The translations under genes were made by a program, and so were the position numbers. Shown here one piece after another: positions 1-64,000 of a DNA stretch of 64,000 bases; position 1 is the first letter of the stretch, and each line of letters opens with the position of its first letter. The stretch is from a virus (lineage: Duplodnaviria; Caudoviricetes). The stretch covers positions 19,340 to 83,339 of the IMG/VR virus record IMGVR_UViG_3300025018_002598; one strand, 5' to 3'. The notes under the pieces were generated by a model that did not search any database, was not told the DNA's origin, and saw nothing but the letters and a program-made list of their open reading frames with translations.

Positions 1-342
1 TGGAGTGAATTTCCAGCCGATACCGATTTGCTGAGAAAACAAACAAATCCTGAAACTGTTGTTTTTGAAAATTCAACAGATACAGGTGGAAGTAGACCTT
101 ACCCTGTTGCGGCCTGTGAGTATTGGTCAATATATGTGTTTGGGGATGGATCTACAGATGTTGATGTTCAAGTATGTATGAATCCCAAATATGAAACTTG
201 GGTAACTCTAAACAGTTCGGCTTTGGGTAATGCTTCGGTTTATGAGGGAAGTGGTGGTCAACATCCTTGGGTAAGAGTTTTAATTAACAATGCGGGTGCA
301 GGTACTTCTGTACACTTATTTAGAAAATATTCAACATATTAA
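1..342 (+). CDS. Hypothetical virion-module protein, 5'-partial
   Basis: The frame is open from base 1 (WSEFPADTD-LLRKQ), in frame with the 28..342 ORF. It is beta-strand-rich and lies upstream of the head genes. Confidence 0.6.
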   Translation, partial: WSEFPADTDLLRKQTNPETVVFENSTDTGGSRPYPVAACEYWSIYVFGDGSTDVDVQVCMNPKYETWVTLNSSALGNASVYEGSGGQHPWVRVLINNAGAGTSVHLFRKYSTY

Positions 343-375
343 TAAAAATCTAAAAAAAAAGAAGGAATAAGTTTC

Positions 376-400
376 AGGTATCTTTAATCGATTAATGAAT
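376..400 (+). promoter_or_regulatory. Putative SigH-type promoter AGGT-N17-GAAT
   Basis: AGGT at 376-379 and GAAT at 397-400, in the intergenic gap upstream of ORF 451. Matches the Bacillota sigma-H consensus. Confidence 0.5.
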
Positions 401-450
401 TATCTATAATTTACAAGTACTTATTCCTAATATTATGGGAGGCTTCCACA

Positions 451-657
451 ATGAGCACATTTAAAAAACTTTCTGAGCTTTCTCCAGAAGACAGACGTAA
501 AGTAAAAAATTATTGGTCTGATCTTTGGGGATCAGAATTTTCCAGCGCAGCAGTTGAAGATTATGATACAGACGCCAAGACAAAACCTGTTAAGGCTAAA
601 TCTGATTCTAAATCCGTAACTGCGAAAAAGGAAAAAATTGAAGAGATTAAATTTTAA
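451..657 (+). CDS. Small hypothetical head-module protein
   Basis: 68-aa ORF with a GGAGG RBS at about 438-442, directly before the protease gene. Confidence 0.7.
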   Translation: MSTFKKLSELSPEDRRKVKNYWSDLWGSEFSSAAVEDYDTDAKTKPVKAKSDSKSVTAKKEKIEEIKF

Positions 658-674
658 CGGGATAGGCAGACATA

Positions 675-3600
675 ATGTTTCTTAAGTATGCCAAATTACA
701 AATTCTAAATGTAGCATCTTTTAATAAAGATTTTGAAAAAAAGTCTTCTATGGAAGATGTAGTCCTTTATAGCCCAAAGACAGCATTTATTAAACATGAT
801 ATTTCAGAAAATCTTATCATGGCTAAAAATGCTTTGGACATCGTTTCGGAATTAGAACAAAGAGATCCTGAAGAATGGATCGTTTTCAGGTCTAGGGCCA
901 TTGACGCTGGTGGTTCTGAAGAGACTGGTGAAATATGGCATGGAGCCAATGATAACGGTGATTTCTTCTCAGAAGAAGAATTACTTAAATCTTACAGCTC
1001 CACTGAAGACGGTAAAGAAATTAAATCATTTGAAACTTTCATTAATTGTCCTATTTTTACTAACCATCAAAATACTGATATAGAAAAAGCTCGTGGAAAA
1101 GTAATTAATGCTTTTTACGACAAAGACAATCATTGCGTTTATACTGACGCCTTGGTTGATGCCAAAGCTTATCCAGAATTAGCTCGTGGAATTAGAGAAG
1201 GATATATATCCGACGTTTCTATGGGTGCTTCTGTTAAATTTAGCGATTGTTCAATTTGTAATCACAGAGCAACAAATGAAAAAGAATATTGTGTTGTTCC
1301 TGGTACCTATATTGAAACGGAAAACCATACAATTAAACCAATTGAAGATATTGAAATTGGTGACAAAGTATTAACGCAAGATGGCACTTATCAATCGGTT
1401 TTAGATATACATGAAAGAGAAATAGAAGATGAAATATTTGAAATTTATGCTTCTGGAAATAATGTTCCATTAGAAATAACTGGAAATCATGAAGTTTTAA
1501 CTATACCAAAAATGTCATATAGAATGACTTTTGAACAATATATTCAAAGAAATGATTTAAAGCCTGTATATAAAAGAACTGATGAGTTAAATATTGGTGA
1601 TTTTGTTCTTTATCCAAAAGAGAATCTTCGAAAATCTGAAAATCCTTTAAAATCTTTAAGATTTGCTAGGCTTCTAGGCTTATTTATTTCAGAAGGTAAT
1701 CTTTTTAGAAATAAAAAAGGAGAGATTAACGCTTTAGAATTTCATTTATCTTTAGAAGAGAAAGATCTTCTTGAAGATTTATTGAATCTAATAAAAGAAT
1801 TTGCGGTAAGAGAAGCTAAAGTTTATAAAAAAACTTCAACTTATCACATAAGAATATGGGATAAAGATCTAGCCGAAAAGGTTGTTTCGTTATGTGGACA
1901 TGGGGCAAGGACCAAATCTCTTTCAAAAGAAATAATTAATGCTTCTGGTGAATTTAAAATAAATTTATTAGGCGGAATAATAGATGGTGATGGCTGGGTA
2001 GATCCAAAAGACTATAGAAGCGTAATTGTCACGTCTTCCGACAATTTGTCTTATCAAATTAAAAAAATATCACAAGATCTTGGCTTTTCATGCTCTATTT
2101 ACAAGACTTTAAATACTCAAAATGAAACTGTAAAATACTCCAGTGGAGAACCAAACACAATAAATCATGTAAGATTTGGGTCTCATGCAACGTCAATAAT
2201 AAAACAAGGAAAATGTAAAAAACTTGAGAAATTAAATTGTCAAGAATTTGAAAAGGCAACATCGAGTTGGATTTTTGACAATTATCATGTTTCAAAAATT
2301 AGAAAAATATCTAAAAAATATTATTCTGGAACTGTTATGAATTTAGCCGTAGAAAACAATGAAAATTATATAGCGAATGGAATGATTGTTCATAACTGTT
2401 CACATGTAAAAAATCACAAAGGCAAGAAGTTGGGCGGAAAAGAAGTCTATGAAATAAATCATGGAATTAAATTCATAGAATTGTCTGCTGTTACAGATGG
2501 TGCTTGTGATAATTGTACTATTCAAAATTCATACACTGGTATGGAATTCTTAGATAAATTAAAAAATATGATTTCGGCAAGTCATTCAAATGCAGTCGCC
2601 TTGAAAAAAGTTGCAATGTTCAAGGGTTCTGCTGGTGATGATATTGATAAGTTGAATAAGTCCTTAGATTTGCTCAAGGGAGTTGCCGAGACAATCCTCA
2701 ATTCAAAAGATGTTGATTTTGAATTCTTGGAAGATATTGGTCAACTCTTAGCTGAACTCCAAAGTTTGATTGTTGATTTAGTTGAAGCGGGATTTGCGAA
2801 TCAAAACCCTGCTGGCGAAACACAAGGGGAAGGCACTCAACAACAAGCTGCTGATGCACTCACTGGTGGAGAAGAAGTTCCTGCCAATCAAGGTGCTCCA
2901 CCTACCGGAGACAATCAGTCTCAGGGATTGATGAGTCCTACCTCCCCTGTTTCATTAGGTGGGAAGGAACAAAATATAAAAACTGCGAATTTATTAGAAG
3001 GTTTAAAAACCCAAGTTCCAGAAATAAAGAAAATACTTGCTTCAATTAACAACTTAAAAAACCAAATAACTTTTGACGGAGATGAAGAAATGGCAACCAG
3101 CAAGAACATTAAAAGAAAACTAGCTTCTAACAGAATTAGTGAGAAGTTCTCTGAAATCTTAGAGAGTCAGGTTTCAAATAATGAACCTGCAATTATTAGT
3201 GACGGCCCCTATTCTGTTAAAATTGATTTTAACAAAGGAATTCAGGGGTTTGTTGGCAATAATAGAGTGATCGCTATGACTGTTGAAGAAGTTGGCGATG
3301 ATCTTCTTGGTTTAGCCAAAGTAAATCCTTCCGTAATTGGTGGAAGATTGATTGAAAAGCTTGCTTCCAAATACGATGAAAATGGAGAGGTAAAAATGAG
3401 CAAACAAGCAAAAGATTTAAATATTAAGGAGGCTTTTATTGAGAATCCTCCTCCAGTTGAGCAAGTTCAGGAAGGTCAGTTAGAAGATCTATCTGGTAAT
3501 TTCGACAGAAAGAACCATCCTGAATTAGCCGAAGGACAAATCGGTGCTACAACTCAAAAGCAATTAGAAAATGTTCCAAAGTCTAAAGAGACTGGAAAGG

Positions 3601-6600
3601 GTGACTGGAATAGAGTTCGTCCTGAAGGAACAAAAGAAGATCGTTATGTTCAAGAAATTGAACTAGATCGTCAACGTCCTACTGATTATGGTTCCGAAAG
3701 AGCTTCTTCTGGAGCGGCTAAGGCAGAAGGACAGCACTCAGGTACTCAAGAGAGTCAGTTACAAATGTCTCTCAACTATGGTTCTGAGAGATGGATTGAC
3801 GACGCAGCTCCTTGTGATTATTTACCTACTACTGAAGGTCAGTTTTCTGGTAAGGACCGCAAAGGAAAGGCTGTTGATGAAGTTTACGAAGGTCAACTTA
3901 CTGGACATAGACAAGGAAATGATTCTGAAGTTTCTTCAGAATCATTTCCTCACACAGCAAGTGTAGAAGATTATATTGCTGGTAAAGTTGTTACAGCAAT
4001 TAAGAATGGTCTTACTAACCTTGTAATGGAACATGGTATATCTCCAAAAACAATTGTGAATTCAAAAATTGATTCCAAGAAAATTGCTTCTGGAAATAGA
4101 AATAAAATTTTAAAGAAAGCACAACTTGCACAGGTTGATGTTCAGAATCTTGCAGAAAATGAAATTATAGACCAAATTGGTCCTAACATGGATTTGGCAG
4201 AAGATTATTTAGATGATGCAATTGTTGTATTGTTTGAAGATCCTGCCGAACTTGAAGCGGAACTTAGAAATTATACAAAAGAAAGACTTGCTAAGATTCA
4301 AGAAGTTTCTGATAAAGAAGATTCTGATGAAACTGTAGAGTCTAAGAGAAGAAAAGCTCTTAAAGAAAAGGCTTTCAAGAGAAACGCAAATCGTGTCTCT
4401 ATGCCTGTTGATGCTCAGAAATTAACAGAACTTTTCCCAGGAGTAAGTGACTTCACTGGTCTTGATGCTAAATTAGTTAAGCAGAAATTCCTTCAGTCTC
4501 AACCTGGTGCAAAACTTCTTGATTTCCGTAAAGTTGACGGTGGATTTGTTGCTGAAGTAGAACTTCCAGAACAGTCTGGTGAAGAAAGTGGAAATTCCAT
4601 TAATTCAAATGGTGTTCCATCTCCTTCAATTCCTTCCAACAATGCTCCTTCTCACGATTCTCAATCTGCTCAGTCTGCTCAGTCCGATCAGTCTGTAGAA
4701 TCAACAGTCGAAGTTGCTGCCGAAACAGTTGATAAACTTAAAGCTTTTGCAAAGCAGAAGAAAGAAGCACAGTCTCCTGCTGGAACAACAATGCCTCCTC
4801 CTCAAGGTGGTGCCGCTGGTGGTGGCGCTGCTGGAGACCCAATGGGTGGCGGTGGTGCTCAAGATTTATTTGGGAACACTCCTGAAGGCGCTGGCGATGT
4901 CATTGATGAAACAGAGGATGATATGGAAGATGAAGTTGGAGAAGCTAAACCATTTGGTTCTTTCAACCCATTTACCGGAAATGAAAACGTAGATGTTGTA
5001 GATGGACACTATAGAGATTCTGATACAGGTCTTGAATGGGAAGTTCAGATGAACATCAATGTTCTTAATCCAGAAAAAATTGATGATATTCAGTTTAAAG
5101 AAAATACAGATGCCGACTCAGAACTTACTGAAGGCGAAGATATTAATGAAGAAATTGCTGGTCAGCCTAACGCTGCTCCAATGGGAGCACCTGCTGGTGG
5201 TGGCGCTGCTGCCGATCCAATGGGAATGGGTGCAGGTCCAATGGCGTCATATCCTGGCTGGGTAAAAGATGCTCCATTGAAACTTGCAATGAAAGCTTCT
5301 CCAGAATATTTCTTGAATGAAAAAATGAAAAGTGATCTTAATATCAAGACAGCCTCTAAGCCAGTCGGTTCTATCTGTCCTCAGTGTGCTTCACACAAAG
5401 TGGCTTTCAGAAACTCCGAAGGTAATTGTGCTTCTTGCGGATGTAAGACATATGTTACTGCTAAAAAGAATAAGGCTGGAAGTCTTGATGTAGATCTTTA
5501 TATGCTTCCAAACCTTAAGAGAGCGGAAAAAGAAAACCGTTTTGGTGGACACGCAGTTACTGCGAATGTTGAAAACAAAGAAGTTGTAGAAAAAGCAATT
5601 CATCAGATTTTATCTGATAGAAGAGCTTTAGTAAAAGCAGCTTCTATATTAGAAAAAGATCCAATGCTTGCATGTATCAGCGAACAGTCTGTTCGTGGAT
5701 TCGACTCAGAAGATTCGATTCAGATTTGTGCTTCCATTAAATCATATCTCACAAAACAAGCTCAATTTGAAGAAGAGGATGACGAAGAAGATGATAATTC
5801 AGAAGAAACTTCATCTCCAACAGTACATGATTCTGACTCAGAAGTAACTGATAGTGTTGAGTTTGAAGATGAAATTGATGAAAGTGGAGATTCCGAAGGT
5901 CTTGAAGAAGTTGAAGAAGAGTCAGATACAGTTGAAGATACTGACGATTCCGATCTTGAAGAAGTATTTGAAGATGAGTCTGGTGAAGAAGGTGACGACT
6001 TTAGTTTAAATCTTCAGTTCACTGATTCTGATGGTAAGTCTGGCAGCATTAACATTACAGAAGATGGTGTTGATGTAAACGGAGATGTTTTTGAAGGTGC
6101 GGAATCTACTGATGATTTCGGTTCAGACATCGCAGAAGACGGCGAAGAAATGTTTGAAGACGAAATGGGTGAAGAAGCTCCTGAAGAAATTGAAATTACA
6201 GAAATCGTTGAAACAGAAGATGACGATCCATCTTCCTTGGACGGACTATTCTCTTCCTCTGTAGATAAACTCGATAGAGAAACAGAAGAATCCGAAGGTC
6301 CAAGTGAAGAATCTGAAGATGAATTTGACGTAATGGCAAATTCACTTAACACTTCTGAACTTCTTAGAGGTTCAAGAGTAGCTTCTTCAAATAGAAGCGG
6401 TGGTTCTTCTCTAGACCTTGGCTTCTTGAAAGCAGCTCTTCAGTCAGTTCCAACTGATACTGGAGCGGACGTTCCTAGAAGTGAAGAGCATGGTGTTCGT
6501 GACGAAGGTGGAAATGTTCATACAACTAAAAATGAAAATTCCGCAAAAAAAAGAAATTCTATTGCCGACACTTCTTTTAATGAAAAGGGAGTAGCTAATG

Positions 6601-7358
6601 GATCAGACAGAGGAGTTGAACAAATCAAACCTCAAACTGGAAAACATGCTGGATCTGCTGACGATTTTATTGTGACAGCGGGTGAAGACAATAAAGAAAA
6701 AGGCAAAAGAAAAGATGTTTGCCCAGACGACTTCGCTGATAAGCAATGTCCAGGAAAGGGTAAAGATAAATCAAACAAGCCTTACAAGGGTGGTGAGAAA
6801 GTAGAATCTTGTAATGCTGGTTCAGAAAAGAAGAAGGTTCAAGCTCAAACAGCACCTACTCAGCAATTAGAGCCAGTTGACGCAATTGAAGAAGGAAAAG
6901 AAGAGTCTAATGGAGAGAAGTTTGACATTCCAAGAGATAAATCTAAATCAAATCCTGAAATCAATGTAAAGCGTAAAGATGTTACTAGCCCTACAAAGGT
7001 AAGAAATAGTGATTATGGCTTTGGTCAGAAAGCTAAAGATCTTCATACAGAAGTAGTTCCTAGAGACTCCTCTGGTGATGGACTTGGCGGACCTTCTACT
7101 ACATTTGAAGATGAAGTAGCAGAGAATAGAACTTCTGGAAGTCCTGATACATATGTTCAGGAATATCAAAAGCAGAATCAGATCAAGCCAACTCCAGCAG
7201 GTAATGCAGAAAATCACGCCACAGCATCTAAAGAAGTTTGTATTAAGATAGCAAAAGCAAATGACTTAAATGCTAATAGATTAGAAGCAATTAACTTTGG
7301 TTCATTCTATGTTGTTCGTGACCTAGATTCTGGAAGAACATTTAAATATTCAGAATAA
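675..7358 (+). CDS. Prohead protease / scaffold-like polyprotein (2227 aa) with intein
   Basis: The N-terminal domain has phage prohead-protease-like motifs (NDNGDFF, FTNH, GKV, VSMG followed by CxxC...CxH). An intein occupies aa 206-574, followed by low-complexity, Zn-ribbon (CPQC...CASC) and acidic segments. It lies upstream of the scaffold and MCP genes. Confidence 0.8.
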   Translation: MFLKYAKLQILNVASFNKDFEKKSSMEDVVLYSPKTAFIKHDISENLIMAKNALDIVSELEQRDPEEWIVFRSRAIDAGGSEETGEIWHGANDNGDFFSEEELLKSYSSTEDGKEIKSFETFINCPIFTNHQNTDIEKARGKVINAFYDKDNHCVYTDALVDAKAYPELARGIREGYISDVSMGASVKFSDCSICNHRATNEKEYCVVPGTYIETENHTIKPIEDIEIGDKVLTQDGTYQSVLDIHEREIEDEIFEIYASGNNVPLEITGNHEVLTIPKMSYRMTFEQYIQRNDLKPVYKRTDELNIGDFVLYPKENLRKSENPLKSLRFARLLGLFISEGNLFRNKKGEINALEFHLSLEEKDLLEDLLNLIKEFAVREAKVYKKTSTYHIRIWDKDLAEKVVSLCGHGARTKSLSKEIINASGEFKINLLGGIIDGDGWVDPKDYRSVIVTSSDNLSYQIKKISQDLGFSCSIYKTLNTQNETVKYSSGEPNTINHVRFGSHATSIIKQGKCKKLEKLNCQEFEKATSSWIFDNYHVSKIRKISKKYYSGTVMNLAVENNENYIANGMIVHNCSHVKNHKGKKLGGKEVYEINHGIKFIELSAVTDGACDNCTIQNSYTGMEFLDKLKNMISASHSNAVALKKVAMFKGSAGDDIDKLNKSLDLLKGVAETILNSKDVDFEFLEDIGQLLAELQSLIVDLVEAGFANQNPAGETQGEGTQQQAADALTGGEEVPANQGAPPTGDNQSQGLMSPTSPVSLGGKEQNIKTANLLEGLKTQVPEIKKILASINNLKNQITFDGDEEMATSKNIKRKLASNRISEKFSEILESQVSNNEPAIISDGPYSVKIDFNKGIQGFVGNNRVIAMTVEEVGDDLLGLAKVNPSVIGGRLIEKLASKYDENGEVKMSKQAKDLNIKEAFIENPPPVEQVQEGQLEDLSGNFDRKNHPELAEGQIGATTQKQLENVPKSKETGKGDWNRVRPEGTKEDRYVQEIELDRQRPTDYGSERASSGAAKAEGQHSGTQESQLQMSLNYGSERWIDDAAPCDYLPTTEGQFSGKDRKGKAVDEVYEGQLTGHRQGNDSEVSSESFPHTASVEDYIAGKVVTAIKNGLTNLVMEHGISPKTIVNSKIDSKKIASGNRNKILKKAQLAQVDVQNLAENEIIDQIGPNMDLAEDYLDDAIVVLFEDPAELEAELRNYTKERLAKIQEVSDKEDSDETVESKRRKALKEKAFKRNANRVSMPVDAQKLTELFPGVSDFTGLDAKLVKQKFLQSQPGAKLLDFRKVDGGFVAEVELPEQSGEESGNSINSNGVPSPSIPSNNAPSHDSQSAQSAQSDQSVESTVEVAAETVDKLKAFAKQKKEAQSPAGTTMPPPQGGAAGGGAAGDPMGGGGAQDLFGNTPEGAGDVIDETEDDMEDEVGEAKPFGSFNPFTGNENVDVVDGHYRDSDTGLEWEVQMNINVLNPEKIDDIQFKENTDADSELTEGEDINEEIAGQPNAAPMGAPAGGGAAADPMGMGAGPMASYPGWVKDAPLKLAMKASPEYFLNEKMKSDLNIKTASKPVGSICPQCASHKVAFRNSEGNCASCGCKTYVTAKKNKAGSLDVDLYMLPNLKRAEKENRFGGHAVTANVENKEVVEKAIHQILSDRRALVKAASILEKDPMLACISEQSVRGFDSEDSIQICASIKSYLTKQAQFEEEDDEEDDNSEETSSPTVHDSDSEVTDSVEFEDEIDESGDSEGLEEVEEESDTVEDTDDSDLEEVFEDESGEEGDDFSLNLQFTDSDGKSGSINITEDGVDVNGDVFEGAESTDDFGSDIAEDGEEMFEDEMGEEAPEEIEITEIVETEDDDPSSLDGLFSSSVDKLDRETEESEGPSEESEDEFDVMANSLNTSELLRGSRVASSNRSGGSSLDLGFLKAALQSVPTDTGADVPRSEEHGVRDEGGNVHTTKNENSAKKRNSIADTSFNEKGVANGSDRGVEQIKPQTGKHAGSADDFIVTAGEDNKEKGKRKDVCPDDFADKQCPGKGKDKSNKPYKGGEKVESCNAGSEKKKVQAQTAPTQQLEPVDAIEEGKEESNGEKFDIPRDKSKSNPEINVKRKDVTSPTKVRNSDYGFGQKAKDLHTEVVPRDSSGDGLGGPSTTFEDEVAENRTSGSPDTYVQEYQKQNQIKPTPAGNAENHATASKEVCIKIAKANDLNANRLEAINFGSFYVVRDLDSGRTFKYSE
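1290..2396 (+). mobile_element. Intein (369 aa) with LAGLIDADG homing endonuclease in prohead protease
   Basis: Starts CVVPGT..IEDIEIGDKVLT (block A/B) and ends YIANGMIVHN followed by Cys. LAGLIDADG-like motifs LLGLFISEG and LLGGIIDGDG. Confidence 0.93.
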
Positions 7359-7366
7359 TTTAACCG

Positions 7367-7399
7367 GAGAGAGTGGGAATTAATTTTTCCACTCTCTTT
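7367..7399 (+). terminator. Hairpin, probable intrinsic terminator after the protease gene
   Basis: Inverted repeat GAGAGAGTGG...CCACTCTCT just after the stop at 7358. The U-tract is weak. Confidence 0.5.
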
Positions 7400-7426
7400 C
7401 TTATGAAAAAAAAGTAAAAAAAAAGA

Positions 7427-7452
7427 AGGAAAAAAAATTCAAAGCTTTGAAT
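7427..7452 (+). promoter_or_regulatory. Putative SigH-type promoter AGGA-N18-GAAT upstream of scaffold/decoration/MCP operon
   Basis: AGGA at 7427-7430 and GAAT at 7449-7452, in the intergenic gap. Confidence 0.6.
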
Positions 7453-7513
7453 AGAACAATATAATGATTATTCGTGCTTTAATTTACAGTAAATATCAGG
7501 TCGCTCAAGGCAA

Positions 7514-8833
7514 ATGAGGAGTATAGGAATGAATAAAACACAATTATTTTCAGATGGAACCTTTATCACAGCTTCCGATTCTGGTGAAATAAAAAAGGCT
7601 ACAAAGAATGAAGTCGTAGCATTTTTATCTTCACAGTTTCCGGCATCAAAAAGTGGTGCTGAGTTAGAGGGTGTGAGATTCGACAGTGAGTCTGGTTATG
7701 CATATGCAAGATATGCAAATCAAAAAGTTTTCAAGAAGAGAATAGCTCAATCGGCTCCAGTAAATCAAAGTGAGCCTGTTGATTCTTGCGACAGAACTCA
7801 GGAACATGGTGGAAAGAGTGAAAAATTCGACACACCAAGAAATGAGTCTAAATCAAAGCCAGAAAAGTCTGACAGAAAGGATGTTGATAATCCTACAAAA
7901 ATTAGAAATAAGAATTATGAACCTGGAAAAGATAATGTTCATACTGATGAGGTTCCTTGCAGTAAGAGCAATTCGGGTCTAAAGGGCAGTAAGGGAACTA
8001 CTTTTGATGAAGAGAAGTCTCATACTCAAAAAAGTGGAAACCCAGATTCATATGTTCAAGATTTTTCCTCTTCAGAAAAGCCAACTCCAGCAGGTAAAGA
8101 AGGAAACCACGCAGTAGCTAATACAGAAGGTGTTCAAATTAAAAGTTCGTCAGATATGTATGGTTATGAATCTGTAATGGGTGGCAAAGACGAAGATAAA
8201 GAAGGCAAAGGCTTTCCTTTCTTCGGAAAAGGGGACGATGAAGATAAAGAAGACAAAGAAGATAAAGAAGACAAAGAAGATAAAACAGAAAAAGGCGCAG
8301 ACAAAACCGAGAAATCTTCCAAAGATGATAAAAAGGAAGAAGGCGAGAAAAAAGAAAGTAAGGCGGAAAGCCAACTTAGTATAAAGGTATCTGAACTTCA
8401 AGGCAACCTATCTAAGTTAAGTAAAGAACTAGACAAAGGACGTATTCGTGAAGCCCGTCGCAATGCAGCCGTCAAGCTAGTCTTGGCAAAGCGAGACAGA
8501 AATCCAGAGAAGTTCCTTGATGGGGAAGTTTTCTTGGAAGAAGTTAACAAGATCGCAAAGAAAATGAGTGTAGAAGCAATCGAAACAGCAATTGAAGAAA
8601 TCGGTATTATTAGATTACAAGAAGTAGAAAATTCGAAAGCGATCAAAGAAGCTGCTGCTGAACTAAAAGCAGAACCAAACAGAGCAGGCTTAATGCAAAG
8701 CCTTGTTGTCCCACAGGACAATTATAAATTTGCAAGCAAGTCAAATGAATCAAATCTATCAGAAGTTCTGATGGCACATACCAAATTTGGTAAAGATGTA
8801 GAAAAAATGAGAAAGTACCATGAGGAAAATTAA
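7514..8833 (+). CDS. Scaffold-like head protein (439 aa)
   Basis: Lies between the protease and MCP genes, with a charged EDK-repeat linker and a C-terminal coiled-coil-like region. Shares a domain of about 125 aa with the C-terminus of the 2227-aa protein. Confidence 0.6.
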   Translation: MRSIGMNKTQLFSDGTFITASDSGEIKKATKNEVVAFLSSQFPASKSGAELEGVRFDSESGYAYARYANQKVFKKRIAQSAPVNQSEPVDSCDRTQEHGGKSEKFDTPRNESKSKPEKSDRKDVDNPTKIRNKNYEPGKDNVHTDEVPCSKSNSGLKGSKGTTFDEEKSHTQKSGNPDSYVQDFSSSEKPTPAGKEGNHAVANTEGVQIKSSSDMYGYESVMGGKDEDKEGKGFPFFGKGDDEDKEDKEDKEDKEDKTEKGADKTEKSSKDDKKEEGEKKESKAESQLSIKVSELQGNLSKLSKELDKGRIREARRNAAVKLVLAKRDRNPEKFLDGEVFLEEVNKIAKKMSVEAIETAIEEIGIIRLQEVENSKAIKEAAAELKAEPNRAGLMQSLVVPQDNYKFASKSNESNLSEVLMAHTKFGKDVEKMRKYHEEN

Positions 8834-8866
8834 AATGTTTCTCGCTAAATTCGGAGGAAAAAAATT

Positions 8867-9484
8867 ATGTTAATTCCTATTTTTCGTGTAATAGCATCTC
8901 AGTTCCCAGTAGATACACTTACTGGCAATGTTGAGATGGGAATGGCTGTGGGTCTAGTAGAAAATTCTGCTGGAAACGTAGTTATTCGTAAGTCCGACGA
9001 CAACGCTGCTGCGAATACAGCTCAAAACGTCGTTGGAATCGCAGGTGACAGAAAGCGTGCTTCTGAAGCCTATGAGTGGACCAATCGTGTCTCTGACATG
9101 GGTGATGATACTTCTGCCAGCGGTCTTATGACTGTTTATCATGGCGGTGGTGAATTCTGGTTCGACGTTGATGATGGTAACATCACAACTCCACTAAATG
9201 AGTCTACAATTCGTGGACCTATTTCCAGTGCGGCAACAATTACAGTTGGTGGATATCTTTATGTAGCTGACTCTTCTCAATCAAATGAGGAATCTGGTCA
9301 GTTCCATAACTCTGAAAGTACAGCAATCGTTCGCTCCGGCGAAGGTGTTCCTGTCCTTCAGGTTGTTTCTAAGGCATCCAGCATTGAATCCGGTATTCCA
9401 GGTGAATACGAACCAGGTTCTAGCGTGAACTACCCTGATCCATCCGTTCCTAGAACATGGGTTAGAGCAAGAGTTCTAGTCTAA
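8867..9484 (+). CDS. Probable capsid decoration/cementing protein
   Basis: 205-aa beta-rich protein immediately upstream of the MCP, with a GGAGG RBS. Assignment rests on synteny only. Confidence 0.5.
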   Translation: MLIPIFRVIASQFPVDTLTGNVEMGMAVGLVENSAGNVVIRKSDDNAAANTAQNVVGIAGDRKRASEAYEWTNRVSDMGDDTSASGLMTVYHGGGEFWFDVDDGNITTPLNESTIRGPISSAATITVGGYLYVADSSQSNEESGQFHNSESTAIVRSGEGVPVLQVVSKASSIESGIPGEYEPGSSVNYPDPSVPRTWVRARVLV

Positions 9485-9525
9485 TAGCTTGTGTATAGCA
9501 AATTCTTATATAGGGAGACACTAAA

Positions 9526-10392
9526 ATGAGTTTAATCAAGAATACAGCTAATGATGCAGAAAAAGAGTTGCTTATCGCACAGGCTCTTGAAACACCAGAA
9601 GGTCGTGTGGCTTTGGCCCAGGCTATGGTGGAGCCTATCAAGCGAGCACTTGAGTATCAAGCAATCGGTAGAAAGCTTCTAATGGTGGATGAACTTCCAC
9701 AGGGAGCGTTGGCAAGATACGAGAAGGACGTAGCGTCTACAGCTTATGTTGTTTCAAGACGTGGTGGCGTCCGTGACCGTATCGTTGAAGGCGAAGAAGT
9801 GTTGGTTCCAACATTTGAAATCGCAACAAATCCTCAGATTCGTTTGAGTGAAATTAAAGCACGTAGATTTTATATCGTTGACCGTGCGCAGATGAAAGCT
9901 AAAGAAGCTATTCAGAAGCAAGAAGATACCGAAATTCTCGGTGATATTAATGCTGCTGTTCGTTCTGACCAGACTGTAACTCAGTCCGGTGACTTGAGCA
10001 TCGCTTCTCTTAACTATGCTTTCTCTACAATTGAGTCTCACGACTTAACTGTAGCTAAGATCGTTATGCACCCACAGCAGTATGCTGACATCCGTTTGTT
10101 CGGACGTGACGTGTTTGACGAAGCAACAAGACGTGACGTACTTATGTCTGGTCTCTTCGGACACCTTTGGACATCCGACATTCACGTTTCACACAGAGTA
10201 CCACCAGGTTCCGTTTACTTACTAGCTCCGGCTGAGTATGTAGGTGCTATTCCAGTAAGACAGGACATTACTGTTCTTCCTGCTGACGATCCTAAGAACT
10301 TGAGACTTGGATGGGTTATCTTTGAAGAAATCGGTATTGTTGTTATCAACGACTACGCAATCGCAAAGATTAATCTCACAGCAACTAGCTAA
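9526..10392 (+). CDS. Major capsid protein (HK97-fold type, 288 aa)
   Basis: Follows the protease, scaffold and decoration genes, has strongly biased high-expression codon usage, and is followed by a strong terminator. Size and C-terminal beta-strand pattern fit an HK97-type MCP. Confidence 0.85.
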   Translation: MSLIKNTANDAEKELLIAQALETPEGRVALAQAMVEPIKRALEYQAIGRKLLMVDELPQGALARYEKDVASTAYVVSRRGGVRDRIVEGEEVLVPTFEIATNPQIRLSEIKARRFYIVDRAQMKAKEAIQKQEDTEILGDINAAVRSDQTVTQSGDLSIASLNYAFSTIESHDLTVAKIVMHPQQYADIRLFGRDVFDEATRRDVLMSGLFGHLWTSDIHVSHRVPPGSVYLLAPAEYVGAIPVRQDITVLPADDPKNLRLGWVIFEEIGIVVINDYAIAKINLTATS

Positions 10393-10420
10393 TCAGTAGT
10401 TGACAACCACAAACCCAATG

Positions 10421-10450
10421 GGGGCGGGCCGAAAGGCTCGCCCCTTTCTT
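10421..10450 (+). terminator. Intrinsic terminator after MCP
   Basis: GGGGCGGGCC-GAAA-GGCTCGCCCC (10-bp stem, GNRA loop) followed by TTTCTT. Confidence 0.9.
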
Positions 10451-10452
10451 TA

Positions 10453-11430
10453 TTAGTAATATCTGTCAATAAAATTAATGACTTCATTGTCCGTCATTTC
10501 AAAACTAAAATCAATAGATCCATCTCTTACAAATCTTTCAATCTCACGTATCATTCTAGATCTTAAAGATAGTATTTCTGAAATGTATCTATCTTTAGAC
10601 AACAAAGAAGTCTCTTGAGAGAATAGATCGTATATATATTCATTAATTTTAATATAATCTATTTCTTCATTTCCCTTTACTTTTTCTTGAAAATTTTCTA
10701 ATTCACGATCTAAAAAGTCTGACTGTCCAGAAAGTACAGATTCTTTTATTGAATAATTAAGAAAATAAGGTCTCAAAATAGAAGTCCCCCATGAAATATC
10801 TCTAAAGCCATATGATGTAAGATATTCACCTCGACTTATATGAATTACCCTATCTTCTTTCAATGTATTTTTATTAGAAATTACATCTCCAGTCCCATAG
10901 ATATATTCTTTTCTTCCATTTTCCATCTTTTGTTCAACATTGTCTGGAATAAGATTTGAAATAGATAAATATGTTCCTGAACTTAAATATTTATTCATAT
11001 TTGAAGATACAAAATTATCTCCAAATAAAAAATAGTTTCTAGCGAGTTCGACGACTATTTGATTCATCTCAAGCAAGACTTCTTTTTGTCTGTCTGAACC
11101 TTCCATTTTAAACTTGTAGAATTGAAAAGACGACAATCTCTGTATTGTTTCAGAAACTTCAGAGTAGTTTGTATTGTAATATCTACAATAAGTATAGGTC
11201 TCCCTTCGTTTTGTAGGTAATTGCCACTTCATCGCAGCGAGATGCTGAATAAAATGATCTTCCGGCTCTAGATTGGCCGCTTCTTTCTGAGTCCTACTTA
11301 ATCCGTATTCTTTCAATTTATATCTAACGTATCTTGACGTATAATTCAAGATTTCTGATATCTCGTAACTGGATTTCCTCTGTTTGATGTATAGGTCGTA
11401 AAGAATATCTCTATTTATTTGCTTTTTCAT
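10453..11430 (-). CDS. N-terminal HTH fused to truncated/degenerate portal-like domain
   Basis: HTH-like start (LYDLYIKQRKSSYEISEILNYTSRYVRYKLKEYG), then portal-type motifs YFLFGDNFV, LIPDNV, RVIHI and WGTSILRP. Confidence 0.55.
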   Translation of the reverse strand: MKKQINRDILYDLYIKQRKSSYEISEILNYTSRYVRYKLKEYGLSRTQKEAANLEPEDHFIQHLAAMKWQLPTKRRETYTYCRYYNTNYSEVSETIQRLSSFQFYKFKMEGSDRQKEVLLEMNQIVVELARNYFLFGDNFVSSNMNKYLSSGTYLSISNLIPDNVEQKMENGRKEYIYGTGDVISNKNTLKEDRVIHISRGEYLTSYGFRDISWGTSILRPYFLNYSIKESVLSGQSDFLDRELENFQEKVKGNEEIDYIKINEYIYDLFSQETSLLSKDRYISEILSLRSRMIREIERFVRDGSIDFSFEMTDNEVINFIDRYY

Positions 11431-11533
11431 GATGACTACCTCCGTCGAAGTCTAGGAAATGATACAATTTCCTAGTTTGTTTTTTATGGCCATTTGTTGT
11501 CTCGTATCAATTTGAAAAAATAGGAAGATTAAA

Positions 11534-11713
11534 ATGGAAAGAAAAGAAAAAATAAAACTTACGTATGAAATGAGGAACAGAACGGGGCTTTCAATGATTA
11601 TTTGCTATAGAGAGTTAGAGGCGAATGATTGGGATATAGAAAAGGCCAGTAAATGTTATAGGGATCGCACTCTCCGTGAAAAGAGTAAAAGAGGAGATTT
11701 CATCACATGGTAA
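11534..11713 (+). CDS. 59-aa protein resembling the EF-Ts N-terminal (UBA-like) domain
   Basis: My translation is MERKEKIKLTYEMRNRTGLSMIICYRELEANDWDIEKASKCYR..., which follows the EF-Ts pattern VKELRERTGAGMMDCKKALxEANGDIEKA. It is below the ORF-track length cutoff. Confidence 0.7.
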   Translation: MERKEKIKLTYEMRNRTGLSMIICYRELEANDWDIEKASKCYRDRTLREKSKRGDFITW

Positions 11714-12009
11714 CAAAGGATGTTCTTCTGCTAAGTTTATTACAATGGGGAAATCGTCAACTAAGTAGAGTAAACAATCCTCATAGATTTTTAGTCGTAA
11801 TACCTAACGATTTCAATAAAAATGAAATTTTAGAATTTACCAATTCTTACATTCAAGAAACAAGTCAAAAATATTTTATATTAATAAAAGAAAATGAAAT
11901 AAAAGGTAAATATGATATTCATGGACATTCTTGCAATGTTGTATTTTATAAGACTTCTAAATTTGAAGACTTAGAATATGCTAAAAATATTTTTATTCCA
12001 ATGAACTAG
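11707..12009 (+). CDS. Hypothetical protein
   Basis: 100-aa ORF overlapping the previous stop, in a co-directional small-ORF island. Confidence 0.55.
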   Translation: MVTKDVLLLSLLQWGNRQLSRVNNPHRFLVVIPNDFNKNEILEFTNSYIQETSQKYFILIKENEIKGKYDIHGHSCNVVFYKTSKFEDLEYAKNIFIPMN

Positions 12010-12044
12010 GCATGAAGATCTTAATTTTGTAGAGGTACTTTAAA

Positions 12045-12491
12045 GTGGACAAAAAGAAAAGCGTTTGTTGGAATATAGATCTTACTCAAAAACCAATTGA
12101 GCCTAATGAGAAAAGATTAAAAATCAATAAGGCAAAATTTGAATACGAAGGAAAACAATATGAATTCGAAGTTTTAGATGTCGTTCATCTTGGAACTTTA
12201 CCAGAGTGGCAGTTTTCAGATAGAATGTTAGAAACTTGTGGTTTGACTCTATGTATTGTTTTTGATTCGTATTCAAACAACTTTAACGATACGAATTTAG
12301 GTTTGTCAAAAAAGACTTTTACTCTTTGGTTGAGCGGCGATGGAATTTCTTTTCCCGTAGAAGTTCATGGAGGGAATTATAATCGAAAAGATAATCCAGT
12401 TGCAGGTCCAGGAAAATCCTATGATTATGGATATGAAGTAGATACTGATTGTTTTTTTGCATGTTCTTCTCCATGCTATTTCAAGAAATAA
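12045..12491 (+). CDS. Hypothetical protein
   Basis: 148-aa ORF with GTG start and GAGG RBS. Confidence 0.65.
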   Translation: MDKKKSVCWNIDLTQKPIEPNEKRLKINKAKFEYEGKQYEFEVLDVVHLGTLPEWQFSDRMLETCGLTLCIVFDSYSNNFNDTNLGLSKKTFTLWLSGDGISFPVEVHGGNYNRKDNPVAGPGKSYDYGYEVDTDCFFACSSPCYFKK

Positions 12492-12503
12492 AAAGGATTA
12501 TAA

Positions 12504-12830
12504 ATGGACAAATTAGATCAAATAAAAAAAGAATTAAAATATTTAGAATTTGCAAAACATTGTTCTAATGAAAATTTTCCAGCCTATGATCTTTTTGTTA
12601 ATTATTTCTGCGACAGAGATCCTTATAATTCAGATAATGCAAGAAAAGAGATTAGAGATTTAATTCATGAAAAACAAACTTTGATATTAGAAGAGGCCTT
12701 GAAGACCCCAGAGGGAAAAGAAGCCTTATCTAAATATTTTAAAGATGAAGAAGATAAGCGCCTAAAAGATGAAGAAAAAAAAGAAAGTAGTAGATTTTAT
12801 GCTCAGAGAAAAGGAATTGACCTACAATGA
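12504..12830 (+). CDS. Small protein carrying MCP N-terminal motif (ALKTPEGKEAL)
   Basis: LILEEALKTPEGKEAL versus MCP 15-30 LLIAQALETPEGRVAL. Confidence 0.7.
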   Translation: MDKLDQIKKELKYLEFAKHCSNENFPAYDLFVNYFCDRDPYNSDNARKEIRDLIHEKQTLILEEALKTPEGKEALSKYFKDEEDKRLKDEEKKESSRFYAQRKGIDLQ

Positions 12831-12988
12831 TTGATGAAAATGTATTAGATGTTTTTCTAAAAGAAAGAGAAATAAAATCTAAAGAAATGTCCGAAAGAAG
12901 AAAAAAAGAAAGAGTGGTATCCAGCCCATCTCCCATTGCTAATGATAGAGTTAAGGGAAGATTTCCCACTTCAAAAGATGTTGAATAA
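12827..12988 (+). CDS. 53-aa hypothetical protein
   Basis: The ATG overlaps the upstream stop (ATGA). Translation: MIDENVLDVFLKEREIKSKEMSERRKKERVVSSPSPIANDRVKGRFPTSKDVE. Confidence 0.5.
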   Translation: MIDENVLDVFLKEREIKSKEMSERRKKERVVSSPSPIANDRVKGRFPTSKDVE

Positions 12989-13205
12989 AAAATATTCAGA
13001 TTTAACTTCAAGATATTACTGTCCAAATTGTGGCAATAAATTAAAGTATGAAAATTCAGAAGAGGCATTAAGGGAATATAAAGAAGTTGAAGTAAAGTTA
13101 AATGAATACCTTAAACTTCATCATCCTCTTAAAATACGCAGTGATCAAGAATCCTATGAAACGCCAAGGGGCGACGACTCCTTTGCTATATCTTTTGTAG
13201 ATTAA
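12978..13205 (+). CDS. Small CxxC (Zn-ribbon-like) protein
   Basis: Contains YYCPNCG. The ORF track start at 12936 is TTG; the ATG at 12978 is more plausible. Confidence 0.55.
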   Translation: MLNKKYSDLTSRYYCPNCGNKLKYENSEEALREYKEVEVKLNEYLKLHHPLKIRSDQESYETPRGDDSFAISFVD

Positions 13206-13217
13206 GGAAATGTATAA

Positions 13218-13715
13218 ATGGAAGTTATAAAAAAAACAGTTTATAAAACTTCTGACGGAAGAGTTTTTCTAGATATAAATAAGGCAAATTCTCATGAAGA
13301 AACAATAAAACTAATGAAAAGGGATGCGAAAGTCAAAGACTTAGAAAAAAAAGTTAAAGATCTCTTTCCCATTTCGAAAAAAGTCAACTGTGAACAAGAC
13401 AAAGAACTTATGGAATTAACAAAGAAGATTCCTAGTTATTTAGAATATCGAATAGATTTGTATTGTGAATTCACTGGAATTCCTCTAAGGGTATACTCTA
13501 CTAAATTCCATGACAGTGGACATCAGTATGAAAAAAGCTATTCAGAAGATATAGATAGAATTTTAGATAGACCGCATACAATCTTAAGGTTGGGTAACGT
13601 GGTTAGGACATATTCTAAAGAATCTTATAAAAAAGACATTGTTCCTATTTTAGAGAAAAACCATCTAGTCATAAAGAAATATTTGTTTGAGTTCTATACT
13701 GGAGTGTTGAAATGA
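13218..13715 (+). CDS. Hypothetical protein
   Basis: 165-aa ORF with AAGGA RBS. The N-terminal VYKTSDGRVF motif is common in phage small proteins. Confidence 0.65.
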   Translation: MEVIKKTVYKTSDGRVFLDINKANSHEETIKLMKRDAKVKDLEKKVKDLFPISKKVNCEQDKELMELTKKIPSYLEYRIDLYCEFTGIPLRVYSTKFHDSGHQYEKSYSEDIDRILDRPHTILRLGNVVRTYSKESYKKDIVPILEKNHLVIKKYLFEFYTGVLK

Positions 13716-13906
13716 AAAAAGAAGATAAATACGTAGGCGCCATTCCAGTAAGACAGGACATTACTGTGCTTCCAGCAGATAAAGAAGAAGGATTGAAGTT
13801 AGGATGGATAATTTATGAAGAACTTGGCCCAATCCATTTTGCTGAAGTTTTCTGGAAAGATTTTTCTGATGAAGACAAGATAAAGAAAATCAACGAATAT
13901 AGATGA
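13712..13906 (+). CDS. 64-aa protein carrying MCP residues 238-270
   Basis: YVGAIPVRQDITVLPAD (17 aa) is identical to the MCP, followed by LKLGWIIYEELG versus LRLGWVIFEEIG. Confidence 0.85.
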   Translation: MKKEDKYVGAIPVRQDITVLPADKEEGLKLGWIIYEELGPIHFAEVFWKDFSDEDKIKKINEYR

Positions 13907-13912
13907 GACGAA

Positions 13913-14155
13913 ATGAAGCATATAATCAGAAAAGAATTATATGAAACGAAAGAATATACTATTGAAGAAATTCACGAAGAATTATATGAAACGAAAGAAT
14001 ATACTATTGAAGAAATTCACGAAGAATTAAATCGAAGATTAGAGGCGACAAAAGAAAAGGACTTGCCGAGATATTTATCTTACAATAAAGATAAGTTTGA
14101 GTATGATGAAGATGGAAAAATAATAAAAGTAATTAGTTTGAGAGAAGAGGTTTGA
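13913..14155 (+). CDS. Hypothetical protein with 15-aa tandem duplication
   Basis: ELYETKEYTIEEIHE occurs twice. Confidence 0.55.
   Translation: MKHIIRKELYETKEYTIEEIHEELYETKEYTIEEIHEELNRRLEATKEKDLPRYLSYNKDKFEYDEDGKIIKVISLREEV
13932..14029 (+). repeat. Perfect 45-bp tandem repeat (about 2.2 copies)
   Basis: AAGAATTATATGAAACGAAAGAATATACTATTGAAGAAATTCACG at 13932-13976 and 13977-14021, plus a partial third copy. Confidence 0.95.
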
Positions 14156-14601
14156 TTGTGCCAACTTATCCTATAGAATTAGATAGAGGAATTTTTGAAA
14201 TTGCCGTCTCTGATTATGTCGAAAAAAAGATGGATAAAATTGATTTTATTCGCAATTATGTGGTGAGAAGTTTAGAGAATGAAGTGAAAGGAAAAATAGT
14301 AAGAATCTTGTCTGCTCATTTCCACCAAGATCCTATGATGCGTCAAAACATATATAGAATAGAAGTAGATTACATCCATGAAGAAAGATATGGAGATCAT
14401 CTTGGTTCTGTATTTTCTCAGTTATTAGAGAATGGAAGTTATAGAAATCCAGAATATGATGAGCTTAGATTTGAACAACAATATTTTGTGGACTTTCTAC
14501 CTACGACTCCCGTACTAAAGCCTTCGAAAGAAAAAGTAAAAAAAGAAATTACATATACCAAAATAGATTTAGATGATTTTAAATTCATGGAAGTTGAATA
14601 G
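14152..14601 (+). CDS. Hypothetical protein
   Basis: 149-aa ORF whose TTG start overlaps the upstream stop. Confidence 0.6.
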   Translation: MIVPTYPIELDRGIFEIAVSDYVEKKMDKIDFIRNYVVRSLENEVKGKIVRILSAHFHQDPMMRQNIYRIEVDYIHEERYGDHLGSVFSQLLENGSYRNPEYDELRFEQQYFVDFLPTTPVLKPSKEKVKKEITYTKIDLDDFKFMEVE

Positions 14602-14615
14602 GAAAGGAAAAAATA

Positions 14616-15248
14616 ATGGGAATGTATACTGTTGTAATTCACCCTGAAACAAAAGAAGAGATTCAGATAAAGTGTGGTGGAGATTGGTGTGATAAATATG
14701 AAGTGGGAGATGAAGTCCCATTCAAAATACATCCTGATTGTTCTATGATGGCAGATTTTGCTGATGGGATCTATGTTGGGCTTGGCGAAAGAAATGATTT
14801 CAAAAGTTTCAACAGTTACTATGTTGTAATTTGTGAAGGGAAGATTGCAGAGGTTTCCGAAAAATATCACTCTATGGATTCTAGGGCTGGTTATGAAAGA
14901 GAAGAACTTTACAATAAATATAAAGATCGTTTTATAGAACTTGAAAAGTCTTGGTGGAGTGATGAGGCTTGGAAAAAAGACGAAGAACTAAAGAAAGAAC
15001 TTGAGATTAAAAGGAAAGAATATTTAGATAGACATCATCCTAATTATGAAAAATATAGTGATGAAGAGAAATTTACAGCCAATGTAGTACATGCAATGTC
15101 TGCTTCTAGGCTCAATTACCAAGAGATTGGTAAAAAACTTATGTCCATACAAGAACTACCTCAAGGTGCTTTGGCTAGATATGAAAAAGACGTTGCCAGT
15201 GTTCATCATGTTGTAGGGAAGAGGGAAGAAAATGAAAATAAGAATTGA
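14616..15248 (+). CDS. 210-aa protein ending in a copy of MCP residues about 42-79
   Basis: LNYQEIGKKLMSIQELPQGALARYEKDVASVHHVVGKR versus MCP LEYQAIGRKLLMVDELPQGALARYEKDVASTAYVVSRR. Confidence 0.85.
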   Translation: MGMYTVVIHPETKEEIQIKCGGDWCDKYEVGDEVPFKIHPDCSMMADFADGIYVGLGERNDFKSFNSYYVVICEGKIAEVSEKYHSMDSRAGYEREELYNKYKDRFIELEKSWWSDEAWKKDEELKKELEIKRKEYLDRHHPNYEKYSDEEKFTANVVHAMSASRLNYQEIGKKLMSIQELPQGALARYEKDVASVHHVVGKREENENKN

Positions 15249-15429
15249 AATGTGGGAAGATTTTGCATATTCCCTTGGAGAATTGAAAAACGAAACTACA
15301 TCCTTTTGTGCGATTGCTGAAGTCACTGAAGAAGAACATAAAGAGATGCAAAGAATAATGAAAGATTACTATAGTTTACAGGAAAGATTAACAGATCTTT
15401 ATTCAAAATACGAAAAGGAAAAAAAATGA
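15232..15429 (+). CDS. Small hypothetical protein
   Basis: 65-aa ORF coupled to its neighbours. Confidence 0.55.
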   Translation: MKIRIEMWEDFAYSLGELKNETTSFCAIAEVTEEEHKEMQRIMKDYYSLQERLTDLYSKYEKEKK

Positions 15430-15881
15430 GTTTAGAATCAGATAAAAAAAACGAAGAGTTAATTCAATTGGCATTAGAGACAGGAGCGGGAAAGCGAGCA
15501 ATACAAGAGGCTCTTGGCGGATATGAAATGTTTAAAAGAAACTTAGATGATAAGAATAAAAACCTTGTCGAAAGATTAAATGAATCATATTCTAAAATAG
15601 AAAATCAATATGAAGAAATGGGCGACAAAGAGTATATAATTCCATTCGGAGTGAAATGTCTGGTGGAAGCGAGAGACTTTCTATTAAAACATCAGGCTTG
15701 GGAAGCGAAAATGTTGGAAACAGATGAATGCTGGGAAGACTCATTACCAAAATTAAATCAAGAACTATATGATGAATCTTTAGATATTCAGGGAAATAGA
15801 AACCACCTATTAAGTCGTATTGAAATGCAATTAAATATTATAATTAAAAAGAATGAGGAGAAACAAAATGCCAAGTCTTGA
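15426..15881 (+). CDS. 151-aa protein starting with MCP N-terminal-like motif
   Basis: EELIQLALETGAGKRAIQEAL versus MCP 14-34 ELLIAQALETPEGRVALAQAM. Confidence 0.65.
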   Translation: MSLESDKKNEELIQLALETGAGKRAIQEALGGYEMFKRNLDDKNKNLVERLNESYSKIENQYEEMGDKEYIIPFGVKCLVEARDFLLKHQAWEAKMLETDECWEDSLPKLNQELYDESLDIQGNRNHLLSRIEMQLNIIIKKNEEKQNAKS

Positions 15882-16056
15882 TCAACATATAGCAGACTGT
15901 ATAGAAGAGATGGGTAAGGGGCACAGAGAAGTTCATATTTGGTTGGATGAATACTTTAATACTATGGGTCCAAAGCATATCTGATTCATTCTCAAGCAGA
16001 TCGATGGCCTCCTCAAGGGATATTGCCTTTTTGATAAAATACGACCAATTTGACAT
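15844..16056 (-). CDS. Short ORF MSNWSYFIKKAISLEEAIDLLENES..., probably truncated
   Basis: Its ATG overlaps the TGA of 16056..16361 (TGATG). The distal half is antisense to the plus-strand gene at 15868. Confidence 0.4.
   Translation of the reverse strand: MSNWSYFIKKAISLEEAIDLLENESDMLWTHSIKVFIQPNMNFSVPLTHLFYTVCYMLIKTWHFVSPHSF
15868..15984 (+). pseudogene. 38-aa ORF, probably 3'-truncated
   Basis: GAGGAG RBS. Translation MPSLDQHIADCIEEMGKGHREVHIWLDEYFNTMGPKHI* ends abruptly where it meets a convergent gene. Confidence 0.4.
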
Positions 16057-16361
16057 CACACTATATCCGAAACGGGCGTATCCGACCACATCTTACAAGA
16101 CCAGTATTTTGCTTTCCATTTAGGTCCAGGATTGTCACATCCATGACGTGCCCTAAAGTTCTTCTTAGCTTCTGGGTTGTCTCTTCTTATTTCCATATTT
16201 GGATCGCCAAAGTTAACTTTGACAACATTTCCCTTATCGTTTTTCACGAAGACTTTATATTTTTTAACGTCACCCTTTGTGGGTTTGTTTAGTGTAACTT
16301 TTTTACCCTGATATTCAGATTTAGATTCTGAAAACTTCATTAAATTAAATTTCGACATCAA
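16056..16361 (-). CDS. Conserved small basic viral protein (KKYKVFV..VNFGD..FRARHxC...YWSC family)
   Basis: The motif pattern is one I recognise from many large phages. Function unknown. Confidence 0.7.
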   Translation of the reverse strand: MMSKFNLMKFSESKSEYQGKKVTLNKPTKGDVKKYKVFVKNDKGNVVKVNFGDPNMEIRRDNPEAKKNFRARHGCDNPGPKWKAKYWSCKMWSDTPVSDIV

Positions 16362-16369
16362 ATTTCACC

Positions 16370-17572
16370 TCAACCTTGAATTGTTTTTTTTAAGTATTCT
16401 AAATACTTTTTACTAATATTATCCCAACTGTTATCATTACAGAATTTCTTCTGTTTTTCAATTACTTCATTGTAAAATTTTTCATCAGAAAAATACCTAT
16501 CTATAATCTTAGCAATTCCCTCTGGATTATCAGAAGAAGGAACTCCTATTGATTTTAAGTCGTCAAATAGGTGACACTCTCCAACAACAAGGGGAAGTCC
16601 AAAAGACATTGCTATCTTAGAGGCTCCAGAAGATCCTCTAACATCATGATCGGGATGTGTTTTGTAAGGAAGAACACAAACCTTATTTGTCTTAAGAGAC
16701 TCTGCCAAACCTTCGTCACTAATGAAACCTCTTACAATCCCTACATTATCATCGATCTCCAACTCTTCGACTATTTTCTTTAGTTTGTTATAGTATTCAT
16801 CATGGATATTTATATTGTTTTTATTCTCAGAAAAGAAACATGTAAGGTATATTTCTGGATACTTTTCAATCAGTATTTTTATAGATCTTATTGTTGATTC
16901 GAAATTCTTATAGGGAAAACCAAAACCATATTGAATGACAGTATGTTCTGTTTGATATAGATTCCAGTTCTTATCTAAATTCATTTCTGGACAACCATGA
17001 TGAATGACTTCGATAGAATTTGTATATCCCTTTTTTATCAAAAGTTCTTTTGCTTCTTCTGTATGCACAATTACATTTCTCAAAGGGCTTTCACAAAGAA
17101 ACTTATCTTTATGTTCATATACTGAATGCAATGCAACAACATATGGATAGTCTTGAATGAATGTCAATAAGTTATACCAATGAACAACGGTTGGAAATAT
17201 ACCGTATTCATGTTGAACTAATATGGCATCAGGATTAAACTGTTTAATCTCTTTCTTTAGATTTTTGATGGATTCTCTTCTTCTCCAGCAATAAACTACT
17301 TCTATGTCTTTGTAATTTTCTTTAGATGTTTCTGAATCGTTTTTTGTTTTATACTCTGAAAAAATCCTGATATTCTTATTTGTCTTTAGCATAGAGTCAA
17401 CTAGGAATTTAGAATACGTGCTAATTCCACATGACTGGTCCCAATTTGTAATCAAGGCAACTTTGAAATCCTTAAGAGATTTCATTTCTGATGAGTTTTG
17501 AAAGTTCATTGTATTCTCCTGTTCTTTCGAGAAACTGATTAACCTTTTCAGAACGTTCATATTGGACCTCAT
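16370..17572 (-). CDS. Glycosyltransferase, GT-B / GT4 family
   Basis: CGISTYS, ILVQHEYGIF, VEVIHHG, YGFGFPYKNFE and AMSFGLPLV motifs. The true start is probably 17509 or 17485. Confidence 0.85.
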   Translation of the reverse strand: MRSNMNVLKRLISFSKEQENTMNFQNSSEMKSLKDFKVALITNWDQSCGISTYSKFLVDSMLKTNKNIRIFSEYKTKNDSETSKENYKDIEVVYCWRRRESIKNLKKEIKQFNPDAILVQHEYGIFPTVVHWYNLLTFIQDYPYVVALHSVYEHKDKFLCESPLRNVIVHTEEAKELLIKKGYTNSIEVIHHGCPEMNLDKNWNLYQTEHTVIQYGFGFPYKNFESTIRSIKILIEKYPEIYLTCFFSENKNNINIHDEYYNKLKKIVEELEIDDNVGIVRGFISDEGLAESLKTNKVCVLPYKTHPDHDVRGSSGASKIAMSFGLPLVVGECHLFDDLKSIGVPSSDNPEGIAKIIDRYFSDEKFYNEVIEKQKKFCNDNSWDNISKKYLEYLKKTIQG

Positions 17573-18407
17573 TTAAGGATGTCAATATTTTATTTTTACT
17601 AAATTCATAATAATCAATATATGGAATTTCAAAATCTTTGCAAAATCTTTTTAGTTTTGAATGAAATCCTATACATATCGTTGGAATGTTATAGATTATA
17701 CCTAAGACCATTCCATGATATCTCATTGAAATCAAATATTTTGAGTTTTCAATTCTATTGATTATTTCATCTTCATTAGTAACTTCATCGAATTTTCTAT
17801 TTAAAGAATAACTGTTAATATTATGGTAAACATGAGAGTCATTGTGTTGACGTGTTCTTTGTAAAGGGTAAAAGCTTGTAGGTTTTTTGTATTCATCTAA
17901 GAATCTTGAGGTCTCTACACAAAATCTTTGATATTCTTGAAATTTAGATATACTAGAATTATTTCTAGGGACTACATTGGAGTTTGGAATGAAAATAAGA
18001 TCGGTTGGATTTCTTTTTCCATTCAAAACATAAGGTGGATTGAGAAAATTGATGTCTGGTAAAAGAATTACATTATCATGTTCTTCCTTTACAATATCAT
18101 AACTTTCAGAATCTCTTAATATTACTCTTTTTGAATTTGCTAAGAATTTTTTTTCATTAGCATGTGACAATGAGATAGACCAGAATTCAAATGGTCTATC
18201 TACATGCTTTAATACATCTGCCAATTCTCGGTGAAGAATATTTCCTCCACCAACAATAAGGTATTTGTATTTTTGTTCGCTTACTTTTTTTAAATCGAAA
18301 CTAAATTCTAATCTAAGACCATAGAAAAGTTTTTGAAAGGTTTGTTTAAACCATTCATCACCATAATTTCCCTGATTATACCAGCCATAAAAAAGAATGT
18401 CTGTCAT
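17472..18407 (-). CDS. Polysaccharide pyruvyltransferase-family protein
   Basis: GWYNQGNYGDE, LIVGGGN, ILRDSES, LLPD and ISMRYHGMVLG motifs. Confidence 0.85.
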   Translation of the reverse strand: MTDILFYGWYNQGNYGDEWFKQTFQKLFYGLRLEFSFDLKKVSEQKYKYLIVGGGNILHRELADVLKHVDRPFEFWSISLSHANEKKFLANSKRVILRDSESYDIVKEEHDNVILLPDINFLNPPYVLNGKRNPTDLIFIPNSNVVPRNNSSISKFQEYQRFCVETSRFLDEYKKPTSFYPLQRTRQHNDSHVYHNINSYSLNRKFDEVTNEDEIINRIENSKYLISMRYHGMVLGIIYNIPTICIGFHSKLKRFCKDFEIPYIDYYEFSKNKILTSLNEVQYERSEKVNQFLERTGEYNELSKLIRNEIS

Positions 18408-18419
18408 TATTCAAATCCT

Positions 18420-18683
18420 TTACCATCTAGATGTAATGAAAGAAACCTTGATTGGAAGCAAAGATTTTGTTGTAAGAGTAACTCTCTTGTAAGAAATTGA
18501 ATATGATAAAGAAAAATCATTATCAACACAAGAGGTTCCTTCTACATCAACTGACACATACACCTTTGATGGAGTAAATGGAAGTTTTATACTACTCTGT
18601 TGTTCTTCAGAAGAACCTTCTATTCTCACACTACCTAAATAGAAACCTAAAAAATAAGCGAAAAAATTAAATAAACATCTCAT
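18420..18683 (-). CDS. Small hypothetical protein
   Basis: 87 aa with a GGGG/GA RBS, in the same operon as the transferases. Confidence 0.55.
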   Translation of the reverse strand: MRCLFNFFAYFLGFYLGSVRIEGSSEEQQSSIKLPFTPSKVYVSVDVEGTSCVDNDFSLSYSISYKRVTLTTKSLLPIKVSFITSRW

Positions 18684-18719
18684 GGAAATATCCCCCTATG
18701 TAAATGACTCTTCTTCTAC

Positions 18720-18794
18720 TTTCGCAAAATAAAATTACAATTCCTTTTAGAGTTGTCGCTTTCTCGCAAGGAACATCGTATTTTTTTTTAGAAA
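18720..18794. promoter_or_regulatory. Divergent pair of putative SigH-type promoters
   Basis: Minus strand: AGGA(18745-42)-N18-GAAA(18723-20). Plus strand: AGGA(18769-72)-N18-GAAA(18791-94). Confidence 0.5.
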
Positions 18795-18823
18795 ACAATA
18801 TAAGTTGAAGGTGGAGAAAAGAA

Positions 18824-19399
18824 ATGGCTCAATTGCTTAAAAGAATAGTAGTTTCACAGAGAAGTAATGTCTTAATAGAGGACTTAGGAGTTTTCTTTAG
18901 AAATAGAGGAGACTCCAGAGATTTATTGGGAAACACTCTTCCTGGAAAAAACTATACAAAATTTAGCTTAGAAAAAATATGCTCTTCTCGATCTTTAGAT
19001 AGTTTGGTCAAGTCTGGTCATCTAAAGATATTTGACGAAAACGGAACGGAACTAAGTAGTGTCTCTGGAGGTTCTGGAGAACGTTCTACAAATTTAGCAA
19101 CGCTAAAAGACTTAGACGATTTACCTACGGGAAATGATCTTGGATATACAAATTATAGTTTCGTTGGTGATGGAGGGACGACATATTCAGTAAGGGACAT
19201 ATCTGGAATTTCGTCTATAAGATTCAAATCTAACTCTACTATTATCTATTTAAATGGACTTCCAATTTCAAGAGGCGTAGATTATGAAGAAGATGGAAAT
19301 CTTTATGAATTTTCACTCATAGACATTGGTTCCTCTGGACTTCCTGCCATACCTAACTCTCAGGACCAGTTTACGATAATCTTCAACAGAATACAATAG
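18824..19399 (+). CDS. Hypothetical protein, possibly structural
   Basis: 191 aa with a GGAG RBS and a beta-rich C-terminal half. Confidence 0.65.
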   Translation: MAQLLKRIVVSQRSNVLIEDLGVFFRNRGDSRDLLGNTLPGKNYTKFSLEKICSSRSLDSLVKSGHLKIFDENGTELSSVSGGSGERSTNLATLKDLDDLPTGNDLGYTNYSFVGDGGTTYSVRDISGISSIRFKSNSTIIYLNGLPISRGVDYEEDGNLYEFSLIDIGSSGLPAIPNSQDQFTIIFNRIQ

Positions 19400-19518
19400 A
19401 AATGCCTCAAGAAATCAAATAGAAAGGATCTCAGAGGTTTTAAATTAACGACTAATACATTGTGTCGTTATTTACCACAAGTCTCTTAAAAGACTTTATT
19501 TGACTTTCAATTTCATCA

Positions 19519-19544
19519 AGGTATTTTTGTATTCGATGTAGTAT
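19519..19544 (+). promoter_or_regulatory. Putative SigH-type promoter AGGT-N18-GTAT
   Basis: Intergenic, upstream of ORF 19583, with one mismatch to GAAT. Confidence 0.4.
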
Positions 19545-19582
19545 TTATAAGTGTAATTCTTTTTTATATTAGAGGAAAATTA

Positions 19583-20383
19583 ATGAAAAGATTAAGTCAA
19601 AACAACACTGGAACTAATTCCACCGTTTTTTTACCCAGAGATAAAAAGCCTAACTATATGAGTCCTTCTTTCGACAGAAGTCCTTCTGGTGTTGGTTCCA
19701 CTTCAGATCCAGAAACTACACCCTCAAAGGTTGAATTGCATAACTACAACCCAAATAGAAGAAAAGATAATTCTAGAATGAGCGTTATAAGTGACCTTCA
19801 GTTTATAGAAGATGTTAGGATAGGAATGCAAAGTTTTTTTCAAAATGCAATAAGTTCTCTTTACGGATTGCCTTCAACTAAATCTGTAATAGAAGAAATG
19901 CAAGAAATATTTTTTGGTTTCTTGGAGAACATGAAAGACAAATCTCAACCGATACCTAATCAGCCGGAAAAATCAGACGGTGATTCTCCTACCAAAATAA
20001 TAAATGCTCAAGTAGGATTGCCAGCACCTATCGTAGAACTTTTTAATCATTTCGAATATGTCTTAAATAACTTTATGCCAAAAGATACGGCCAGTAGATG
20101 GTTTGATGGTTTTTATATGAAAGTAATCAATACTTTTTCGGAAGAAATAAATAAAATAAAAGAGAGAGAGAATGAAAGTGAAGGTCAGTATCAAGATGCT
20201 GCCGATTCTAAATTCGCACTTCAAGAAGCATATGCTTTAAGTTTGGCAAAGAAGGTTTTATCTGGACTTGAAGGAAAAAAAGATATAGAATATAAAACTG
20301 TAATGGCAAGAATATCTAATGAATTACAAACTAATGGATTTCGGGCACCTTTTCAAATAACTTCATATAAGAAAAAGAGTTGA
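19583..20383 (+). CDS. Hypothetical protein
   Basis: 266-aa ORF with GAGG RBS. Confidence 0.65.
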   Translation: MKRLSQNNTGTNSTVFLPRDKKPNYMSPSFDRSPSGVGSTSDPETTPSKVELHNYNPNRRKDNSRMSVISDLQFIEDVRIGMQSFFQNAISSLYGLPSTKSVIEEMQEIFFGFLENMKDKSQPIPNQPEKSDGDSPTKIINAQVGLPAPIVELFNHFEYVLNNFMPKDTASRWFDGFYMKVINTFSEEINKIKERENESEGQYQDAADSKFALQEAYALSLAKKVLSGLEGKKDIEYKTVMARISNELQTNGFRAPFQITSYKKKS

Positions 20384-20403
20384 CTCATGAAAATCCCCCG
20401 CCT

Positions 20404-20736
20404 TCAAGTGGGAGATTCTTCTTTATTGATGTAACTAGAAGCGATTTCATTGGCACTTTCTAGCAATTCATTTGTATCGGGTAGAAATCCATTCCTCAGA
20501 TAATAAATATATTCGAGAATTGTAAGGATGGTATCTAAGTCATCTAGGTGAACAAGTTTATGATGTTTTTTACACAAAAAAACTATATTAGAACAGGAGT
20601 CGTTTCCGCCAAGAGAAACTGCGACAAAGTGGTGATATTCTTTTCCTCGTTCAATACAACAAGCGCATCTTCCTTTTTGTCGAAACCAAACTTGATCTTT
20701 CACTGCTTTAGGCAATTTCTTTCTTTTCATAAACAC
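20404..20736 (-). CDS. HNH endonuclease
   Basis: CACC..EYHHFVAVSLGGNDSCSNIVFLCKKHHKLVH. Confidence 0.85.
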   Translation of the reverse strand: MFMKRKKLPKAVKDQVWFRQKGRCACCIERGKEYHHFVAVSLGGNDSCSNIVFLCKKHHKLVHLDDLDTILTILEYIYYLRNGFLPDTNELLESANEIASSYINKEESPT

Positions 20737-20829
20737 ACCGTAATAAAGATAGATTATGGCTTTTGGCCATTATCACCTAGATACGATTCTAATCGTATTG
20801 TAAAATAGCAAGGTGAGAAATGAAAGACT

Positions 20830-21348
20830 ATGAATAACTCAATGAATATTAGACAAAATTCAATCTTGTTACTAAATAGAAATTTTCAGTTTCTAAACAT
20901 AATAAGTCTAAAAACATTTTTAAGACTTTGGTCAGTCAATAAAATTGAAGTCGTGAAATTTACTGACAAAGAATGGGTTCTTCATCCTAGAATTAAGATG
21001 AAATACCCTTCTGTTGCCGTAATGAAATATATGGTAAAGGCTCCTTATCGTGATATAAAATTATCACGTGAATCAATAATAAGGAGAGATGGTTGTGTGT
21101 GTCAATACACTGGTAAGAAACTAAAAAGGTCTGAGGTTGAAATCGATCACGTCATTCCGAGATCTCGTGGCGGAATGAACACTTGGGAAAACCTTGTTGT
21201 ATCAAGTAGAAAGTCTAACAATACAAAAGGTAATAGAACGCCTGAAGAAGCGGGAATGAAATTGATAAGGAAGCCACGTAAGCCCCATTTACATGAGATC
21301 CTTCAGGATTTTGATCGTGATGATTGGAGAGAATTTCTAGGATATTAA
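20830..21348 (+). CDS. HNH endonuclease (McrA-like, with LLLNxxF N-terminus)
   Basis: IIRRDGCVCQYTG..EIDHVIPRSRGGMNTWENLV..N..KGNRTP. Confidence 0.9.
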   Translation: MNNSMNIRQNSILLLNRNFQFLNIISLKTFLRLWSVNKIEVVKFTDKEWVLHPRIKMKYPSVAVMKYMVKAPYRDIKLSRESIIRRDGCVCQYTGKKLKRSEVEIDHVIPRSRGGMNTWENLVVSSRKSNNTKGNRTPEEAGMKLIRKPRKPHLHEILQDFDRDDWREFLGY

Positions 21349-22082
21349 ATTTTGATGTATTTGTCATCAGAAAATAAAATGTCTAAAACTTTCTCTCCAT
21401 ACTTTAAATATTCAAGCCATTGATCTTTTTGGTATTTTGATATAAATTCTTCATAAAGAGATAGGTTGCATTTAAGTGGGTTGGATTTCATTTTATTCAA
21501 CCGACTCTTTAAATCTTTGTATGATACTGCATTGTTTCTTTTAAATCTCAAATAAACTTCTAATTCCCCAAGGTGGGCTTTTTTTTCAATGGGATGGTTG
21601 TAGTAGTAACTGTAATATTCCTTGCCCCTAAGTTCCGAACAAGTGCGGTCATATATATTTATTTCTTTTTTGTTGAGAAAAAGATCATCATATCCATGTA
21701 CGAGTTCATGAGAAAATGTTCTAATCAAAGAAAGGATGTTTTCTTCACTTCTTTCTGAAATTATTTTTTTTACATTTTTTTTATTCAAAACCTTATTTAG
21801 ACCAGTTGATCCAAATATGGCAGGTAAAAAGAGATTGATATATATATTTTTGCTTCCTGAGAATTCAGTTTCCCCAAAACAATCTTTTGTATTTTGAAAA
21901 AATATTCTTACTGTTATTTTATTTCTTTTTGAAGATTTGTGATAATTTTTCCCCTTGCATTCAAAAGCAAAATCTTTAATCTCTCTTTTGCCAGCCGCTA
22001 TTCTCTCTAGATTGTACCATATATAACTACAGGCATCTTTTGTTAGAATCCACATGTAGTTTTTTATTATTAGATTCTCCAT
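21345..22082 (-). CDS. HExxH-motif (zincin-like) protein
   Basis: FSHELVHGY plus a downstream EKKA Glu. Start moved to MENLII at 22082. Confidence 0.55.
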   Translation of the reverse strand: MENLIIKNYMWILTKDACSYIWYNLERIAAGKREIKDFAFECKGKNYHKSSKRNKITVRIFFQNTKDCFGETEFSGSKNIYINLFLPAIFGSTGLNKVLNKKNVKKIISERSEENILSLIRTFSHELVHGYDDLFLNKKEINIYDRTCSELRGKEYYSYYYNHPIEKKAHLGELEVYLRFKRNNAVSYKDLKSRLNKMKSNPLKCNLSLYEEFISKYQKDQWLEYLKYGEKVLDILFSDDKYIKI

Positions 22083-22083
22083 T

Positions 22084-22515
22084 TTAATCACCCAATAGAA
22101 AACCATCTTGCCATAGCTCAACGTCAAGACAAGTAGATCTGAACATTGTATTTGCAAAGGAGACTGCTATTTCCTCTTCAAAAAAAGGAATAACTAAGAC
22201 ATTTAGATTTTTTCTATTTTTATTATATAGATGTGAAAGTTTTACATCATACTCTTTCATGATATAAAATTCTTGTTCTTTTTTCTTACAGGAGGAAATT
22301 AAGTCAAAGGCGTCATGTATCACTATACATGGCAATGATTTAAAATTCTCTTTTGTATAAGTCTCTATCAGATCTCTAAGAAAGAACTTATCTTCTTTAT
22401 TTTTTTCAAACTCTTTTTTGAAAGATTCGTAATCCAACTCCTTGTGGTGACTAACATGAAAAGAAAATAAATCATAAGATGACGCTGATAGAGCAAGACT
22501 TTTGTCGTTACTCAT
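22084..22515 (-). CDS. Hypothetical protein
   Basis: Start MSNDK at 22515, preceded by an AGGAGG RBS. Confidence 0.6.
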   Translation of the reverse strand: MSNDKSLALSASSYDLFSFHVSHHKELDYESFKKEFEKNKEDKFFLRDLIETYTKENFKSLPCIVIHDAFDLISSCKKKEQEFYIMKEYDVKLSHLYNKNRKNLNVLVIPFFEEEIAVSFANTMFRSTCLDVELWQDGFLLGD

Positions 22516-22529
22516 TGTATTCCTCCTAC

Positions 22530-23111
22530 TCAAAGGAGGCGGTTGATATTTTTCCATTCTTCTTTGATTAGAAAATCAATGGTATCTTTATCCAGATCAT
22601 TTCTTTGCTCTAATTCTTTTTTGAATTTTTCCAAATAATCAAGCCGTCCTCTGACCGTTTTTTGAAGTCGCTCTAAACGTAAAGACAAATTAAAATCAAT
22701 GAGTTCGTTTAAATGAGATACAATTTCTCTTATGAGGATAATTGCGTCCTCATTGATATTACTTGTATTCTCATTAAAGTTATCAGAATCCTCCGATGAT
22801 TTTCCTTCATCTGAGAAATCATCTCTTTCTTTACTTTTAGAGAAGTTCATGAAGTCACTCAAAAATGTATCAATTCCACTTCTTGCTTGATCATATTCAA
22901 AAACGCCTTTAAATATGTCGTTGGCAAGATATTCATTGAACATTGATATTTCTTTATAGACCCGATTAATCTTAGAATGAGACAATCTACTAAGGATTTC
23001 TTTTTTGACAACAAAAATTTCTTCTGTTCCAAAAGAATCCCATGTACTCTCTAGTAGAGAGTAGTCCTTATTTTCAAGTTGTTGTTGAAATTCTTCAATC
23101 TTGTGAAGCAT
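22530..23111 (-). CDS. Hypothetical protein
   Basis: 193-aa helical ORF in a minus-strand operon. Confidence 0.6.
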   Translation of the reverse strand: MLHKIEEFQQQLENKDYSLLESTWDSFGTEEIFVVKKEILSRLSHSKINRVYKEISMFNEYLANDIFKGVFEYDQARSGIDTFLSDFMNFSKSKERDDFSDEGKSSEDSDNFNENTSNINEDAIILIREIVSHLNELIDFNLSLRLERLQKTVRGRLDYLEKFKKELEQRNDLDKDTIDFLIKEEWKNINRLL

Positions 23112-23301
23112 CTTCTAGCGAGTCCTCTAAGTGAAGGACTTCCTTGCCTCTAGGAGTAATTCTATAAAAAATAGAATTACCCTTTTCTATCTTTCTGACA
23201 TATGCTTGTTTTTCAAGATAATTTGTTATTGAATCACTAGAGCGGTTTTCTTCTGGTTTTTCTTTGATTTCTCTAAGTCTTTCAAAAGGTGAATCTGCCA
23301 T
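23095..23301 (-). CDS. Small winged-helix-like protein
   Basis: YLEKQAYVRKIEKGNSIFYRITPRGKEVL pattern. Confidence 0.5.
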   Translation of the reverse strand: MADSPFERLREIKEKPEENRSSDSITNYLEKQAYVRKIEKGNSIFYRITPRGKEVLHLEDSLEDASQD

Positions 23302-23900
23302 TTTTCTTTACCTAATCTTTCTATGATTTTTTCAATGTTTCTTAAGTCTTCATGACTTGCCCTATAACATAGGTCATGATCTACTAGGCTTTCAAGGTTC
23401 CAAGGCCAACTTGGGACAATACAAACTACATCGTTTTTTTCTCGGAGAACTTCATTTACGGCAATAGAACTGTCATCAAAAAATATAGAATTGTCTTCGA
23501 TTGCGTATTTTTTATTCTCTGTATTTGCTGTTATCACTGGAATGCTATATCTAAAAGCACTTTTTGTGATTGCTTCAGCGCCACGTCTTGATTCTCTTGC
23601 AGTTATGGCTAGAACCTCATGACCATTCTCTACCATTCCTTTCAGGAATTCAACCAAATGGCCAGAAAATGAACAGGGGTGCCATTCTTTGTATGTATTA
23701 GCCAAATATACTGCTTCCCATATCTGATCGGTCGTCAGCCCATACTCTTTCTCATACAGAGAGAGATGTGAATCTGTGACTACTTTATCTTGTAACATAT
23801 CTATTTGTTTGAATTCACGATTATGAATACTCTTCAATGCTCTTAAAAAAGAAATCTCATAATCATGCATTACATAATCTATGTCTGTGTAAATCTTCAT
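23226..23900 (-). CDS. HAD-superfamily 5'(3')-nucleotidase-like protein
   Basis: IYTDIDYV motif I, AITAR motif II and IFFDDS motif IV. Confidence 0.75.
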   Translation of the reverse strand: MKIYTDIDYVMHDYEISFLRALKSIHNREFKQIDMLQDKVVTDSHLSLYEKEYGLTTDQIWEAVYLANTYKEWHPCSFSGHLVEFLKGMVENGHEVLAITARESRRGAEAITKSAFRYSIPVITANTENKKYAIEDNSIFFDDSSIAVNEVLREKNDVVCIVPSWPWNLESLVDHDLCYRASHEDLRNIEKIIERLGKEKWQIHLLKDLEKSKKNQKKTALVIQ

Positions 23901-24346
23901 GAATCAACATCCACCATATTCGTCATTTTGATTGCATAGAAGTAAAGAACGTGATACTCTACCCAATCCCTTTCTAATCCTTTTCTCACGATAGAGAATC
24001 CCACTTTTGTCAAACTGGAACTTGTATCGTCAAAGCAGTTTAAAGTAGGTGGTTCAGGATTGAAAGCATTAAGGCCAATTTCTCTCACTTCTTCCCTGTT
24101 GTAATTTTCTTCTATTATTTTTGACAAAGGGGTTAGAATGCCTTTTTCATTTTCTGTTTGAATCTTATTGGCAACCTTGGTGATTACTTTCCCAAGATCG
24201 CTTTCTTTTGAATAAAAAAATCCATCGCCTCTCAAAACCTCATAGGATGAGCTTTCATTGGGTGGAACGAAGTCTTCAACGATGAATTCATCTTCGTTGT
24301 AAAAATGATTTGAAACTTCTTCTATAATGTGAACAATGTAGGCCAT
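23897..24346 (-). CDS. Hypothetical protein
   Basis: 149-aa ORF coupled to its neighbours. Confidence 0.6.
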   Translation of the reverse strand: MAYIVHIIEEVSNHFYNEDEFIVEDFVPPNESSSYEVLRGDGFFYSKESDLGKVITKVANKIQTENEKGILTPLSKIIEENYNREEVREIGLNAFNPEPPTLNCFDDTSSSLTKVGFSIVRKGLERDWVEYHVLYFYAIKMTNMVDVDS

Positions 24347-24376
24347 TTGGTATTACCTTTCTTTAATAGATACGAC

Positions 24377-27016
24377 TCATTTCCCTGATTGACTGGAGAA
24401 CTCATTTAAAGTCTGGCCAACTTTCAACTCATAACCCCAATCTCCCATTCCTTTTTCATTCAGAATCTCTTGGAAGATCTCAAATGTTCTATTCATTAAA
24501 AAAGACTGGTCTGGAGAGTCTGATGAGTTTATCTCATCAATTAAATTATTTAGTTTTGGAAATAAAGAATTCTTAACGTCAGTTATTACGGACTGGACAT
24601 CACTTATTTCGTCAAGGTTATTTATTCTGAATGTTTTTACTCTATCGATCTTACAACTTTGGATTTCTTCTTCGTTCTCTACTTCTTGAGAACACTCTTC
24701 GTGCAATCCTTGATGGTTGTCTACTAACCATTTATCTAGGAATGCATCGTCTAAGCACCAAATTAAAGAACTTCCTATTTTTAGAAATTGGTCAAAGAGA
24801 TTGTCTGGTAACTGAAAGATATTTACTGACATCACAAAGTCAAGTTCACCAGGAGTAATTTTTTCGTCAGTTCTATATACTACTGAATATCTAAACATCC
24901 CATCATGATTTGCCTTTTTATTTTTCCATCTTTTTTTAGCTCTTTCACTTTGAAGACGACTAAAGGCTTTTTCCCCAATTTCCTTTCTTTCTTTCTCTAC
25001 TTTGGCCTTTCCTGTGTTACTTTGATACTCAGAATATCCGTCTTTACCCTTTTCTTTTTTTAGGGATTGATGACGATCCTTACCCCCATACTCGTAAGAG
25101 CCTTCTTCTTGAGTTTTTTTCTTATGCTTTTTTTTAGGAATCCACTCAAGATTATCTTTTGTATCAGTCCCTCCTTTCCAGCGAGGTTTTTTGTGATCGA
25201 GTTCGTATTCACCCTTACCCTTTGGTTTTTCTGGGATTTCTTTCGACTTAATTCTAGGTCTTTTTGCAGTTTTATATGATGTGTGTTCTTTCGAAAAAAT
25301 CTTATACCAATCATTACTATTGCTTTCTTTCTTGAAGTAGAAATAATGAATATCTTCTTCGTCATCATAGAATATATCTATTCCATTTTTTTTTAGTCTT
25401 TCAAAGTCATTTTCCTCATCTTGTGCGAAGTCAGTAACATCGCCATAAGGTAAGGAATCATTTATACAATATCCATCCTCATCAAAAGAGTTGACACAAT
25501 CTCCAATAATATTTTCTCTTTCAAATTTATTAGACTTTACTATCCTATAATTTAAATCAGACTCTTTTACGAACTCATAAATACTCCCTTGTCTTTCAAT
25601 GAAATCAATATCTTCATGTCTTCCAGTAAATGCTAAATGATTAATGTATGAATCGAAGTCTTTTTCTTCAACCTCTTCTTCTTCGTCGTCATTATATTTT
25701 ATTTTTATTTTATCTGGAGTTGTAACATCAACATCTGCATGTTGAAGGACTTCTACAAGATTACTCTCTTTATCATCAACCAATAGAACTCTTTCATTCT
25801 GTGGCATAAACATACTCTTTGGAAGGTCTTTGGCTACAACTACCATTTTATTAAAATACTGTAAAAGACCAAAAGAACGGAGTAAGTGAACAACAGGTTG
25901 ATCCTGCATCTCTACACCTTCCTTTTCAGATCTAGAAACAACCCCCAAATTCTTATCTTGTTCTGAAAGCGAACGAATTATATATTTTATATCTTTTCTC
26001 AATACAATCTCTGTACCCTTAGCATCGAAAGCACGATTACCTTCTACGGTAAAGGGTATGTCCATCTCATATGCTTTATCTCCTTCCCATATTGTAAAAT
26101 CTGCATCAAATATGATTGTGTCATAATCATCTATTGATATTTTCTTTTCACTATGGAAGGCTGCTCCAAAAGTTCCCAAGTATTCCATGTCTTCAAAAGA
26201 CTTGATTAAATTAGAAGACTTAATGAACCTACCTCTAATCAAAGGAGAGATTTGAGCGCAAATCATTCGCTTTAATTGTGATACTTCATAGTCATCATCA
26301 AACCTCGGCAACAATGAATGAACATTGTTTCTTAAAAGATCTAAATCTAAAGATTTCGATCCAATTAAATCAAGCATAGAGGATGCAAGTATTTTTAAGT
26401 TTTGAAATTCTCTTATTTTACTTTTATTATAGGAGTTTAAGCTAGAAAGAGAATCAACACTACCCTTTTTATTTTTAGAAGCTTTTCTTACAATACCGTA
26501 ATGCCCTGGAAAATGCTCAGGATCATAAAAGGTCATGCCAGAAGGCTTTGCACCTTGACTTTGACTGAAGTCTATCTGGTATCGGTATTGTAAATCTTTC
26601 GATTCGGGTTGTTCTACAATGCTGGATTTCTTTTCTAAATCTTCCATATATTTCCATATCTCAGAGATAAGTGTTGTTGAATGTTTTCTATTCAACTCAG
26701 CCTCTTTTTTGAAATCTTCTAATTTGGAGGATATTTTACTAAGTAGATCTTCAGCATCTTTTTCACTTTTTACAGTGATATAGTTTCTTTGGAGAACTTG
26801 TCCAAGCAAATCGTTTTTAAGTACAAAAGAAACTCTATAGAGACTATCTCCCCATCTACTTGTATTCAAGTTGGCTAAAAGCGGTGATGAGTATTTATCC
26901 ACCGCATTAAGATAGATTGATGCTTCCTTCTTACCTACATTAGAGTCAGAAGAGTTGTAAATATTAAAAACACCACCTGATTCTACTTTTTCTATATTAA
27001 TTTTCTGCTCAGGCAT
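24377..27016 (-). CDS. 879-aa multidomain protein with HAD (MDP-1-like) phosphatase and HNH domains
   Basis: IIFDADFTIWEG...GVVSRS...LLVDD (HAD) and ELDHKKPRWKGGTDTKDNLEWIPKKKHKKKT (HNH). Confidence 0.7.
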   Translation of the reverse strand: MPEQKINIEKVESGGVFNIYNSSDSNVGKKEASIYLNAVDKYSSPLLANLNTSRWGDSLYRVSFVLKNDLLGQVLQRNYITVKSEKDAEDLLSKISSKLEDFKKEAELNRKHSTTLISEIWKYMEDLEKKSSIVEQPESKDLQYRYQIDFSQSQGAKPSGMTFYDPEHFPGHYGIVRKASKNKKGSVDSLSSLNSYNKSKIREFQNLKILASSMLDLIGSKSLDLDLLRNNVHSLLPRFDDDYEVSQLKRMICAQISPLIRGRFIKSSNLIKSFEDMEYLGTFGAAFHSEKKISIDDYDTIIFDADFTIWEGDKAYEMDIPFTVEGNRAFDAKGTEIVLRKDIKYIIRSLSEQDKNLGVVSRSEKEGVEMQDQPVVHLLRSFGLLQYFNKMVVVAKDLPKSMFMPQNERVLLVDDKESNLVEVLQHADVDVTTPDKIKIKYNDDEEEEVEEKDFDSYINHLAFTGRHEDIDFIERQGSIYEFVKESDLNYRIVKSNKFERENIIGDCVNSFDEDGYCINDSLPYGDVTDFAQDEENDFERLKKNGIDIFYDDEEDIHYFYFKKESNSNDWYKIFSKEHTSYKTAKRPRIKSKEIPEKPKGKGEYELDHKKPRWKGGTDTKDNLEWIPKKKHKKKTQEEGSYEYGGKDRHQSLKKEKGKDGYSEYQSNTGKAKVEKERKEIGEKAFSRLQSERAKKRWKNKKANHDGMFRYSVVYRTDEKITPGELDFVMSVNIFQLPDNLFDQFLKIGSSLIWCLDDAFLDKWLVDNHQGLHEECSQEVENEEEIQSCKIDRVKTFRINNLDEISDVQSVITDVKNSLFPKLNNLIDEINSSDSPDQSFLMNRTFEIFQEILNEKGMGDWGYELKVGQTLNEFSSQSGK

Positions 27017-27031
27017 TTGTGTACTCCAAAT

Positions 27032-27076
27032 AAAAAATCCCCTTCAGATATTTATTCTGTAAATCTGAAAGGGATT
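27032..27076 (-). terminator. Intrinsic terminator
   Basis: Minus strand AATCCCTTTCAGAT...ATCTGAAGGGGATT followed by a T-run. Confidence 0.75.
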
Positions 27077-27079
27077 CCT
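27054..27079 (-). promoter_or_regulatory. Putative SigH-type promoter AGGA-N18-GAAT overlapping the terminator
   Basis: AGGA at 27079-76 and GAAT at 27057-54, upstream of the 879-aa gene. Confidence 0.5.
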
Positions 27080-27100
27080 GTATCAATTGAGCATTTAGTT

Positions 27101-27478
27101 TTATTGGAAATCTACAATTCTTTCTAGTTTGGCAAGATCTGTTGTAGACAACTTGACTTCGTTACCTAAATCGGAAATCTTAATAGGTATTTTTGTAATG
27201 TTAATTTCTACTTTTTCTTCAACTAAAGATTTGAATTCTTCATTGAATATTTCTATGTTTTCTTCATTAACCTTTAGTGTCTGGGGGTTTTTCTCATCAG
27301 CCTCACCATACTTCTGAAAAAGAGAAAATCTAGCCTCTTCAAATCTTTTAATTTCATCCATCAAAGGCTCTAGATTTTTTTTCAATCTAAAACTAATAGC
27401 AATAGGAAAGGGCTGTTCAACCAGTCTAACTACCGATTCTTTAATTATGGCGATTTCACCTAAAGTAATTTCAATCAT
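27101..27478 (-). CDS. Small helical protein (DUF1617-like, often tail-fibre associated)
   Basis: PIAISFRLKKNL...EEARFSLFQKYGE pattern, located downstream of the fibre gene. Confidence 0.5.
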   Translation of the reverse strand: MIEITLGEIAIIKESVVRLVEQPFPIAISFRLKKNLEPLMDEIKRFEEARFSLFQKYGEADEKNPQTLKVNEENIEIFNEEFKSLVEEKVEINITKIPIKISDLGNEVKLSTTDLAKLERIVDFQ

Positions 27479-27533
27479 TTTTTTTCTCCAGTCTAATTTT
27501 TTTAATTCGATACGACTTTCTATTGTTGGCCTT

Positions 27534-28511
27534 TTACATCAATACTTCGAAATAATTAAGACCCAAAGCAAATTCAAAATTATAATCATATCCATATCCG
27601 TATGTTGTACTATAGCCGTAACCATAACCGAAATTAATTCCATATGATTGAAGACTAAAGGTTTGAGCTAAAACTATTTTAACCAAAACAGGTAATTGAG
27701 TTTTTGCATATTCCAACATTTGAGATTCTTCTGGAGTTAAAGTGATGTTAGTGTCCAATTCAAAATAAGAAGAATATGGAGCTAAAGTTCCCTCTGTCAA
27801 AGAATCTGATACTAGATTTAGTGAAATCTTTATAAATTCTGTAGTGAAAATACTCATTGTTTGAAGCAACAAAGCTCTAACAAAAGGGCTAGGGGGTCCA
27901 CCTGCAATTTCATCATCGGCCCCAACATCAGACCAAGAACCTACTTTTAAGGCATTTATCAAATCAATTACAGAATCTTGCTGACTTCGAATGTTTGTTA
28001 AATTGTTTACCTGAGAAGTTAAAACAGTCACCATAGCCATTTTAATTGCATCGGTAATATATGGATCGAAAGAAAGATTCTTGATTAATATAATCGCCTT
28101 TTTCCAATATTCTGATCCCTTACTGACTAATTCTATTTTATCCATTGAATCTTTTGCGAAGAAAGGTGTTGGAGATTCTGGTTCGATAGGTCTAATTGGT
28201 GGAGTTGGTTGCTCTCCTCTAGTCTCTACATCGGCGTCAATCCAAATACTTAATTCGTTGACATAAATATCTAATTCTGCATTATAAATCGCAAGATCGA
28301 TTTCGTAATTACTAAAATCTTCTTGATATTGTGCCATTCGACTATTAAAGTCATTAACCAAAAAAGATCTTTCAATTAGAGAGAGCTTATGTTGTGCCAA
28401 AACTCCAAGAGAAATCGCATAAGTAACTCTATCTGAAAGTTCAGTGAGATTGCCTTCGAAAACGGGTTGTCCATAATAACGTTCTATATTCATTTTTTTG
28501 ACCTCAATCAA
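27534..28511 (-). CDS. Hypothetical protein with Tyr-Gly-rich C-terminus
   Basis: FGYGYGYSTTYGYGYDY; located in the tail-fibre operon. Confidence 0.6.
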   Translation of the reverse strand: MIEVKKMNIERYYGQPVFEGNLTELSDRVTYAISLGVLAQHKLSLIERSFLVNDFNSRMAQYQEDFSNYEIDLAIYNAELDIYVNELSIWIDADVETRGEQPTPPIRPIEPESPTPFFAKDSMDKIELVSKGSEYWKKAIILIKNLSFDPYITDAIKMAMVTVLTSQVNNLTNIRSQQDSVIDLINALKVGSWSDVGADDEIAGGPPSPFVRALLLQTMSIFTTEFIKISLNLVSDSLTEGTLAPYSSYFELDTNITLTPEESQMLEYAKTQLPVLVKIVLAQTFSLQSYGINFGYGYGYSTTYGYGYDYNFEFALGLNYFEVLM

Positions 28512-28911
28512 TATTTATTCTTTCGTAAGATTCTGGTTTAACTTCATTCCTATTAGGAACAAGAACTTGTTCATAATAACCCTTTGCTATAATTTCAACA
28601 GAAGAGTAATCTTCAGGCATTTGTGAAATATCGAACTCCACAAGAATTTCTTGGCCTTTGTAGATCTTTATATACGACGCATCTGATTGTCTTAATCTTT
28701 TTGCTATTGGTTCAATTCTGACTTTATCACCATTTATTCTTTCTATTTCTAAATATACATATCTAAGAACTGTAATTTCATCCTTCTCTTCTCTAATCAA
28801 ATACTGACCTAGAGGAGATCGGTTCACTGACAATCTATCTTCTTTGTCTAAACTTGAATCTTTCTGGTTCTTAAGTATTTCACCTTCCAACACGTTTGAA
28901 AGAATAAGCAC
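28504..28911 (-). CDS. Hypothetical protein
   Basis: 135-aa ORF overlapping its neighbours. Confidence 0.55.
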   Translation of the reverse strand: MLILSNVLEGEILKNQKDSSLDKEDRLSVNRSPLGQYLIREEKDEITVLRYVYLEIERINGDKVRIEPIAKRLRQSDASYIKIYKGQEILVEFDISQMPEDYSSVEIIAKGYYEQVLVPNRNEVKPESYERINID

Positions 28912-30694
28912 AAAGATAACAATTTACTCCATTTATATTTATTTTCAACATTCTATAAAATGCCCATCCACCGCCACTATTGTCGCCAAAGGGACCAACT
29001 ACGACTGAATTACTTCCCTGGAATGTAGAAACATTCCAAGTTCCACCAACAGTACCATCGGTTGCTGATGTATACCCATCAAACCTCGTAAAGGCAAAGT
29101 CTAAATCATTTTGATCTAAAGTTAAACAATAGTCGGCTGAAGTGTTGTTTATTATTGCCATGTCTCCTGTTAATGTAAGTTTGTAACTAAGAGTAGGTGT
29201 AGCGGATGTATTTCCAAAAGCCCAATTGCCAAAATAGCTAACAAAGTCAAAATCTGAAGATGAGGAGCCAAAGTATGTATTTCCATTTGCAGGATTCAAA
29301 TACAATGTATTTGCACTCGCATACATCATCTGATTATTTCCAGTATACATATCTATTCTATTTGTTTGAAATCTAAAATAAGTATCTGTATCTCCTAAGT
29401 GATATAAATATTCAGAGAAAAAGGAAGTTGATGAAAACGTGGCAGAAGATTGCACTGTTAATGTAGTGCTCATCAAGACTGAACTTTTAAAATTTACCGT
29501 TCCTGTAAATTCATGATTGTAATTTGCCGTATTATTGCCTCCATAACCAATATAGGTAGTTAGACTTTTTATGGTCATTACATTATTTGCACCGCCATAA
29601 ACATAACACCCATCAGTAACGTTATAACCCAGAAGAACACCTTCTCCGCTGGACGTATAATCACCAGCCTCAATTTCATTTCCTTTTATTCTCAAATTAG
29701 AAGTAAAGTTGTCAGGAGTATAAAGTGTATTGGCTGCACTTCTATAAAGTTCAACATCGGCACCAAAGTTCAAAGGATAACTTGCAGATGAATCAGTTAA
29801 AGTTACTTCTCCACGTATTGTAGCAGTATCAGTATTGGCATTTCCTAAAGTGGAGTTTCCTAAAACTTGAAGATAACCATCAGTTCTAAGTGCAGTGCTT
29901 GCATAAAATTCTCCAGTGAAAGATCCTAAACCTACTTGTAAATAAAGAACATTGGTGGAATCTACTGATATGTAACCAACAGAACTTAAATCGAATTTCG
30001 TAGCAGTCACTATTCCTGAAAATACTGCTGAAGTTACATCCATAGTCAATGCATCTATTGAATTTCTTTTGACTACAAATTGATTTCCTATATTAGAAAG
30101 TGTAATAATCCCAGCAGAAGGGGAGGCGTCAGTTAGAGTTATTGTTGGATCGTCTTTCGATATAGTTAAATCTCCAGAAAGAGATCCACCAGTAAGTGGT
30201 AAATAACTTCCAAGATCACTAATTTGAGATTCAGTAATAATTAATGCTGCTTGATGTTGAGTAACATTTGATTGTGCTATTCTAGCATCAGCAAATGTAC
30301 CTGAAGTGATATCTGTAGTAGCATGAGTATGGGTAGCGTCAGCAATTCCCGCTTCTGCCAATGTATTATTTTCCCAAGCAGCGCCAGTCCATTTTAATAT
30401 TTCACCTGTGGCAATATCGGTAATGGTAGTGTCGGTCAGGGCATCTAGAGTCGAAGATCCAGCAGCAACAGTATCATTTACCCATGCACTACCATTATAA
30501 ACTAAAGACTGTCCAGTTGTTGCTCCGGTAATCGTTACATCGTCAAGCGAATCTAATATTGAAGCATTTGTTGGATCTACCCAAGTGCCATTACCATCAG
30601 CATCTGATGTCAAAACATATCCAGAAGAAGGAAAACCGCCTTCAATCTTAATAGTTCCAGGAACATAAAGTTTACCATCTACATATTTAATCAT
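28880..30694 (-). CDS. Tail fibre / receptor-binding-like protein
   Basis: Thr/Ser/Gly-rich beta repeats, LDxLxDxTIT repeats, TESQISDL and YLPLTGGSLSGDL fibre motifs. Confidence 0.75.
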   Translation of the reverse strand: MIKYVDGKLYVPGTIKIEGGFPSSGYVLTSDADGNGTWVDPTNASILDSLDDVTITGATTGQSLVYNGSAWVNDTVAAGSSTLDALTDTTITDIATGEILKWTGAAWENNTLAEAGIADATHTHATTDITSGTFADARIAQSNVTQHQAALIITESQISDLGSYLPLTGGSLSGDLTISKDDPTITLTDASPSAGIITLSNIGNQFVVKRNSIDALTMDVTSAVFSGIVTATKFDLSSVGYISVDSTNVLYLQVGLGSFTGEFYASTALRTDGYLQVLGNSTLGNANTDTATIRGEVTLTDSSASYPLNFGADVELYRSAANTLYTPDNFTSNLRIKGNEIEAGDYTSSGEGVLLGYNVTDGCYVYGGANNVMTIKSLTTYIGYGGNNTANYNHEFTGTVNFKSSVLMSTTLTVQSSATFSSTSFFSEYLYHLGDTDTYFRFQTNRIDMYTGNNQMMYASANTLYLNPANGNTYFGSSSSDFDFVSYFGNWAFGNTSATPTLSYKLTLTGDMAIINNTSADYCLTLDQNDLDFAFTRFDGYTSATDGTVGGTWNVSTFQGSNSVVVGPFGDNSGGGWAFYRMLKININGVNCYLCAYSFKRVGR

Positions 30695-30751
30695 TTTTGA
30701 TTTCCCTGTTCATTGTTCTTCTGTTAATGTTTACGATATTTACACTTGACA

Positions 30752-31288
30752 TTATCTCTTGTCCATAAGTTTTTTAAATTCTTTTAGATTGAAAATTCTT
30801 TTCCCTTGAAACTTTTTCTTTATCAAAAATTGGTGAGCCTTCATGTTCCACTTAGCATCTTCCAAGGCATTATGTTCGCCGCTTTTCTGTTGAGGTATTT
30901 CAGGGTCTCCCAAGTCATAAGCCATTTGTTTTATATCGTAGGTGAACATTGGGAAGTTATCTGGAAGATCAACCATCCTTCCAAAAAGTTGGCAAAAGAC
31001 CACATGGTCATAAGCGCCATAATAAGTAACAAAAATAGGTTTGGGATCATCTCCAATAAACTTAACAATTTCTTGTGCTATTTGACCATTACTTTTTCTT
31101 TTAGATTCTTCTATGTCTAATTTACTTAACACATTTTCTTTAACCCAGTCATCTGCTAAAGATTCATCATATTCATTAGAAACAGCATAGTATTGATCGC
31201 CTTCTTCTGAAATGATTCCGATAGATACAAAATGTATAGGATTCTCAGGACCGCTTTCTATAAATTCTAAATCCATATAATATTTCAT
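30752..31288 (-). CDS. DEDDh 3'-5' exoribonuclease, RNase AS (Rv2179c)-like
   Basis: YYMDLEFIE..SIGI, YGAYDHVVFCQLFG and HNALEDAKW. Confidence 0.85.
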   Translation of the reverse strand: MKYYMDLEFIESGPENPIHFVSIGIISEEGDQYYAVSNEYDESLADDWVKENVLSKLDIEESKRKSNGQIAQEIVKFIGDDPKPIFVTYYGAYDHVVFCQLFGRMVDLPDNFPMFTYDIKQMAYDLGDPEIPQQKSGEHNALEDAKWNMKAHQFLIKKKFQGKRIFNLKEFKKLMDKR

Positions 31289-32541
31289 ATTTTATATCCC
31301 CACTTTCTTGAGGACGCTGTCTCTATTGATTGTGATATCTGTGAGCCTTCTGAGGATTCTTTTCCTTCTCTCGTAATCAAACCTCTCAATGGAGCGTATT
31401 TATCATTACCTTCCAACATCATATCTAAGAATTTAGCTTCAGCAGTTTCTGCATCACCTTCTCCAGAAGGGTCTCCTTGCTCTACTGTCATATTAAGTGC
31501 ATGTTGACCTTCATGTGCAATCACTGATGCGACGGCAAGAGTTAAAGTTAATTTTTCAATTTGACTTTCACTTACATTCTCAGGAACGTCTGCTCCATTA
31601 TTTATGTTTTCACGAACTTCTGAAATTAAAGATTGAACTTCTTGCATTATTCTTTCAGGGTTAACTCTAAAGGCAACTAAGTTTTTCCCTTTATCAACTT
31701 CCCAAATGCTATTCTTTATTTCTTCTGCTATTTGTTGAGATATTGTTCCGTCTGGATTTTTACTATTTTCTATTTGATCCAACATTCTTCTTTTTATTAT
31801 TTTTCTAGTTAAATCTGTTTCAGCGACACCAAGAGGTCCACCTTCCATTGTAAGTATTTCTTTATCGTCAACCTTAACTACTTGATTTGCATCGGCAATT
31901 GCTTCACTTACTATGTCTGAAGGTAAGTGATTTTGAAGATAAGCACTTTCATCAATAGGTCCATACTGAGTACTATTTAAATCTTCCCCGCCTTGAATCT
32001 CTTGTTTCAATCTTTCAACGTCCACAACTTGCTCTTGTGAAGTTCTAATCATTCCGCTAGAAAATGCCGCTATTTCATTTGTCATTTCATCATCAAAAAC
32101 TTCTCGAACTAGTTCTTTAAAGTATTCTGGATTCTCTCTAACCATTTCGATAAATTCAATGTCTTCAGGATCATTTCCTAAATGCTCTAAAACTTCATCC
32201 CAATCAATCTCTTCTTTTTGTGTCATAAGCAATAAAAGAATATCCCAATCTTCTTCATCTAAATCATCCGATGGAACAAAAGTGGAATATGAATTATGTT
32301 CTGACAATTTTAAATTAAAGTCAGTTGAGCTAGTTTTGAGATAGATATCTTTCATTAAATCATCTTTATTGTCTTCCCATATAGCCAAAAGTCTCTCTCC
32401 AGTCAAAGGTTCTCCGTTTGGATCAACTGTCCAAGGAGAATCTGAATCGACATATTTTTGCAAAAGATATCTTAATAAAACTACATTAGGATATCCATTT
32501 TGATCTAAAACTGGTTGAGAGATTTCTTCGTATTGATTCAT
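31285..32541 (-). CDS. Acidic protein with C-terminal HExxH motif
   Basis: VIAHEGQHA...EGDAETAE; 418 aa. Confidence 0.55.
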   Translation of the reverse strand: MNQYEEISQPVLDQNGYPNVVLLRYLLQKYVDSDSPWTVDPNGEPLTGERLLAIWEDNKDDLMKDIYLKTSSTDFNLKLSEHNSYSTFVPSDDLDEEDWDILLLLMTQKEEIDWDEVLEHLGNDPEDIEFIEMVRENPEYFKELVREVFDDEMTNEIAAFSSGMIRTSQEQVVDVERLKQEIQGGEDLNSTQYGPIDESAYLQNHLPSDIVSEAIADANQVVKVDDKEILTMEGGPLGVAETDLTRKIIKRRMLDQIENSKNPDGTISQQIAEEIKNSIWEVDKGKNLVAFRVNPERIMQEVQSLISEVRENINNGADVPENVSESQIEKLTLTLAVASVIAHEGQHALNMTVEQGDPSGEGDAETAEAKFLDMMLEGNDKYAPLRGLITREGKESSEGSQISQSIETASSRKWGYKI

Positions 32542-32840
32542 GAAATCAATCCTTCCTCCATTAGCATAGAGGCTGTAGACATATGAGATTGAGTCATCTG
32601 ACTAAATAAGCCGCTACTTAGCATATTGCTTAACATCTCATATGATTCTGTTACAATCTGTGGATCTATACCTTTTGTATTTGCAAATTCAGCAAGAGCA
32701 TTTTGAACATTTCTCTCTAAATCTGATTCATCAATAGAGTCAATCTCTTGAGCCTTTTTTTCAAAAGGATTTACGGAACTTATTGATCCGAAATTAGATG
32801 ACATCATGATGCCTTTACCTTGGGTGTTTGACGAACTCAT
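32538..32840 (-). CDS. Hypothetical protein
   Basis: 100 aa; contains FEKKAQ. Confidence 0.5.
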   Translation of the reverse strand: MSSSNTQGKGIMMSSNFGSISSVNPFEKKAQEIDSIDESDLERNVQNALAEFANTKGIDPQIVTESYEMLSNMLSSGLFSQMTQSHMSTASMLMEEGLIS

Positions 32841-33855
32841 AGCCAGGTGCCCTCCTAAGTTTTTTATTTCTTCTATTAACCCATCTTTCTTCTGGGTTAT
32901 CTAAATAATATCCAGTCTTTGCTTTATCTAAAATTTCCCATCTTTTAGCTCTCTGTTGTTGATTCTCTCTTTTTTTTCTTCTTAGATAAGCCTTATGGTT
33001 CTCACGCTCATTCAATAGTCTCTGAATCATTTTTGTTTGGGCGGTTTTTACAGAGGCATCTTTAGTTATGTTCAATCCAAGATAATGATTTTTGATAAAT
33101 TTTTCTATTTCAGTTTCTTTGGGAATGTAAGGTAACAATCCTAATTTAGAAAACTCTTGATAGGCTAACTCTGCATTAAACTGAAAAGCCTTCTGAACAG
33201 TTTTCTTTATCATATTGCTATTAGGATGTTTTTGCATAAAATCTAAAATCATAGGTATATACTTTTGAACGGCTGCTTCATACTCATCTGTGGATTGTAG
33301 ATCGAATTGACACTTAAAACGAATGCCACGTAAAACTCTTTTAGGATCTATAGATGTTGTTTTCATTGGATCTAAAGGAGTTCTTAATATCTTGTTTTTA
33401 ATATCATCTTGAGCAAGCCCAGTGATATCAAGAATTTCTTTTGTCTCAGAATCAAGCAATAATGTATTTATTGTAAAGTCACGAGAATATACATCTTTAT
33501 TCATAGGAGTTGGTTTTACTCCTAATTTATACAACTCATCTATAATGTGAGGTACGTTGTAAAATGCATTATGGAATTCAACTTCACGTCCACTTGGCAT
33601 AACTACCAAAGCGGTTCCAGAAGATTCATAGATCTGAGGTTCAGGTAATCCATATTTGGCAGCAACAAAAAAAGCCAAATCAAAAGCATTACCGTTTTGT
33701 TCGGTAACATCCAAATCTGTATCATCATCAACAGGATAGCCAGCCACCATATCACGAGGGAGACCACCTACAACATAAAGTTTCATCTGTAAATCTTTAC
33801 AGACTACATTTATCTTTTCTAAATCCTGTTGTATTTCTTTAGGTATTCCTGTCAT
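32815..33855 (-). CDS. cca: CCA-adding enzyme / class II tRNA nucleotidyltransferase-like protein
   Basis: YVVGGLPRD, DLDV, RDFTIN and DPKRVLRGIRF. Poly(A) polymerase activity cannot be excluded from sequence alone. Confidence 0.85.
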   Translation of the reverse strand: MTGIPKEIQQDLEKINVVCKDLQMKLYVVGGLPRDMVAGYPVDDDTDLDVTEQNGNAFDLAFFVAAKYGLPEPQIYESSGTALVVMPSGREVEFHNAFYNVPHIIDELYKLGVKPTPMNKDVYSRDFTINTLLLDSETKEILDITGLAQDDIKNKILRTPLDPMKTTSIDPKRVLRGIRFKCQFDLQSTDEYEAAVQKYIPMILDFMQKHPNSNMIKKTVQKAFQFNAELAYQEFSKLGLLPYIPKETEIEKFIKNHYLGLNITKDASVKTAQTKMIQRLLNERENHKAYLRRKKRENQQQRAKRWEILDKAKTGYYLDNPEERWVNRRNKKLRRAPGYEFVKHPR

Positions 33856-34199
33856 GAAAATACGACCTCTCCATCCTTTATTTCTATCTTCTTACCTTCT
33901 TTTAAATCGATCTTACTTGGCAAATCTTTATGTGCTTCTATTACATATCGAATACCATGTCCACTTGATACTGGATTTAATTGATTTTCGTTAAGATATC
34001 CTACCTTTTTAACATTAAATTCACTGTCACAAAAGATTAAGCTGATTGGAAAAGGTACGTTCTTATTCCAAAAAGAATAACTACCTACTTTTTCAAAGTC
34101 AAAGAATGCACATTCTGTCATTTTGAGTGGTTTTCTCCACATCAATCCAACTTCTCTAACAATATCTGTATCAGCATAAACTAATATTTCAACTTTCAT
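33852..34199 (-). CDS. DUF192-family protein
   Basis: GLMWRK...FWNKNVPFPISLIF...YVIEA. Confidence 0.8.
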   Translation of the reverse strand: MKVEILVYADTDIVREVGLMWRKPLKMTECAFFDFEKVGSYSFWNKNVPFPISLIFCDSEFNVKKVGYLNENQLNPVSSGHGIRYVIEAHKDLPSKIDLKEGKKIEIKDGEVVFS

Positions 34200-34921
34200 T
34201 TTCTAGTATTTAACTCATGAAGAATTTTTTCTGCAAAAGCACTTATTTTATGTACAGGAATTGAAGATAATGTATCACTAGCAAATCTCAAAGAATGAGA
34301 ATTGTCCAAGACTCTTTTAGATAGATGAAGTATTTCGATCAACTCTTCATCACTGTAATCATCCAATTTCTTAAATGAACCATCTTCGTTTCTAGTTGTC
34401 AAATCATAGTTCTCTATCTTGATTGGTCTAATATCTTTTTGAGCTAATTTATTCTTATCTACAGCCAAGTATTTGGTTCCGAAAACATCTTTATTATGAA
34501 CTTTGACTAAAACTCTATCTCCAAAATCATAACTATTTTTTGCTATAAGTTTTTTGGAAGCTTCTTTTCTAAAGGAACATTCTTCATCATTTAAAATAGA
34601 GTCCTTCAAAAGTTTACTTCCTTTTTGAGTCAAGGTAAATACCTTCCCTCTTCCTTCAAGGAAGCCTTTGGATGTAAGCCTACTCAATTCGTCTTGGTTG
34701 ACATTAGAGGTTATTTCTATTTGATTTTTACCGATGGTCTTTGAAGTGACCCATACGTTTTTCAAAGCAGTCTTTTCCTCTTTATTTGCTGGCTGTAAAC
34801 CGTACAGTTGCTCTAAGAAGGGAAATAGGCTCTGAAACATATCTTGTCCTATTTTGAAATCCTCTTTATTTCCATCGCTAAATGGCGCATCTGTAACTTT
34901 TGTAATTGGTAATGGACTCAT
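34196..34921 (-). CDS. Hypothetical protein with winged-helix-like segment
   Basis: LSRLTSKGFLEGRGKVFTLTQKGSKLL. Confidence 0.55.
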   Translation of the reverse strand: MSPLPITKVTDAPFSDGNKEDFKIGQDMFQSLFPFLEQLYGLQPANKEEKTALKNVWVTSKTIGKNQIEITSNVNQDELSRLTSKGFLEGRGKVFTLTQKGSKLLKDSILNDEECSFRKEASKKLIAKNSYDFGDRVLVKVHNKDVFGTKYLAVDKNKLAQKDIRPIKIENYDLTTRNEDGSFKKLDDYSDEELIEILHLSKRVLDNSHSLRFASDTLSSIPVHKISAFAEKILHELNTRK

Positions 34922-34934
34922 TTCATATACTCCT

Positions 34935-35228
34935 TTATTTTAATGGTGAGATAAACTCGTCTCCATATCCTTTTGGTTTTGCAAAAAATTCGTCAAAAGT
35001 AGAATGCAACCTAGTCAATACTTTTGACAATAATCTTCTTCCTGCATCAGGAAGCAACTCTCCCGTAGTCGGGTCTATTATATCTTTTAGATAATCTGTA
35101 TTTGCCATATCTTCTAAAACCCTTTGATGGAATCTAAGATCTATATTTTCCAATACATATTCTTGAATTTCATTTATTTGATCTTCAGAAACAGGTGAGT
35201 TTTTATTTTCAGATATCTTGTACCACAT
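34935..35228 (-). CDS. Small protein starting MWYKIS
   Basis: 97 aa with GGAG RBS. Confidence 0.6.
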   Translation of the reverse strand: MWYKISENKNSPVSEDQINEIQEYVLENIDLRFHQRVLEDMANTDYLKDIIDPTTGELLPDAGRRLLSKVLTRLHSTFDEFFAKPKGYGDEFISPLK

Positions 35229-35243
35229 TTTATTTCATTCCCC

Positions 35244-36086
35244 TTACCACGGTTTTGATATACTTAACATATGGTTGAATTGATCTCCCACATGATTTTG
35301 CCAACTATTTTGACGATACCTCATATCCGCATCTTGATTGTCAGTAGAGTATTGTTGGTAATATCCCTCCGTTCCAGGGTTTCTATTGTGTGGCCATGAA
35401 CCGTCTGACTTATGTTTATTCTTACTTTCTTGAGGATTATACCTTGGTTGTTTTTTCAATCGTCCTCTTTCTGTAAATGTATTCGAAGGTTGAATGGGTT
35501 CTTTTTTATTGATAACTTTGATATGTTTTAACTTACCATTCTTATCTCTAACCCTTATTATTTTGAAATCTTTTCTATTCTTTTGCTTTTGTTGATCATA
35601 CTCTTCTTCAAAACTATCTTTAATCCTATCCCAAGGAATTACTCTTTCATCTTGCGACAAATCCAACCTACCTGAAGGTTGGTTTGCTGTATTGTTATAT
35701 CCTGTCTGACCAGGATTTGTTGCAGGAGATGAAACTTTCATTAAGTTTAAATCTAAATTAGATTTTCTTCTATGACGAATTCTAGATTTGTTTTTTGTAA
35801 CTCTTCTCTTGTAAGGATCGTTTGTGTATCCACAGTTTTTACATTTATAGACCTCACTACCATCTTCAAGGTGTCTGCCTTGAAACTCGAACGGATGGAG
35901 CTTAGACTTGCACGTAGGACATGCGTCCGGTTTACCTCCAGTAGGAGGAATGTTTTGATTCTGAGGACCACCGATTGAGGATGGTAGAAATGTACTTTCT
36001 ATATTTCTAGTCTTTGTATCCTGGATATAGCCAGAAGAAACGCCATCGGCACCTATGAATTCATTAGCAATTTTATAATTCCACAT
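35244..36086 (-). CDS. Basic low-complexity protein with Zn ribbon, starting MWNYKIA
   Basis: CPTC...CKNC; 280 aa; GAGG RBS. Confidence 0.65.
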   Translation of the reverse strand: MWNYKIANEFIGADGVSSGYIQDTKTRNIESTFLPSSIGGPQNQNIPPTGGKPDACPTCKSKLHPFEFQGRHLEDGSEVYKCKNCGYTNDPYKRRVTKNKSRIRHRRKSNLDLNLMKVSSPATNPGQTGYNNTANQPSGRLDLSQDERVIPWDRIKDSFEEEYDQQKQKNRKDFKIIRVRDKNGKLKHIKVINKKEPIQPSNTFTERGRLKKQPRYNPQESKNKHKSDGSWPHNRNPGTEGYYQQYSTDNQDADMRYRQNSWQNHVGDQFNHMLSISKPW

Positions 36087-36116
36087 ATCTTTATACCTCT
36101 TCGAATCTACATTAAT

Positions 36117-36142
36117 ATTCTACTTTCAAAGATAATAAACCT
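36117..36142 (-). promoter_or_regulatory. Putative SigH-type promoter AGGT-N18-GAAT
   Basis: AGGT at 36142-39 and GAAT at 36120-17, upstream of 36086. Confidence 0.55.
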
Positions 36143-36152
36143 CTAATAAAAC

Positions 36153-36192
36153 AAAAAATCCTCCCCAAAATATGGAGAGGATTGATTTTTTT
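36153..36192. terminator. Probable bidirectional terminator hairpin
   Basis: AATCCTCCC...GGAGAGGATT, flanked by A-run and T-run. Confidence 0.55.
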
Positions 36193-36206
36193 CATTTTTT
36201 CTTGAA

Positions 36207-38345
36207 TTAAGAGAGTATCATTTTATCATAGCGTTTTTGACCCAGAATACCCAATACTTCTTTTTTGTTTGTTGGATTTTTTAGATCTGAAATGTCTTTT
36301 ATTCCAGCTCCGTATAGTTTTTGGGCAAATTTCTTACCAATCCCATCAACTTTTACTAAATCGAGCATTTCATGACTAACGCCATATTTGATTCGTGACA
36401 ACAGAAGATCCCACTCTTCTCCCCATCCAAACCCGTTGCATTTTTGTTGTGCATTGGCAAATTTACCTAAATTATCATCAGCCAATCTCATTGTTTGGAT
36501 TATTCTTTCAATATCTTTAGTTATTCCAAAAGAATAAGAATTTAATGCAGGATCTACATCTTCGCCATTAAGAAGTCGATTGAAAACTGCTGCGTATTTT
36601 ATGTGAGGTTGCGTGGTTATGTCATTCACGCCTAAAAGTCTTGCTATTTCTTGAACAGCAGAACATTCTTGTTCTCTTTTGCTAATATAAACCTTTTTGT
36701 TTATAATTTTTATATCTTTACCGTCAAAAGTTTTGGCCCAAGTTCTTCCAAATTGGAAACACTCAGCAAAAGCCAAGGAGACCAGTAGATTTATTCTTCT
36801 AGATTTTGCAGTTTCAGACTCTCCTTTAGGAGGATTTAGAAATTTTATTTTAGCAAAGTTTCTAAACCAGTCAGAAACGTCTAATGGTGACATATACATT
36901 TTGGCAGTAATTAAGCCCAGTTTAGTCGCTTCGTATTCGTCGTTTTCATTTTTCTTTATCATAGATCGACCAGCTAAGTTATCCAAAACTTTCTTAGCGT
37001 TAGTTTCATCTATTTGATCCTTTTGGACACTAGATAACGTCAAATGATACCACTCTAAAAGATCTTCTTTTGTTTTAATTTCACCAGTAACAATGTAAGA
37101 CAAGATATGAAAACAGAGAATATTAATATCATTAAGAGTAGAACGTACTTTGTAGTTGCTATTTATTCTAGTCATTTCCTCTCTTTTCTTTTTTCGAGGA
37201 ACTAGAATCAAAGCATCGCCTTCAGGGTGATATCCGGCACGACCTGCTCTACCCATTGACTGGATTATATTGGCAGGGTCCATTGGAGTAATTCCAAAGG
37301 CAGTATGAGAAATAATTACATATCTAGCAGGTAAGTTTACACCCCAAGCGTTTGTTGTTGTTGAAATCAATACATTGTAGTCTAAATCTCTGAAGCCCTT
37401 TTCTACTTTTTTTCTTTTTTCTCTATCTAGATCGGCATTGTGAAAGTGAGCTTCGATTCCAATTGATTTTAAAGATCTTACTATTTTATTTCCAAAATCT
37501 TTATTTCCAACAAACACTAGAATTGGATCTTTTTTGTACTTGGTAATCAATTTAATGGTGGTTTCCATTCGATTACCTTCAATGTCATAGTAACTAGCCG
37601 CTCTACCGTAAGCGCCTCTATCTTCCACTTCGACAAATGATTGATTTAATTTACATGGACGATAATTAGACTTAATAACAACAGTTGAACGACCTGTCAT
37701 ATGTTCCAGCCATAATTTGAAATCATCAACATTTGGGATCGTGGCACTAATGAACAACGCTCTTGCCTTTGAGTCATGTTCGAAATATCTAATCAAACCT
37801 GCTTCTAGGGCATCTCCACGGTCCTTCATTCCTATCAAATGTATTTCATCGCCAATGAAACAGGAATTATGAAGCCAAGTGTGATTTTCATAGAATCTAC
37901 ACTTAGAATTAAACATTTCTGGAGTCAAAACAATAATGTTTGCTTCTTCTAGAAGTTTCTTTCTAGACTCTGTTATTTCAAAATCGCCCGTAAGGATCGC
38001 AGTTTTGTATTTAGAAAATGTATGATTTGGACTTGTCCACTCTTCGTACTTTTCGTCAGCCAAAGCCTTCATTGGCGCAATGTAGAGGACTTTCTCGTTG
38101 CGTTCCTCTATTGCTTCTGCCGCAAATAATTCGGCACATAAAGTTTTACCACTTGAAGTAGGAGCTGCTAAAACGATATTGGTTTCATAGTCTTTAAGAT
38201 AAGGAACAAAAATAGACTGACACGGATTTAAATGGTCATATTTTATATCCAAATAGTCTTTGAAATGTTCTGATCTTACACAAGGGAACTCAGGATTGTG
38301 TTCCCCCATTGGTTGAATTAAATCTGTAGGATATTCTGTAGGCAT
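36207..38345 (-). CDS. Ski2-like SF2 helicase (Hel308/Hjm-like) with C-terminal HhH
   Basis: APTSSGKT, YIAPMKALADE, DEIH, SAT, WGVNLPA, QSMGRAGR and VDGIGKKFA. Confidence 0.9.
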   Translation of the reverse strand: MPTEYPTDLIQPMGEHNPEFPCVRSEHFKDYLDIKYDHLNPCQSIFVPYLKDYETNIVLAAPTSSGKTLCAELFAAEAIEERNEKVLYIAPMKALADEKYEEWTSPNHTFSKYKTAILTGDFEITESRKKLLEEANIIVLTPEMFNSKCRFYENHTWLHNSCFIGDEIHLIGMKDRGDALEAGLIRYFEHDSKARALFISATIPNVDDFKLWLEHMTGRSTVVIKSNYRPCKLNQSFVEVEDRGAYGRAASYYDIEGNRMETTIKLITKYKKDPILVFVGNKDFGNKIVRSLKSIGIEAHFHNADLDREKRKKVEKGFRDLDYNVLISTTTNAWGVNLPARYVIISHTAFGITPMDPANIIQSMGRAGRAGYHPEGDALILVPRKKKREEMTRINSNYKVRSTLNDINILCFHILSYIVTGEIKTKEDLLEWYHLTLSSVQKDQIDETNAKKVLDNLAGRSMIKKNENDEYEATKLGLITAKMYMSPLDVSDWFRNFAKIKFLNPPKGESETAKSRRINLLVSLAFAECFQFGRTWAKTFDGKDIKIINKKVYISKREQECSAVQEIARLLGVNDITTQPHIKYAAVFNRLLNGEDVDPALNSYSFGITKDIERIIQTMRLADDNLGKFANAQQKCNGFGWGEEWDLLLSRIKYGVSHEMLDLVKVDGIGKKFAQKLYGAGIKDISDLKNPTNKKEVLGILGQKRYDKMILS

Positions 38346-38377
38346 ATATTTTCCAAATCATTTTGAGTGTAAATAAA

Positions 38378-38665
38378 TTAACCACAAAAAGATGTATAAT
38401 CTTTATTGCCGTCAATATCTTCGGGCTTAGAATCGAAGAACTCTTCAAAAGAAGAGTCCTCCAATCCTATTTCTTTTGAAAGCTTGACTAGATCTTGATG
38501 ATCTCTTGTCAAGTTCATTTCGCCAGTTTTTTTGTTTATTCGGATAACCGTGGTTATTACACGTTTATCTTTATCCGTTGATGAGTTTTTGCTGTTCTGC
38601 TTCAAGTTCGGTCTCCGTGACTTCCTGAAGTCTTTCAGGTTTGTCTTCAATAGAACCTTTTTCAA
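38378..38665 (-). CDS. Hypothetical protein, DUF2997-like paralog; start uncertain
   Basis: IRINKKTGEM resembles IRFNKKTGNI of the upstream gene. Confidence 0.4.
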   Translation of the reverse strand: MKKVLLKTNLKDFRKSRRPNLKQNSKNSSTDKDKRVITTVIRINKKTGEMNLTRDHQDLVKLSKEIGLEDSSFEEFFDSKPEDIDGNKDYTSFCG

Positions 38666-38789
38666 GTCCTAGTTCTTCACAGATTTGATCGAGAAACTTG
38701 TCGCAAGATTCTCCGACAAAACCACTTGTTTCGAATTCAATGTTTCCGGTTTTTTTATTAAACCGGATTTGGACTTCTTTAGCTTGCAT
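38571..38789 (-). CDS. DUF2997-family protein
   Basis: VQIRFNKKTGNIEFETSGFVGESC...EELG. Confidence 0.75.
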   Translation of the reverse strand: MQAKEVQIRFNKKTGNIEFETSGFVGESCDKFLDQICEELGLEKGSIEDKPERLQEVTETELEAEQQKLING

Positions 38790-38800
38790 TTGGATTCTCC

Positions 38801-39172
38801 TTAGACATACTTTCTTAGGGTTATAAGAATTTCTTCTTCATCTTCTTCGGTATCTACGCTGGACCAGCCCCAACCTTCCATCTTATCTTCTGCTTTTATT
38901 TTGTTATACTGGCACTGGAATTCGTTTTTGAATTTATCAAATTCAGGTCCGTCGTTACCAGAGCGAAGATCGACCCAGAATTCAGCATTGCCGTTCTTGT
39001 CGGGTCTAAGTTCGATTGGACGATTGTTCCATACAGGAACTTTGCTGCCAGTAATTTTGATTGAGTTCTTTGTTCCAGCAGTAACACCAAGACCCATTGC
39101 ATCACAAGCTTTGCGAGCAATTTCTGTATTGATGTCTTTGATCTTAACTCTTGTTGTTCTGATTTGAGACAT
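38801..39172 (-). CDS. DUF1257 (Ycf35)-like protein
   Basis: MSQIRTTRVKIKD...ACDAMG N-terminus and Y...AE..GW C-terminus, adjacent to DUF2997. Confidence 0.65.
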   Translation of the reverse strand: MSQIRTTRVKIKDINTEIARKACDAMGLGVTAGTKNSIKITGSKVPVWNNRPIELRPDKNGNAEFWVDLRSGNDGPEFDKFKNEFQCQYNKIKAEDKMEGWGWSSVDTEEDEEEILITLRKYV

Positions 39173-39191
39173 TTTGATTCTCCTATTTTTT

Positions 39192-40007
39192 TTAGTCTAT
39201 TTCAATGTCATCCCATATTGTCTTTGTCTGTTCAATACGGGTTTCTTCATGGGCCTGAACACTTTCTCCACGTTCTATATCGAATGATTTGATAATGTCC
39301 CAACAGATTTCTCTTCCACGCTTCTCTAACTCTTCGTCTAAGATTTCAGGATCTTGTTCGTTCGCTACCATCATACCGTAAGGAAGGATTACAAAATCTA
39401 TAATTTCATGATCTTCCATTCCTTCTTTTCTACAGTATGAAATCATACTCCTATATGCGTATTGCTCTTGAAGCATAACGTCACGAGTCATTGTATCTAG
39501 GTCAAAAGTGTAATGATACAATTCGTGAGCAACTGCTGAACGAATTAGTTTTTTTCTCCACGTCTCTTTGTCGAATCGAGAAGGTAAGGGCTTCTTTTTT
39601 CGTTGTTCTTTGATTTCCTTTCTATCTTCGATGTCTGTGATGTAAAATATCTCACGAGTATCAAGTGTATAGAAAGCCCTAGCGGCTCGCAACCCTTTGG
39701 CCATACTGACATAAAGGTTACGTTCTGTGTTTGTTTTTTTTGTAAGTGCGATTTTTTTAGCCTCTTCTTCCAAGGCATCTAAACCAGAGTTAGTTATCGA
39801 ATAAATCTTACAGTTTCTAATTCTCTCATCACCAACATCTTCGACAACAAAATCAATCACGTCTCTAAATTTGTCTGTCATCAATCTTGTTTTCATGTGA
39901 TTTTTTAAGATCAGATACAACTCTTTATTGATTGATAGAGATAACTCTTCATGCTCACGCAACATTTCAATGTGCGCCGCAAATTCACTATATTCTGAGA
40001 AAGACAT
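39192..40007 (-). CDS. HExxH-motif protein
   Basis: VAHELYHY...QEQYAY. Confidence 0.55.
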   Translation of the reverse strand: MSFSEYSEFAAHIEMLREHEELSLSINKELYLILKNHMKTRLMTDKFRDVIDFVVEDVGDERIRNCKIYSITNSGLDALEEEAKKIALTKKTNTERNLYVSMAKGLRAARAFYTLDTREIFYITDIEDRKEIKEQRKKKPLPSRFDKETWRKKLIRSAVAHELYHYTFDLDTMTRDVMLQEQYAYRSMISYCRKEGMEDHEIIDFVILPYGMMVANEQDPEILDEELEKRGREICWDIIKSFDIERGESVQAHEETRIEQTKTIWDDIEID

Positions 40008-40748
40008 TTAGAAAGTCCGTTCTATAATTTCTCTTTTGATCTCTGAGTCAAAATCTGGATCAGAATCAAATTGTATATTTTCCAAGAAATTCTCAGCAGT
40101 TCTAACATCAGAGAACTCTGATAAGATCTTAGTATATTCAATCATAATTTCTTCCAAGGTTTTGTCAATGATTTGGCCACCACTACTGGCTATTTTAGGT
40201 CTTTTTATTTTTATCTTTATACTATTTTCAAGATCTTCATTTTCAGAAAAATCAGCAGGACTCGAAGCGGGCTTCTTTTTGACGGAGAATTCACTGTCAA
40301 GACTTCGTAACCTTTTTTTTACTTCTTTTATGTTACTTCCGAACTCTTTTCTCTTTAGTCTCAATTCGGGAGTCATACTCTTACTCTTTTGATATCCAGA
40401 TTCAAACTCTTTGGCCAACCTTTGAATTTGCTCGATTATGCTCACGACTCTATATGGTCTGATATGATATTTTCTACTAGCCCTTAATAGAGTCTGAATG
40501 AATATGGAAATATTACAATAACAAATATCATCGTCAATATTTGTTAACTTTTCTAAGACTTCGATTAATTTAATTATATCTTCAGGAGTTTCTGGATCGT
40601 GAGTACTCGCACTTTTCCTCAAACTATCCTTTGTCTCCAAACTAGACATTGTATTGATAATATCTTCCCAATTGTCAAAAAGATTTTCTTTATATTTACG
40701 AGGAAGGGTATAGATGTTTTTCATCACTTCATAAGTGTTATTGTCCAT
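40008..40748 (-). CDS. Hypothetical protein
   Basis: 246 aa; contains RKSAS and KIASS. Confidence 0.6.
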   Translation of the reverse strand: MDNNTYEVMKNIYTLPRKYKENLFDNWEDIINTMSSLETKDSLRKSASTHDPETPEDIIKLIEVLEKLTNIDDDICYCNISIFIQTLLRASRKYHIRPYRVVSIIEQIQRLAKEFESGYQKSKSMTPELRLKRKEFGSNIKEVKKRLRSLDSEFSVKKKPASSPADFSENEDLENSIKIKIKRPKIASSGGQIIDKTLEEIMIEYTKILSEFSDVRTAENFLENIQFDSDPDFDSEIKREIIERTF

Positions 40749-41778
40749 TTTTTCCCTCCGTAAATTTTATACTATTTGCATTTAGGAAATCTTTAACTCT
40801 ATCTATTGGAATGGCGGCATTCAATCCAGAAGATGACGATTGATCTGTTACGATGGCAGCAGCAACTCCAATTGCTAAGTTGTCATTCTTACTAATTACA
40901 GGACCGCCACTATTACCTGGAGCCAAATTAGCACTAATGAACATATACGTTGAACTTTGACCCTCTTCTTGGTATTCAGTCTCTTTTGCTGAAAGAATCC
41001 CTTCTCCAACAATATTTTCAAAGCCCAAGGGTGTTCCCACTAATATAATTGGATCTCCTTGATTTATATTCTCTGAAGATCCTAATTCAAAAAATTCACC
41101 TTTTACAGATGGGTCATCAAGCGATATTATAGCTATATCTAAAACAGAATCATAAACCATCAATCTTGCATTATATTGTTTCTCTTGATACTTTACTGAT
41201 ATTTTCAAACTATCAGTTTTTCCACTAGGAGAAATAACATGAAAACAAGTAAGTATCATGTTTGAATTGATAAAAAATCCACTACCGATTTCTGTTTCGT
41301 TTCCGTCTGATGAACGAATACTTACACTTTTGCTTAAGGCGTTTTGATACTGATTGTTTTCCGATTGTTTCTTACTAGGTTCTTCTTGTTGATCTGGAAT
41401 CTCTAAGTTCTTTATTTCCCTATATGTATCAAGAACCCAATTCTCGTTTTCCCAAACAGGAAGTTTAGGTCCGCCAGAACCCCATTGTGCTTTTTTGTTT
41501 AATTCTTTATTTTCTAAATTTTTCTTCTTTTCTATTTTTTTTAACTTTTCAATTCTTTGTTTTTTTCGTATTTCTTCCATTCTTTTTTCAGCAGAATCGC
41601 CCTTATTTGATTCACTGAAATAATCATTAGGATGGCCTGCGCTACCGTCACTCCCTTCGAAGAGACCGTAACGGGAATCCCCTCCGAGATTCCCATAAGG
41701 CTGTGTCTGTGTTTTGTCGGAAAGTCCATTAGAAAATGGATCTCTACCAACAACTGCTATTTTATACCAGGTTTTCAT
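40738..41778 (-). CDS. Trypsin-like (S1) serine protease with N-terminal extension
   Basis: GSGFFI, LTCFHVI (His), DIAII (Asp) and GNSGGPV (Ser). Confidence 0.9.
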   Translation of the reverse strand: MKTWYKIAVVGRDPFSNGLSDKTQTQPYGNLGGDSRYGLFEGSDGSAGHPNDYFSESNKGDSAEKRMEEIRKKQRIEKLKKIEKKKNLENKELNKKAQWGSGGPKLPVWENENWVLDTYREIKNLEIPDQQEEPSKKQSENNQYQNALSKSVSIRSSDGNETEIGSGFFINSNMILTCFHVISPSGKTDSLKISVKYQEKQYNARLMVYDSVLDIAIISLDDPSVKGEFFELGSSENINQGDPIILVGTPLGFENIVGEGILSAKETEYQEEGQSSTYMFISANLAPGNSGGPVISKNDNLAIGVAAAIVTDQSSSSGLNAAIPIDRVKDFLNANSIKFTEGKNGQ

Positions 41779-42484
41779 TTTCCATGTCTTCTAGTTTATC
41801 TAGCATTTCTCCAATGATTTTATCTCTTACTATATGTTCTTTTCCAAACTTATAATATCCAATAAAGCTTAATGGGGAGAGACCTTTAGCTACTCTGTCA
41901 AAGCAACAACTTGAACGAAGGTCACTTTGTTTGGAGTCTCCAGTTAATACGATTTTACTTCCCTCTCCAATTCTTGATAAAAGCATTTTTATCTGATCAA
42001 AGTTTGCGTTCTGCATTTCATCGGCAATAACAAAACTATCAATCAATGTTCTACCTCTCATGAAAGCAAGAGGGCATATTTCAATAGTTTTTTGTGCTAA
42101 ATGTGCTTGAATTTCTCTTTCACTTAGAGCATTTCCAATGAAATCGAAAAGAGGGGTCATGTAGGGACTTATTTTTTCTTCTAAAGTTCCTGGCAAGAAT
42201 CCCATCTTTTCACCAGCGGCTTCGACCATTGGGCGTGTCAGGATTATTTTACCAACATTCCCTTTGTAAAGTTCATCTAGTCCTTGATTTACAGCCAAAA
42301 ATGATTTTGCTGTTCCTGCTGGACCACACATGAAAGAAATTCTGTGATCTCTTATGATATCATAGGCTTCTTTTTGTGCTTCGTTTTTAAACTTTAATTG
42401 TTTTCTTATATTGTAATGTCCCGTTTTGCTATCAGGCTCTTCGTTTCTTTTAGTTCTAGTTTGTGTTTGCTTTTTACGTGTCAT
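41762..42484 (-). CDS. phoH: PhoH-like ATPase
   Basis: GPAGTAKSFLA, LTRP, GFLPG, FMRGRT, DEMQN, GDSKQSD. Confidence 0.93.
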   Translation of the reverse strand: MTRKKQTQTRTKRNEEPDSKTGHYNIRKQLKFKNEAQKEAYDIIRDHRISFMCGPAGTAKSFLAVNQGLDELYKGNVGKIILTRPMVEAAGEKMGFLPGTLEEKISPYMTPLFDFIGNALSEREIQAHLAQKTIEICPLAFMRGRTLIDSFVIADEMQNANFDQIKMLLSRIGEGSKIVLTGDSKQSDLRSSCCFDRVAKGLSPLSFIGYYKFGKEHIVRDKIIGEMLDKLEDMENENLV

Positions 42485-42702
42485 TAATTATCTTCAACCT
42501 CCGAAAAGTTGTAATCAAGTAGTAAATTATACGCTTTTTCCCTTAAAGACTTCATTTCTTGAGAATCAATCTTACCATCTCGAATAGCATCAATAAGTTC
42601 TTTTACCAGGTTATACAACTCCCTCTCGGTTTCAGAAGTTTCTTTTTCTTGTCCAGATATTCGGATAAGAAAATTACCTAGATTATAGAGTATTTTTTTC
42701 AT
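42484..42702 (-). CDS. Small hypothetical protein
   Basis: 72 aa with AGGAG RBS. Confidence 0.55.
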   Translation of the reverse strand: MKKILYNLGNFLIRISGQEKETSETERELYNLVKELIDAIRDGKIDSQEMKSLREKAYNLLLDYNFSEVEDN

Positions 42703-42713
42703 ACTCGATACTC

Positions 42714-43430
42714 CTATTTGGTTAATTTTTTAGACAGCTTACCGTCATCCTTTCTATCGTCTTCCGCTTTATAGACTCTGTGCCAAAAAGACCATCCATC
42801 TATTTCTTTTCTATCTTTCTCTAACAATCTTTTACAAATGGTTCTTCTATTTACTTTTGTTATCTTAGACGCTTCTAATTGATTTTGAAAGCATAAAGTA
42901 GTATTCCCATTTGATGCTAAAAATTCAGTAGGATGATTTTCATTTTTGTTATACGTAAGAAACCAACCTTTTATAGTTTTTTTATTTTTATTTAAAATTG
43001 ATGATATCACTTTTCTAGATACATTCAATGTGTTTGCTGTTTCTGATTGAGTTTCAAATTCAATTGTTTTTCCATCTTTTTTAGCATATACTTTGTTTGC
43101 TCCTTTTGATCTACTTATCTTTATTTTTGTAGAAATATTATGTTTTCCATTACTTCCACCTTCCTTTATATTATATCCCAAAGATGGATCGGTAGAATTG
43201 TACTTTTTAATAAAGTATTTTTCAAGCATATCTAGGTCTTTCTGTGTTTCTGCCTGAGACAATACAATCCATTCGAATGAATCTTTTCCGTATTTCTGTA
43301 TTGATCTACTAAAATACATACAATCCCTAGACCTATGATGATATCCTCTTCTGCTGTTTAGGGTTTTCCAAGTTTGACCTATGTAAACTTTACTGTTTAT
43401 TTTATTTTTTGCCCTATAGATTATAGCCAT
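42714..43430 (-). mobile_element. Free-standing GIY-YIG homing endonuclease with NUMOD-like repeats
   Basis: IIYRAKNKINSKVYIGQT..., GYNIKEGG and repeated FESQxEAS-type HTH modules. Confidence 0.88.
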
Positions 43431-43431
43431 T

Positions 43432-43863
43432 TTATTTATTTAATTTCTTCTCCATAGGAATGTTTTTTCTTTGGTCTTCTATTCGATAAACCTCATGCCA
43501 TATGGGTTGGATGTTTTTATGTCCTCTAATCTTTTCATCGTCTAGATTCCAAGATTCTTCTCTGTGTGTATTGATGGATTCTTTAGAGTCATCGAACCTT
43601 CTTTCCAAAAGATCTTCTTCAGTATTTTTTCGGGCTTCTTCCATTTGTTTTTCATACAATTCTGTTTGTTCGCCACGATGCTCTTTGCTTTTATAGTGTT
43701 TGCTGTTATCGAACTGGTTTTCAGTAATTTCAGCAATTTCCTCATTCCAACGAGAAGGTATCTTCTTGTTCAATTCAAGAAGCTCTTCAATGGTTTTGGA
43801 AATTTCTTCTTCACTTCCTGCAATTTTTAGTTTTGAAATGTCAACTCTAAATTCAGACATCAT
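43432..43863 (-). CDS. Hypothetical protein with (T/Y/L)-E-x-Q/R-(F/M) repeats
   Basis: ITENQF, LYEKQM, LLERRF. Confidence 0.55.
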   Translation of the reverse strand: MMSEFRVDISKLKIAGSEEEISKTIEELLELNKKIPSRWNEEIAEITENQFDNSKHYKSKEHRGEQTELYEKQMEEARKNTEEDLLERRFDDSKESINTHREESWNLDDEKIRGHKNIQPIWHEVYRIEDQRKNIPMEKKLNK

Positions 43864-46800
43864 TATCTCCTTCCAGTCCTTGTTATACCTATTCTTGGTA
43901 ATCTGGTTTCTCCGTCAGAACCTTTATTGGCGGCATAAATTGCGCCGCATAGACAGTCTACCAAATCATCATATGGAAATTTAGATTCAGCATCTTTGTC
44001 GATCTTGGGAGGTGTTTTTCCGTGGTCTATCTTTACACACCTTAATTCACCAGCAAGTTCAACATCATCCATACACAATTCTATTCTTCCAGACATCATT
44101 TTATTCCTTGTATTATCATAAATATTGTTCTTCTGTCTTCCGGCGAATCGAATCTCTTTCATAAGTGGACATTTCATAGCTATTTTCTTTCTTTGCTCTC
44201 TAGACAAGACTCCATCGAAAGAAACGCACATGATATTGAATTTCTTGAAAAGGGGAAGAATGTAGGTATCAACAATATGGTCTGGATCTATTGCGACTCC
44301 CTTATTCTTTTTCATGCACATGAAGTAAGAATAATCTTCTACCCAATACTCTACAATCTCTCTAATTTCGGGATCATATCTTCTCTCTACGTGTATTACC
44401 ATAAAAGCATATCTGTCAGAAGTATCAGCAGCATCAATATGGAGATAGTATTCATACCCAGGAGTTCCATTTTGATGCATAATCCAGTCCGGTCTTTGAT
44501 ACATCGCTTGCTCTATTTTATCATGAGGAAAGTAAGTTAAGCTCTTTTTCTTCTTAAATTGTGCTCCATATTCGACAGAAGCATATTCTGGGTCCATCTC
44601 AAACTCATGTTGCAATTCTGACTTAGGAACTCTAGGGTTGGCATTCCATGTTGGGATTTGAAACATCAACATAGACCTTACAGTCTTACTCTTATTGTAC
44701 AAATCATAAAAGAAACCAGAGGCGTCATATGGAGATGACAAAACTATCTGCCTACCATCACCCCACATTTTAAACGTAGCGGAAGATCTAGAAAGAGCGT
44801 TATATACTTCTTTGGCAGAAGACTTTCCATCACTATTTACAAAGTGGGCAAGCTCGTCATAGATTATACAATTATGATTTAAAATATTTTCGGCATAAAA
44901 ACTTTTGTCTTCACTATTCATAAACGATACGTCATAGACTTCTTCGTTCTTTATTTTTTCAATAGACTTTATATTTACAAGTTTATGTTTTGTTAAAAAA
45001 TCTATTTCTTTCTTACTTTCGTCTGAAAATTTTTCTAGAAATTCATTAAGCAATAAAATGTTTTTTCTTAATATTTTCTCTTGTCTTCCGCTCCTATAGG
45101 ATCTCACGAAAGATTGTAAATTTGCCTTTCCTTTAAAAAATATTTTTTTGTCTTTGCATAGAATTTCTATTTCTTGAAACAGTTTTTTTGATATTTTTGT
45201 GCAAAACACTTTAGTGTATTTTGATTCATATTCACTTTTATATTTTTTTCTTCTTTCTGAATAGAATCCTATTTCCTTTAAAAATAGGCTACTGGAGTGT
45301 TGTCCCATATCTACCTTGTAGAAAGTGCCATTTTTTATTTTTTCTTTATATATTTTAGGTGAAAATCCTAATTTCGACAATATGAAATAGACATCTTGAG
45401 ACAATCTTTTTGATTTTGTCCCATACTGTATACATTTCTTTTTTTGAATACCGTCACCTTCAAATAATGACTTTAGAAATACCGAAACAATTGATATTGG
45501 AGATTTAAGTATACAATTTGGAATTTTTTTACATTCAGACTTGACGCTTTCTAGTCCAACAATTTTCAACAAAAATGTTTTAACTAAGTCATTTGAAAAT
45601 GTGCAGATATAGACATCTTTATCCTTCTCTTTCTTTACGATCCTTTTTCTCACATCTATGTTGAAACAACTTTTAACTTTAGAAATATATAATTCAGCAA
45701 AATCTTCATCTGTTGTTGAAAATTGAATCCTATTGTCAATAGTGTAATTTCCTTCTGAAATAATTGCACCTAAAATAAAACTTAGATCTTCATCACATTT
45801 TTCTGGAATTTTTACACTAGAATTTCTCATTCTGTTTTTATAAAAATCTGAATTTGTATTTCCATGTTTTTCAATATAGTCGGCAAATGACATTTTGTGA
45901 GATTTTAAATGAGCGTGGGTTATTTGTCCAAATTCAAAACCACATTCTTTACAAACCTCTTTAGTTTCCACATGGTTGTAATGAGGTAGTGTTTTTATAT
46001 TTTCTTCTACATCAAAATAAAAATAATCTTCTATGTCCCAATCTTTATAGTCTTTTATTGCGACAAGATCATTCTTTTCAATTTCTTTAAGAGGTTTTTC
46101 TTTTATTTTCATTCCATCTTCAAAGTTTACAACGAATAATTTATGGTCTATTGTACAATCTAAAATATTCCCATTATGAAAATGAACTTCATAAATATCT
46201 GATAATCTCTTTGTAACGTGCGTTGTTTGGTGATATCCATTTATTCCTTTTAATTTTATTTCTTTTTCTTTATTTCCGCTTTTACTGTATTCTTTTCCAT
46301 AAATATCTTTTATTCGAAAATTTCCACCTTCAGATTCAACAATAGTCTCTCCATCCAGACAAATAGGTGTGTGACCACGAAGACCACCAGAACTTGATGA
46401 TCCACAAAGAATTAAAATTGAACCTTCTTCTGGCTTTTCACCGTCTTGAAGTTTTTTGTTGTATTCAAGATCGACATCAGTAAGTATTCTAATTTCTTTA
46501 GCGCCAAATTTACCGATTCTACCATCGAACACCGGACACTTCCTTATGAATTTTTTTATTTCACGGAAAATAATCTTTTCTGCCTGATCTTCTTTAACGG
46601 CGGTGTTTAATATCGCAATGTCTGAATTAATACCATAAAACTTCTTTGGATCGCCCAACATGATTAATTTATAAGCTTCATATGAACAAAGAAGGGCGGT
46701 TAGGTAAGATTTGCCTGAACGTCTTCCTAAGACAAGAATCAATTCGTTGAACCACAAAGGGTCTTCACCGTCTTGTTTTTCTTGTTCTTCTGAAATATCT

Positions 46801-47186
46801 AAACCTAAATCTAATTTACGAAGCATTTCTCTTCGTATTTCTAATTTCTTTTCTCTTAGTTCTTCATTTACAAATTTTTTATAAAGATCTAGCTTAGAGG
46901 TTTCACCTTCGAACAACCATGTCTGCTCTATGTCCCATCTTTGCATTACCTCTATTTCTTCTTCGGTAACTCTTAGGTCTTCATTGAAACGACTACCTGC
47001 ATAAAAAAGTTTACAGATAATCTTTTGGGCAAAGCTCAACCTCTCACCCAAAAGGGTTTCGGCATATTCAAGGATATTTAATGCTTTTTTGCCATCAGTT
47101 GCCTGATCGGATTTGAATTTTCTGATACTATCTTTTAGTATATCAGATAGATCTAAACTTGTTTTTTTTGACATAACCTTACTCAT
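43863..47186 (-). CDS. terL: Terminase large subunit with intein
   Basis: Walker A LVLGRRSGKS, Walker B CIIYDE after splicing, coupling motif LSSP, and nuclease HID...D motifs. About 610 aa after intein removal. Confidence 0.9.
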   Translation of the reverse strand: MSKVMSKKTSLDLSDILKDSIRKFKSDQATDGKKALNILEYAETLLGERLSFAQKIICKLFYAGSRFNEDLRVTEEEIEVMQRWDIEQTWLFEGETSKLDLYKKFVNEELREKKLEIRREMLRKLDLGLDISEEQEKQDGEDPLWFNELILVLGRRSGKSYLTALLCSYEAYKLIMLGDPKKFYGINSDIAILNTAVKEDQAEKIIFREIKKFIRKCPVFDGRIGKFGAKEIRILTDVDLEYNKKLQDGEKPEEGSILILCGSSSSGGLRGHTPICLDGETIVESEGGNFRIKDIYGKEYSKSGNKEKEIKLKGINGYHQTTHVTKRLSDIYEVHFHNGNILDCTIDHKLFVVNFEDGMKIKEKPLKEIEKNDLVAIKDYKDWDIEDYFYFDVEENIKTLPHYNHVETKEVCKECGFEFGQITHAHLKSHKMSFADYIEKHGNTNSDFYKNRMRNSSVKIPEKCDEDLSFILGAIISEGNYTIDNRIQFSTTDEDFAELYISKVKSCFNIDVRKRIVKKEKDKDVYICTFSNDLVKTFLLKIVGLESVKSECKKIPNCILKSPISIVSVFLKSLFEGDGIQKKKCIQYGTKSKRLSQDVYFILSKLGFSPKIYKEKIKNGTFYKVDMGQHSSSLFLKEIGFYSERRKKYKSEYESKYTKVFCTKISKKLFQEIEILCKDKKIFFKGKANLQSFVRSYRSGRQEKILRKNILLLNEFLEKFSDESKKEIDFLTKHKLVNIKSIEKIKNEEVYDVSFMNSEDKSFYAENILNHNCIIYDELAHFVNSDGKSSAKEVYNALSRSSATFKMWGDGRQIVLSSPYDASGFFYDLYNKSKTVRSMLMFQIPTWNANPRVPKSELQHEFEMDPEYASVEYGAQFKKKKSLTYFPHDKIEQAMYQRPDWIMHQNGTPGYEYYLHIDAADTSDRYAFMVIHVERRYDPEIREIVEYWVEDYSYFMCMKKNKGVAIDPDHIVDTYILPLFKKFNIMCVSFDGVLSREQRKKIAMKCPLMKEIRFAGRQKNNIYDNTRNKMMSGRIELCMDDVELAGELRCVKIDHGKTPPKIDKDAESKFPYDDLVDCLCGAIYAANKGSDGETRLPRIGITRTGRR
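44871..46361 (-). mobile_element. Intein (497 aa) with LAGLIDADG endonuclease in terL
   Basis: Starts CLDGETIV and ends FYAENILNHN followed by Cys. Motifs ILGAIISEG and FLKSLFEGDG. Confidence 0.93.
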
Positions 47187-47823
47187 CCACTGAACTGTCT
47201 GTTAAGATATTGTTCAATATATCATTAAGTCTTTTTTGAGCTTCAGGCATATCTTCAAACTCTTCAAAAAGTTTCTTTAAAGAATTAGCCATGTAATTTT
47301 TCATTAACAGTTTTTGTTCTTCTTCGGATTTTCCGTATCCTAGAATTTCAAATTCCATTTGATAATATTCCCTAAAAGCCTTAGACAATTCAACAACTTG
47401 TTTTGAGAGTTTAGCATGTAAATTTCTATTTTCGGGAGTTAAAAGGTTGTCTGGTTTTGAAGCATAAACATCCTTAATGAAATCATAAATTATTTCTTTT
47501 ATGATCGATACACGTGTTGTATTCTTCTCACCTTGAGCTATTTTTACTCTAAGTTCTTCAATTTTTCTCTCTTTAATTAAAGCAAATTCTTTTACGAATT
47601 TTTCTACATGCTCTTTGAAGTGACGATCCAATGTTTTAGAATTGAAATCTTTCTTATATTGATTCTTAAAGAATTGAACAACGGCTTCTACATCTTTGCC
47701 AGTCCCATAATAAATCTCTGTCGCCTTATCACAGGCGGGATGCTTACAAACAGGACAAGTGTCACTCTTTGCATCCCCAACGAGTTCTAAATTTACTTCT
47801 TCTAAATTATCTTTTTCGCTCAT
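47179..47823 (-). CDS. Candidate terminase small subunit
   Basis: Directly upstream of terL. CPVCKHP...LDRHFKEH Zn/HTH-like N-terminus followed by a helical region. Confidence 0.5.
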   Translation of the reverse strand: MSEKDNLEEVNLELVGDAKSDTCPVCKHPACDKATEIYYGTGKDVEAVVQFFKNQYKKDFNSKTLDRHFKEHVEKFVKEFALIKERKIEELRVKIAQGEKNTTRVSIIKEIIYDFIKDVYASKPDNLLTPENRNLHAKLSKQVVELSKAFREYYQMEFEILGYGKSEEEQKLLMKNYMANSLKKLFEEFEDMPEAQKRLNDILNNILTDSSVDE

Positions 47824-47833
47824 TGTAAGTCCT

Positions 47834-48442
47834 TTAGTTAAATATGATGGGAGCGCCACCTTGCTTTTGAGCGGATTTTGACATCACTTCTTTTTCACCA
47901 GCTATTTTCTGATTAAAACTATCAACTAAATAAACTGGCCATATACCAAAAAGATCTCTTTCAAGATTTTCTCTTTCTGAAATTTCTCTAGTTCCAGTTC
48001 CACTCGAAGCCTTACTCATTAATAAAGAGTTTGACAGGACAGGCTCTAAGACCTTATGGATTTCATCGGCGACAATTTGAGTCGGACGTTGACGGTATAG
48101 ATCTATATCTTTCAATAAACTTGCATATTTCTTCCCAATTTTAGAAAGATATTTTTCCCAACTTTCAAAAGAAGCATTTCTTATGCTATCTTCAACTTTA
48201 GGCTTAATATCTTCATATGATCTTGGAGGTCCAGAATCATAATCAGAAGGCAACTCTTCAGTCACAGCAAACGCAAGTTTCTTAGAAGCCTCACGTGTAC
48301 AACCATCAACTTCTAATAGTTCCTGAATCATCTGTTCGTCAAAGCCCTGTTCAGAATAAGAAATAGCAGATTCTTTGTATTTCTCAACTTCGTTTGAAGA
48401 CTCTGAATTCATTAATTTTTTTAAACCATCATAAATATCCAT
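47834..48442 (-). CDS. Hypothetical protein
   Basis: 202 aa with AGGAG RBS. Confidence 0.6.
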   Translation of the reverse strand: MDIYDGLKKLMNSESSNEVEKYKESAISYSEQGFDEQMIQELLEVDGCTREASKKLAFAVTEELPSDYDSGPPRSYEDIKPKVEDSIRNASFESWEKYLSKIGKKYASLLKDIDLYRQRPTQIVADEIHKVLEPVLSNSLLMSKASSGTGTREISERENLERDLFGIWPVYLVDSFNQKIAGEKEVMSKSAQKQGGAPIIFN

Positions 48443-48452
48443 TTTAAACTCC

Positions 48453-50651
48453 TTATTTTACCTTCATCCATTCATTGTGTGAAGAAACTTTCATCCATTC
48501 ATTATGTGAAGCCTTTACTGGTTCTGGCGTTGTTGATTCCGGCGTCACTGGTTCTGGCGTTGTTGATTCCGGCGTCACTGGTTCTGCTGGTGTTTGTTCC
48601 GTTGTTTCTTTTTTCTGTTTAGATTCAGAATCTTTTCGTTCCTTTTCTTTGTTTGCAGATATAGAATCTTCTAACTTCTTAATATATGTACTAGAAATTC
48701 TCTCTAAATTAGTATAGAGTTGCCTTAAGTCAGAAGCGTATGGTTTGGCACCTACATACCTTGGATTTAAATATCCTGTAATTTTGCCAATGACCTGATC
48801 TACAGAAACCTGAATATCATCAAGTATAGCTTCTATTGGAGCGTCTGGAGATTCAGATGGGTTGGCTACATTTGGATTTACCGCTCCAGCGCCAGGGGTT
48901 GGTCCTTTAGATTGATATCCATCATATTCTCCAGGCTTTCTGTTTTGTGGAGTATTTCTATTTTGTTGCTGTTGCTGTTGTCCTTGTCCAACTTGTTCTT
49001 GTCGAGAAGTTGTTTCTTGACTTGAAACCGTAGGTAAATTTAAACCATTAAATGAGTTGTTTATATACTGAATAGCAGGAAAAGCTTTATTTTGTATCTC
49101 TAGTTTTCTATGAGATGGAAGAGAAGGATTGTTATATAATTCAAATATTTCCTTTTGAAGTGATTCTGAATTTTTTTTCATTTCAGAGAAAACATTAACA
49201 ACCTTATCTAAAGTGTTGTATATTTGCTGAACACGCTGTTCACTATTATTTAATGCGAATTCACCTTCCCCTCTCTCCATTCTAGACTTTTCACGACCCT
49301 CTGAACTAAATGGATTGTATTTTCCAAACCAATTACCAAGGGTTTTTTGAGACTCTTTAACTAATGAATTGTATTGAGATTGACTGAATAAAGAGGAAAG
49401 GGAGGTTTCTAATCTAGCATATCCTGTTTGAATCTTTTCTAAAGACCTCACATAAGGATTGACCAATCCAGCAACTTCTTTATTTAATCCGTTTAAGTCT
49501 ATTTGTCCCAATAGATTTTCAGCTAAATCCAAAGAGTCTTTCAACGCTTGGTTGTAAGTTACAGTTCTTGCAAAAATCTCATTCTGACTCTTTGGAGACT
49601 CTTTCTTTTCGTCTGGAATGCCGTCTCCATCTGAATCGTTACTTTCGGCATTTTGTGGATTTTCAGGTTCAACATCAAATAGATCTAACTGACCGTCTCC
49701 ATCAGTATCTTTAATAGATTCGTCAGTATCTCCATTAATTTCGTCTTTATCTGAATCTTGAGGAGTTTGATCTCCAAATAAATCCATTTGACCTTCTGGG
49801 ATGGAATCGTAGGCTAAATCATTCTTTATTATTCTACCTATACGTTTGTTATAATAATTATCCATCTCTGTAAAGATATTATTTATTTGATCAGATACAT
49901 GACTGTAGTAATTACCAAAGTGATTCTTAACAGAATCATTCAATACCGATTTGAAGTTGTTAAATAAATTGTCATATTGATCTTTTTTTTGTTCTTGCAA
50001 TATTTGTTGCTTTGTTGGTTCTGGTTTGATAGGTGGACCCGAATCAGCCCCCTCAGCAAAAACATTTTTTAGATTAGATTTTGCAGTAACTGGTTTGTAT
50101 TCAACGTTCCTTATTCTAGTATAAAAACTTTGGCCCATAAGTTGAAATTCTTTTTTAAGTTCTTGTGAAATTCTATTTTCAGAAAAGAATGCCGATAGAT
50201 TTGACTGCAATATTGCTTCAAATCCTTCTTTTAATGATTCAAACTCTTGAACTTCCTCTGCTCTTATGTCACCAACGCTTGGTTCTGGCTGGCTTGATGC
50301 TCCTTCGTCAGGTGGGATTTGTTCTGATTGAGGAGCGGGTTGAGCAACCTTGCTTAATTCTTCTTTTATTTCTAAAGATCTTAACATTTGATTGTCCATT
50401 AAATCATTAACAGATTCCGATGTTGAATTGCCCATAGTTTCCATCTTTTCAATCAAAGAATTAATACGGCTCAATTTTTTGTTGGGATCTTCATTTGAAT
50501 TCTCAACAGCATCGATTTCAGCAGTTATGCGCTTTACATGCTCATCTGTAAATTCACTTCTTTTAATCAAACTATCAGCAAAGACAGAAAGCCATTCTCC
50601 AGTTCCCTGAAGAGGATAAAGGTCTTCATTATTTGTTCTTTTTAATCCCAT
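48453..50651 (-). CDS. 732-aa protein with DxDxDG motifs and terminal repeats
   Basis: DTDGDGQLD, DSDGDGIPD, TPEPVTPES repeats and SHNEWMKV x2. Confidence 0.7.
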   Translation of the reverse strand: MGLKRTNNEDLYPLQGTGEWLSVFADSLIKRSEFTDEHVKRITAEIDAVENSNEDPNKKLSRINSLIEKMETMGNSTSESVNDLMDNQMLRSLEIKEELSKVAQPAPQSEQIPPDEGASSQPEPSVGDIRAEEVQEFESLKEGFEAILQSNLSAFFSENRISQELKKEFQLMGQSFYTRIRNVEYKPVTAKSNLKNVFAEGADSGPPIKPEPTKQQILQEQKKDQYDNLFNNFKSVLNDSVKNHFGNYYSHVSDQINNIFTEMDNYYNKRIGRIIKNDLAYDSIPEGQMDLFGDQTPQDSDKDEINGDTDESIKDTDGDGQLDLFDVEPENPQNAESNDSDGDGIPDEKKESPKSQNEIFARTVTYNQALKDSLDLAENLLGQIDLNGLNKEVAGLVNPYVRSLEKIQTGYARLETSLSSLFSQSQYNSLVKESQKTLGNWFGKYNPFSSEGREKSRMERGEGEFALNNSEQRVQQIYNTLDKVVNVFSEMKKNSESLQKEIFELYNNPSLPSHRKLEIQNKAFPAIQYINNSFNGLNLPTVSSQETTSRQEQVGQGQQQQQQNRNTPQNRKPGEYDGYQSKGPTPGAGAVNPNVANPSESPDAPIEAILDDIQVSVDQVIGKITGYLNPRYVGAKPYASDLRQLYTNLERISSTYIKKLEDSISANKEKERKDSESKQKKETTEQTPAEPVTPESTTPEPVTPESTTPEPVKASHNEWMKVSSHNEWMKVK
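48463..48586. repeat. Two adjacent tandem repeats (27-bp x about 2; 30-bp x about 2.3)
   Basis: TTCATCCATTCATT(G/A)TGTGAAG.. at 48463 and 48490; ACTGGTTCTGGCGTTGTTGATTCCGGCGTC at 48517 and 48547. Confidence 0.9.
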
Positions 50652-50662
50652 TATATTTCTCC

Positions 50663-51265
50663 TTAATCAGGAAGCTTATAAGACTTCTCTCTAAACCTTA
50701 TTTTTTCAGAATTTGTTTGCTCACCATAAATGACTTTTTTCATTTTCCTGAAAGCAAGATCTAATCTTTCTTTAACACTATCTTCAGAAATACCAACAAT
50801 TTTCGCTATCATGTACATTGGTTTTCTCTTATAACAATTCCAATAGACAACTTGTAACTGTTTTGTGGTCAAATTCTTTAAACCATAATATACTTTCCGG
50901 TTTTTTGATGTGTTTTTCCTTCCCAGTTTTGATTTTATTTGGTCACTAGAGGGAATTTTTTTCTCTGGAACCATACATTCAACCAAGAGGTATTGTCTAA
51001 AATTAAAGATCAACTTCTCTTGAAATGGGTATAAGAAACCTTCTTCGGAGAAGTCATAGTCATTGACTGAACCCCAAAGCCACAAAAATACATTTTGATC
51101 TATTTCTATTTTTTTGTTTTCTAAAAAGGGAAAATAATCTAAATATGCCAAATAAATTTCATTAATTACAAATTTTAATTTTAACCTCAGTTTATTAAAA
51201 CTCTCTCTATTGCCAAGCCTGGATTCCAGCAATAGTGTATATATAATTTGTCCCTTCTTCATCAT
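50663..51265 (-). CDS. Divergent sigma-70-family (ECF-like) factor
   Basis: Region-4 HTH LKNLTTKQLQVV...MIAKIVGISEDSVKERLDLAFRKMK. Confidence 0.65.
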   Translation of the reverse strand: MMKKGQIIYTLLLESRLGNRESFNKLRLKLKFVINEIYLAYLDYFPFLENKKIEIDQNVFLWLWGSVNDYDFSEEGFLYPFQEKLIFNFRQYLLVECMVPEKKIPSSDQIKSKLGRKNTSKNRKVYYGLKNLTTKQLQVVYWNCYKRKPMYMIAKIVGISEDSVKERLDLAFRKMKKVIYGEQTNSEKIRFREKSYKLPD

Positions 51266-51270
51266 TTTAC

Positions 51271-51810
51271 TTAATTTAAATTTACCTTAAGGGGAGGTCG
51301 GAAGGTCACTATCAAGATAGAATCTTGAGTTGAAATAAAACCATGTTCTTCTAAAGATGAAATAATCATTTCCTGTCCTTCTTTCAATATTTCATTAGTT
51401 TCTATTCTTTTGATTGATCCTGAAACTACATATACAAATTCTTCTTGAGTATGTTTGTGGGTAGGGAGTTGAGTGCCTTTTTCGCAAAACACAATCCAAG
51501 TGTTCTCTTCTTCTTCATTTTCAAAAAAAGATGTTTTAATACATTTAGATCTCCACCCATTAGATATCTCTATGAATGTATCGACTTGCAATTCCTCAAA
51601 AGGAACAAAGTCTATCTTTCCAAACTTAACCATTTGTTCTTCAAATAATGAAAGTTTGCTGTAATACATCTGTCTTTTACTTTTCTTTATAGCTTCATCT
51701 GCATTTTCCAGAACACCCTCTTCACTTTTGAAGATTTTTGAAATATCTTGGAAAAACAAATCTTTTAAAAAAGTAAATATTTCTTTCATCTTATTTGTTC
51801 CGACTAGCAA
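51271..51810 (-). CDS. Cupin-domain protein
   Basis: LPTHKHTQEEFVYVVSGSI...LEEHGF. Confidence 0.8.
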   Translation of the reverse strand: MLVGTNKMKEIFTFLKDLFFQDISKIFKSEEGVLENADEAIKKSKRQMYYSKLSLFEEQMVKFGKIDFVPFEELQVDTFIEISNGWRSKCIKTSFFENEEEENTWIVFCEKGTQLPTHKHTQEEFVYVVSGSIKRIETNEILKEGQEMIISSLEEHGFISTQDSILIVTFRPPLKVNLN

Positions 51811-52099
51811 AGAGATTGCTAATGTGAGATTTTATTTCCTCAGCCCTAACCTTCAACTCACTGAAATATTCATTTTTCTGAATATTTATTGTTACTGTAA
51901 GTTTAGTCATGACTTCAGAAGTTTCCACTAGAACTGATGTCATTTCTTTGATTGTGTTGTCTCTTTTGTCTAATTCAGACTGAAAGTATTTAAAAATCTT
52001 GAAATTCAAGTAAAAAAGAAAAAGGATTACAAGAAGCATAATTCCTACAATTCCGAATTTTTCTATATTTTGAACAAGAAACTCTATTAATTTATCCAT
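51791..52099 (-). CDS. Small membrane protein, holin-like
   Basis: A single hydrophobic segment FGIVGIMLLVILFLFYL followed by a coiled coil. Confidence 0.5.
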   Translation of the reverse strand: MDKLIEFLVQNIEKFGIVGIMLLVILFLFYLNFKIFKYFQSELDKRDNTIKEMTSVLVETSEVMTKLTVTINIQKNEYFSELKVRAEEIKSHISNLFASRNK

Positions 52100-52114
52100 A
52101 AGGAGAAGACCTCA

Positions 52115-52633
52115 TTAGTCGAAAAAGAAAGATTTTGGAAATTTAGATAAGACTTCTTCCAAATCAGAAATCATCCATAACTTTCCATTTTTCCTTATTT
52201 CTAAATGTTGATCTAAAATACCTGCAAGTTCTTTAATTTTAGACTCTTTTTGATGTCCTTCTAAAGGCATTATGATTAAAGGCTTTTTTCTAGTCCTTGT
52301 ATAGATAACCATAGGGATTACATCAGGTATCTTCGAAGCATCTTCTTCTGCTTGCCTCATGAATTCAAAAAATAGAGATTTATGATTGTGATTAGGTCTG
52401 AATAAATTGTAAAGATCCACTTCGTAACCAAATTTATTTTCGATTGAAAAACTAAAATTATCAGGACAAATAATATCACCTGCTAAAGTTCTATTCGAAG
52501 CTGATGATAGTTTGTGGATAGTGGAAATAGCACCGGAAGCCGGAACTCTATTGAATTTTTGTTCAAAATGTTCTGACAGGACTTTGCAAATAGCTAATTC
52601 GCCTCTATTCCCCTTTTTCTTAGAGTTGGCCAT
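52115..52633 (-). CDS. Holliday-junction resolvase-like PD-(D/E)xK nuclease
   Basis: SKKKGNRGEL, GDI and SIENK motifs. Confidence 0.8.
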   Translation of the reverse strand: MANSKKKGNRGELAICKVLSEHFEQKFNRVPASGAISTIHKLSSASNRTLAGDIICPDNFSFSIENKFGYEVDLYNLFRPNHNHKSLFFEFMRQAEEDASKIPDVIPMVIYTRTRKKPLIIMPLEGHQKESKIKELAGILDQHLEIRKNGKLWMISDLEEVLSKFPKSFFFD

Positions 52634-52651
52634 ATTTTTTCTCCTATAAAT

Positions 52652-52682
52652 AAAAAAAAGCGCATACCCAATAGGTATACGC
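52652..52682 (-). terminator. Intrinsic terminator
   Basis: Minus strand GCGTATACC-TATTG-GGTATGCGC followed by T8. Confidence 0.75.
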
Positions 52683-52708
52683 CAAAAATAATAGCCTTTT
52701 AGTTTGTT

Positions 52709-53773
52709 CTAGTTTATAACATCTATAAGAAGTCTATTTAATATGAATTTCGAACTTCCTCTCGAATAAATGATATCGAAAAAAGATTCTTCTAAGGACT
52801 CTAAGGCTTTACATGTATCTTCAAGGTTTCTATTTTTTATATATTTCTTCTCAAAGAATAATCTAGATTTAACAGTGAAAGCATTGACGGGTTTATTCTC
52901 ACCAGTCTTGTCGTCTTTTTTGTGCCAAACACTAGAGACGAAATGTCCTATTTCCTCATCTGTTTTCTTTCCGTTTTTCATAGCCAAAAGAGAAAACATA
53001 TAAAGATAAAATATTTCAATAAGCCTACCGTTCAAATTTAGTATTTTTCCATGAACTTCTGACTCATCTGAATTAAGAAGAATTGCCGCAAAATCTAAAG
53101 CCTTGTTTAAGTCTCTTTCCTTTACAGCCATTACTATATCTTCAACATCTCTACTACTTGTGTTTGATATTATATCTTTTATTTCTTCAAAATCTTCTGG
53201 ATCTTTTTCTAGGAAAGTTCTTATCTTTTCAATTTCTTCAAATATTTTCCCATAATCATAATCACAAAGATCCATTATTATATCTAGAACTTCTTCAGAA
53301 CCTTTCCAGTCTGATCTCTTCAAGATTACTTTCTTTCCTCTTTTTATGTCTTTTTCGTTAAGGAAAGAGAATCCATCATAAATTGGTGGGATTTCTTCAA
53401 TGTCGTCTTTAATGCTTTTGTAGAATTTAGAACCTTTATGTGGCCCTTTTTGAGACATTAAGATAACATATCTATTCGAAGGCAAGTGTTCAAGAAACTT
53501 ATCGAAACCATCTACAGGATCGGGCAAGACTTCATCCAGTATGAATATTTTTTTAGAATTGCCAAAAATCTCTTTAGTGTTTATGGTTGAGTATATTTCT
53601 TGAGAAGATATTTTCCCCGAAGTGTCATTGTTCAGAGTTTTCACATCCCATGAACCATCCTTGTTAAGGGACGAGATTATCTCGTCCCTTCTAATCAAGG
53701 AAAGATACCTATCCCCTAAGAGATAGTTGTATCTTTTATTCTTCGCTGCTGTCTTCGTTGTTTTCTTCGCCAT
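52709..53773 (-). CDS. holA: DNA polymerase III delta (HolA)-like clamp-loader subunit
   Basis: YLLGDRYL N-terminus, DYGKIFEEIEKI lid and C-terminal collar. Adjacent to the clamp gene. Confidence 0.65.
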   Translation of the reverse strand: MAKKTTKTAAKNKRYNYLLGDRYLSLIRRDEIISSLNKDGSWDVKTLNNDTSGKISSQEIYSTINTKEIFGNSKKIFILDEVLPDPVDGFDKFLEHLPSNRYVILMSQKGPHKGSKFYKSIKDDIEEIPPIYDGFSFLNEKDIKRGKKVILKRSDWKGSEEVLDIIMDLCDYDYGKIFEEIEKIRTFLEKDPEDFEEIKDIISNTSSRDVEDIVMAVKERDLNKALDFAAILLNSDESEVHGKILNLNGRLIEIFYLYMFSLLAMKNGKKTDEEIGHFVSSVWHKKDDKTGENKPVNAFTVKSRLFFEKKYIKNRNLEDTCKALESLEESFFDIIYSRGSSKFILNRLLIDVIN

Positions 53774-55082
53774 TGTTTTCGTCTTCATCATTGGAGTTGT
53801 CGAAAGAAGGTGGATCTACTGTCGCTGTAATATATCTAAATGGATCTTTTGAAGATACAAATTCAACAGGAAAGTCGTTGTCCTTAACTCTTAAAACAAC
53901 ATCTTCAGAAGAATATCTAGTTGCGATTTCTTTGATACTGTCAATAGTTAAGATGATTGTAATATCTACATCTCCAGTAACCTGAGAGTCATCAAGTTCT
54001 AGATCGAGTTCGTCTGAGTTGACGACGCCTCCACCTTCAATTCTTTGAACGCTGAAGATTATTTTTTTATTTTCTGTATTTAAGCGAATCTTAATTCCGA
54101 ATTTACCACCAAGGGTTGCAGTAGATGTCTTTACGCAATCCAAAAGGGTTTTTCTAGGAATAGTAAAAGATGCTTCTTGTGTATCAGAAACATTGTTGGA
54201 AATAGTTCTCCAGTCGAAAACTTCAGTTTCGTCATCTAAACCAAATTGAACAGAGGGAATAGCGTGCCACTGATCGTCTTGTTCTAGGATGATGAATTTA
54301 CTTCCAGATCTGACAGTAACGGGCTTGTCTAATGACAAAGCTTTTATGGCGGCAACAAGAGTGGTTTTAATTGGAGATACAGTGAAGGGACTTTCCTTTT
54401 CCTTATCTCTTTCCAATCCTTCTCTGTCGAACCAACAAATCTTAGACTTGTCTGTTGCACAACATGCTACGGAGTCAGAATAGATTTCGAGGAAACATCC
54501 CCAGAATTGACGATGCTTTTCATCCATTGATGATGCGAACTCAACTGCCATAATTGCCTTTTCTAACTTATCGGCACCAATAGAAACTTCTTTTCTGTCT
54601 TCATCTGGAGGATTGGCGTTAAAGTAAGAGGGAGACTTAATCAAATACTGGTTTGTTCGCTTTTGAGTCTTGCCGTTAGAGAGTTTTTGAGAGAATGAAG
54701 TAATTAAGTTTTTAGCTTCATCTTTTCCGTCACTATTTTTAGAACTCTGAACTGTGAAGTTTACATTTATACTTTCTGGATATGCATTGATTAGATTGAT
54801 CAATGGGTGTCCATCTACAAATAACTCACCTTCTTCTTCAACATCAAAAAGTTTATTGTGGTCATCACCGACCAGTCCTTCAAAGTAATCTTGACTGATA
54901 CTTGTGGATGCCCATGCGGTCGTATTTGTAACTGTAAATTTTAATACATTTTTTCCGTTTTCTTTCTTTGCTTGAATAAGCATTGTTGAAAACTCTTCTT
55001 CTTCGGGCTTACCAATAGCCTTTGAAACTTTAAGTCTGTTCAAAGCCTTGGCTAATTCATTTTGTCTAACATGAAATTTCAT
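53736..55082 (-). CDS. dnaN: Sliding clamp (DnaN/beta)-like protein
   Basis: MKFHVRQNELAKAL start, ATDKSKI, three-domain size with insertions, and PVEF C-terminus. Confidence 0.7.
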   Translation of the reverse strand: MKFHVRQNELAKALNRLKVSKAIGKPEEEEFSTMLIQAKKENGKNVLKFTVTNTTAWASTSISQDYFEGLVGDDHNKLFDVEEEGELFVDGHPLINLINAYPESINVNFTVQSSKNSDGKDEAKNLITSFSQKLSNGKTQKRTNQYLIKSPSYFNANPPDEDRKEVSIGADKLEKAIMAVEFASSMDEKHRQFWGCFLEIYSDSVACCATDKSKICWFDREGLERDKEKESPFTVSPIKTTLVAAIKALSLDKPVTVRSGSKFIILEQDDQWHAIPSVQFGLDDETEVFDWRTISNNVSDTQEASFTIPRKTLLDCVKTSTATLGGKFGIKIRLNTENKKIIFSVQRIEGGGVVNSDELDLELDDSQVTGDVDITIILTIDSIKEIATRYSSEDVVLRVKDNDFPVEFVSSKDPFRYITATVDPPSFDNSNDEDENNGEENNEDSSEE

Positions 55083-55123
55083 CTAACATTCTCCATTAGG
55101 AATTTTAATCTTTCTACGATTGA

Positions 55124-55748
55124 TTATTTGAGGCCAGTATTTTTTTGTGATGCAAGGGACAATAAACGAAAAGTCCATGAACGCCGACTTAGAGGCTTAT
55201 ACATATCGTCTCCTCCAACAATTTTATCTTCTCCTTCTTTTCTAAAGCCATCATCTAGGAAGGTCATAGTAGCCGTATCCTCTTTAGTATCACAGCAAAT
55301 GGCTGTAAATTTTTCAACCTCATTGGCCACACACATCGCTTGTCCCATAACTTGAAAGGGGTTTCCTTGATATCTCAAATCGAGTCCAGAAACAACTACA
55401 TCGGTTCCATTGTAAACTGACCATCGAAGCATTGCTTGTGCCCACTTTATGTTTGACGGATCTGTTTCGAAAAAGTGAAATTCATCAAACGCTAAAAGAT
55501 GTAAGTTATTTTCTCCCTGATCTCCGATAGAGTATTTATTTACTTCCATCTCAACTTCGTCAAGAGAAGAAACCTGAATGACATTGTTTTTGATGGAACT
55601 TCCATTTCTAGACTTTACTGAGTCTTTATCTCTAGTGTCAAACTTTGGTTTTATTATTAAGGTATTTTTTCCCGCTATATTGTATTTATCAACGCAATTT
55701 ATAAGTGCTTGCGATTTTCCTGATCTCATTGGACCCCTCTCTATTCAC
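55124..55748 (-). CDS. tdk: Thymidine kinase with a frame-disrupted 5' end
   Basis: GPMRSGKS, KPKFDTR, FDEFHFF, GLDLRYQGNPF and YKPLSR. The coupled GTG at 55748 is 1 nt out of frame with GPM, and the in-frame ORF is 55124..55729. Confidence 0.8.
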
Positions 55749-56271
55749 TTTTCGCTCCTTAATTTCTTTAGAAAATCATCTAAAACATTCGCATTCCCTA
55801 GATTGTATATCTTAATACTATGTTTTCTTGCCAGTCGAATGGCCCATCTTGTACCACCTAAATCTTTACCGTCTGGCGTCCAACAAATAACAGCGTTTGA
55901 TGGTTTGTTTAGATCTTTTCCGAGAACTTGACACATGTTTCTCTCTATGAAATTCCAAACCCAATCTTTAGAATTCATATTGAAATCTTGGTATTCTTCA
56001 ACCAAATCTCTTGCAATTATTTTTGCTTTTTCTGAAATTACATAAACATCATCTTTTGTAGATTCTCTATTCCATTTTTTACCAAAATTTTTCCAAGGAA
56101 GATATATTTCTTTATTTCCACCAACGGAGATACATCCCTTTTCGAAAGCAGAGTCTGCCCCCAATGCGTCCAACCCTTTAGGGCTAACTTAGAACCAATC
56201 TCTTCCATTAAGGATTCGATACTTACGGGCAATTCTCTCGAACCAATACCTGTATATATTTTTTTAGGCAT
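55745..56271 (-). pseudogene. DprA/Smf-like SLOG-family protein split by a frameshifting deletion
   Basis: Frame 1 reads IYTGIGSRELP...KGWT and frame 2 reads ALGADSAFEKG...CWTPDG..GGT. The usual LRSGG between them is absent. Confidence 0.75.
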
Positions 56272-57167
56272 TAAAATATTTCTTTCTTTTCATTCGGGTT
56301 GTATTGTAAGATGTCGGCCTTCTTGGAATTTTCCTTCAGTCCGTTGATGTTCTTTATATTATGAATGTCTTTTGTTCGAACAGAGTTGGAAAATTTGTCA
56401 TATATTTTTTTACAGTTAGATTGTAAAATATCACAATAAATAAATCTTCTCCCCATAGTAAAGGCAGATTCACAATTAACGCCATCTCCTCCAAAAGGAT
56501 CGAAAACTATTTGACCTTCTTTGGAATAGGAGCCTATAAAATATTCTGAAACTTCAGAAGGGAAATCAGTATCTTTTTTTTCTTTGGATATTATGTAATT
56601 TAAAGGTTCTGTTCCCATTTTTTCATAAGCGTGTGAGAATGCATTATCATCCAAAACATGTTTAATTGCATTCTTATATGGAACTCTAAGAAAATCTTTG
56701 TTGTAATTTAATTTTTTAGAATTTGAATTCAGAATATAACAAGTCTCATGTGCGTTAACGCCATGTCTTGATCTTTGATTTTTAAATAGATCGCTTTTAA
56801 TCCAAGGAACCTTATCTACTAAGTTAAGGTAACTCTTCTCTATTACTTTTTGAATTATTTTTTCAGAATAGAAAAGAGCATATCCATCTCTATATTTCTC
56901 TCGGAAGATGAGGATAATGGCGCTACCTTCCTGAGTTTTAATTAAATAGTTCATTTCAGAAATGCATTGAACCATATAATCTATATACTGGTCTATCTCC
57001 AAAGAAGAGATAGAGAATTTATTTAATGAGTTAACAGGAGGTGGTGGTGATGTGATGATGAGATCTATAGAATCTTTAGGAAGATTTTGAATTACTCTCT
57101 TCGCATCACCACATATTATCCTAGACTCCTCTATTTCCTCTTTCTTGGTCGGGCAAGAAAAGTTCAT
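56271..57167 (-). CDS. N4/N6 DNA methyltransferase-fold protein with degenerate catalytic motifs
   Basis: DLIITSPPP (normally SPPY) and VFDPFGGDGV (normally DPFxGSGTT). Confidence 0.75.
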   Translation of the reverse strand: MNFSCPTKKEEIEESRIICGDAKRVIQNLPKDSIDLIITSPPPPVNSLNKFSISSLEIDQYIDYMVQCISEMNYLIKTQEGSAIILIFREKYRDGYALFYSEKIIQKVIEKSYLNLVDKVPWIKSDLFKNQRSRHGVNAHETCYILNSNSKKLNYNKDFLRVPYKNAIKHVLDDNAFSHAYEKMGTEPLNYIISKEKKDTDFPSEVSEYFIGSYSKEGQIVFDPFGGDGVNCESAFTMGRRFIYCDILQSNCKKIYDKFSNSVRTKDIHNIKNINGLKENSKKADILQYNPNEKKEIF

Positions 57168-57169
57168 TT

Positions 57170-57721
57170 TTAGAAGGGTTCTGGGCCATTATTATCTCTA
57201 GATTGAGAATCGTCTGCCCATATTGGTACTTCATTCTTAGGAATGACCATTGGACGTGCTGTTGGATTTAATGCCTGACTTAAATTAACAGGAGCTGGTC
57301 TTTGAGTAGGAATGTCTTGATTACTCATAGGTCCAGAATCATTATCCATTAAGTGTTTTGTTTGAATTGGTTTAGCCCGAGGTTCCGACTCTTCTCTGTG
57401 GACAGGTGGAGGCGGCGGTGGAGCATCAGCAAAGGTGATTGTAGAGTGTGCAGCACTTTGAACGAGAGCCTCTTCTTCTGAAACCTCTTTTGTTTCAAGA
57501 ATCTCTACATGTGCTGGCTTTCTTGAAGGTAGAGAGATCGCTTCTATTCCATGTCTAACGACTTTCTCAGCCTTTGGAAGATGCCTATCCGATAGAGAAT
57601 ATCCATCCTCATCTGTAGTCATAGTCTTTCTAGTTTCTACAACCTTAACTCTAGTTACTTCATATTCAACCTCATAATCATAGGCTGGGTGAAGTTTATA
57701 TTTTGTAATTATTTTTGGCAT
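57170..57721 (-). CDS. Pro-rich hypothetical protein
   Basis: 183 aa. Confidence 0.55.
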   Translation of the reverse strand: MPKIITKYKLHPAYDYEVEYEVTRVKVVETRKTMTTDEDGYSLSDRHLPKAEKVVRHGIEAISLPSRKPAHVEILETKEVSEEEALVQSAAHSTITFADAPPPPPPVHREESEPRAKPIQTKHLMDNDSGPMSNQDIPTQRPAPVNLSQALNPTARPMVIPKNEVPIWADDSQSRDNNGPEPF

Positions 57722-57752
57722 ATCAAAGTCTCCATTTTTGTTTGCAAAAGAT

Positions 57753-58625
57753 TTAGAACTTTATCATTATACGAGTCTTTGAAGTGGCCTTATTTTCAGG
57801 ATTTGAATTTTTTAACTTCTTTCTTTCTTTTGTTTTTTTTCTTTTTCTTTCAATTATATTGGGATCTAAGCCTTCCCTTTGTAATACTTTTCTTATCTTC
57901 GGTCGGCTCCTCCAAATAGCATTGTCAACTGCTTTTGGATCTAAAATTTTTCTATTTAAAGTAGTGTCAACTTTATATAATTTTAATTTTTTTGCTATTT
58001 CTTTATAACTCAAGTGTTCAAAATATCTTAAATAAAAAACACTCGATTCTAATTCCGACAATACTTTTGTGACGCTTTCAAAAAGATAATTTTCATAATC
58101 TTTTTGAATTATATCTAAGGGTGGACAAGAGCTTATATTTGAATTGTCACCACTTTCAGTTATTGTCTCTAGGAAAGTAATACACTCTCCATCTTGATTT
58201 TTCGTTTCATCGTTTAGGCTGTAAGCCTTGTTTAATACTTTTTTCTTTTGTGTCTGTTCGCTGTTTATCCTTGTTATTATGTGCTTGTTCATCGCATCTT
58301 GAGCAAAAGAGTTAAAACTTCCTTTTGATTCATCATATTTGTCTATGACATTTATTAGTTTAATTGCGCATTCTTGAGCCACATCTTGTGCTTCAGAACC
58401 TTGAATGAAATATTGAGACATTATATAACATATGCTATTATGCATGTGACTTAAGATCTTTTCGAAAGACCTTTCATCCCCTGCTTTGGCCTTAATTATT
58501 TCTATTTCAAGTTCTTCTTTTTCAAGTTTTTGCGGTTTTATACCAACAATCGGATTAAGGAAGAATTCCTCTGGTGAAGAAGCGTCATTATCGTCGTCAT
58601 CATCATAGAAATTGGAATTCTGCAT
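57753..58625 (-). CDS. RNA polymerase sigma factor, SigH (Spo0H)-like
   Basis: YFIQGSEAQDVAQE...DKYD...SFNSFA...IIT...LN..YSL and LSELE..V...SYKEIA...KAVDNAIWR. Confidence 0.85.
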   Translation of the reverse strand: MQNSNFYDDDDDNDASSPEEFFLNPIVGIKPQKLEKEELEIEIIKAKAGDERSFEKILSHMHNSICYIMSQYFIQGSEAQDVAQECAIKLINVIDKYDESKGSFNSFAQDAMNKHIITRINSEQTQKKKVLNKAYSLNDETKNQDGECITFLETITESGDNSNISSCPPLDIIQKDYENYLFESVTKVLSELESSVFYLRYFEHLSYKEIAKKLKLYKVDTTLNRKILDPKAVDNAIWRSRPKIRKVLQREGLDPNIIERKRKKTKERKKLKNSNPENKATSKTRIMIKF

Positions 58626-58672
58626 AAAATATACCCCCTGGAAAATACATCTGTCCAGAAGGTATATATTTT
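58626..58672 (-). terminator. Possible terminator hairpin
   Basis: ATATACC-CCCTGGA / TCCAGAA-GGTATAT between dnaX and the sigma gene. Confidence 0.45.
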
Positions 58673-58692
58673 AATTTGGCCTTATTGGCACA

Positions 58693-59802
58693 TTATTTTT
58701 TATTTCTTTCTAACAATCCTATAATTTCTATAATACAAACATCCAAACTAAGATCGATTTTGGGTTTAAAATCTATGTTTGTAAGGTTCTCTTCGAGAGT
58801 TCTATATATCATTACAAAATCTTCCAAGGGCGTTGAATCTCTTTGCTTTAGCCAACCCTTTTCGATAGATTTTTCAATGTAAAGGTGATCGTGTTTGCTA
58901 ATATATTTACTCAACATAGTGTCGTGAATGTATTGTAAATACCCCATAAAAATTTCTTTAGAATCTTTTCCAATTCTTTGAGCTTTTTTTATGTGAACTA
59001 TCGCTGGAACTTTTTTATTTGCCAAAATCAATTCATTAAGTTCGTAGAAATATGAAAAACTGGTGTATCCAACAATCTCTTCAACTTGTTTAACTGTGAT
59101 CTTTCCTTCGATTCTATTCAATACAGAATCAAGAACACTTAGAGCATCACGACAAGAACCATCTGCTGCTCTTGCAATTATCTGTAAAGCACCGTCTTCA
59201 ATGTCCTTGAATCCTTCTTGTCCACAAACCCAATTAAGATGATCGGTAATCTGCTTAATGGTTAAGTCTCGTAAGTCAAATCTTTGACATCTAGATTGAA
59301 TTGTCTTCAGTATCTTTTGAGGGTCTGTTGTGCATAATATAAAGATTGTATTTTTCGGAGGTTCTTCTAAAACCTTAAGTAGAACAGAAGAGGCATCTTT
59401 TCTTAAGCAGTGAACCTCATCTATAATGAGAACTCTTTTTTTGCCAACAACTGGATTTCTTTGAGCTAGTTCTCTAATCTCTCTAACGTCATCAATAGAT
59501 GAATTTGAAGCAGCATCCATCTCGATTACGTCAGGACAATTTCCACTAATTATCATCTTACAGATATTTGAATTTGTATCATAGTCAACTGAAGGTCCAT
59601 CATCACAATTGAATATCAAGGACAAGAGTCGAGCAAAGGTCGTTTTCCCAGTACCTCTGGTTCCAGTAAACAGATAGGCATGTCTCAATCTTCCTTTTTT
59701 ACATGCATTCTCTATTGTCTGTTTAACATGATCTTGACCTACGACTTGTTGCATTTTCTTAGGTCTATATTTTTGATATAGTGCTTTTTGTTGTTCTGCC
59801 AT
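58693..59802 (-). CDS. dnaX: DNA polymerase III gamma/tau clamp-loader ATPase
   Basis: LYQKYRPK, VGQDHV, GTRGTGKTT, EMDAAS, IIDEVH, LKVLEEPP, TIQSRCQRF. Confidence 0.93.
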   Translation of the reverse strand: MAEQQKALYQKYRPKKMQQVVGQDHVKQTIENACKKGRLRHAYLFTGTRGTGKTTFARLLSLIFNCDDGPSVDYDTNSNICKMIISGNCPDVIEMDAASNSSIDDVREIRELAQRNPVVGKKRVLIIDEVHCLRKDASSVLLKVLEEPPKNTIFILCTTDPQKILKTIQSRCQRFDLRDLTIKQITDHLNWVCGQEGFKDIEDGALQIIARAADGSCRDALSVLDSVLNRIEGKITVKQVEEIVGYTSFSYFYELNELILANKKVPAIVHIKKAQRIGKDSKEIFMGYLQYIHDTMLSKYISKHDHLYIEKSIEKGWLKQRDSTPLEDFVMIYRTLEENLTNIDFKPKIDLSLDVCIIEIIGLLERNKK

Positions 59803-59809
59803 TATTATC

Positions 59810-60064
59810 TCACAATTCTTCTTTTTTTAAGCCTATTTCGTAATTCTTTAAGGCTTCTTCACGAGAAGTTGTCCCAAAGATATGTTCCTTATCTATATCA
59901 TCATAAGAGTCCCAACCTATCAACTGCACTAGGCCACATTCATGACACTTAAAGGCTGGAGAAACATCATCCTTTGTAATGTCAGAAACATCACCATCGT
60001 TTAAAAAGTTAGGAGAGTTACATCCACAACACCAAATCTTATATATGGTTTCAAATTATGTCAC
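59810..60064 (-). pseudogene. Cys-rich small ORF with an in-frame TAA at codon 3
   Basis: GTG ACA TAA TTT GAA..., then ETIYKIWCCGCNSPNF...FKCHECG...EEALKNYEIGLKKEEL*. The GTG overlaps the folA stop. Confidence 0.45.
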
Positions 60065-60549
60065 TCTTTAGTCCATATATCCAAACGGAAACCATCTCTT
60101 TGTTCTCTTTTTTCTAAATTCCAGTCGTCTAATAGAAAATTAAAAAACAAACAAGAATCATTCTGTTCTACTTCAGTATCTATAGTAGAAAGGTAAATTC
60201 TTTTTATAACATTTCCCTTTAGTGCTTGTTCGTAAATCTCTGAACCACCTATGATAAATATTTCTTTACCACCTGATCGATCAAATGCTAATTGATATGC
60301 ATGAGGAAGGCTGTGACACACAATGACTCCACTGGGTGCTTCGTAGCCTTCTTGTGAAGTCACTACAATATGGGTTCTTTTCGGTAGGATTCCATGTAAG
60401 GATTCAAAAGTTTTTCTACCCATAATTATTGGAGAATTCAAAGTTGTCTCTTTGAAGTGCTTGAAGTCGTCTTTGCAATACCAAGGTATTTTACCGTCCT
60501 TTGCAATGACTCCATTTTTATCTGTTGCTACAATAATATTAAACATCAT
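60061..60549 (-). CDS. folA: Dihydrofolate reductase
   Basis: IVATDKNGVIAKDGKIPW, DFKHFK, IMGRKTFES, LPKR, IIGGSEIY. Confidence 0.95.
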   Translation of the reverse strand: MMFNIIVATDKNGVIAKDGKIPWYCKDDFKHFKETTLNSPIIMGRKTFESLHGILPKRTHIVVTSQEGYEAPSGVIVCHSLPHAYQLAFDRSGGKEIFIIGGSEIYEQALKGNVIKRIYLSTIDTEVEQNDSCLFFNFLLDDWNLEKREQRDGFRLDIWTKE

Positions 60550-60740
60550 TTTACCTTTTGAAATGAGAATTCTCTATCTGGATATTTGTTTTCAATTTCT
60601 TTTTCTAAATCATTATTTCTTTCGGAAAGGTAAATATAAACTATGTCATTGAAAAAACCACAGCCAACAACTTCGTTTACCTTTGTTACATAATTTAATG
60701 AGATGTCTAAATTCAATCTCAAGATCTCTTCTTTACTCAT
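60546..60740 (-). CDS. Small hypothetical protein
   Basis: 64 aa with GGAG RBS. Confidence 0.5.
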   Translation of the reverse strand: MSKEEILRLNLDISLNYVTKVNEVVGCGFFNDIVYIYLSERNNDLEKEIENKYPDREFSFQKVK

Positions 60741-60749
60741 ATCTATCTC

Positions 60750-61718
60750 CTAAACAGCCATCTTGGCTTTGATTGTAGATTGTGGATTATAATCTTCTAA
60801 GATTATATGTTCTGGTTTTATTTGAAAAATATCAGTAGGAGCGTCAGGATCTATTCTCAACTTAGGAAGATCATTCGGTTCTCTTTGTAACTGTTCTCTA
60901 ACTACATCGAAATGATTACTGTATATATGGCAATCAAATCCAAACCATACAAACTCTTTGGGGATTAAACCTGTGCAGTGAGCAACCATATAAGTCAACA
61001 GGGAGTAAGAAGCTATATTAAAGGGCACTCCAAGGAACATGTCTGAAGATCTCTGGTATAGAGAACAGGTCAAATATTTTCCTTCTTCTACTCCAAATTG
61101 AAATAAAATATGACAAGGTGGTAGGGCCATATCTTTTAATTGAAGTGGATTCCAAGCGGTAACAATATGCCTTCTCCCATTTGGATCTCTTTTTAATTCC
61201 TTAATCAAATCACTTATTTGATCTAAACCTTGGGAATTAAAATTTCTCCACTGATGTCCATATACTGGACCTAAGTCGCCTTCTTTTATATTGTTGTATC
61301 GAGAAACTTCACTATGGACGTGAGATACATATTCTGGAGACTCATACGATTCAGAGTCTTCATGAAGCGTGTATGAATTTTCATCAATCGGAATTGATAG
61401 TTGAGAAATCTCTTCTCTTAATTCTTTCTTCTTTGCTTGAATTTTATTCCAATAATCTTCGGCATTTGCATTCCAAATATTTACATTATTTTCTTTTAAA
61501 TAATCTATATTTATATCACCAGACAAAAACCAAAGAAGTTCGTGAATAATTCCGTTCCAATAAACTTTCTTAGTTGTTAGCAATGGGAAACCATCACTAA
61601 ATGGTGCCCTTATCATTTGTCCGAAGATTTTTTTAGTTCCGGTTCCAGTTCTGTCTCCAGAATCAGTTCCATTTTCCATTATATTATGTAGAGTATTTAG
61701 ATATTCTTTTTCAACCAC
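60750..61718 (-). CDS. thyA: Thymidylate synthase
   Basis: DRTGTGT, FPLLTTK, ELLWFL, GPVYGHQWR, LPPCH, YQRSSDMFLGVPFNIASY. Confidence 0.97.
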   Translation of the reverse strand: MVEKEYLNTLHNIMENGTDSGDRTGTGTKKIFGQMIRAPFSDGFPLLTTKKVYWNGIIHELLWFLSGDINIDYLKENNVNIWNANAEDYWNKIQAKKKELREEISQLSIPIDENSYTLHEDSESYESPEYVSHVHSEVSRYNNIKEGDLGPVYGHQWRNFNSQGLDQISDLIKELKRDPNGRRHIVTAWNPLQLKDMALPPCHILFQFGVEEGKYLTCSLYQRSSDMFLGVPFNIASYSLLTYMVAHCTGLIPKEFVWFGFDCHIYSNHFDVVREQLQREPNDLPKLRIDPDAPTDIFQIKPEHIILEDYNPQSTIKAKMAV

Positions 61719-61783
61719 GATTAACTCCTAAGTCATATTTTTTTATAGTTTTTTCTGTGTCTGGGATTGTCAAGTTATAGATT

Positions 61784-61890
61784 ACCGTTCTGTGAAACTT
61801 ACAAAAATCTACAAAAGATTCTCTGTTCACTTTCTGCTTCATCAAGATAGCAAATAATATTAATAAATTGATATTATTTGACTTACATTC
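61784..61890. repeat. 107-bp direct repeat, copy 1
   Basis: 61784-61856 is identical to 63894-63966 (73 bp), and TATTTGACTTACATTC at 61875-61890 matches 63985-64000. Confidence 0.95.
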
Positions 61891-62022
61891 TCTCCACAGA
61901 CTTTAATTTCCGTAGAACTTACGGTATTTTTCTGACTTTTACTACAAAATTTTAAACAAATATTTTATTCTTGGTTATCGAATTTAGTATTTATTTTTAT
62001 ATTTTTGTAGATTTTCAGTCAA

Positions 62023-63648
62023 CTATAGATTACCCTTAACAAATTCAGACATGATATTTGGAGTTGCTGTATCGAAACCAACGACATCAAGCGCACCCTT
62101 GTCGTCTGGATCAGCGATTGTGAATCCGTTAGATACCATACCAACAACGATTAGCTTGGCATCGATACCCATTTCATCACGATAACGCTTCAGGGCAGTC
62201 ATTGGCTGAACCCGATTGTAACCATTTGTTTCGGAGTCTGTGTAAACTACGAAAGCATCAAGTTCAACCTTGTTCTTAAGTGCCCAAAGCATTGGAAGTG
62301 AGCAATCAGTAGAACCCATTGACAAACGAGAAACCTTGTCAACGACAGTTTTAAGGTTCTGCTTTGGAGTGATATTGATTTCAGACATACCGCTACCAGA
62401 AGTGAATCCAGTAACCAAGTAGTTCTTTTCAGTTCTTGCAGTGACCATACTCATCGCAGCCGAAGCTACACGAGGAGTGATGTTAGTTCCTGCAATTGCA
62501 CCCGTTCCCATTGATCCAGAAACATCAAGTGCAAGCATCCAACGCTTACCAGTCGTTTCAATGTTCTTGAATGAAAGATAGAACGCTTCATCAAGAGCAT
62601 CGACAATCTTCTGGTTAGGAGTCCAAGTCAAACTACCTTTGAGTCCACGACCAGAGTTGTAGATACCTTGTGCATAAAGAATCGAGATCGGGTGAACACG
62701 ACCCTTAGCCAAGGCATTCGCATCAGTCAAACGCTCAACAACACGGTTAACTTCAGTGAAATTCTTAGAATCAAGAATTCCCTTTGCAGTTAGCTGATTC
62801 AAGTTACGAATCAGAGCTGTAACACCGAAGTTTTCAATCATGGATTCGTAAACCTTACGGCTACGCTTGTCTGTTGGGACAAATTCAAGACCAAGACGGT
62901 GCTCGTTCAAAAGTTCCACAATGCGGCTATCGGAATTAGTAGCTTTGATTTCTTCGTAAGCAGAAAGGACAGGAGAAGCATTTGCCAATACGTCAGCAGA
63001 AACTTCTTCAGGCTTTGTTGCCCACTTATAAACAGTGCTACGTGATTCATCATCACCAGGATTTACGTGTGCAAGACGAAGAACGTCACGATGGCTCCAA
63101 CCGTCACGGGATTGATACTTACCCATTTGGAAAGATACAGATTTTACATCTTTTTCGTTATACCAACGAGCTACGGCACGACGAAGACCACCAGACCAAC
63201 CAGCGAACTGTTCACGAAACTTAATGAAGTGGAAAAGGTGAGTACCGATACGTGCAACACGAGGAAGCGCAGAATATGCCGCTTTACGAGTTTCATCATT
63301 TCCGGTAGATGAGCACATTGCCAAAACAAAAAGTGCGTAATCGTTCTTTGGCGCACGTCCTTCTTCAGAGATCTGTGCAACTCGTTCTACAACGTAAGTT
63401 CCACGATCCTTGATAAGTCTTTTCACTGCGTCAAGGTTTTCTTTGGTCAAACTACGCTCTGAAGCATAGTAAGATCCACCTTCAGTTCCGAGGATGAGAA
63501 AACGTTCAAGGCGTTGTTCGTCACTTAAGCCGAAAACGAATGCTCCATCGCTGTTCTTAACCTGCTTTTTGGTCTTGCTTGCTTGACCCTGCTTCAGGTT
63601 CTTCTCTCTTTGACGGTCTCCTTCAAGACCAAGGCTTTTGTTTGCCAT
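62023..63648 (-). CDS. rsr: Ro60 / TROVE-vWA RNA-binding protein
   Basis: LERFLILGTEGGSYY, RIGTHLF, KYQSRDGWSHRDVLRLAH, VHPISIL, LALDVSGSM, TDCSLPM, YTDSET, VGFD. Start MANKSL follows a GAAAGGGG RBS. Confidence 0.95.
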   Translation of the reverse strand: MANKSLGLEGDRQREKNLKQGQASKTKKQVKNSDGAFVFGLSDEQRLERFLILGTEGGSYYASERSLTKENLDAVKRLIKDRGTYVVERVAQISEEGRAPKNDYALFVLAMCSSTGNDETRKAAYSALPRVARIGTHLFHFIKFREQFAGWSGGLRRAVARWYNEKDVKSVSFQMGKYQSRDGWSHRDVLRLAHVNPGDDESRSTVYKWATKPEEVSADVLANASPVLSAYEEIKATNSDSRIVELLNEHRLGLEFVPTDKRSRKVYESMIENFGVTALIRNLNQLTAKGILDSKNFTEVNRVVERLTDANALAKGRVHPISILYAQGIYNSGRGLKGSLTWTPNQKIVDALDEAFYLSFKNIETTGKRWMLALDVSGSMGTGAIAGTNITPRVASAAMSMVTARTEKNYLVTGFTSGSGMSEINITPKQNLKTVVDKVSRLSMGSTDCSLPMLWALKNKVELDAFVVYTDSETNGYNRVQPMTALKRYRDEMGIDAKLIVVGMVSNGFTIADPDDKGALDVVGFDTATPNIMSEFVKGNL

Positions 63649-63659
63649 TTTGCGACCCC

Positions 63660-63860
63660 TTTCTGGGATTAGAGTATGTACAAAAAATAATCCGTAACTT
63701 TGGGAAGTATGCTGGCTGGTGTCAACCGACACAAATCCCTTGGCTACGGATTATCTTATTGCCAAGATTTTTGTGGCTGGATAAATAAGTGAATCTGGGA
63801 GTGATCGTTACAAGAGATAACCTAGATTCTCCGACCCAACCGAAGGCACGGATTAATTGT
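63660..63860 (-). ncRNA. Candidate structured RNA (Y RNA-like or regulatory leader) upstream of Ro60
   Basis: Perfect 10-bp helix ATAATCCGTA/TACGGATTAT (63687-96 / 63745-54), inner hairpin GTGTC/GACAC, and a second related unit with a GAATCT/AGATTC stem. Confidence 0.5.
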
Positions 63861-63893
63861 TGAAACTTCAGATAAAAAATGAGATTAGATAAA

Positions 63894-64000
63894 ACCGTTC
63901 TGTGAAACTTACAAAAATCTACAAAAGATTCTCTGTTCACTTTCTGCTTCATCAAGATAGCAAATAGTTTCAATTTATTTAAACTATTTGACTTACATTC
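63894..64000. repeat. 107-bp direct repeat, copy 2 (runs to window end)
   Basis: See copy 1; the offset is 2110 bp. Confidence 0.95.

Follow-up and report, generated by a model that had tools for sequence, protein, structure and literature searches.

Pieces of virion proteins in accessory genes downstream of the major capsid gene of a phage with a phage-G-type capsid

The accessory genes that follow the major capsid protein (MCP) gene in an aquifer phage of ~83 kb with a phage-G-type capsid contain real pieces of the phage's own capsid and portal proteins, and in one protein family, designated here 'MGMFT', the C-terminal tail copies the N-terminal arm of the MCP. The reading proposed for these genes, to which we assign a probability of roughly 0.4, is that of an accessory island with three virion-homologous genes of differing history, in which the 'MGMFT' tail acts as a docking tag.

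In the window, which is the whole stretch of 64,000 nucleotides analysed, the MCP gene (9526-10392, plus strand) encodes a 288-aa protein of the phage G gp27 type (PHROG 2522, E 2.7e-70; PDB 6WKK, E 2.4e-96), which is 53.5% identical to gp27 and represents the source type of the segments mimicked in the island. Its predicted structure (pLDDT 55) was of too low confidence for placing these segments. A strong GC-rich hairpin with a T-run terminator (10420-10445, plus strand; stem of 11 pairs, nine of them G-C) separates the MCP gene from the island, in which ~15-16 short, densely packed ORFs were counted at 31% GC vs 45% in the MCP gene, with gene calls taken in three independent assemblies. The arrangement of a terminator followed by a block of short AT-rich ORFs, as first described from the sequence, was therefore borne out. 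Most of these ORFs are preceded by GGAG-like ribosome-binding sites and have overlapping stop and start codons; with their long open frames in DNA of such low GC content, they look translated. The same aquifer sample was also seen to contain several related phages, one of which, L036, shares its sample with one assembly of this genome.

The block is best explained as a hypervariable accessory-gene island ending the head-gene operon. Nine other small plus-strand ORFs, starting at 11707, 12045, 12827, 12936, 13218, 13913, 14152, 15232 and 15853 (within 11707-15984), gave no Pfam or PHROG match and no detectable virion-protein piece or known family, and within 10 kb of the MCP gene in 80 relatives no homologue was found for any ORF of the island, the family of ORF 14616 having come to light only in an exhaustive search. 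The original prediction had treated the island as a coherent system, a view that did not hold, since demonstrable virion-protein pieces are confined to two or three of its ORFs and homologues near the relatives' MCP genes are lacking.

That ORF (14616-15248, plus strand) encodes a 210-aa protein with a predicted beta domain (residues 1-82), helices (93-175) and a C-terminal tail. Its residues 166-203 match MCP 42-79 (tblastn E 1.9e-11; MCP family HMM E 2e-13), and the homology to the MCP N-arm comprises residues 151-203 (window 15066-15224) against MCP 28-79, including a 16-aa core at 15153-15200 that is identical to the resident MCP. Since only positions 40-80 of the MCP HMM are covered, of the ~280 aa needed for the full HK97 fold, the protein does not contain that fold. 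It aligns from residue 1 to the 'MGMFT' family (E down to 6.6e-25), whose alignment, A2, had no counterpart in Pfam or PHROGs. The N-terminal beta domain of this family is recognised by an MGMF(T/S) start followed by Q-I-K-x-G-x-D and D-G-x-Y, all present in ORF 14616, and its invariant residues are Q17, G21, D23, G31, D50 and Y53. An exhaustive HMMER search returned 179 matches, and 117 of the best 150 of these, counted as cluster representatives, carry the N-terminal domain motif. When alignment A2 was compared with the MCP alignment by hhalign, the tail was matched to MCP residues 28-73 over 46 columns (probability 96.3%, E 1.6e-9). Tail residues 171-180 reach 1.8 bits per column at an occupancy of 0.98 (93 members) vs 0.7-0.8 bits in the charged, helical linker, and identity outside the tail is only 26-41%. 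By its sequence, ORF 14616 thus belongs to a widespread family in which a novel beta domain is followed by a helical linker and then by a conserved tail homologous to the MCP arm, and this tail is an ancestral feature of the family instead of a local graft. The earlier idea that it had been grafted from the adjacent MCP had to be abandoned for ORF 14616, as the whole diverged family has it in common. Its conservation across proteins that are otherwise so dissimilar shows selection of the MCP-like segment as a peptide.

In the AF2 model of ORF 14616 (pLDDT 86.5), the helices stop at residue 175 and residues 176-210 are extended, with the confidence dropping from 79 to 48; the tail is thus predicted to occupy the C-terminal position behind a flexible linker that is typical of an encapsidation tag. 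The tails of the family also resemble differing MCP subtypes. The P0002 protein is the closest relative of the window protein in the N-domain, yet its distal tail differs; the window tail carries the signature of its own MCP clade, and the P0015 tail follows the arm of the LR745208/Tunturi type, with the comparison of a tail to its own MCP being based on one cognate pair, that of this window.

Our best guess, drawn from these comparisons, is a docking tag in which the tail imitates the MCP arm, and we infer the binding, its partner and its consequence as follows. The distal half of the tail in this phage agrees exactly in sequence with the resident MCP type. The tail would present the surface that an unassembled MCP subunit offers with its arm and would engage the normal receiver of the arm in head assembly, either neighbouring MCP subunits or the scaffold. 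Docking would thereby recruit the N-terminal domain to capsids under assembly or keep it there, whether as cargo or to modulate assembly. In phages P22 and 80alpha, the scaffold-binding site is the MCP N-arm, and SaPI1 CpmB competes at this site. The docking tag is favoured because the homology between tail and MCP holds at both the single-sequence and the profile level, because the tail is conserved while the remaining protein diverges, and because the domain-linker-peptide layout is that of known encapsidation tags. It is also favoured because the tails resemble different MCP subtypes, that of the window being its own clade's, because the arm-bearing ORFs of two relatives are closest to the MCP of their own genome (rank 1 of 81), because the window tail keeps MCP-invariant residues in its core (10/10) and not in its flanks (4/12; Fisher P 0.0017), and because the island ORFs look translated. 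The match to the resident MCP could instead reflect descent or gene conversion and not selection.

Another MCP piece was found in ORF 13712-13906 (plus strand), which encodes 64 aa, of which residues 7-39 match MCP 238-270 (window 13730-13828; tblastn E 1.4e-12; MCP family HMM E 8e-15) and are followed by 25 unrelated residues. Its own ATG overlaps the upstream stop, with a GGAG 8 nt upstream. As only HMM positions 236-272 are covered, it is a fragment and not a capsid protein, and a search for small-protein homologues found none; it would be a young gene built from a C-terminal fragment of the MCP. The identical runs reported earlier, with purely synonymous differences in DNA, were recovered: 17 aa in ORF 13712 with 7 nt differences from the MCP gene and 16 aa in ORF 14616 with 13. 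When the same number of changes was placed at random in 500,000 trials, the peptide was kept at a frequency of 2.6e-5 for the 17-aa run and never for the 16-aa run (P <2e-6). The inference that both are selected as peptides stands for ORF 14616 through the family-wide conservation of its tail and not through the synonymous pattern; the latter is no proof of selection on the small ORFs because both cores are motifs that do not vary across the MCP family, and a copy of any relative's MCP would likewise give it. For ORF 13712, the inference of selection in its new context is not supported.

It is conceivable, if unlikely, that the MCP and portal pieces are functionless debris of duplicated or foreign head genes, lying by chance in open frames after the copies had been broken up by recombination and by endonucleases moving through the region downstream of the MCP gene. 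A fragment from any relative's MCP would explain the synonymous-only differences, ORF 13712 lacks homologues and, by a count made by eye, has lost no more than 3 of the 12 MCP-invariant positions in its flank, giving no clear sign of new constraint, and the lack of island homologues near the MCP genes of the 80 relatives fits as well. MCP pieces were also present in further ORFs of 10 of the 50 related phage records. Relatives show a decay series, from a full-length, divergent paralogue of 358 aa (G036) through a mini-MCP of 233 aa with an internal deletion (G016) to colinear degenerate pieces in L008 (40-72, then 84-117) and G027 (68-117 interrupted by a stop, then 239-286) and single fragments. 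However, decay cannot account for a tail kept across many diverged members of the ORF 14616 family, nor does it agree with the contrast between core and flanks in this tail. Moreover, the reading frame is kept in the fragments, which have ribosome-binding sites and coupled starts, and no close DNA donor was found among the MCP genes of the 80 relatives, the best match being 65-76% across the segments and 84-86% within the cores.

A further virion-related gene is ORF 10453-11430 (minus strand), which encodes 325 aa: a helix-turn-helix in residues 1-55, a region homologous to the N-terminal part of the portal in residues ~64-204 and an unassigned C-terminal 120 aa. It matched positions 68-159 of the 795 in the portal family HMM (E 5.6e-6) and the portals of relatives in blastp (E 1e-9 to 1e-10, 24-31% identity), and is colinear with residues 104-119 and 556-621 of the phage's own portal, whose first intein site it crosses without an intein. 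The whole portal core of 700-800 aa is not covered. The helix-turn-helix resembles homing endonucleases of relatives, with 50% identity over 28 aa (pairwise E 0.002) to an endonuclease-like L005 protein of 732 aa. The protein is thus a portal paralogue, truncated and diverged, that follows a DNA-binding helix-turn-helix, and the truncated portal-like protein expected in the block was confirmed.

Other resemblances were not upheld. At least four ORFs had been credited with MCP segments, of which those corresponding to MCP 42-79 and 238-270 survived and both matches to MCP 14-34 did not. In the 108-aa ORF 12504-12830 (plus strand), residues 59-80 weakly resemble MCP 14-35, and in the 151-aa ORF 15426-15881 (plus strand), residues 5-41 weakly resemble MCP 9-43, but an MCP origin of 12672-12734 and 15438-15548 is not established, at HMM E 1.4 and 0.37, respectively, over the six frames of the genome. 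The hhalign probabilities against the MCP were 12.7% and 12.9%, and the same residues scored slightly better in unrelated PHROGs without an assigned function (29458, E 7.5e-4, and 20721, E 6e-4, respectively); ORF 15426 had no homologue in the 50 full records of relatives. The supposed EF-Ts-N-domain-like peptide, ORF 11534-11713 (plus strand, 59 aa), was reduced to a weak UBA-like three-helix signature, as all its Pfam matches fell below the curated gathering scores: TAP_C (E 0.0014; 18.6 bits against a cut-off of 21.3), UBA_8 (E 0.0049; 17.0 against 26) and EF-Ts_N (E 0.025; 15.0 against 33.2).

The distribution of the 'MGMFT' N-domain family weighs against a part in assembly. It was found in none of the 50 related records, which include six genomes 97-100% complete by CheckV, nor in phage G or 50,697 GenBank phage records; it is therefore dispensable for assembly, and a role in conflict fits better. 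A role in cytoplasmic assembly is also hard to square with MCP-arm pieces elsewhere that carry twin-arginine-like export signals. Such a motif, an S/T-R-R-x-F-L-K-type start assigned by eye without a predictor, is present in MCP-arm proteins from other metagenomes (P0048, P0077, P0078, P0091, P0099, P0124 and P0130), and two adjacent genes elsewhere encode consecutive MCP slices, each fused to a twin-arginine-like signal. Inspection of the sequences of ORFs 13712 and 14616 revealed no N-terminal twin-arginine motif with a hydrophobic stretch.

CapRel and Lit are bacterial sensors of the MCP, and in the first option of the original prediction the MCP-like peptides may mimic the part of the unassembled MCP that such a host sensor reads. 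The parts to which they are fused, a beta domain in this phage and membrane anchors or export signals elsewhere, would then neutralise the sensor or clear it away. This account is doubtful. The sporadic, non-essential distribution, in a hypervariable island in which L005 and L008, the two closest relatives inspected, carry homing endonucleases, is typical of arms-race genes, a single MCP module is joined to many unrelated partners, Tat-like signals included, and MCP-sensing bacterial defence is established, some of it with EF-Tu as a component (Avs7 preprint), beside which the weak UBA/EF-Ts_N-like ORF of the island can be placed. However, binding activates such sensors, so an identical epitope should trigger rather than blind them; Avs-type receptors recognise whole folds via extended interfaces (Avs7 preprint) and not 45-aa arms; and the likeness to EF-Ts is sub-threshold. 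A similarly improbable generalisation sees in the MCP slices a mobile protein module of a new class that serves as bait in uncultivated phages whose capsids are of the phage G type. If true, the baits would imitate the unassembled MCP and be fused to 'handling' parts (beta domain, membrane anchors, or twin-arginine export signals, the last on each of two consecutive MCP slices in one operon). A protein that binds the MCP, be it an immune sensor of the host or the capsid or scaffold protein of a rival, would be captured and then neutralised or evicted. Very unlikely, in our estimate, is the second option of the original prediction, in which co-infecting relatives with the invariant arm have their MCP or scaffold poisoned or mislocalised by the arm mimics, which would inhibit assembly in a dominant-negative manner or exclude superinfection. 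The segment that is mimicked does not vary among MCPs that are 63-93% identical overall, so one mimic could hit many relatives, the distribution is of the accessory-gene type, and related phages, L036 included, share the aquifer sample; yet, with a tail identical to its own MCP type, the phage would poison itself unless the timing were tight.

The layout appears to be undescribed: in agreement with the original prediction, no description of MCP-arm self-mimicry of this kind was found in the literature searched. Among known systems, the docking tag is best compared with C-terminal encapsidation tags, such as the cargo-loading peptides of encapsulins and the C-terminal tail that targets the HK97 protease into proheads. 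These share with the 'MGMFT' proteins a short conserved peptide at the C-terminus, joined by a flexible linker to a globular domain, together with a shell of the HK97 fold, but they are not homologous to the shell protein, whereas the 'MGMFT' tail copies its N-arm. The tail of ORF 14616, whose docking to the shell is putative, also has no G-S-L motif of the encapsulin type. T4 gp24, the vertex protein, is an MCP paralogue derived from gp23 and, as with the G036 paralogue, illustrates how MCP gene duplication gives extra capsid-related genes; the window genes, in contrast, retain only 33-50 MCP residues and cannot form the HK97 fold. Tat signal peptides, by which bound partners can be exported as hitch-hikers, find a likeness in the other MCP-arm proteins from metagenomes and not in the window's own. 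The T4 Gol peptide, which is sensed with Lit and EF-Tu, comprises a short stretch of the T4 MCP, and we know of no phage-encoded separate copy of an MCP that acts as a decoy. Like the window peptides, the parts sensed by Lit, CapRel and Avs7 are short or exposed parts of the unassembled MCP, but there the MCP parts themselves act as triggers and are not separately encoded copies. Finally, SaPI1 CpmB (PMC5644958) is, as proposed for 'MGMFT', a small accessory protein whose mimicry at the interface of N-arm and scaffold alters head assembly; CpmB, however, is satellite-encoded and mimics the C-terminal helix of the scaffold, whereas the protein of this phage imitates the MCP arm and is encoded in the phage's own genome.

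When the whole genome was searched in six frames with the major capsid protein (MCP) and with an HMM from 81 family MCPs, exactly two significant matches were found besides the MCP itself, both in ORFs of the island lying 3' of the MCP gene, as the original prediction had proposed. The first (13703-13828) corresponded to MCP residues 229/238-270 (E 1.4e-12; HMM 8e-15), within a 64-aa ORF (ORF 13712; 13712-13906, plus strand), and the second (15111-15224) to MCP 42-79 (E 1.9e-11; HMM 2e-13), at the C-terminus of a 210-aa ORF (ORF 14616; 14616-15248, plus strand). It had also been correctly noted that the longest shared runs are identical as peptides and differ only synonymously in DNA: YVGAIPVRQDITVLPAD and ELPQGALARYEKDVAS showed 7 and 13 nucleotide differences from the MCP gene, all silent, and random placement of equal numbers of changes kept the peptide in a fraction of 2.6e-5 and in 0/500,000 trials, respectively. 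Two further resemblances claimed to the MCP N-terminus, in ORF 12504 (12504-12830) and ORF 15426 (15426-15881), were the genome's next-best matches and did not reach significance (HMM E 1.4 and 0.37, respectively; hhalign 13%), their residues fitting PHROGs of unknown function about equally well. The truncated portal-like protein was confirmed as the minus-strand ORF 10453-11430, which is portal-like over ~140 residues and runs colinearly with the resident portal through the first intein site, without the intein, and whose N-terminal 30 residues are similar to the helix-turn-helix in a relative's endonuclease-like protein. The peptide previously likened to EF-Ts gave only sub-threshold UBA-like matches, and that assignment was not confirmed.

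The source, an 83-kb record in IMG/VR, comes from an aquifer metagenome (window, bases 19340-83339); three more assemblies (81-83 kb or parts of the genome) were 99.98-100% identical to it, and essentially the same sequence was found in four further aquifer runs. The head module, on the plus strand, includes just upstream of the window a small ORF and the portal (G000:C1:14388-19253), in which two insertions of intein size lie between HMM positions 90/92 and close to position 380. Within the window it comprises a 2227-aa protease-led protein with one intein containing a LAGLIDADG domain (675-7358), a scaffold-like protein (7514-8833), a decoration-like protein (8867-9484) and an MCP of the phage G gp27 type (9526-10392; PHROG 2522, E 2.7e-70; 53.5% identity; PDB 6WKK, E 2.4e-96), whose predicted structure had a pLDDT of 55 and whose gene is followed by a strong terminator hairpin (10420-10445). 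The last 150 aa of the 2227-aa protease-led protein and residues 74-215 of the scaffold-like protein shared 45% identity.

The island consists of one minus-strand gene and then ~14 short plus-strand ORFs, to 15984, with a GC content of 31% against 45% for the MCP; since the genes past it are on the minus strand, it is placed at a convergent junction. Its ORFs look real, given their long frames in AT-rich DNA, GGAG-type sites, coupled starts and consistent calls across independent assemblies, and Pfam returned nothing above threshold for 19 island and flanking proteins. The view of the island as a coherent conserved system found no support among relatives: no homologue of the island ORFs was detected within 10 kb of the MCP in 80 of them, and 50 full related records contained neither a homologue of ORF 15426 nor a member of the ORF 14616 family. 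Because no homologues are shared near the MCP and the closest relatives have, 3' of it, homing endonucleases and other cargo in place of the island, this is a hypervariable accessory region and not a conserved system. At that site, LAGLIDADG-type endonuclease genes were observed in two loci (L005:11066-14960 and L008:11007-11894), one gene being fused to a methyltransferase-like part, and in L008 ORFs with degenerate, colinear MCP pieces lie directly 3' of the endonuclease. Within the island, an 80-aa ORF (13913-14155) contains a perfect tandem 15-aa repeat that has one copy fewer in one independent assembly (65 aa), being either polymorphic or assembler-collapsed. In four other aquifer runs, contig depth over two stretches, 12972-13071 and 15440-15575 (the latter being the start of ORF 15426, its weak arm-like part), was 4-5x that of the flanking sequence, and the contigs continue into unrelated sequence, which indicates that both are common to other, more abundant genomes.

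The silent-only divergence had been taken as evidence that the pieces are selected as peptides. This pattern was insufficient as proof, since the identical cores are invariant or nearly so in 80 related MCPs (63-93% identical overall), so that a fragment from any relative's MCP would show silent differences only, without selection on the small ORF. No close DNA donor was found among the sampled MCP genes, the best identities being 65-76% for the segments and 84-86% for the cores; this excludes a recent transfer of the copies from any of the sampled relatives, and recent gene conversion from a sampled MCP was ruled out on the same ground. Donor absence alone does not settle selection versus copying. 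A function as cassettes for MCP variation was also rejected, because the segments encode the invariant parts of the MCP and not its variable ones. A word-index protein search returned self-matches only for ORF 14616 (N-terminal part), ORF 15426 and ORF 13712; as the relatives of ORF 14616 surfaced in the exhaustive search alone, the blanks for the other two carry little weight. That the pieces are pure relics of capsid genes is a reasonable reading of ORF 13712 and of the two weak matches, but not of ORF 14616, and as a general account it is unlikely.

For the tail of ORF 14616, selection as a peptide did stand, on the evidence of family-wide conservation. When 1.84 billion cluster representatives were searched exhaustively with HMMER, this ORF being the query, 179 matches were obtained at E<=0.001, and the N-terminal domain motif was present in 117/150 when the best 150 of the 179 were inspected. 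Members of this large unnamed protein family, which the present work defines, are typically ~160-230 aa long and share an MGMF(T/S) start and beta domain, a WSEEAW motif, a charged helical linker and a conserved C-terminal peptide of the RLNY..IARK.F.VEPLP type. In profile-profile comparison, family positions 140-185 aligned with MCP 28-73 (96.3% probability, E 1.6e-9), and the family profile matched the MCP N-arm in 50/50 related records and in phage G at ~1e-8. Conservation across 93 members was 2-2.9 bits in the beta domain, 0.7-0.8 in the linker and 1.8 bits, at 98% occupancy, in the tail. Judged from this family-wide conservation and from the profile homology to the MCP arm, the MCP-like tail is an old, selected part of the protein family, neither a local graft nor debris, and the proposed graft from the adjacent MCP does not hold for this ORF. 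The AF2 model of ORF 14616, built with the family alignment, was confident (pLDDT 86.5) and comprised a beta domain of six strands, four helices and a tail in extended conformation; no convincing fold match was obtained for it in PDB Foldseek, BFVD and VIA wide searches, and the ESM Atlas returned unnamed viral clusters only. Neither GenBank phages nor PHROGs contain the N-domain family, and the beta domain matches no known fold or family among the structure and PHROG resources searched. In two IMG/VR contigs with family members no MCP was found, and one of them has a distant portal.

About half of the members reach MCP 59-68 and few go beyond; the tail of ORF 14616 extends to MCP 79, its distal half being identical to its own MCP clade and its proximal half retaining family-type residues. 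Of the 22 aligned positions at which MCPs do not vary, it kept 10/10 in the core versus 4/12 in the flanks (P 0.0017). The family member P0002, its nearest N-domain relative (41%), differs in the distal tail, and the tail of P0015 resembles the arm of more distant MCPs (LR745208 and Tunturi_5). Other arm-bearing ORFs, in the related records G016 and G033, were closest to their own genome's MCP (rank 1 of 81), with which they share an unusual G-A-Y variant. These matches could result from descent, gene conversion or co-evolution, one cognate pair having been examined for the family.

Searches with the MCP profile revealed extra partial matches in the full records of 10/50 relatives. A full-length, highly diverged MCP paralogue of 358 aa lies 5 kb from the MCP in G036 (L127:4162-5235, minus strand), and G016 encodes a 233-aa mini-MCP with a signal-like N-terminus, in which MCP 49-106 is joined to 246-277 (L120:4008-4706, minus strand), and a 155-aa ORF with MCP 11-79. 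Shorter segments were found in a 75-aa ORF (MCP 8-40; G012), a 127-aa ORF (MCP 30-63; G033), proteins of 277-284 aa (MCP ~5-45; G021 and G024) and a 71-aa ORF (MCP 238-286; G027) that parallels ORF 13712. Among the HMMER matches to ORF 14616 that covered its tail alone were at least seven small proteins in which a twin-arginine-type signal, recognised by inspection, precedes MCP arm residues ~10-80. An 8-kb metagenome contig (L179:1932-2731) carried two adjacent genes, each with a twin-arginine-like leader (by inspection) and a basic linker, encoding consecutive slices of a phage-G-type MCP, 9-85 (E 1e-39) and 76-147 (E 3.5e-32); at least six other small metagenome proteins share this arrangement of signal and arm. 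Two metagenome proteins had other arrangements: P0094 (428 aa) contains repeated or scrambled MCP segments (9-79, 11-40, 237-286, 151-192 and 87-125, in order), and P0133 (457 aa) fuses a 240-aa unrelated N-terminal part to MCP 6-152. Phage G lacked both extra MCP pieces and members of the family, and an N-arm search of 224 cultured actinophage records with a phage-G-type MCP gave no extra N-arm pieces.

Capsid proteins are prime targets of bacterial immune sensors and are not free to mutate. The pieces might be viewed as immune bait, which would fit the context of an arms race and the variety of fusion partners, but a sensor that is triggered by binding ought to be activated by an identical epitope, and this explanation appears doubtful. 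Interference with rival phages is more improbable still and would face a problem of self-poisoning.

The tail of ORF 14616 is homologous to the MCP arm, conserved, C-terminal and exposed, and it matches the resident MCP type. In other HK97-fold phages, the N-arm is the scaffold-binding site and touches neighbouring subunits, an interface that satellites exploit (PMC5644958). We infer that the tail may imitate the arm that an MCP subunit presents before assembly and dock at the arm's own docking place, and that such a docking tag would deliver the beta domain to heads under assembly, as cargo or modulator. This is the favoured reading, held tentatively at a probability of about 0.4; against it, the family occurs sporadically and is dispensable, and fusions to export signals sit uneasily with an assembly role confined to the cytoplasm. 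The layout appears to be undescribed, as originally stated: full-text literature searches, which covered the recent phage G genome paper, turned up no account of genes carrying MCP fragments, of arm mimics or of phage capsid decoys. Accessory proteins copying the most invariant arm of their own capsid would be of weight under either reading, since docking would represent a new way to load or steer HK97-type capsids, and bait the first counter-measure based on self-mimicry in the arms race over capsid sensing. A simple rule, searching every phage genome with the profile of its own MCP, can find more such genes, and the pieces are small enough for co-expression tests. The docking tag is favoured because of the interface role of the N-arm in HK97-fold phages and because HK97 protease and encapsulin cargo enter shells via C-terminal tags, to which ORF 14616 offers a likeness in its C-terminal, exposed, MCP-arm-like tail.

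Follow-up and report, generated by a model that had tools for sequence, protein, structure and literature searches.

Downstream of the gene for the major capsid protein (MCP) of an uncultured phage, a gene on the opposite strand encodes a product that joins a helix-turn-helix (HTH) head to a copy of the portal wing (Table 1). The source record is an 83,339-nt IMG/VR virus genome with a CheckV completeness estimate of 95%; the window, meaning the whole stretch of 64,000 nt that we analyzed, comprises bases 19340-83339 of that genome, and coordinates refer to the window unless stated otherwise. The protein, hereafter the paralog, falls into three parts, namely an HTH (residues 1-50), a portal wing homologue (residues 57-246) and a stretch without detectable relatives (residues 247-325). 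The public gene call comprises 287 aa and starts too late, because the full N-terminus is common to all homologues. An identical protein is recorded in a second assembly of 81,235 nt; an assembly artefact is therefore unlikely. We are highly confident of this identity and architecture, and we regard the gene product as a chimeric accessory protein, not a portal.

The preliminary description had placed the gene antisense to the capsid operon. It does lie on the opposite strand, but it runs convergent to the MCP gene without overlap, and a terminator separates the two stop codons. On its other side, a divergent island operon starts at 11534, across the intergenic region that holds a perfect palindrome. 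The island following the paralog is not conserved in L006, a related locus. As had been noted earlier, the paralog is not beside the large terminase gene (terL, 43863-47186), which is about 32 kb away. A 226-aa open reading frame (ORF) overlaps the start of terL, the usual position of the small terminase (TerS).

Several further observations concern the same genome. Two small island ORFs carry in-frame MCP fragments that are 64-68% identical to the MCP, at 13703-13828 (MCP residues 229-270) and 15111-15224 (residues 42-79), and the distance of both fragments to the MCP is about the same whether that of this phage, of L006 or of L014 is taken. The ORF at 13913-14155 contains a perfect tandem duplication of 45 nt (13932-14021), by which 15 residues are repeated in frame. 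Inteins with a LAGLIDADG domain interrupt both the 1107-aa large terminase and a 2227-aa protein at 675-7358, whose N-terminal part gives head-protease-like matches. Collectively, the genome is unusually loaded with selfish elements.

Table 1 Features of the paralog locus and of related loci (window coordinates unless a locus is named)
Feature	Position	Strand	Evidence or remark
Whole paralog gene (HTH and portal wing)	10453..11430	-	325 aa; ATG at 11430; stop codon 10453-10455; ORF list and four full-length relatives
Three-helix HTH of homing-endonuclease (HEG) type, residues 1-50	11281..11430	-	phmmer matches and AF2 helices
N-terminal wing homologue of the clade's Mu-like (PF06074) portal, residues 57-246	10693..11262	-	hhalign; BLASTP; Foldseek and VIA-align
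Codons Y81|C82, equivalent to the position of the first portal insertion	11185..11190	-	BLASTP pieces and junction sequences
Family-specific helical tail, residues 247-325, and stop codon	10453..10692	-	no detectable relatives
Shine-Dalgarno (SD) sequence GGAGGT	11438..11443	-	7 nt before the paralog ATG; read directly from the sequence
Perfect palindrome CTAGGAAAT-N6-ATTTCCTAG, candidate operator	11452..11475	.	overlaps the -10-like centre; in the 103-nt divergent intergenic region
MCP gene	9526..10392	+	phrog_2522, E 2.7e-70; 53.5% identity to Bacillus phage G gp27
G+C-rich hairpin terminator of the MCP gene	10420..10445	+	between convergent stops; 11-pair stem, 9 G-C, T-rich tail (terminator scan)
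Scaffold gene	7514-8833		
HTH-bearing LAGLIDADG_2 homing endonuclease genes after the MCP gene	L006:2589-4076; L014:22024-22637 (22024 onward)		

Homology to the portal wing

We collected 115 related portal clusters, aligned 26 intein-free ones (profile A3) and compared them with the five-member paralog family (A2). The two profiles matched in hhalign with a probability of 99.9% and an E value of 6.3e-34 over 189 columns, with family columns 57-246 placed on portal columns 68-289 of 772; the match to this clade-specific profile covers just the first third of a portal. An exhaustive phmmer search of 1.84 billion cluster representatives with the single paralog protein retrieved a genuine portal (P0047) at E 3.4e-4, and tblastn matched the paralog's relatives to the intein-free portal genes of L013 and L014 with E values down to 1.7e-26. 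Identity between the wing part of the paralog and the clade portals is about 26%, and three of its four relatives (P0003-P0006) gave PF04860 scores below threshold (E 0.003-0.007; 16-17 bits versus a cut-off of 39). Direct Pfam and PHROGs scans of the paralog itself yielded nothing significant, tblastn and blastn found no match to it among 50,697 phage records, a PDB sequence search with the family profile returned only chance matches to triosephosphate isomerase, and an ESM Atlas search produced no usable match.

Structure prediction pointed in the same direction. When AF2 was given the family alone, the resulting model (pLDDT 56) had portals as its only PDB matches (Foldseek E ~1e-3), with VIA-align Z scores of 10-11.8 over 170-209 aligned residues. 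A second model, for which portals were included in the alignment and which depends on that alignment, reached a pLDDT of 66-92 over residues 60-240 and again matched portals only. The proposal in the preliminary description that the gene encodes a shortened or degenerate copy of a portal behind an HTH head, to be checked by structural comparison, is thus upheld by the profile match and by the fold searches, in both of which (Foldseek and VIA-align) portals were the sole matches.

Furthermore, the four portal-type motifs singled out beforehand all coincide with conserved columns of the clade's genuine portals: YFLFGDNFV corresponds to portal EYxxxGDxFPF, LIPDNV to LNPDxVEV, RVIHI to VxHLK and WGTSILRP to YGxSII. 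With the clade's Mu-like (PF06074/DUF935) portals the paralog shares (F/Y)YSP, WQ(I/L)P(S/T)KRRE, GDxF, (N/I)PDxV, xHxK and YGxSI, and it keeps residues that are near-invariant in the wing subdomain of portals, across members that are only about 30% identical to one another. It differs from these portals in that the HTH replaces their first ~67 residues and in that it lies outside the portal locus. The earlier figure of about 270 aa of portal-like sequence was too high, as homology is demonstrable only over about 190 aa (residues 57-246) and the last 80 aa show none.

The portal homology stops at the YGxSI...DK motif. Absent from the paralog are the stem, clip, tunnel loop, crown, Cys/His insertion and C-terminal DUF559 nuclease; with the stem, clip, tunnel loop and crown missing, the protein can form neither a DNA channel nor a working portal. 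Positions 356-424 of the clade portal profile, which match YonE residues 316-387, lie beyond the end of the paralog, and in the domain map of the solved YonE portal these residues comprise the stem, the tunnel loop and the second wing piece (PMC12847820). Judged from these alignments, the paralog holds the N-terminal wing subdomain only. In the C-terminal tail, a search for portal homology gave no second hhalign hit, and AF2 modelled the tail poorly (pLDDT <50), although P0003 and P0004 align over their full length, tails included.

The bona fide portal that had been sought outside the window is present at genome positions 14388-19253 (L002; phrog_16240, E 5.9e-27) and can be aligned with the paralog, which is accordingly not the genome's only portal. 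This 1621-aa protein is encoded upstream of the protease-like gene, the scaffold gene and the MCP gene, and its gene ends 87 nt before the window starts. Readings of the paralog as one part of a split portal or as the sole portal were rejected because this complete portal exists. BLASTP aligned the paralog with it in two collinear pieces, residues 65-81 to 103-119 and residues 82-166 to 556-661; the paralog reads straight across Y81|C82, as an intein-free allele would, and is collinear with the spliced portal.

Two large intein-like insertions interrupt the genuine portal, which also has a DUF559/Vsr-like domain at its C-terminus. The first of these insertions (residues 120-555) contains a LAGLIDADG domain and has non-canonical junctions, with a Gln start and a Ser-Asn end before Cys+1; the second (about 845-1232) has Cys as its first residue and Gly-Asn as its last two, before Thr+1. 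In more than 100 clusters of clade portals (P0060-P0172), a DUF559/Vsr-like nuclease domain follows a Gly-rich linker at the C-terminus; it is similar in sequence to PDB 3hrl and to 3r3p, the 'mobile intron protein'. So widespread a fusion of portal and nuclease seems to merit a separate study.

The HTH head, the upstream palindrome and the family

The HTH-like head reported in the preliminary description was recovered by two approaches. Residues 1-50 form a three-helix unit in the AF2 model (helices 7-16, 21-28 and 32-41; pLDDT 83-94), and phmmer aligns them with the HTH modules that recur in LAGLIDADG and HNH endonucleases. Proteins sharing these modules score on Pfam HTH_38, HTH_23 and HTH_28, and phmmer also gave a long tail of proteins that match residues 1-50 alone. 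Within the family, conservation peaks in the recognition helix, S-x-R-Y-(I/V)-R-Y-K-L; mean identity is 52% in the HTH and 30% in the portal-like part, compared with 48% for genuine portals over the same columns. A search for a second copy of the HTH in the genome found none. No nuclease domain was found in the paralog with Pfam or PHROGs, and the PDB search with the family profile yielded no significant match; lacking such a domain, and with residues 57-246 corresponding to a portal wing, the paralog was rejected as a homing endonuclease.

Related phages carry endonuclease genes of this kind in the corresponding place. L014, whose MCP is 85% identical, has a LAGLIDADG_2 gene directly 3′ of the MCP gene, with an N-terminus 33-46% identical to the family HTH, and L006, whose MCP is 90% identical, has a similar endonuclease after the MCP gene and its own paralog 1.1 kb farther on. 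The slot 3′ of the MCP gene looks like a landing pad, taken in this phage by the paralog in the opposite orientation, and the family looks, from these sequence comparisons, like the 5′ module of such an endonuclease gene fused to a portal fragment.

The palindrome upstream of the paralog gene has the family form CTAGGAA-N10-TTCCTAG in six of six loci, five with full-length genes and one with a partial gene (this phage, L003-L006 and L007). It ends 20-26 nt before the ATG, just before the SD, and the flanks cannot be aligned between loci. The 83-kb genome holds one copy, and each locus holds one at ≤2 mismatches; a search for a regulon of weaker palindromes gave 38 at ≤4 mismatches versus 31 in shuffled sequences, which is no excess. 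A scan of IMG/VR returned five matches, which we took as chance occurrences because none is followed by a family gene. The centres (TATAAG, TATATA, TATCTA, TATAAC and TATCAT) are all -10-like, and the region is a candidate promoter. About 17 bp separate the centres of the half-sites, a spacing out of phase with a simple HTH dimer. Read as an RNA hairpin, the palindrome has a stem of uneven stability and is not the minimum-energy fold in L005; a DNA site is therefore preferred, and Rfam found no relevant family in the 5′ region of the paralog or in the L003-L005 loci. With the HTH as the best-conserved part of the protein and a common palindrome just upstream of every family start codon, the earlier suggestion of a DNA-binding regulator gains support, and autoregulation of the paralog through the palindrome is, in our judgement, somewhat probable.

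Upstream of the relatives' HEG genes the full palindrome is absent, whereas a looser motif, GGAA-N(3-6)-CGTAT, is found ahead of the endonuclease genes in L006 and L014 and of two further genes in this genome. The latter two occurrences, of the form GGAA-N(3-5)-CGTAT(A/T), lie at 18770 (+) and 42541 (-), about 40 nt upstream of the ORFs at 18824-19399 and 41762-42484; they resemble the palindrome centre as well as the upstream regions of the relatives' endonuclease genes, and this motif may represent a phage-specific promoter type. The genome also encodes a sigma-like factor (L002:1315-1992). Both half-sites of the palindrome include CTAGG, a match to CTWGG, which E. coli Vsr recognizes; the phage's portal carries a Vsr-like domain, and the overlap is probably a coincidence.

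The family is small. In phmmer searches of the 1.84 billion cluster representatives, only four other full-length relatives were found (P0003-P0006; 269-316 aa; ~30% identity); searches for further members found none in IMG/VR and none in GTDB genomes, and JGI metagenomes contributed one partial member (L007). With five clusters in the family and no fewer than 115 portal clusters in the clade, the paralog is missing from most relatives. All four full-length relatives lie in variable, HEG-bearing regions of related phages, in differing arrangements: the gene is convergent with the MCP gene here, co-oriented with it and 2.8 kb downstream in L006, and divergent from an MCP-like gene in L005, and L003 and L004 share a different synteny. 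The divergent gene of L005 (L005:1870-2691) encodes a 273-aa distant MCP homologue (24% identity; phrog_2522, E 2e-7), which could be a capsid paralog rather than the MCP of that phage.

Judged by sequence identity, the paralog diverges faster than its neighbours: it is 28% identical to P0006 while the MCPs of the two phages are 90% identical, and P0003 and P0004 are 32% identical while a syntenic neighbour common to both is 62% identical. Nevertheless, all five ORFs (269-325 aa) are intact and agree in their fusion point, their conserved motifs, a strong SD and the upstream element, a pattern that points to a maintained accessory gene.

Possible functions of the fusion

In the model that we favour, the HTH would bind the unique CTAGGAA-N10-TTCCTAG palindrome, probably as a dimer, just upstream of the ribosome-binding site of its own gene. 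Since the palindrome has a -10-like centre, a bound HTH would repress the paralog's own promoter, and perhaps also the divergent island operon, and this autorepression would hold the level of free paralog protein constant. The portal-derived domain would then be the effector, showing a wing surface and binding the usual partners of unassembled portal protomers. The favoured target is the assembly machinery of the portal vertex, with portal protomers or the scaffolding protein being capped or titrated, because scaffold contact and ring formation have been linked to the wing region of the portal in P22 (PMC13386823). The paralog would thereby interfere or regulate, its most plausible opponents being related phages that co-infect the host. 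We propose this target only tentatively, and the whole chain, an autorepressed portal-wing mimic acting on portal-vertex assembly, is likewise possible rather than probable. The HTH could be a leftover without a present role, and a wing fragment without stem or clip may fail to dock on portal protomers. Moreover, portal subunits pack by rotation and not by two-fold symmetry, so the wing is no obvious dimerizer.

An anti-defense role would suit a quickly evolving accessory gene in a hypervariable island equally well, and a decoy against a host sensor is nearly as likely as a role in assembly. The preliminary description had put forward a decoy for portal-sensing defenses such as Avs, an idea to which our analyses lent no direct support. 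As a decoy or sponge, the wing mimic would block a portal-recognizing immune receptor without activating it, while the HTH autorepresses a strong early promoter. Portal-sensing defense systems exist, the paralog is rare, and the same island contains ORFs with MCP fragments; the paralog may even be part of a wider island of virion-protein fragments that serve as decoys. The layout also recalls AcrIIA1 of Listeria phages, in which an N-terminal HTH represses its own promoter via a conserved palindrome and the C-terminal domain inhibits Cas9 (bioRxiv 10.1101/787200). Both are accessory phage genes with an N-terminal HTH, a conserved palindrome in their own promoter region and a C-terminal effector, DNA binding being putative for the paralog; in contrast to AcrIIA1, to which it has no sequence or fold relation, the paralog has a putative effector derived from a virion protein. 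Speaking against a decoy, however, the known sensors use the portal clip or stem, both of which are absent from the paralog, and a mimic of the trigger would be expected to activate the sensor rather than block it, unless activation needs the missing parts. On balance, we consider this reading rather unlikely.

Other explanations are less likely than these two. The paralog might be a nuclease-less derivative of an MCP-adjacent LAGLIDADG HEG, acting at the DNA level as a repressor, competitor or site protector in the manner of truncated transposase inhibitors, with the portal piece as a scaffold or oligomerization module. The resemblance to the free-standing LAGLIDADG_2 HEGs of L006 and L014 is considerable: the HTH is homologous to the N-terminus of the post-MCP LAGLIDADG protein of L014 and resembles many other HEG HTH modules, the genes occupy the same neighbourhood, just after the MCP gene, and the upstream GGAA-N(3-6)-CGTAT motif is common to them. 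A 24-bp pseudo-palindrome is, moreover, the typical shape of a LAGLIDADG target. Yet the paralog has no nuclease domain, LAGLIDADG or other, only its own family has the full palindrome, L006 possesses both an endonuclease and a paralog, and the retention of near-invariant portal residues across such divergent members would be unexpected of a mere spacer. We regard such a derivative as improbable. Still less is to be said for a non-functional chimera, that is, debris of endonuclease-driven recombination like the nearby MCP fragments. The island that holds those fragments, in a genome full of inteins and endonucleases, would be a natural source of such debris, but decay would have disrupted the reading frames, whereas five ORFs have stayed intact at about 30% identity with a common fusion point, motifs, SD and upstream element; this explanation seems the least credible of all.

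Only slightly more credible, and also very improbable, is a structural or packaging component, either a minor protein of the portal vertex or a TerS-like binder of a pac site that docks on the procapsid via the wing. Like TerS, the paralog has an N-terminal HTH followed by a possible oligomerization domain, here from a ring-forming protein, and the single candidate binding site of the genome adjoins its own gene, which itself is beside head genes; some pac sites adjoin the gene of their binding protein. In contrast to TerS, the paralog has a different fold, lies away from terL and is absent from most relatives. A reading as TerS proper was rejected given the distance of ~32 kb from terL and the rarity of the family. 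Five family clusters against at least 115 portal clusters, a position and orientation that differ between loci, and a faster evolution than that of the neighbours likewise weigh against a virion or packaging role, and the 226-aa ORF at the start of terL already occupies the usual TerS position.

Few phage proteins are as conserved and as rarely duplicated as portals, and our literature search found no report of a maintained, truncated, HTH-fused portal paralog. As far as sequence comparison can tell, the fusion of an HTH with a portal wing is a new domain architecture, and the conserved cis-element is newly described. The paralog could be a natural portal mimic, autorepressed and presenting the wing surface only, that poisons the portal-ring assembly of competitors or blinds a portal-sensing receptor, a prospect that we consider doubtful at present. 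Should the wing fragment prove to bind partners of the portal or sensors of the host, a virion domain would have found a second use, be it in regulation, as a weapon between phages or as a decoy for immunity. Although the phage is uncultured, the match between HTH and palindrome can be tested directly in vitro. Furthermore, the case shows that endonuclease-rich hot spots beside capsid genes can generate new domain fusions.

Follow-up and report, generated by a model that had tools for sequence, protein, structure and literature searches.

Why would a phage that encodes a complete major capsid protein (MCP) also carry, several kilobases away, a small intact open reading frame (ORF) that is mainly one slice of that protein, and is such an ORF a gene in its own right? 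The ORF that raises this question is located in a 64,000-nucleotide stretch of DNA (referred to here as the window), which corresponds to bases 19340-83339 of an 83,339-bp IMG/VR virus record that is approximately 95% complete and has a GC content of 34%. The phage is a relative of the giant phage G, as judged by its resident MCP, which belongs to the phage G gp27 family. In particular, the MCP gene (9526-10392, plus strand) specifies a protein of 288 aa with the HK97 fold that matches phrog_2522 with an E value of 2.7e-70 and, when a profile of 29 relatives is used, matches PDB entry 6WKK (phage G gp27) with an E value of 3.7e-117. The MCP of phage G is gp27 (PMC12484599). The MCP gene is the last in a head module that begins with a 2227-aa ORF (675-7358), which bears a head-maturation-protease domain that is split by a LAGLIDADG intein, and has no recognised portal; this is followed by a 439-aa ORF, a 205-aa ORF and then the MCP gene itself. 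A strong terminator-like hairpin (11 bp, 9 of them GC; 10420-10445, plus strand) closes the MCP transcription unit before an accessory island begins.

The small ORF, referred to here as the mini-ORF (13712-13906, plus strand), is 64 codons long and comprises a six-residue new leader, an MCP-derived hairpin segment, and a tail that has diverged and is predicted to end in a helix. A codon-by-codon comparison reproduced the identities that had been reported for it: residues 7-39 of the mini-protein (13730-13828, plus strand) align without gaps to residues 238-270 of the MCP (10237-10335, plus strand) with 25 of 33 residues identical, the first 17 aligned residues are identical throughout, and the 17 codons that specify them contain exactly seven synonymous differences and no replacements. 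At the DNA level, a 50-nt core of the mini-ORF is 88% identical to positions 10237-10286 of the MCP gene. The segment was recovered with an E value of 1.4e-12 when the MCP was compared to the window with tblastn, and with an E value of 4.4e-15 (profile positions 236-272) when an HMM of 81 MCPs was used to search all six-frame ORFs of the window; phrog_2522 matched the mini-protein with an E value of 1.4e-5 (profile positions 268-303). By these scores the resemblance between the mini-ORF and the MCP is far beyond chance. The claim of the initial annotation that the mini-ORF has its own start codon coupled to the stop codon of the gene upstream was also borne out; its ATG (13712-13714) shares two nucleotides with the TGA (13713-13715) that ends the preceding 165-aa ORF, an ATGA stop-start arrangement, and a Shine-Dalgarno-like GGAG (13701-13704, plus strand) is positioned 7 nt 5' of the ATG. 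Two other ways of accounting for the locus were considered and rejected. Fusion to the upstream ORF through a frameshift was rejected because the frame of the mini-ORF is open for just seven codons before its ATG, and a DGR template/variable repeat was rejected because the mismatches are not adenine-specific (they include T-to-C, T-to-G, T-to-A and C-to-T) and are all located at silent third positions.

The copied segment contains what we take to be the C-terminal P-domain hairpin of the MCP, on the basis of HK97-fold topology and homology to 6WKK. In HK97-type shells the tip of the P-hairpin is placed at the point where capsomers meet, and in the HK97 fold the strands of the hairpin adjoin the strands that lead into the E-loop. 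In the mini-ORF both strands are kept and four codons at the tip of the loop are rewritten; the mini-protein differs in this respect from the MCPs of the phage G gp27 family, in which the loop tip is invariant. An AF2 model of the mini-protein, which is of low confidence (pLDDT 58), contains strands at residues 13-21 and 32-40 and a helix at residues 54-63, and we use it as a hint only of a hairpin followed by a helix. (The AF2 model of the MCP, made with 29 close relatives, was poor, with a pLDDT of 54 that fell below 50 in the E-loop and the hairpin, and was used neither for mapping nor for fold searches.) The term beta-hairpin, as applied to this segment by the initial annotation, thus stands as a prediction from fold topology, homology and this model of the mini-protein.

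Alignment of the MCP C-termini (alignment A4) suggests that the similarity of the mini-ORF to the MCP continues weakly, decaying, to the end of the MCP, such that the mini-ORF approximates a six-residue new leader followed by the last ~50 residues of the MCP and a ten-residue extension. Residues 7-39 of the mini-protein have their homologous counterpart in the C-terminal P-domain hairpin of phage G gp27 (PDB 6WKK, phrog_2522), and the mini-protein matches the profile of that MCP family, but it carries only 33-50 C-terminal residues and does not contain the complete fold. Because it is without an N-arm, an E-loop, a spine helix and an A-domain, and is 64 aa in length compared to the ~280-290 aa of an MCP, the mini-protein could not be a subunit of the shell; by homology, it is a derivative of the gp27 MCP family and not a member of it.

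The initial annotation had read the silent changes in the copied block as one sign of a dedicated peptide gene. Estimates made by the Nei-Gojobori method gave Sd 7, Nd 0 and a dS of 0.9 for the 17-codon core, a dS of 1.55 and a dN of 0.20 for all 33 codons, and a dN/dS of ~0.06 for the strand codons alone (238-254 and 259-270), whereas in the four loop-tip codons 10 of 12 nucleotides are changed, including those of a proline that is invariant in 29 aligned MCPs (alignment A1). The combination of frozen strands and a rewritten tip is not what uniform neutral decay would give, and given the counts for the core, neutral drift is tenable only if very little time has passed on the branch that leads to the mini-gene. 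A branch that short, like a very recent capture, is hard to reconcile with the extent of change in the loop and tail. Moreover, the frame is intact and, going by the features of its start region, translationally coupled, in DNA that is AT-rich.

Note that the silent-only pattern is weaker evidence than it looks, because no part of the family is more invariant than the block that was copied. The 17-residue block is almost unchanged across 80 related loci and 81 MCPs and is the most invariant motif of the family; residues G240, A241, P243, R245, Q246, I248, T249, V250, P252 and D254 are invariant in the 29 MCPs of alignment A1, and the mini-protein keeps 16 of the 18 family-invariant residues in the segment. 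In addition, silent sites are saturated among MCP orthologs. For example, the MCP of L005 and the resident MCP are 93% identical as proteins and ~73% identical as DNA, the median third-position identity between MCPs in the hairpin segment is 0.42, and third-position identity between the mini-ORF and any MCP is 0.4-0.58, which is the same as that among MCP orthologs. With silent sites saturated and the motif invariant, a fragment captured recently from an unsampled, diverged MCP would mimic purifying selection. The silent-only differences could therefore go back to the time when two full-length MCP genes diverged from each other, without having been acquired by the mini-gene, and the silent-only argument by itself does not establish selection.

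With respect to where the segment came from, no close nucleotide donor for the 33 codons was found among the MCPs compared, the best match being 77% identical. The 51-nt core is nearest to that of the resident MCP (86% identity, with a 26-nt identical run), with the best of 77 other MCPs at 84% and their median at 71%, which favours descent of the core from the resident lineage or, alternatively, short-tract conversion with it. If the mini-ORF did originate from the resident lineage, then the silent changes would have arisen, at least partly, on the mini-gene's own branch. GC3 values are 0.27-0.34 in MCP segments and pieces alike and are thus uninformative on amelioration. At two variable positions the mini-protein has the residues of the family consensus (Tyr and Leu), where the resident MCP has Phe and Ile. 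The frozen strands beside a rewritten tip, the retention of most family-invariant residues, the closeness of the core to the resident MCP and the intact frame nonetheless speak for selection on the peptide. The idea of a dedicated peptide gene is retained in part: the ORF is separately initiated, intact, mostly derived from the MCP and situated in an operon, while the argument from silent changes is weakened by the invariance of the motif.

The operon in question consists of 14 tightly packed small ORFs (11534-15881, plus strand), each with a Shine-Dalgarno-like site and most of them separated by short gaps or joined by stop-start overlaps. It starts ~1.1 kb past the MCP terminator, and the mini-ORF, which is the tenth of the 14 ORFs, is separated by 3.3 kb from the MCP stop codon, which is upstream of it on the same strand. 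Between the terminator and the operon is a 325-aa minus-strand ORF that has no family match and for which a BLASTP comparison to the 2227-aa head ORF returned nothing. The closest relative of the phage has no DNA match to positions ~10.4-18.9 kb of the window. Two further ORFs of the operon show traces of similarity to the N-terminal part of the MCP that are not significant when taken alone. The 151-aa ORF (15426-15881, plus strand) shares its first three codons with the MCP gene and has an N-terminus that is weakly like MCP residues 1-43 (HMM E value 0.2, alignment A2), and the 108-aa ORF (12504-12830, plus strand) has a weak N-arm-like motif that corresponds to MCP residues 12-32 (HMM E value 0.8); phrog_29458 and phrog_20721, which are the families matched by the 108-aa and 151-aa ORFs, showed no match to the MCP N-arm. 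In the 83-kb genome, partial copies were seen for the MCP and not for other conserved genes. Outside the MCP pieces there was no similarity, in the form of a shared tag or tail, among the ORFs of the island or between these and the ORFs of L097 and L100.

A further MCP piece is present in the 210-aa ORF of the same operon (14616-15248, plus strand), the C-terminus of which (15111-15224) matches MCP residues 42-79, with a core in which 16 of 16 residues are identical and 12 codons carry silent changes. The 210-aa protein belongs to a widespread viral family; an exhaustive HMMER search with it returned 179 clusters, mostly of viral proteins of 160-210 aa, and most members align from residue 1 to residue ~180-200. 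The C-termini of the family contain a diverged form of the motif at MCP residues 36-60, with an end resembling MCP residues 29-73 kept across more than 100 clusters. Consistent with this, comparison of 40 family members with the MCP alignment using hhalign gave a probability of 97.5% and an E value of 6.5e-12 over MCP residues 29-73, and the MCP profile by itself finds the tail in two distant members of the family. Because the diverged C-terminal motif is family-wide, the E-loop piece in the window is an especially MCP-like copy of an old family-wide module, and at least one class of MCP piece is thus shown to persist over long times. Elsewhere, members of the family are encoded among accessory or replication genes and not among head genes. 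The same HMMER search also returned many small proteins that consist of a twin-arginine-type leader joined to an MCP N-arm/E-loop piece.

Among the 35-112-aa proteins of a collection of 5.8 billion proteins, the search for an ortholog of the mini-ORF itself returned only the query; within 10 kb on either side of 80 related MCP loci, tblastn and HMM searches found no MCP piece except one full paralog; and the five closest whole records contained no equivalent of the mini-ORF and gave matches only through their own MCP genes. Since no ortholog was found anywhere searched, these results lend no support to conservation of the mini-ORF as a gene. Non-orthologous hairpin chimeras, on the other hand, were found in at least five other contigs of the same phage group. 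Thus, with regard to equivalent ORFs in related genomes, the absence of which the initial annotation had named as a finding that would speak against the gene, orthologs were not found and analogous, non-orthologous hairpin ORFs exist.

The search for short proteins with the hairpin yielded mostly truncated MCP calls, together with clear chimeras encoded on long contigs. P0087 (142 aa) has the hairpin at its N-terminus and a read-through tail; P0054 (98 aa) has a chimeric N-terminal part and a hairpin piece that reaches approximately to the MCP C-terminus; P0090 (111 aa) combines a fragment of the EF-Tu P-loop (Pfam GTP_EFTU, E value 4e-5) with MCP residues 241-286; and P0091 (91 aa) has the hairpin with a 29-residue insertion in its loop. 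When 47 further whole records were searched with a profile, pieces came to light in G017 (three pieces), G012, G035 and G029, the last of these being a much decayed 71-codon frame that corresponds to MCP residues 237-285. All of the hairpin pieces start at MCP residues 226-243. When the ~17 pieces are considered together, all come from MCP residues 6-106 or 228-286 and none comes from residues 118-227, a region that is also rich in invariant residues. The non-MCP parts of the chimeras show no relation to each other.

None of the pieces examined is a young copy of its resident MCP. P0087, for example, when compared to its own MCP has 25 synonymous and 9 identical codons of 48, a silent divergence like that of the mini-ORF; in L097 it occupies a position after the MCP gene as the mini-ORF does in the window, downstream of an Acb1/2',5'-ligase-like gene and of an HNH endonuclease gene that is situated between the MCP gene and P0087. 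Three chimeras have a histidine at MCP position 266, a residue that is absent from this position in all of the 81 full MCPs and 84 other short MCP pieces compared; the recurrence points to common ancestry among the fragment genes or else to convergence. The window, L100 and L101 each encode a hairpin ORF with an E-loop ORF at a distance of 1.3-4 kb, and in L101 and L103 the pieces are in early or replication regions, a long way from any MCP gene. Comparison of L103 with L104 places a mosaic junction 3 nt before the start of P0091, and in G004 a piece that contains two stop codons is present downstream of the MCP gene. (Note that L097, L098 and L099, L101 and L102, and L103 and L104 are mutually 99.4-100% identical and thus afford no power for a test of selection.)

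We put it at an even chance that the mini-ORF is a real, maintained accessory gene that specifies a selected MCP-mimic peptide, and the similar mini-genes that recur in related phages are probably molecular mimics. The mini-protein would mimic the two-stranded P-domain hairpin in a version whose loop tip is rewritten and which ends in a short helical tail; by keeping the surfaces for beta-sheet pairing and dropping the tip, it could pair with the partner of the hairpin and build no shell contacts, and may in this way act as a competitive binder of whatever normally grips the hairpin of the MCP. We favour a decoy or blocker that would be directed against a host immune sensor of conserved MCP surfaces or against the shell of a rival phage or satellite. 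A role in conflict is ranked above a role in assembly of the phage's own head because the closest relatives lack this accessory gene, because it is in a separate operon past the MCP terminator, because the comparable island of L097 contains an Acb1-like gene, and because bacterial receptors that sense the MCP, namely Avs7, Avs8 and Avs10, are documented (PMC13581612). Several observations count against a mimic. What the documented sensors recognise are extended folded surfaces (PMC13581612), and these may not be recreated by a hairpin of 33 residues; the twin-arginine-type leaders on N-arm/E-loop pieces elsewhere are unexplained by a model in which the decoy is cytoplasmic; and decaying pieces, such as the G029 frame and that of G004, together with carriers that are mutually unrelated, count against the reading of the mini-ORF as a maintained gene.

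We also entertained the idea that the mini-ORF is recombination debris, that is, a left-over 3' end of an MCP gene that is still open by chance and has no selected function, having been displaced by a mobile cassette that inserted behind or into the MCP gene (by homing-endonuclease activity or recombination in the conserved 3' region of the MCP gene) or having come with the island from another phage. The piece is gene-terminal in character, running from MCP residue ~238 to the end with decaying similarity, and P0087, P0054, P0090 and the G029 frame likewise reach, or nearly reach, the MCP C-terminus; the common start of the pieces suggests a shared breakpoint, and at P0091 the mosaic junction falls almost at the start of the ORF. 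The closest relative shows no synteny with the island, endonuclease genes are near (an HNH endonuclease gene at 20830-21348 in the window, and the one directly after the MCP gene in L097), head genes contain inteins, and nuclease genes mark exchange boundaries beside capsid genes in other phages (PMC10448857). Decayed pieces exist, as noted above, and P0090 is a mosaic of unrelated gene fragments. A check for a simply displaced 3' end found the mini-ORF to be on the same strand as the MCP gene, 3.3 kb downstream of it and plausibly similar to it up to the MCP end; the 325-aa ORF that intervenes in the window matches no family, whereas in L097 the intervening gene is the HNH endonuclease gene noted above. 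Nevertheless, debris would not be expected to show a core without replacements at a dS of 0.9 next to a loop that is almost completely changed, nor an intact frame with the features of translational coupling. Moreover, some pieces are distant from any MCP gene, none has been copied recently from its resident MCP, His266 is shared by chimeras alone, the pairing of hairpin and E-loop ORFs is seen in three genomes, and among the conserved genes of this genome only that for the MCP has partial copies. We regard debris as unlikely, albeit as the main rival to a selected mimic.

Alternatively, the peptide could dock on the MCP by strand pairing, perhaps together with the 210-aa protein, and assist assembly of the phage's own head as a cap, a cement, a regulator of size or timing, or a tag for the recruitment of proteins into the procapsid. 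In HK97-type shells, inter-subunit contacts are made by the N-arm, the E-loop and the P-hairpin, and it is from these elements that the pieces are taken; furthermore, the island adjoins the head module and the 210-aa family with its MCP-like tail is widespread. Absence of the mini-ORF from the five closest relatives, one of which has an MCP that is 93% identical, indicates that such an accessory is not needed, a strong terminator separates the mini-ORF from the MCP unit, and members of the 210-aa family elsewhere are not with head genes, so we consider a role in assembly to be improbable. The use of the peptide as a dominant-negative piece against the invariant contacts of co-infecting phage-G-type capsids, in order to interfere with other phages or satellites, appears more improbable still and is given very little weight. 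The copied motifs are family-invariant, such that one peptide could hit many relatives, and the presence of the consensus Tyr and Leu in place of the Phe and Ile of the resident MCP is in keeping with targets other than the phage itself; however, the resident MCP shares nearly all of the residues, which would make self-poisoning hard to avoid.

The reading of the mini-ORF as a selected mimic can be extended to the group as a whole, although we do so with more doubt than confidence. It is conceivable that phage-G-type phages, with genomes of 80 kb to more than 500 kb, maintain a class of capsid-piece proteins that present contact elements on varied carriers and serve as mimics that blind or divert factors that recognise capsids. 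Each protein of such a class would display one contact element of the shell, be it the N-arm, the E-loop or the P-hairpin, and the carriers would include twin-arginine leaders, an EF-Tu fragment and a widespread 180-aa domain.

How does the mini-ORF compare to systems that are already known? The vertex protein gp24 of phage T4 is a paralog of gp23, and the related record G040 encodes a second MCP paralog of 358 aa. Like the mini-ORF, these full-length capsid paralogs are extra MCP-derived genes in the same genome; unlike the mini-ORF, which keeps one hairpin, they retain the complete fold and form part of the shell. The Gol peptide of T4 gp23 activates the Lit protease with EF-Tu. Both Gol and recognition by Avs7, Avs8 and Avs10 (PMC13581612) illustrate the premise of a decoy, which is that host immunity reads short or conserved surfaces of the MCP, but Gol is a region inside the full MCP that triggers defence, whereas the mini-ORF is a separate gene that is proposed to block it. 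The nearest published idea that we found is that of the ankyrin-repeat ORFs of Bodo saltans virus, which carry fragments of essential genes and were proposed, without a test, to be decoys (Deeg et al. 2018, PMC5871332). As in the window, pieces of conserved genes are grafted there into accessory ORFs of variable regions; Bodo saltans virus is a eukaryotic giant virus in which the fragments are of enzymes and are fused to ankyrin repeats, whereas the mini-ORF belongs to a tailed phage, derives from a capsid protein and has no repeat scaffold.

In the full-text literature we found no description of phage capsid-fragment mini-genes, no prior account of a single structural gene whose pieces have repeatedly been taken up by small accessory proteins throughout a large phage group, most of which is uncultured, and none of a widespread viral protein family that ends in a module homologous to MCP residues 29-73. 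Should the mini-ORF prove to be only debris, it would still document that fragments of conserved genes seed new ORFs in the accessory islands of phages. Many bacterial immune receptors read conserved capsid surfaces; a stand-alone copy of exactly such a surface, made by the phage itself, is a directly testable candidate answer to how phages protect surfaces that they cannot mutate. Capsid-derived restriction and decoy genes are known from animal viruses. If the interpretation of the capsid-piece class offered here is true, then that class would be the phage counterpart of these genes and would represent a new principle of counter-defence.

Pieces of the major capsid protein (MCP) that include the hairpin segment are found in new contexts in contigs of related phages. 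In particular, the 403-kb contig L100 contains a small ORF (L100:10001-10336) whose product, P0090, consists of a fragment of the EF-Tu P-loop fused to MCP residues 241-286. A second ORF of this contig (L100:14245-14697) encodes MCP residues 10-78 followed directly by another copy, residues 6-44, and shares its first ~12 residues with its upstream neighbour. Three of the chimeric hairpin proteins from other contigs (P0054, P0087 and P0091) carry His at MCP position 266 in place of an almost invariant Tyr, and this His occurs in none of 81 MCPs and none of 84 other short MCP pieces. The order of the pieces can also be scrambled: a 233-codon frame at L137:3508-4206 (in the 476-kb record G017) has a hydrophobic, leader-like N-terminus ahead of MCP pieces corresponding to about residues 213-227, 49-106 and 245-275, and resembles a permuted mini-capsid protein.

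The contigs L103 and L104 are 99.4% identical and differ by a swapped block at positions 8811-9998. Because the replaced block ends just 3 nt upstream of where the hairpin ORF P0091 begins, the mosaic junction abuts the fragment gene. Elsewhere, a degenerate match to an E-loop-type piece, interrupted by two TAA stops, is present on the minus strand of G004 (the record of L008) at 27831-27962, just downstream of the MCP of that phage; this piece looks like a decayed fragment.

Within the island of small ORFs that houses the hairpin gene, the 210-aa protein (window 14616-15248) is not covered by a dedicated Pfam or PHROG family and is a member of a widespread unnamed viral family of ~160-210 aa (179 clusters at E<=1e-3), to whose C-terminus MCP residues 29-73 are homologous (hhalign 97.5%). 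The 80-aa ORF at 13913-14155 contains a perfect 45-nt tandem duplication (window 13932-14021), so that a 15-residue peptide is present twice. The ORF that opens the island (59 aa, window 11534-11713) gave weak UBA-like/TAP_C matches in Pfam (E 1e-3 to 5e-3) that fall below the curated thresholds. Beyond the island lie glycosyltransferase and pyruvyl-transferase genes on the minus strand (window 16370-18407) and, a few kb away, a free-standing HNH endonuclease gene (window 20830-21348; phrog_16726, E 5e-26).

In the head module, a LAGLIDADG intein (about residues 206-590) interrupts the head-maturation-protease domain of a 2227-aa ORF (window 675-7358). The C-terminal part of this ORF (residues 2056-2201) shares 45% identity with residues 81-222 of the next one (439 aa, 7514-8833), and the common region may be a scaffold or capsid-targeting domain present in both. 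Copies of ~100 nt occur near both record ends (window 61714-61903 and 63725-64000; bases 1 to ~110 of the genome record) with 85-100% identity in translation, and may be related to terminal repeats.

In many small proteins from metagenomes (P0139, P0168, P0169, P0182, P0190, P0215 and P0221), an N-arm/E-loop piece of the MCP is preceded by a leader of the twin-arginine type (RRxFLK-like); P0139 has a weak match to TAT_signal in Pfam. The presence of such leaders on capsid pieces suggests export or membrane targeting.

Follow-up and report, generated by a model that had tools for sequence, protein, structure and literature searches.

A capsid N-arm-like tail in a widespread family of phage accessory proteins

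The protein p210 is encoded on the plus strand at 14616-15248 (a listed open reading frame of 210 codons plus stop) of the window, by which we mean the whole 64,000-nucleotide stretch of phage DNA that was analysed. It is a genuine member of a family of phage accessory proteins that is widespread and unannotated. From the N-terminus, these proteins comprise a beta domain, a helical linker bearing the WSEEAW motif and, at the C-terminal end, a module of some 35 residues that, on sequence evidence, is homologous to the N-arm helix and the strand leading into the E-loop of phage-G-type HK97 major capsid proteins (MCPs). By alignment scores the tail of p210 is chimeric, being of family type up to ...IQELP and of MCP type from QGALARYEKDVASVHHVVGKR. 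Our preferred interpretation, to which we give about an even chance of being right, is that p210 mimics the capsid N-arm, competing for or docking to one of the arm's partners, and that recombination with an MCP gene made the mimic longer.

Results

The C-terminus of p210 matches the major capsid protein

The MCP gene lies at 9526-10392 on the plus strand, is intron-less here, and encodes a 288-residue HK97-fold protein of the phage-G type, as assigned by matches to phrog_2522 (E 2.7e-70), NF042927 (E 1e-58) and phage G gp27 (PDB 6WKK, E 2.4e-96). The scaffold is encoded at 7514-8833 and the decoration protein at 8867-9484. A tblastn search of the window with this protein places MCP residues 42-79 at 15111-15224, the 3' end of the p210 gene, with 26 of 38 residues identical (E 1.9e-11). 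A six-frame search of the whole 83-kb genome with a profile built from 80 related MCPs (MCP-HMM) matches p210 with an E value of 1.1e-13, and p210 residues 154-203 match PHROG phrog_2522 (major head protein). In the core of the match, ELPQGALARYEKDVAS, all 16 residues are identical to the phage's own MCP and 12 of the 16 codons differ, every change being synonymous; compared codon by codon, 35 of the 48 nucleotides are identical. Across all 38 codons 8 are identical and a further 18 differ synonymously, and the tail and the MCP gene share 69 of 114 nucleotides (60%). The match is far beyond what chance alignment would give, and the original prediction of a tail of MCP residues 42-79 on this reading frame, with its identical core and silent codon changes, is confirmed: the tail is truly MCP-derived, in frame and inside a real gene.

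A chimeric contig that joined MCP reads to another gene would be scarcely credible as the source of this arrangement, since a tail with only 60% nucleotide identity to the MCP gene cannot stem from MCP reads, the reading frame matches the family HMM (below) through the tail, and the same protein is recorded on two contigs. The original prediction had likewise argued against a misassembled duplicate, and the nucleotide divergence bears it out.

p210 is not a capsid protein. A full-length MCP match is absent, only MCP-profile positions 40-80 or phrog_2522 positions 61-111 being covered, and NCBIfam models give no match to p210. Relative to phage-G-type MCPs (phrog_2522, NF042927, 6WKK gp27), p210 residues ~153-203 are homologous to MCP residues 29-79, so that it holds about 50 of the 288 MCP residues, at the C-terminus of another fold, and is without the A-domain, the spine helix and the C-terminal P-domain strands. 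The gene is single-copy in the 83-kb genome.

p210 belongs to a large family

An exhaustive HMMER/phmmer search recovers at least 123 cluster representatives at E<=1e-3, 14 of them at E<=1e-10 and all aligned from residue 1, and when p210 is left out of the family HMM it still matches positions 1-170 of the 171 (E 5.6e-46). Members are about 170 residues long, typically 160-190. Some are found on long contigs: P0227 on contigs of 357-511 kb, P0159 on one of 194 kb and P0103 on one of 107 kb. The N-terminal beta-rich domain (14616-14870, plus strand; residues 1-85) is the best-conserved part and in the family alignment has a MGM[FY]T start, which p210 shares and which confirms its start codon, and invariant Q17 and D23. 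It is followed by the helical linker (14871-15059, plus strand; residues 86-148) containing the family motif WS(D/E)EAW, and by the family-type tail (15060-15161, plus strand; residues 149-182). A 16-residue motif, KELEIKRKEYLDRHHP, is common to the p210 linker and the neighbouring open reading frame at 12936-13205 (62.5% over 16 residues, E 0.02).

A word-based homolog search with the whole of p210 returned only MCPs matching the tail and no relative of the N-terminal part, which suggested an orphan gene; the family found by the exhaustive search overturns this. Scans of viral contigs with p210, P0136 and P0159 as queries found almost nothing, tblastn with family member P0109 gave no match among 50,697 cultured phage records, and Pfam, PHROGs, NCBIfam and PADLOC hold no model for the family.

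AlphaFold2 (AF2) run on the family alignment gives a model with a pLDDT of 89.8 and strands at residues 5-82, in which the tail's first helix (residues 149-163) is packed into the helical region with pLDDT above 90 and residues 176-184 form an exposed coil; by HK97-fold analogy this stretch would correspond to a strand in the MCP. The single-sequence model reaches a pLDDT of 39.9. With the AF2 model, Foldseek found nothing in the PDB at E<=0.001; a wide VIA-align search gave a best Z of 4.5, to the helical part only, a BFVD search reached uncharacterised phage proteins at E 4.7e-3 at best, and the ESM Atlas yielded no lead for p210.

The capsid-like module is a family-wide feature

The original prediction described the capsid segment as fused to an unrelated protein and raised the question of whether the N-terminal part occurs without it. 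The description does not survive, because the N-terminal 150 residues belong to the family described above and nearly all aligned members bear a C-terminal module like the MCP N-arm; the module is present in 93% of 59 aligned members and is homologous to MCP residues ~29-63. Alignment of the family to the MCP alignment with hhalign gives a probability of 94.8% (E 5.2e-8), pairing family columns 140-174 with MCP 29-63, and the p210 family-type tail corresponds to MCP residues ~27-58, the N-arm helix plus first strand. Fifteen family sequences match the MCP HMM at E<1e-3 and about 30 others match the same place more weakly, the C-terminal 30-60 residues mapping to MCP positions ~10-68 in all. 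In the reverse direction, each of 45 related phage records gives a family HMM match at the N-terminus of its MCP.

The family-wide presence of the module indicates that the capsid-like tail is an old, conserved design and not a chance fusion. It also supports selection on the module as judged from its conservation, specifically for residues ~149-183. Most of the segment that had been stressed, QGALARYEKDVAS..., falls outside them, in an extension carried by no more than about one fifth of aligned members.

Silent codon differences do not demonstrate selection

The original prediction took the silent codon differences in the core as a sign of purifying selection. When the true MCP orthologs from the five closest relatives are compared over these 16 codons, 7-15 differ, with 0-1 amino-acid change, and the p210 core is nearer to the MCP gene of one relative, L007 (7 of 16 codons differ), than to its own MCP (12 of 16). 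The orthologs are thus as silently divergent as p210, the pattern is that expected of any copy taken from the MCP of another clade member, and the argument for selection fails. The silent divergence in p210 was probably inherited from the divergence between MCP genes. More generally, silent divergence from a paralogous segment is no evidence of selection once the orthologs are saturated at silent sites.

Two explanations of the match can be discarded. A recent copy of a sampled MCP gene is ruled out, the best identity over the core being 41 of 48 nucleotides, with no close nucleotide donor among the sampled genes. A spare repair template for the MCP gene is ruled out by flanks of about 60% nucleotide identity and by replacements at MCP-invariant positions.

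Taken literally, the original prediction would mean that an MCP fragment was recently fused, in this lineage alone, to an unrelated protein, and that silent divergence proves purifying selection on the fusion. This reading accounts for the 26 of 38 identities, the perfectly matched core with its 12 silent changes and the word-based search that found no N-terminal relative. It is nevertheless very improbable given the family recovered by exhaustive search, the family-wide tail module and MCP orthologs with equal silent divergence.

The tail of p210 is chimeric

The MCP-type extension (15162-15224, plus strand) comprises p210 residues 183-203, which correspond to MCP 59-79. It is all but unique to p210 and contains most of the identical core. 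Log-odds scores over residues 153-182 are +34.3 bits for the family versus -17.2 for the MCP, and over residues 183-204 are +10.2 for the family versus +54.4 for the MCP. The switch falls at MCP codon 57/58, within ELP|QGA, and a chimeric tail explains the clustering of replacements, for which the probability of an identical run of at least 16 is 0.003. Occupancy of the extension columns is about 19% and drops to 1 of 59 members at VAS, p210 being unique beyond residue 192. The extension bears clade-specific MCP states (YEKDVAS and V..VVG.R) that are typical of this phage's own MCP clade.

An extension up to about MCP residue 67 is also seen in a minority of members (P0125, P0178 and P0223), and part of the p210 extension may be ancestral and not recombined. 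The tail of P0223 reads ALPVYDKD, which is the phage-G MCP variant, compared with ARYE(K/R)D in most MCPs, and by its residues P0223 is a suggestive second case of a tail tracking a capsid variant. No MCP was found within 10 kb on either side of the family members in L134, L136, L168-L171 and L174-L181; p210 is the only member paired with its cognate MCP, and tail-capsid co-variation therefore rests on p210 and P0223.

The ELP|QGA switch is the insertion site of a group I intron in the MCP gene of a relative, L092. The MCP exons of L092 end or start at residues 57, 212 and 247, exon 1 ending at 57 and exon 2 starting at 57/58, and Rfam group I introns match between the exons; among short proteins in the databases, some terminate at ...VDEL and others begin at ELPQGA. 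In our window no Rfam intron remnant was found in 9000-17000, and no recognisable nuclease domain in the p210 neighbours or in 10453-11430. Among relatives, ectopic MCP pieces directly adjoin homing endonuclease genes in L008 (LAGLIDADG_2, E 1e-20), L093 (HNH, E 5e-7) and L129 (HTH plus LAGLIDADG_3, E 6e-4). We also note, as a lead only, an L008 open reading frame at 11896-12306 (MLTYQEIAKMLL...ELP) that resembles the family tail and lies behind a LAGLIDADG gene; it gives no family HMM match at E<=1.

Capsid protein pieces recur in neighbouring small genes

By sequence comparison, MCP pieces recur in small genes of this phage and its relatives. The MCP gene is closed by a strong GC-rich hairpin terminator (10420-10445, plus strand; an 11-bp stem with 9 GC pairs, then a T-run), after which begins the accessory block that holds p210. 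Two genes upstream of p210 is p64 (13712-13906, plus strand), a mini-protein consisting of MCP residues 237-270 plus an acidic tail, with 25 of 34 residues identical to the MCP and a core of 17 of 17 (tblastn E 1.4e-12; MCP-HMM E 4.1e-15). The N-terminus of p151 (15426-15881, plus strand), which starts MSL... as the MCP does, is weakly like MCP 1-43 (tblastn 40% over 37 residues; MCP-HMM E 0.19, rank 3 in the genome) and the protein also matches phrog_20721 (E 6e-4). Residues 57-77 of p108 (12504-12830, plus strand) are weakly like MCP residues 12-32 (tblastn 43% over 21 residues; MCP-HMM E 0.75, rank 4 in the genome). These two weak N-arm-like pieces share a single 3.4-kb block with p64 and p210. 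PADLOC gave no match for p210, p64, p108 and five neighbours, and a single marginal match to DndC for p151 (E 0.0098).

The pairing of p210 and p64 is repeated in L136: there, the family member is next to a downstream protein that opens with MCP 228-270. The contigs L093 and L131 carry the same two MCP regions on neighbouring small genes, in which a twin-arginine-like leader is joined to MCP 13-69 or MCP 245-282; these mini-proteins differ from p210 in having a signal-like leader as the partner, with no homology to the p210 N-terminal domain, and because of the leader probably act in a different compartment. The pair is conserved between L093 and L131, with dN/dS of 0.13/0.88 and 0.27/1.49 (ratios of 0.15-0.18). 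In 10 cases every MCP piece derives from the N-arm, the E-loop or the P-domain and none from residues ~125-235, a distribution to which detection bias toward conserved blocks could contribute. A decayed second MCP copy or a set of old exons was considered and ruled out, as the pieces are not collinear with the MCP and span exon boundaries rather than ending at them.

These observations bear on whether the extension does anything. A neutral by-product, in which the family tail is functional and the MCP-type extension at 183-203 is useless debris of recombination or endonuclease repair, the accessory block being a dumping ground for such pieces, would fit an extension found in few members and unique beyond residue 192, a junction that coincides with an intron or endonuclease site, the ectopic pieces beside homing endonuclease genes in three relatives, and a silent-codon pattern that needs no selection on the copy. 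We consider it doubtful. Of the 21 residues in the extension, 16 are still those of clade MCPs, the frame is preserved until no more than 7 codons before the stop, the analogous MCP-piece genes of L093 and L131 are under purifying selection, and the pieces are drawn from a restricted set of MCP regions, with the caveat of detection bias given above.

Gene context and a possible place in the capsid

The HK97-fold MCP region that the p210 tail copies makes inter-subunit and scaffold contacts, and the tail could accordingly be imagined to enter the lattice of the capsid, or the procapsid, where it would replace an MCP N-arm or E-loop strand or lie next to one. The beta domain would then be exposed on the virion or carried inside it, in the role of a minor capsid protein, cargo or decoration; this is the first of the two ideas in the original prediction. 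Mapping the tail by alignment to phage G gp27 (PDB 6WKK) places it in the part contacting subunits and scaffold, p210 is only 4.2 kb downstream of the head genes, and p64, which carries a piece from the other half of the P-domain, is two genes away in a pairing that recurs in L136. Such capsid docking is nonetheless unlikely: in five other loci the family gene is among replication, NAD-salvage, methylase or small early-type genes and not head genes, and in the AF2 model the first helix of the tail is packed within p210's own bundle of helices. Moreover, no family member was detected in 45 phages with the same MCP type (six of them at least 90% complete), so that the family is not a regular companion of this capsid type and cannot be a part that the capsid needs.

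Discussion

The interpretation we prefer is that the p210 tail, as a mimic of the MCP N-arm, would bind whatever normally binds the arm, candidates being a chaperone, the scaffolding protein, an adjacent MCP subunit, and any host or rival factor by which the MCP is recognised. p210 would then either compete with the MCP or act as a tether between its own beta domain and the bound partner. Recombination with an MCP gene from a close relative would have replaced or extended the tail at its 3' end, an exchange that probably used the homology between tail and MCP, and the trigger may have been the conserved ELP|QGA site at which group I introns insert in related MCP genes. Points that weigh against this account are the 45 phages of the same MCP type with no detected family member, the minority of other members that share part of the extension, the negative searches for an intron remnant or a nuclease domain near p210, the lack of a close donor among the sampled MCP genes, and the reliance of tail-capsid co-variation on p210 and P0223. 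The location of family members mostly among early or replication-type genes favours a cytoplasmic competitor or decoy over a structural role in the virion. The functional idea of the original prediction, that the tail docks its partner on capsids or competes for capsid-binding factors, is plausible.

Three known systems offer partial parallels. CpmB of the SaPI elements is reportedly a satellite scaffold that mimics the C-terminus of the helper phage scaffold and binds the capsid protein N-arm. Like p210 as we picture it, CpmB mimics one partner of the capsid N-arm/scaffold interface and thereby competes in capsid assembly, but it mimics the scaffold side whereas p210 would mimic the capsid side, the two have no relation in sequence or fold, and p210 is phage-encoded. 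Bodo saltans virus has ankyrin-repeat open reading frames headed by fragments of essential viral genes, for which a decoy role was proposed (Deeg et al. 2018, PMC5871332), and its essential genes hold introns and inteins encoding homing endonucleases (PMC5871332). Both viruses thus have large-virus accessory genes with in-frame pieces of the virus's own essential proteins. The differences are that Bodo saltans virus is a eukaryotic giant virus in which pieces of catalytic domains are N-terminal to ankyrin repeats in a recently expanded gene array (PMC5871332), whereas p210 belongs to a single-copy bacteriophage family with a C-terminal capsid N-arm module conserved over deep divergence, and a Pfam search of p210 found no ankyrin or other repeat. 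Tab and Tai, small accessory proteins encoded by prophages, phage-inducible islands or bacterial defence loci, engage structural proteins and in this way act on the virion assembly of invading phages (PMC10884400, PMC11364771). They might serve as a model of how p210 works; they target tail assembly and are not described as copies of their target.

A broader and more speculative reading, on the unlikely side, is that large phages of this capsid lineage keep a toolkit of capsid mimics, matched to their own MCP by recombination, that serve as decoys or competitive inhibitors. The p210 family would be the N-arm mimic and p64-like mini-proteins the mimic of the P-domain hairpin, together with the leader-tagged versions, and recombination at intron or endonuclease hot spots would keep the MCP-derived peptides in step with the capsid of the phage itself. 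The two kinds of piece, N-arm and hairpin, are neighbours in three independent loci and might pair into a P-domain-like surface, and the targets would be factors recognising the most conserved capsid epitopes, such as host immune sensors or the assembly machinery of rival phages.

The major capsid protein is a target of many bacterial defence systems and phage satellites. A conserved family that carries a copy of the capsid N-arm would be a ready-made probe for arm-binding factors. p210 also provides a concrete example of capsid-gene intron and endonuclease hot spots that may feed coding pieces into accessory genes. If p210 is a decoy or competitor, then mimicry of structural proteins would join the counter-measures of phages or the weapons that phages use against one another.

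The MCP-like tail of p210 and its genome setting

The 210-aa product p210 (14616-15248, + strand) ends in a segment that resembles the major capsid protein (MCP) of the same genome. In a search within the window, a gap-free alignment pairs p210 residues 166-203 with MCP residues 42-79, 26 of the 38 positions being identical (E 1.9e-11), and the DNA encoding the two segments is identical at 69 of 114 nt. All 16 residues of the core, ELPQGALARYEKDVAS, are the same in both proteins, and 12 of the 16 codons differ, every difference being silent. A profile of 80 related MCPs, run over all six frames of the entire genome, detects p210 (E 1.1e-13), and with the PHROG major-head-protein model the similarity reaches back to residue 154. 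The MCP-like segment with only silent differences in its core, as described in the original prediction, is thus confirmed.

The source record is 83,339 bp long (IMG/VR completeness 95%; 34% G+C), and the window is its right-hand 64 kb. The head module lies on the + strand and includes genes for a giant 2,227-aa protein (675-7358), for an acidic product of 439 aa, the probable scaffold (7514-8833), for a protein of 205 aa (8867-9484), and for the MCP (9526-10392; phrog_2522, E 2.7e-70; NCBIfam NF042927 'HK97-fold major capsid protein', E 1e-58), which has 53.5% identity with Bacillus phage G gp27 (PDB 6WKK, E 2.4e-96). The MCP gene ends at a strong terminator (10420-10445), 3' of which an adjoining gene on the - strand (10453-11430) encodes a 325-aa protein that starts with an HTH. 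A block of about 14 small + strand ORFs, tightly packed and many of them overlapping, lies at ~11.5 to 16 kb and includes p210.

Past its HTH, the 325-aa protein weakly matches the portal across the portal insertion site (E 0.009 and 0.075). The portal gene (L173, genome 14388-19253; phrog_16240, E 6e-27) contains an in-frame, intein-like insertion of 1,308 nt with a LAGLIDADG domain, and the portal C-terminus has a DUF559 endonuclease-like domain. The giant protein and the putative scaffold have a 148-residue domain in common (44.6% identity, E 4e-26). Two short coding repeats close to the genome ends may be terminal or sub-terminal repeats; one is inverted (genome 16-141, - strand, and window 61732-61854, + strand; 31 aa at 100% identity), and the other relates window 63725-64000 to 61714-61902 (40 aa at 85% identity).

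A family of p210 homologues with a common C-terminal module

A word-index search with the whole of p210 returned 288-aa MCPs matching the tail and no other matches; in 80 related viral contigs, the region up to 10 kb from the MCP contains no relative of any ORF of the block. An exhaustive HMMER search with residues 1-153 identified 123 cluster representatives at E<=1e-3 (14 at <=1e-10), nearly all of them aligned from the first residue and usually 160-190 aa long. Their C-terminal ends, such as RLNYQEIAKKLIHVEELP in representative P0103, NYQAVGRKLLMMQN in P0136 and VDYHSLAQKAFIVEPMPEGALDYYEKEDK in P0125, resemble MCP residues 29-66 (ALAQAMVEPIKRALEYQAIGRKLLMVDELPQGALARYE). Among the 123 sequences, the MCP profile matches 15 at E<1e-3 and about 30 others weakly, and in all of these the last 30-60 residues correspond to MCP positions ~10-68. 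Profile-profile comparison of a 59-sequence family alignment with a 36-sequence MCP alignment places family columns 140-174 on MCP 29-63 (probability 94.8%, E 5.2e-8), and the family profile matches the MCP gene N-terminus in 45/45 related phage records and nothing besides. A family HMM built without p210 matches p210 (E 5.6e-46) at positions 1-170 of 171, and therefore through the tail.

Of the aligned family members, 93% have the module (149-183 in p210), whose conservation is similar to that of the linker. The N-terminal part, which had been viewed as an unrelated fusion partner and proposed as the query for a homologue search, therefore belongs to a family of 123 representatives in which the tail module is family-wide. 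No model in Pfam, PHROG, NCBIfam or PADLOC covers this family, and none of 50,697 cultured phage records matched family member P0109 in tblastn. One metagenomic contig (L174, 8785-9798) encodes two tandem paralogs of 173 and 164 aa, and representatives P0223 and P0178 each have a tail with two MCP-like modules.

With the family alignment, AF2 predicts that residues 5-82 form a beta domain and that 91-105 and 116-140 are helical; a first tail helix at 149-163 has pLDDT above 90, and a last helix is of declining confidence (overall pLDDT 89.8, pTM 0.72). Residues 176-184 are modelled as coil, and by analogy with the HK97 fold their MCP counterpart should be a strand. A search of solved and predicted viral structures with the p210 model gave no clear match.

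A chimeric tail and an intron site

Every residue of p210 was given one score from the family columns (without p210) and another from those of the MCP. Residues 153-182 score +34.3 bits for the family and -17.2 for the MCP, whereas residues 183-204 score +54.4 for the MCP and +10.2 for the family, the latter value coming from few sequences; the tail is a chimera, family-type and then MCP-type. In the N-flank, p210 departs from the MCP at N167, E170, K173, M176, S177, I178 and Q179, where 80 MCPs are invariant, and at these sites it has residues typical of its own family (compare RLNYQEIAKKL in P0103). This accounts for the non-random clustering of the replacements; with 12 differences among 38 positions, an identical run of at least 16 has a probability of 0.003. 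Past residue 184, residues 185-187 are present in 16-19 of the 59 aligned members, YEK in 8-10, and VAS in one. The p210 extension has the states typical of its own MCP clade, YEKDVAS and then V..VVG.R as in the related loci L007 and L008.

The switch from family to MCP type (ELP/QGA) coincides with the codon 57/58 site that is split in L092, a syntenic relative whose MCP gene (6010-11325) is in four exons (residues 1-57, 57-212, 213-247 and 248-288) with HNH and LAGLIDADG genes between them. At least two of these interruptions fit the Rfam group I intron model (10586-10764, 50.3 bits; 10959-11194, 44.2 bits), and the gap between residues 1-57 and 57-212 has no Rfam match. Other phages share this interruption, as shown by database proteins that end in ...MVDEL plus 2-3 residues or begin with ELPQGALARYE, and many of the short 'proteins' in databases are exons of split MCP genes. 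The core of a second MCP-like product, p64 (YVGAIPVRQD/ITVLPAD), straddles residue 247, where related MCP genes have an intron site. We interpret this as recombination of the family tail with an MCP gene, at a site that is conserved and prone to breaks. Two points call for caution: introns and detectable fragments both favour the most conserved blocks, and near p210 there is neither an endonuclease domain nor an intron remnant. In contrast, ectopic MCP pieces in L008, L093 and L129 directly adjoin endonuclease genes.

Silent codons and selection

The silent codon differences had been read as purifying selection on the copy, but MCP orthologs show similar divergence. Across the five closest relatives, whose MCPs have 74-93% protein identity, the true MCP genes differ at 7-15 of the same 16 codons, with 0-1 amino-acid change; 13/16 differ between the window's own MCP and L006 and 12/16 between it and L007, with zero replacements in either. 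The p210 core differs from the L007 MCP gene at 7/16 codons (38/48 nt shared) and from its own MCP at 12/16 (35/48), and no close donor of the core was found among the sampled MCP genes (best 41/48 nt). Silent sites of the 38-codon segment are saturated even between the own and L005 MCP genes, which differ at 23/114 nt (pS 0.69) and encode identical peptides. As true MCP genes are equally divergent at silent sites, a copy from any MCP of the clade would look alike without selection on the copy, and the codon differences are no evidence of such selection. The codon pattern of the p210-specific extension would thus be explicable if the extension were a neutral relic, a main rival to a functional reading. 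For the family module (residues 149-183), conservation across the family is the sequence-based evidence that shows selection.

Other MCP pieces in this genome and its relatives

The 64-aa p64 (13712-13906, + strand) combines MCP 237-270 with an acidic tail (E 4.1e-15; 25/34 identical, 17/17 in the core), and its start overlaps the stop codon of the upstream gene. The third and fourth best MCP-profile matches genome-wide are on the same strand in the same 3.4 kb: p151 (15426-15881, + strand), which starts MSL... as does the MCP and is weakly like MCP 1-43 (E 0.19), and p108 (12504-12830, + strand), whose residues 57-77 are weakly like MCP 12-32 (E 0.75). These two also weakly match PHROGs of unknown function (phrog_20721, phrog_29458).

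A search with the MCP against 45 related records located further ectopic pieces. The 476-kb phage G012 has a 137-aa ORF with MCP 13-78 and a 230-aa 'mini-MCP' (L127, 2805-3497) with a signal-like start and MCP 49-116 joined to 244-274, without the A-domain. Phage record G010 has a stand-alone N-arm protein (L128, 2922-3140; 72-aa ORF, MCP 9-39), G020 a 67-aa ORF (MCP 240-284), G026 a 108-aa ORF (MCP 30-61), and L008 two pieces. None of ten ectopic pieces is from MCP residues ~125-235.

Metagenomic contigs L093 (6001-6769) and L131 (91-906) have a gene pair in common, in which a twin-arginine-like leader (MNRRDFLK...) precedes MCP 13-69 in one gene and MCP 245-282 in the other. Compared between the contigs by the Nei-Gojobori method, the first gene has a dN/dS of 0.134/0.88 and the second one of 0.27/1.49 (ratio 0.15-0.18), which shows that purifying selection can act on capsid-piece genes as such. 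The gene between the pair is unrelated; that of L131 carries MCP 179-234, making three collinear MCP pieces in series. In L136, P0125 is followed two genes on by a 143-aa protein (7033-7464) that begins with MCP 228-270 (E 8e-8), a pair that mirrors the p64/p210 arrangement. The pre-E-loop strand and the C-proximal hairpin of the HK97 fold belong to the same P-domain sheet, and the N-arm and hairpin pieces might pair with each other. MCP pieces are a recurring theme of this capsid lineage.

A possible role for p210

Our literature search found no paper on capsid-piece proteins in phages. Bodo saltans virus offers a parallel in its essential-gene fragments on ankyrin ORFs, which were proposed to act as decoys (PMC5871332), and Tab and Tai are parallels as assembly-interference proteins (PMC10884400, PMC11364771).

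Family genes have non-structural neighbourhoods, being found among small-ORF arrays near ClpP and SIR2 (L134), beside NAD-salvage genes (L170), with methylase and repair genes (L180), and in the replication cluster of a 357-511 kb phage represented by at least 24 contigs (L181). The other main rival reading has p210 docking into the virion. No family member occurs in 45 phages that share the capsid type (six with a completeness of at least 90%), which makes p210 an accessory gene rather than a capsid component. The P0223 tail, VDELPESALPVYDKD, has the phage-G variant ALPVYDKD instead of the common ARYE(K/R)D, which hints that family tails follow the MCP of their own phage. Given the accessory status, the non-structural neighbourhoods and the P0223 tail, we favour p210 as a mimic of the capsid N-arm, which would compete for a partner of the arm or tether the beta domain to it; candidate partners are the scaffold, a chaperone, an MCP subunit, or a capsid-recognising factor of the host or a rival.
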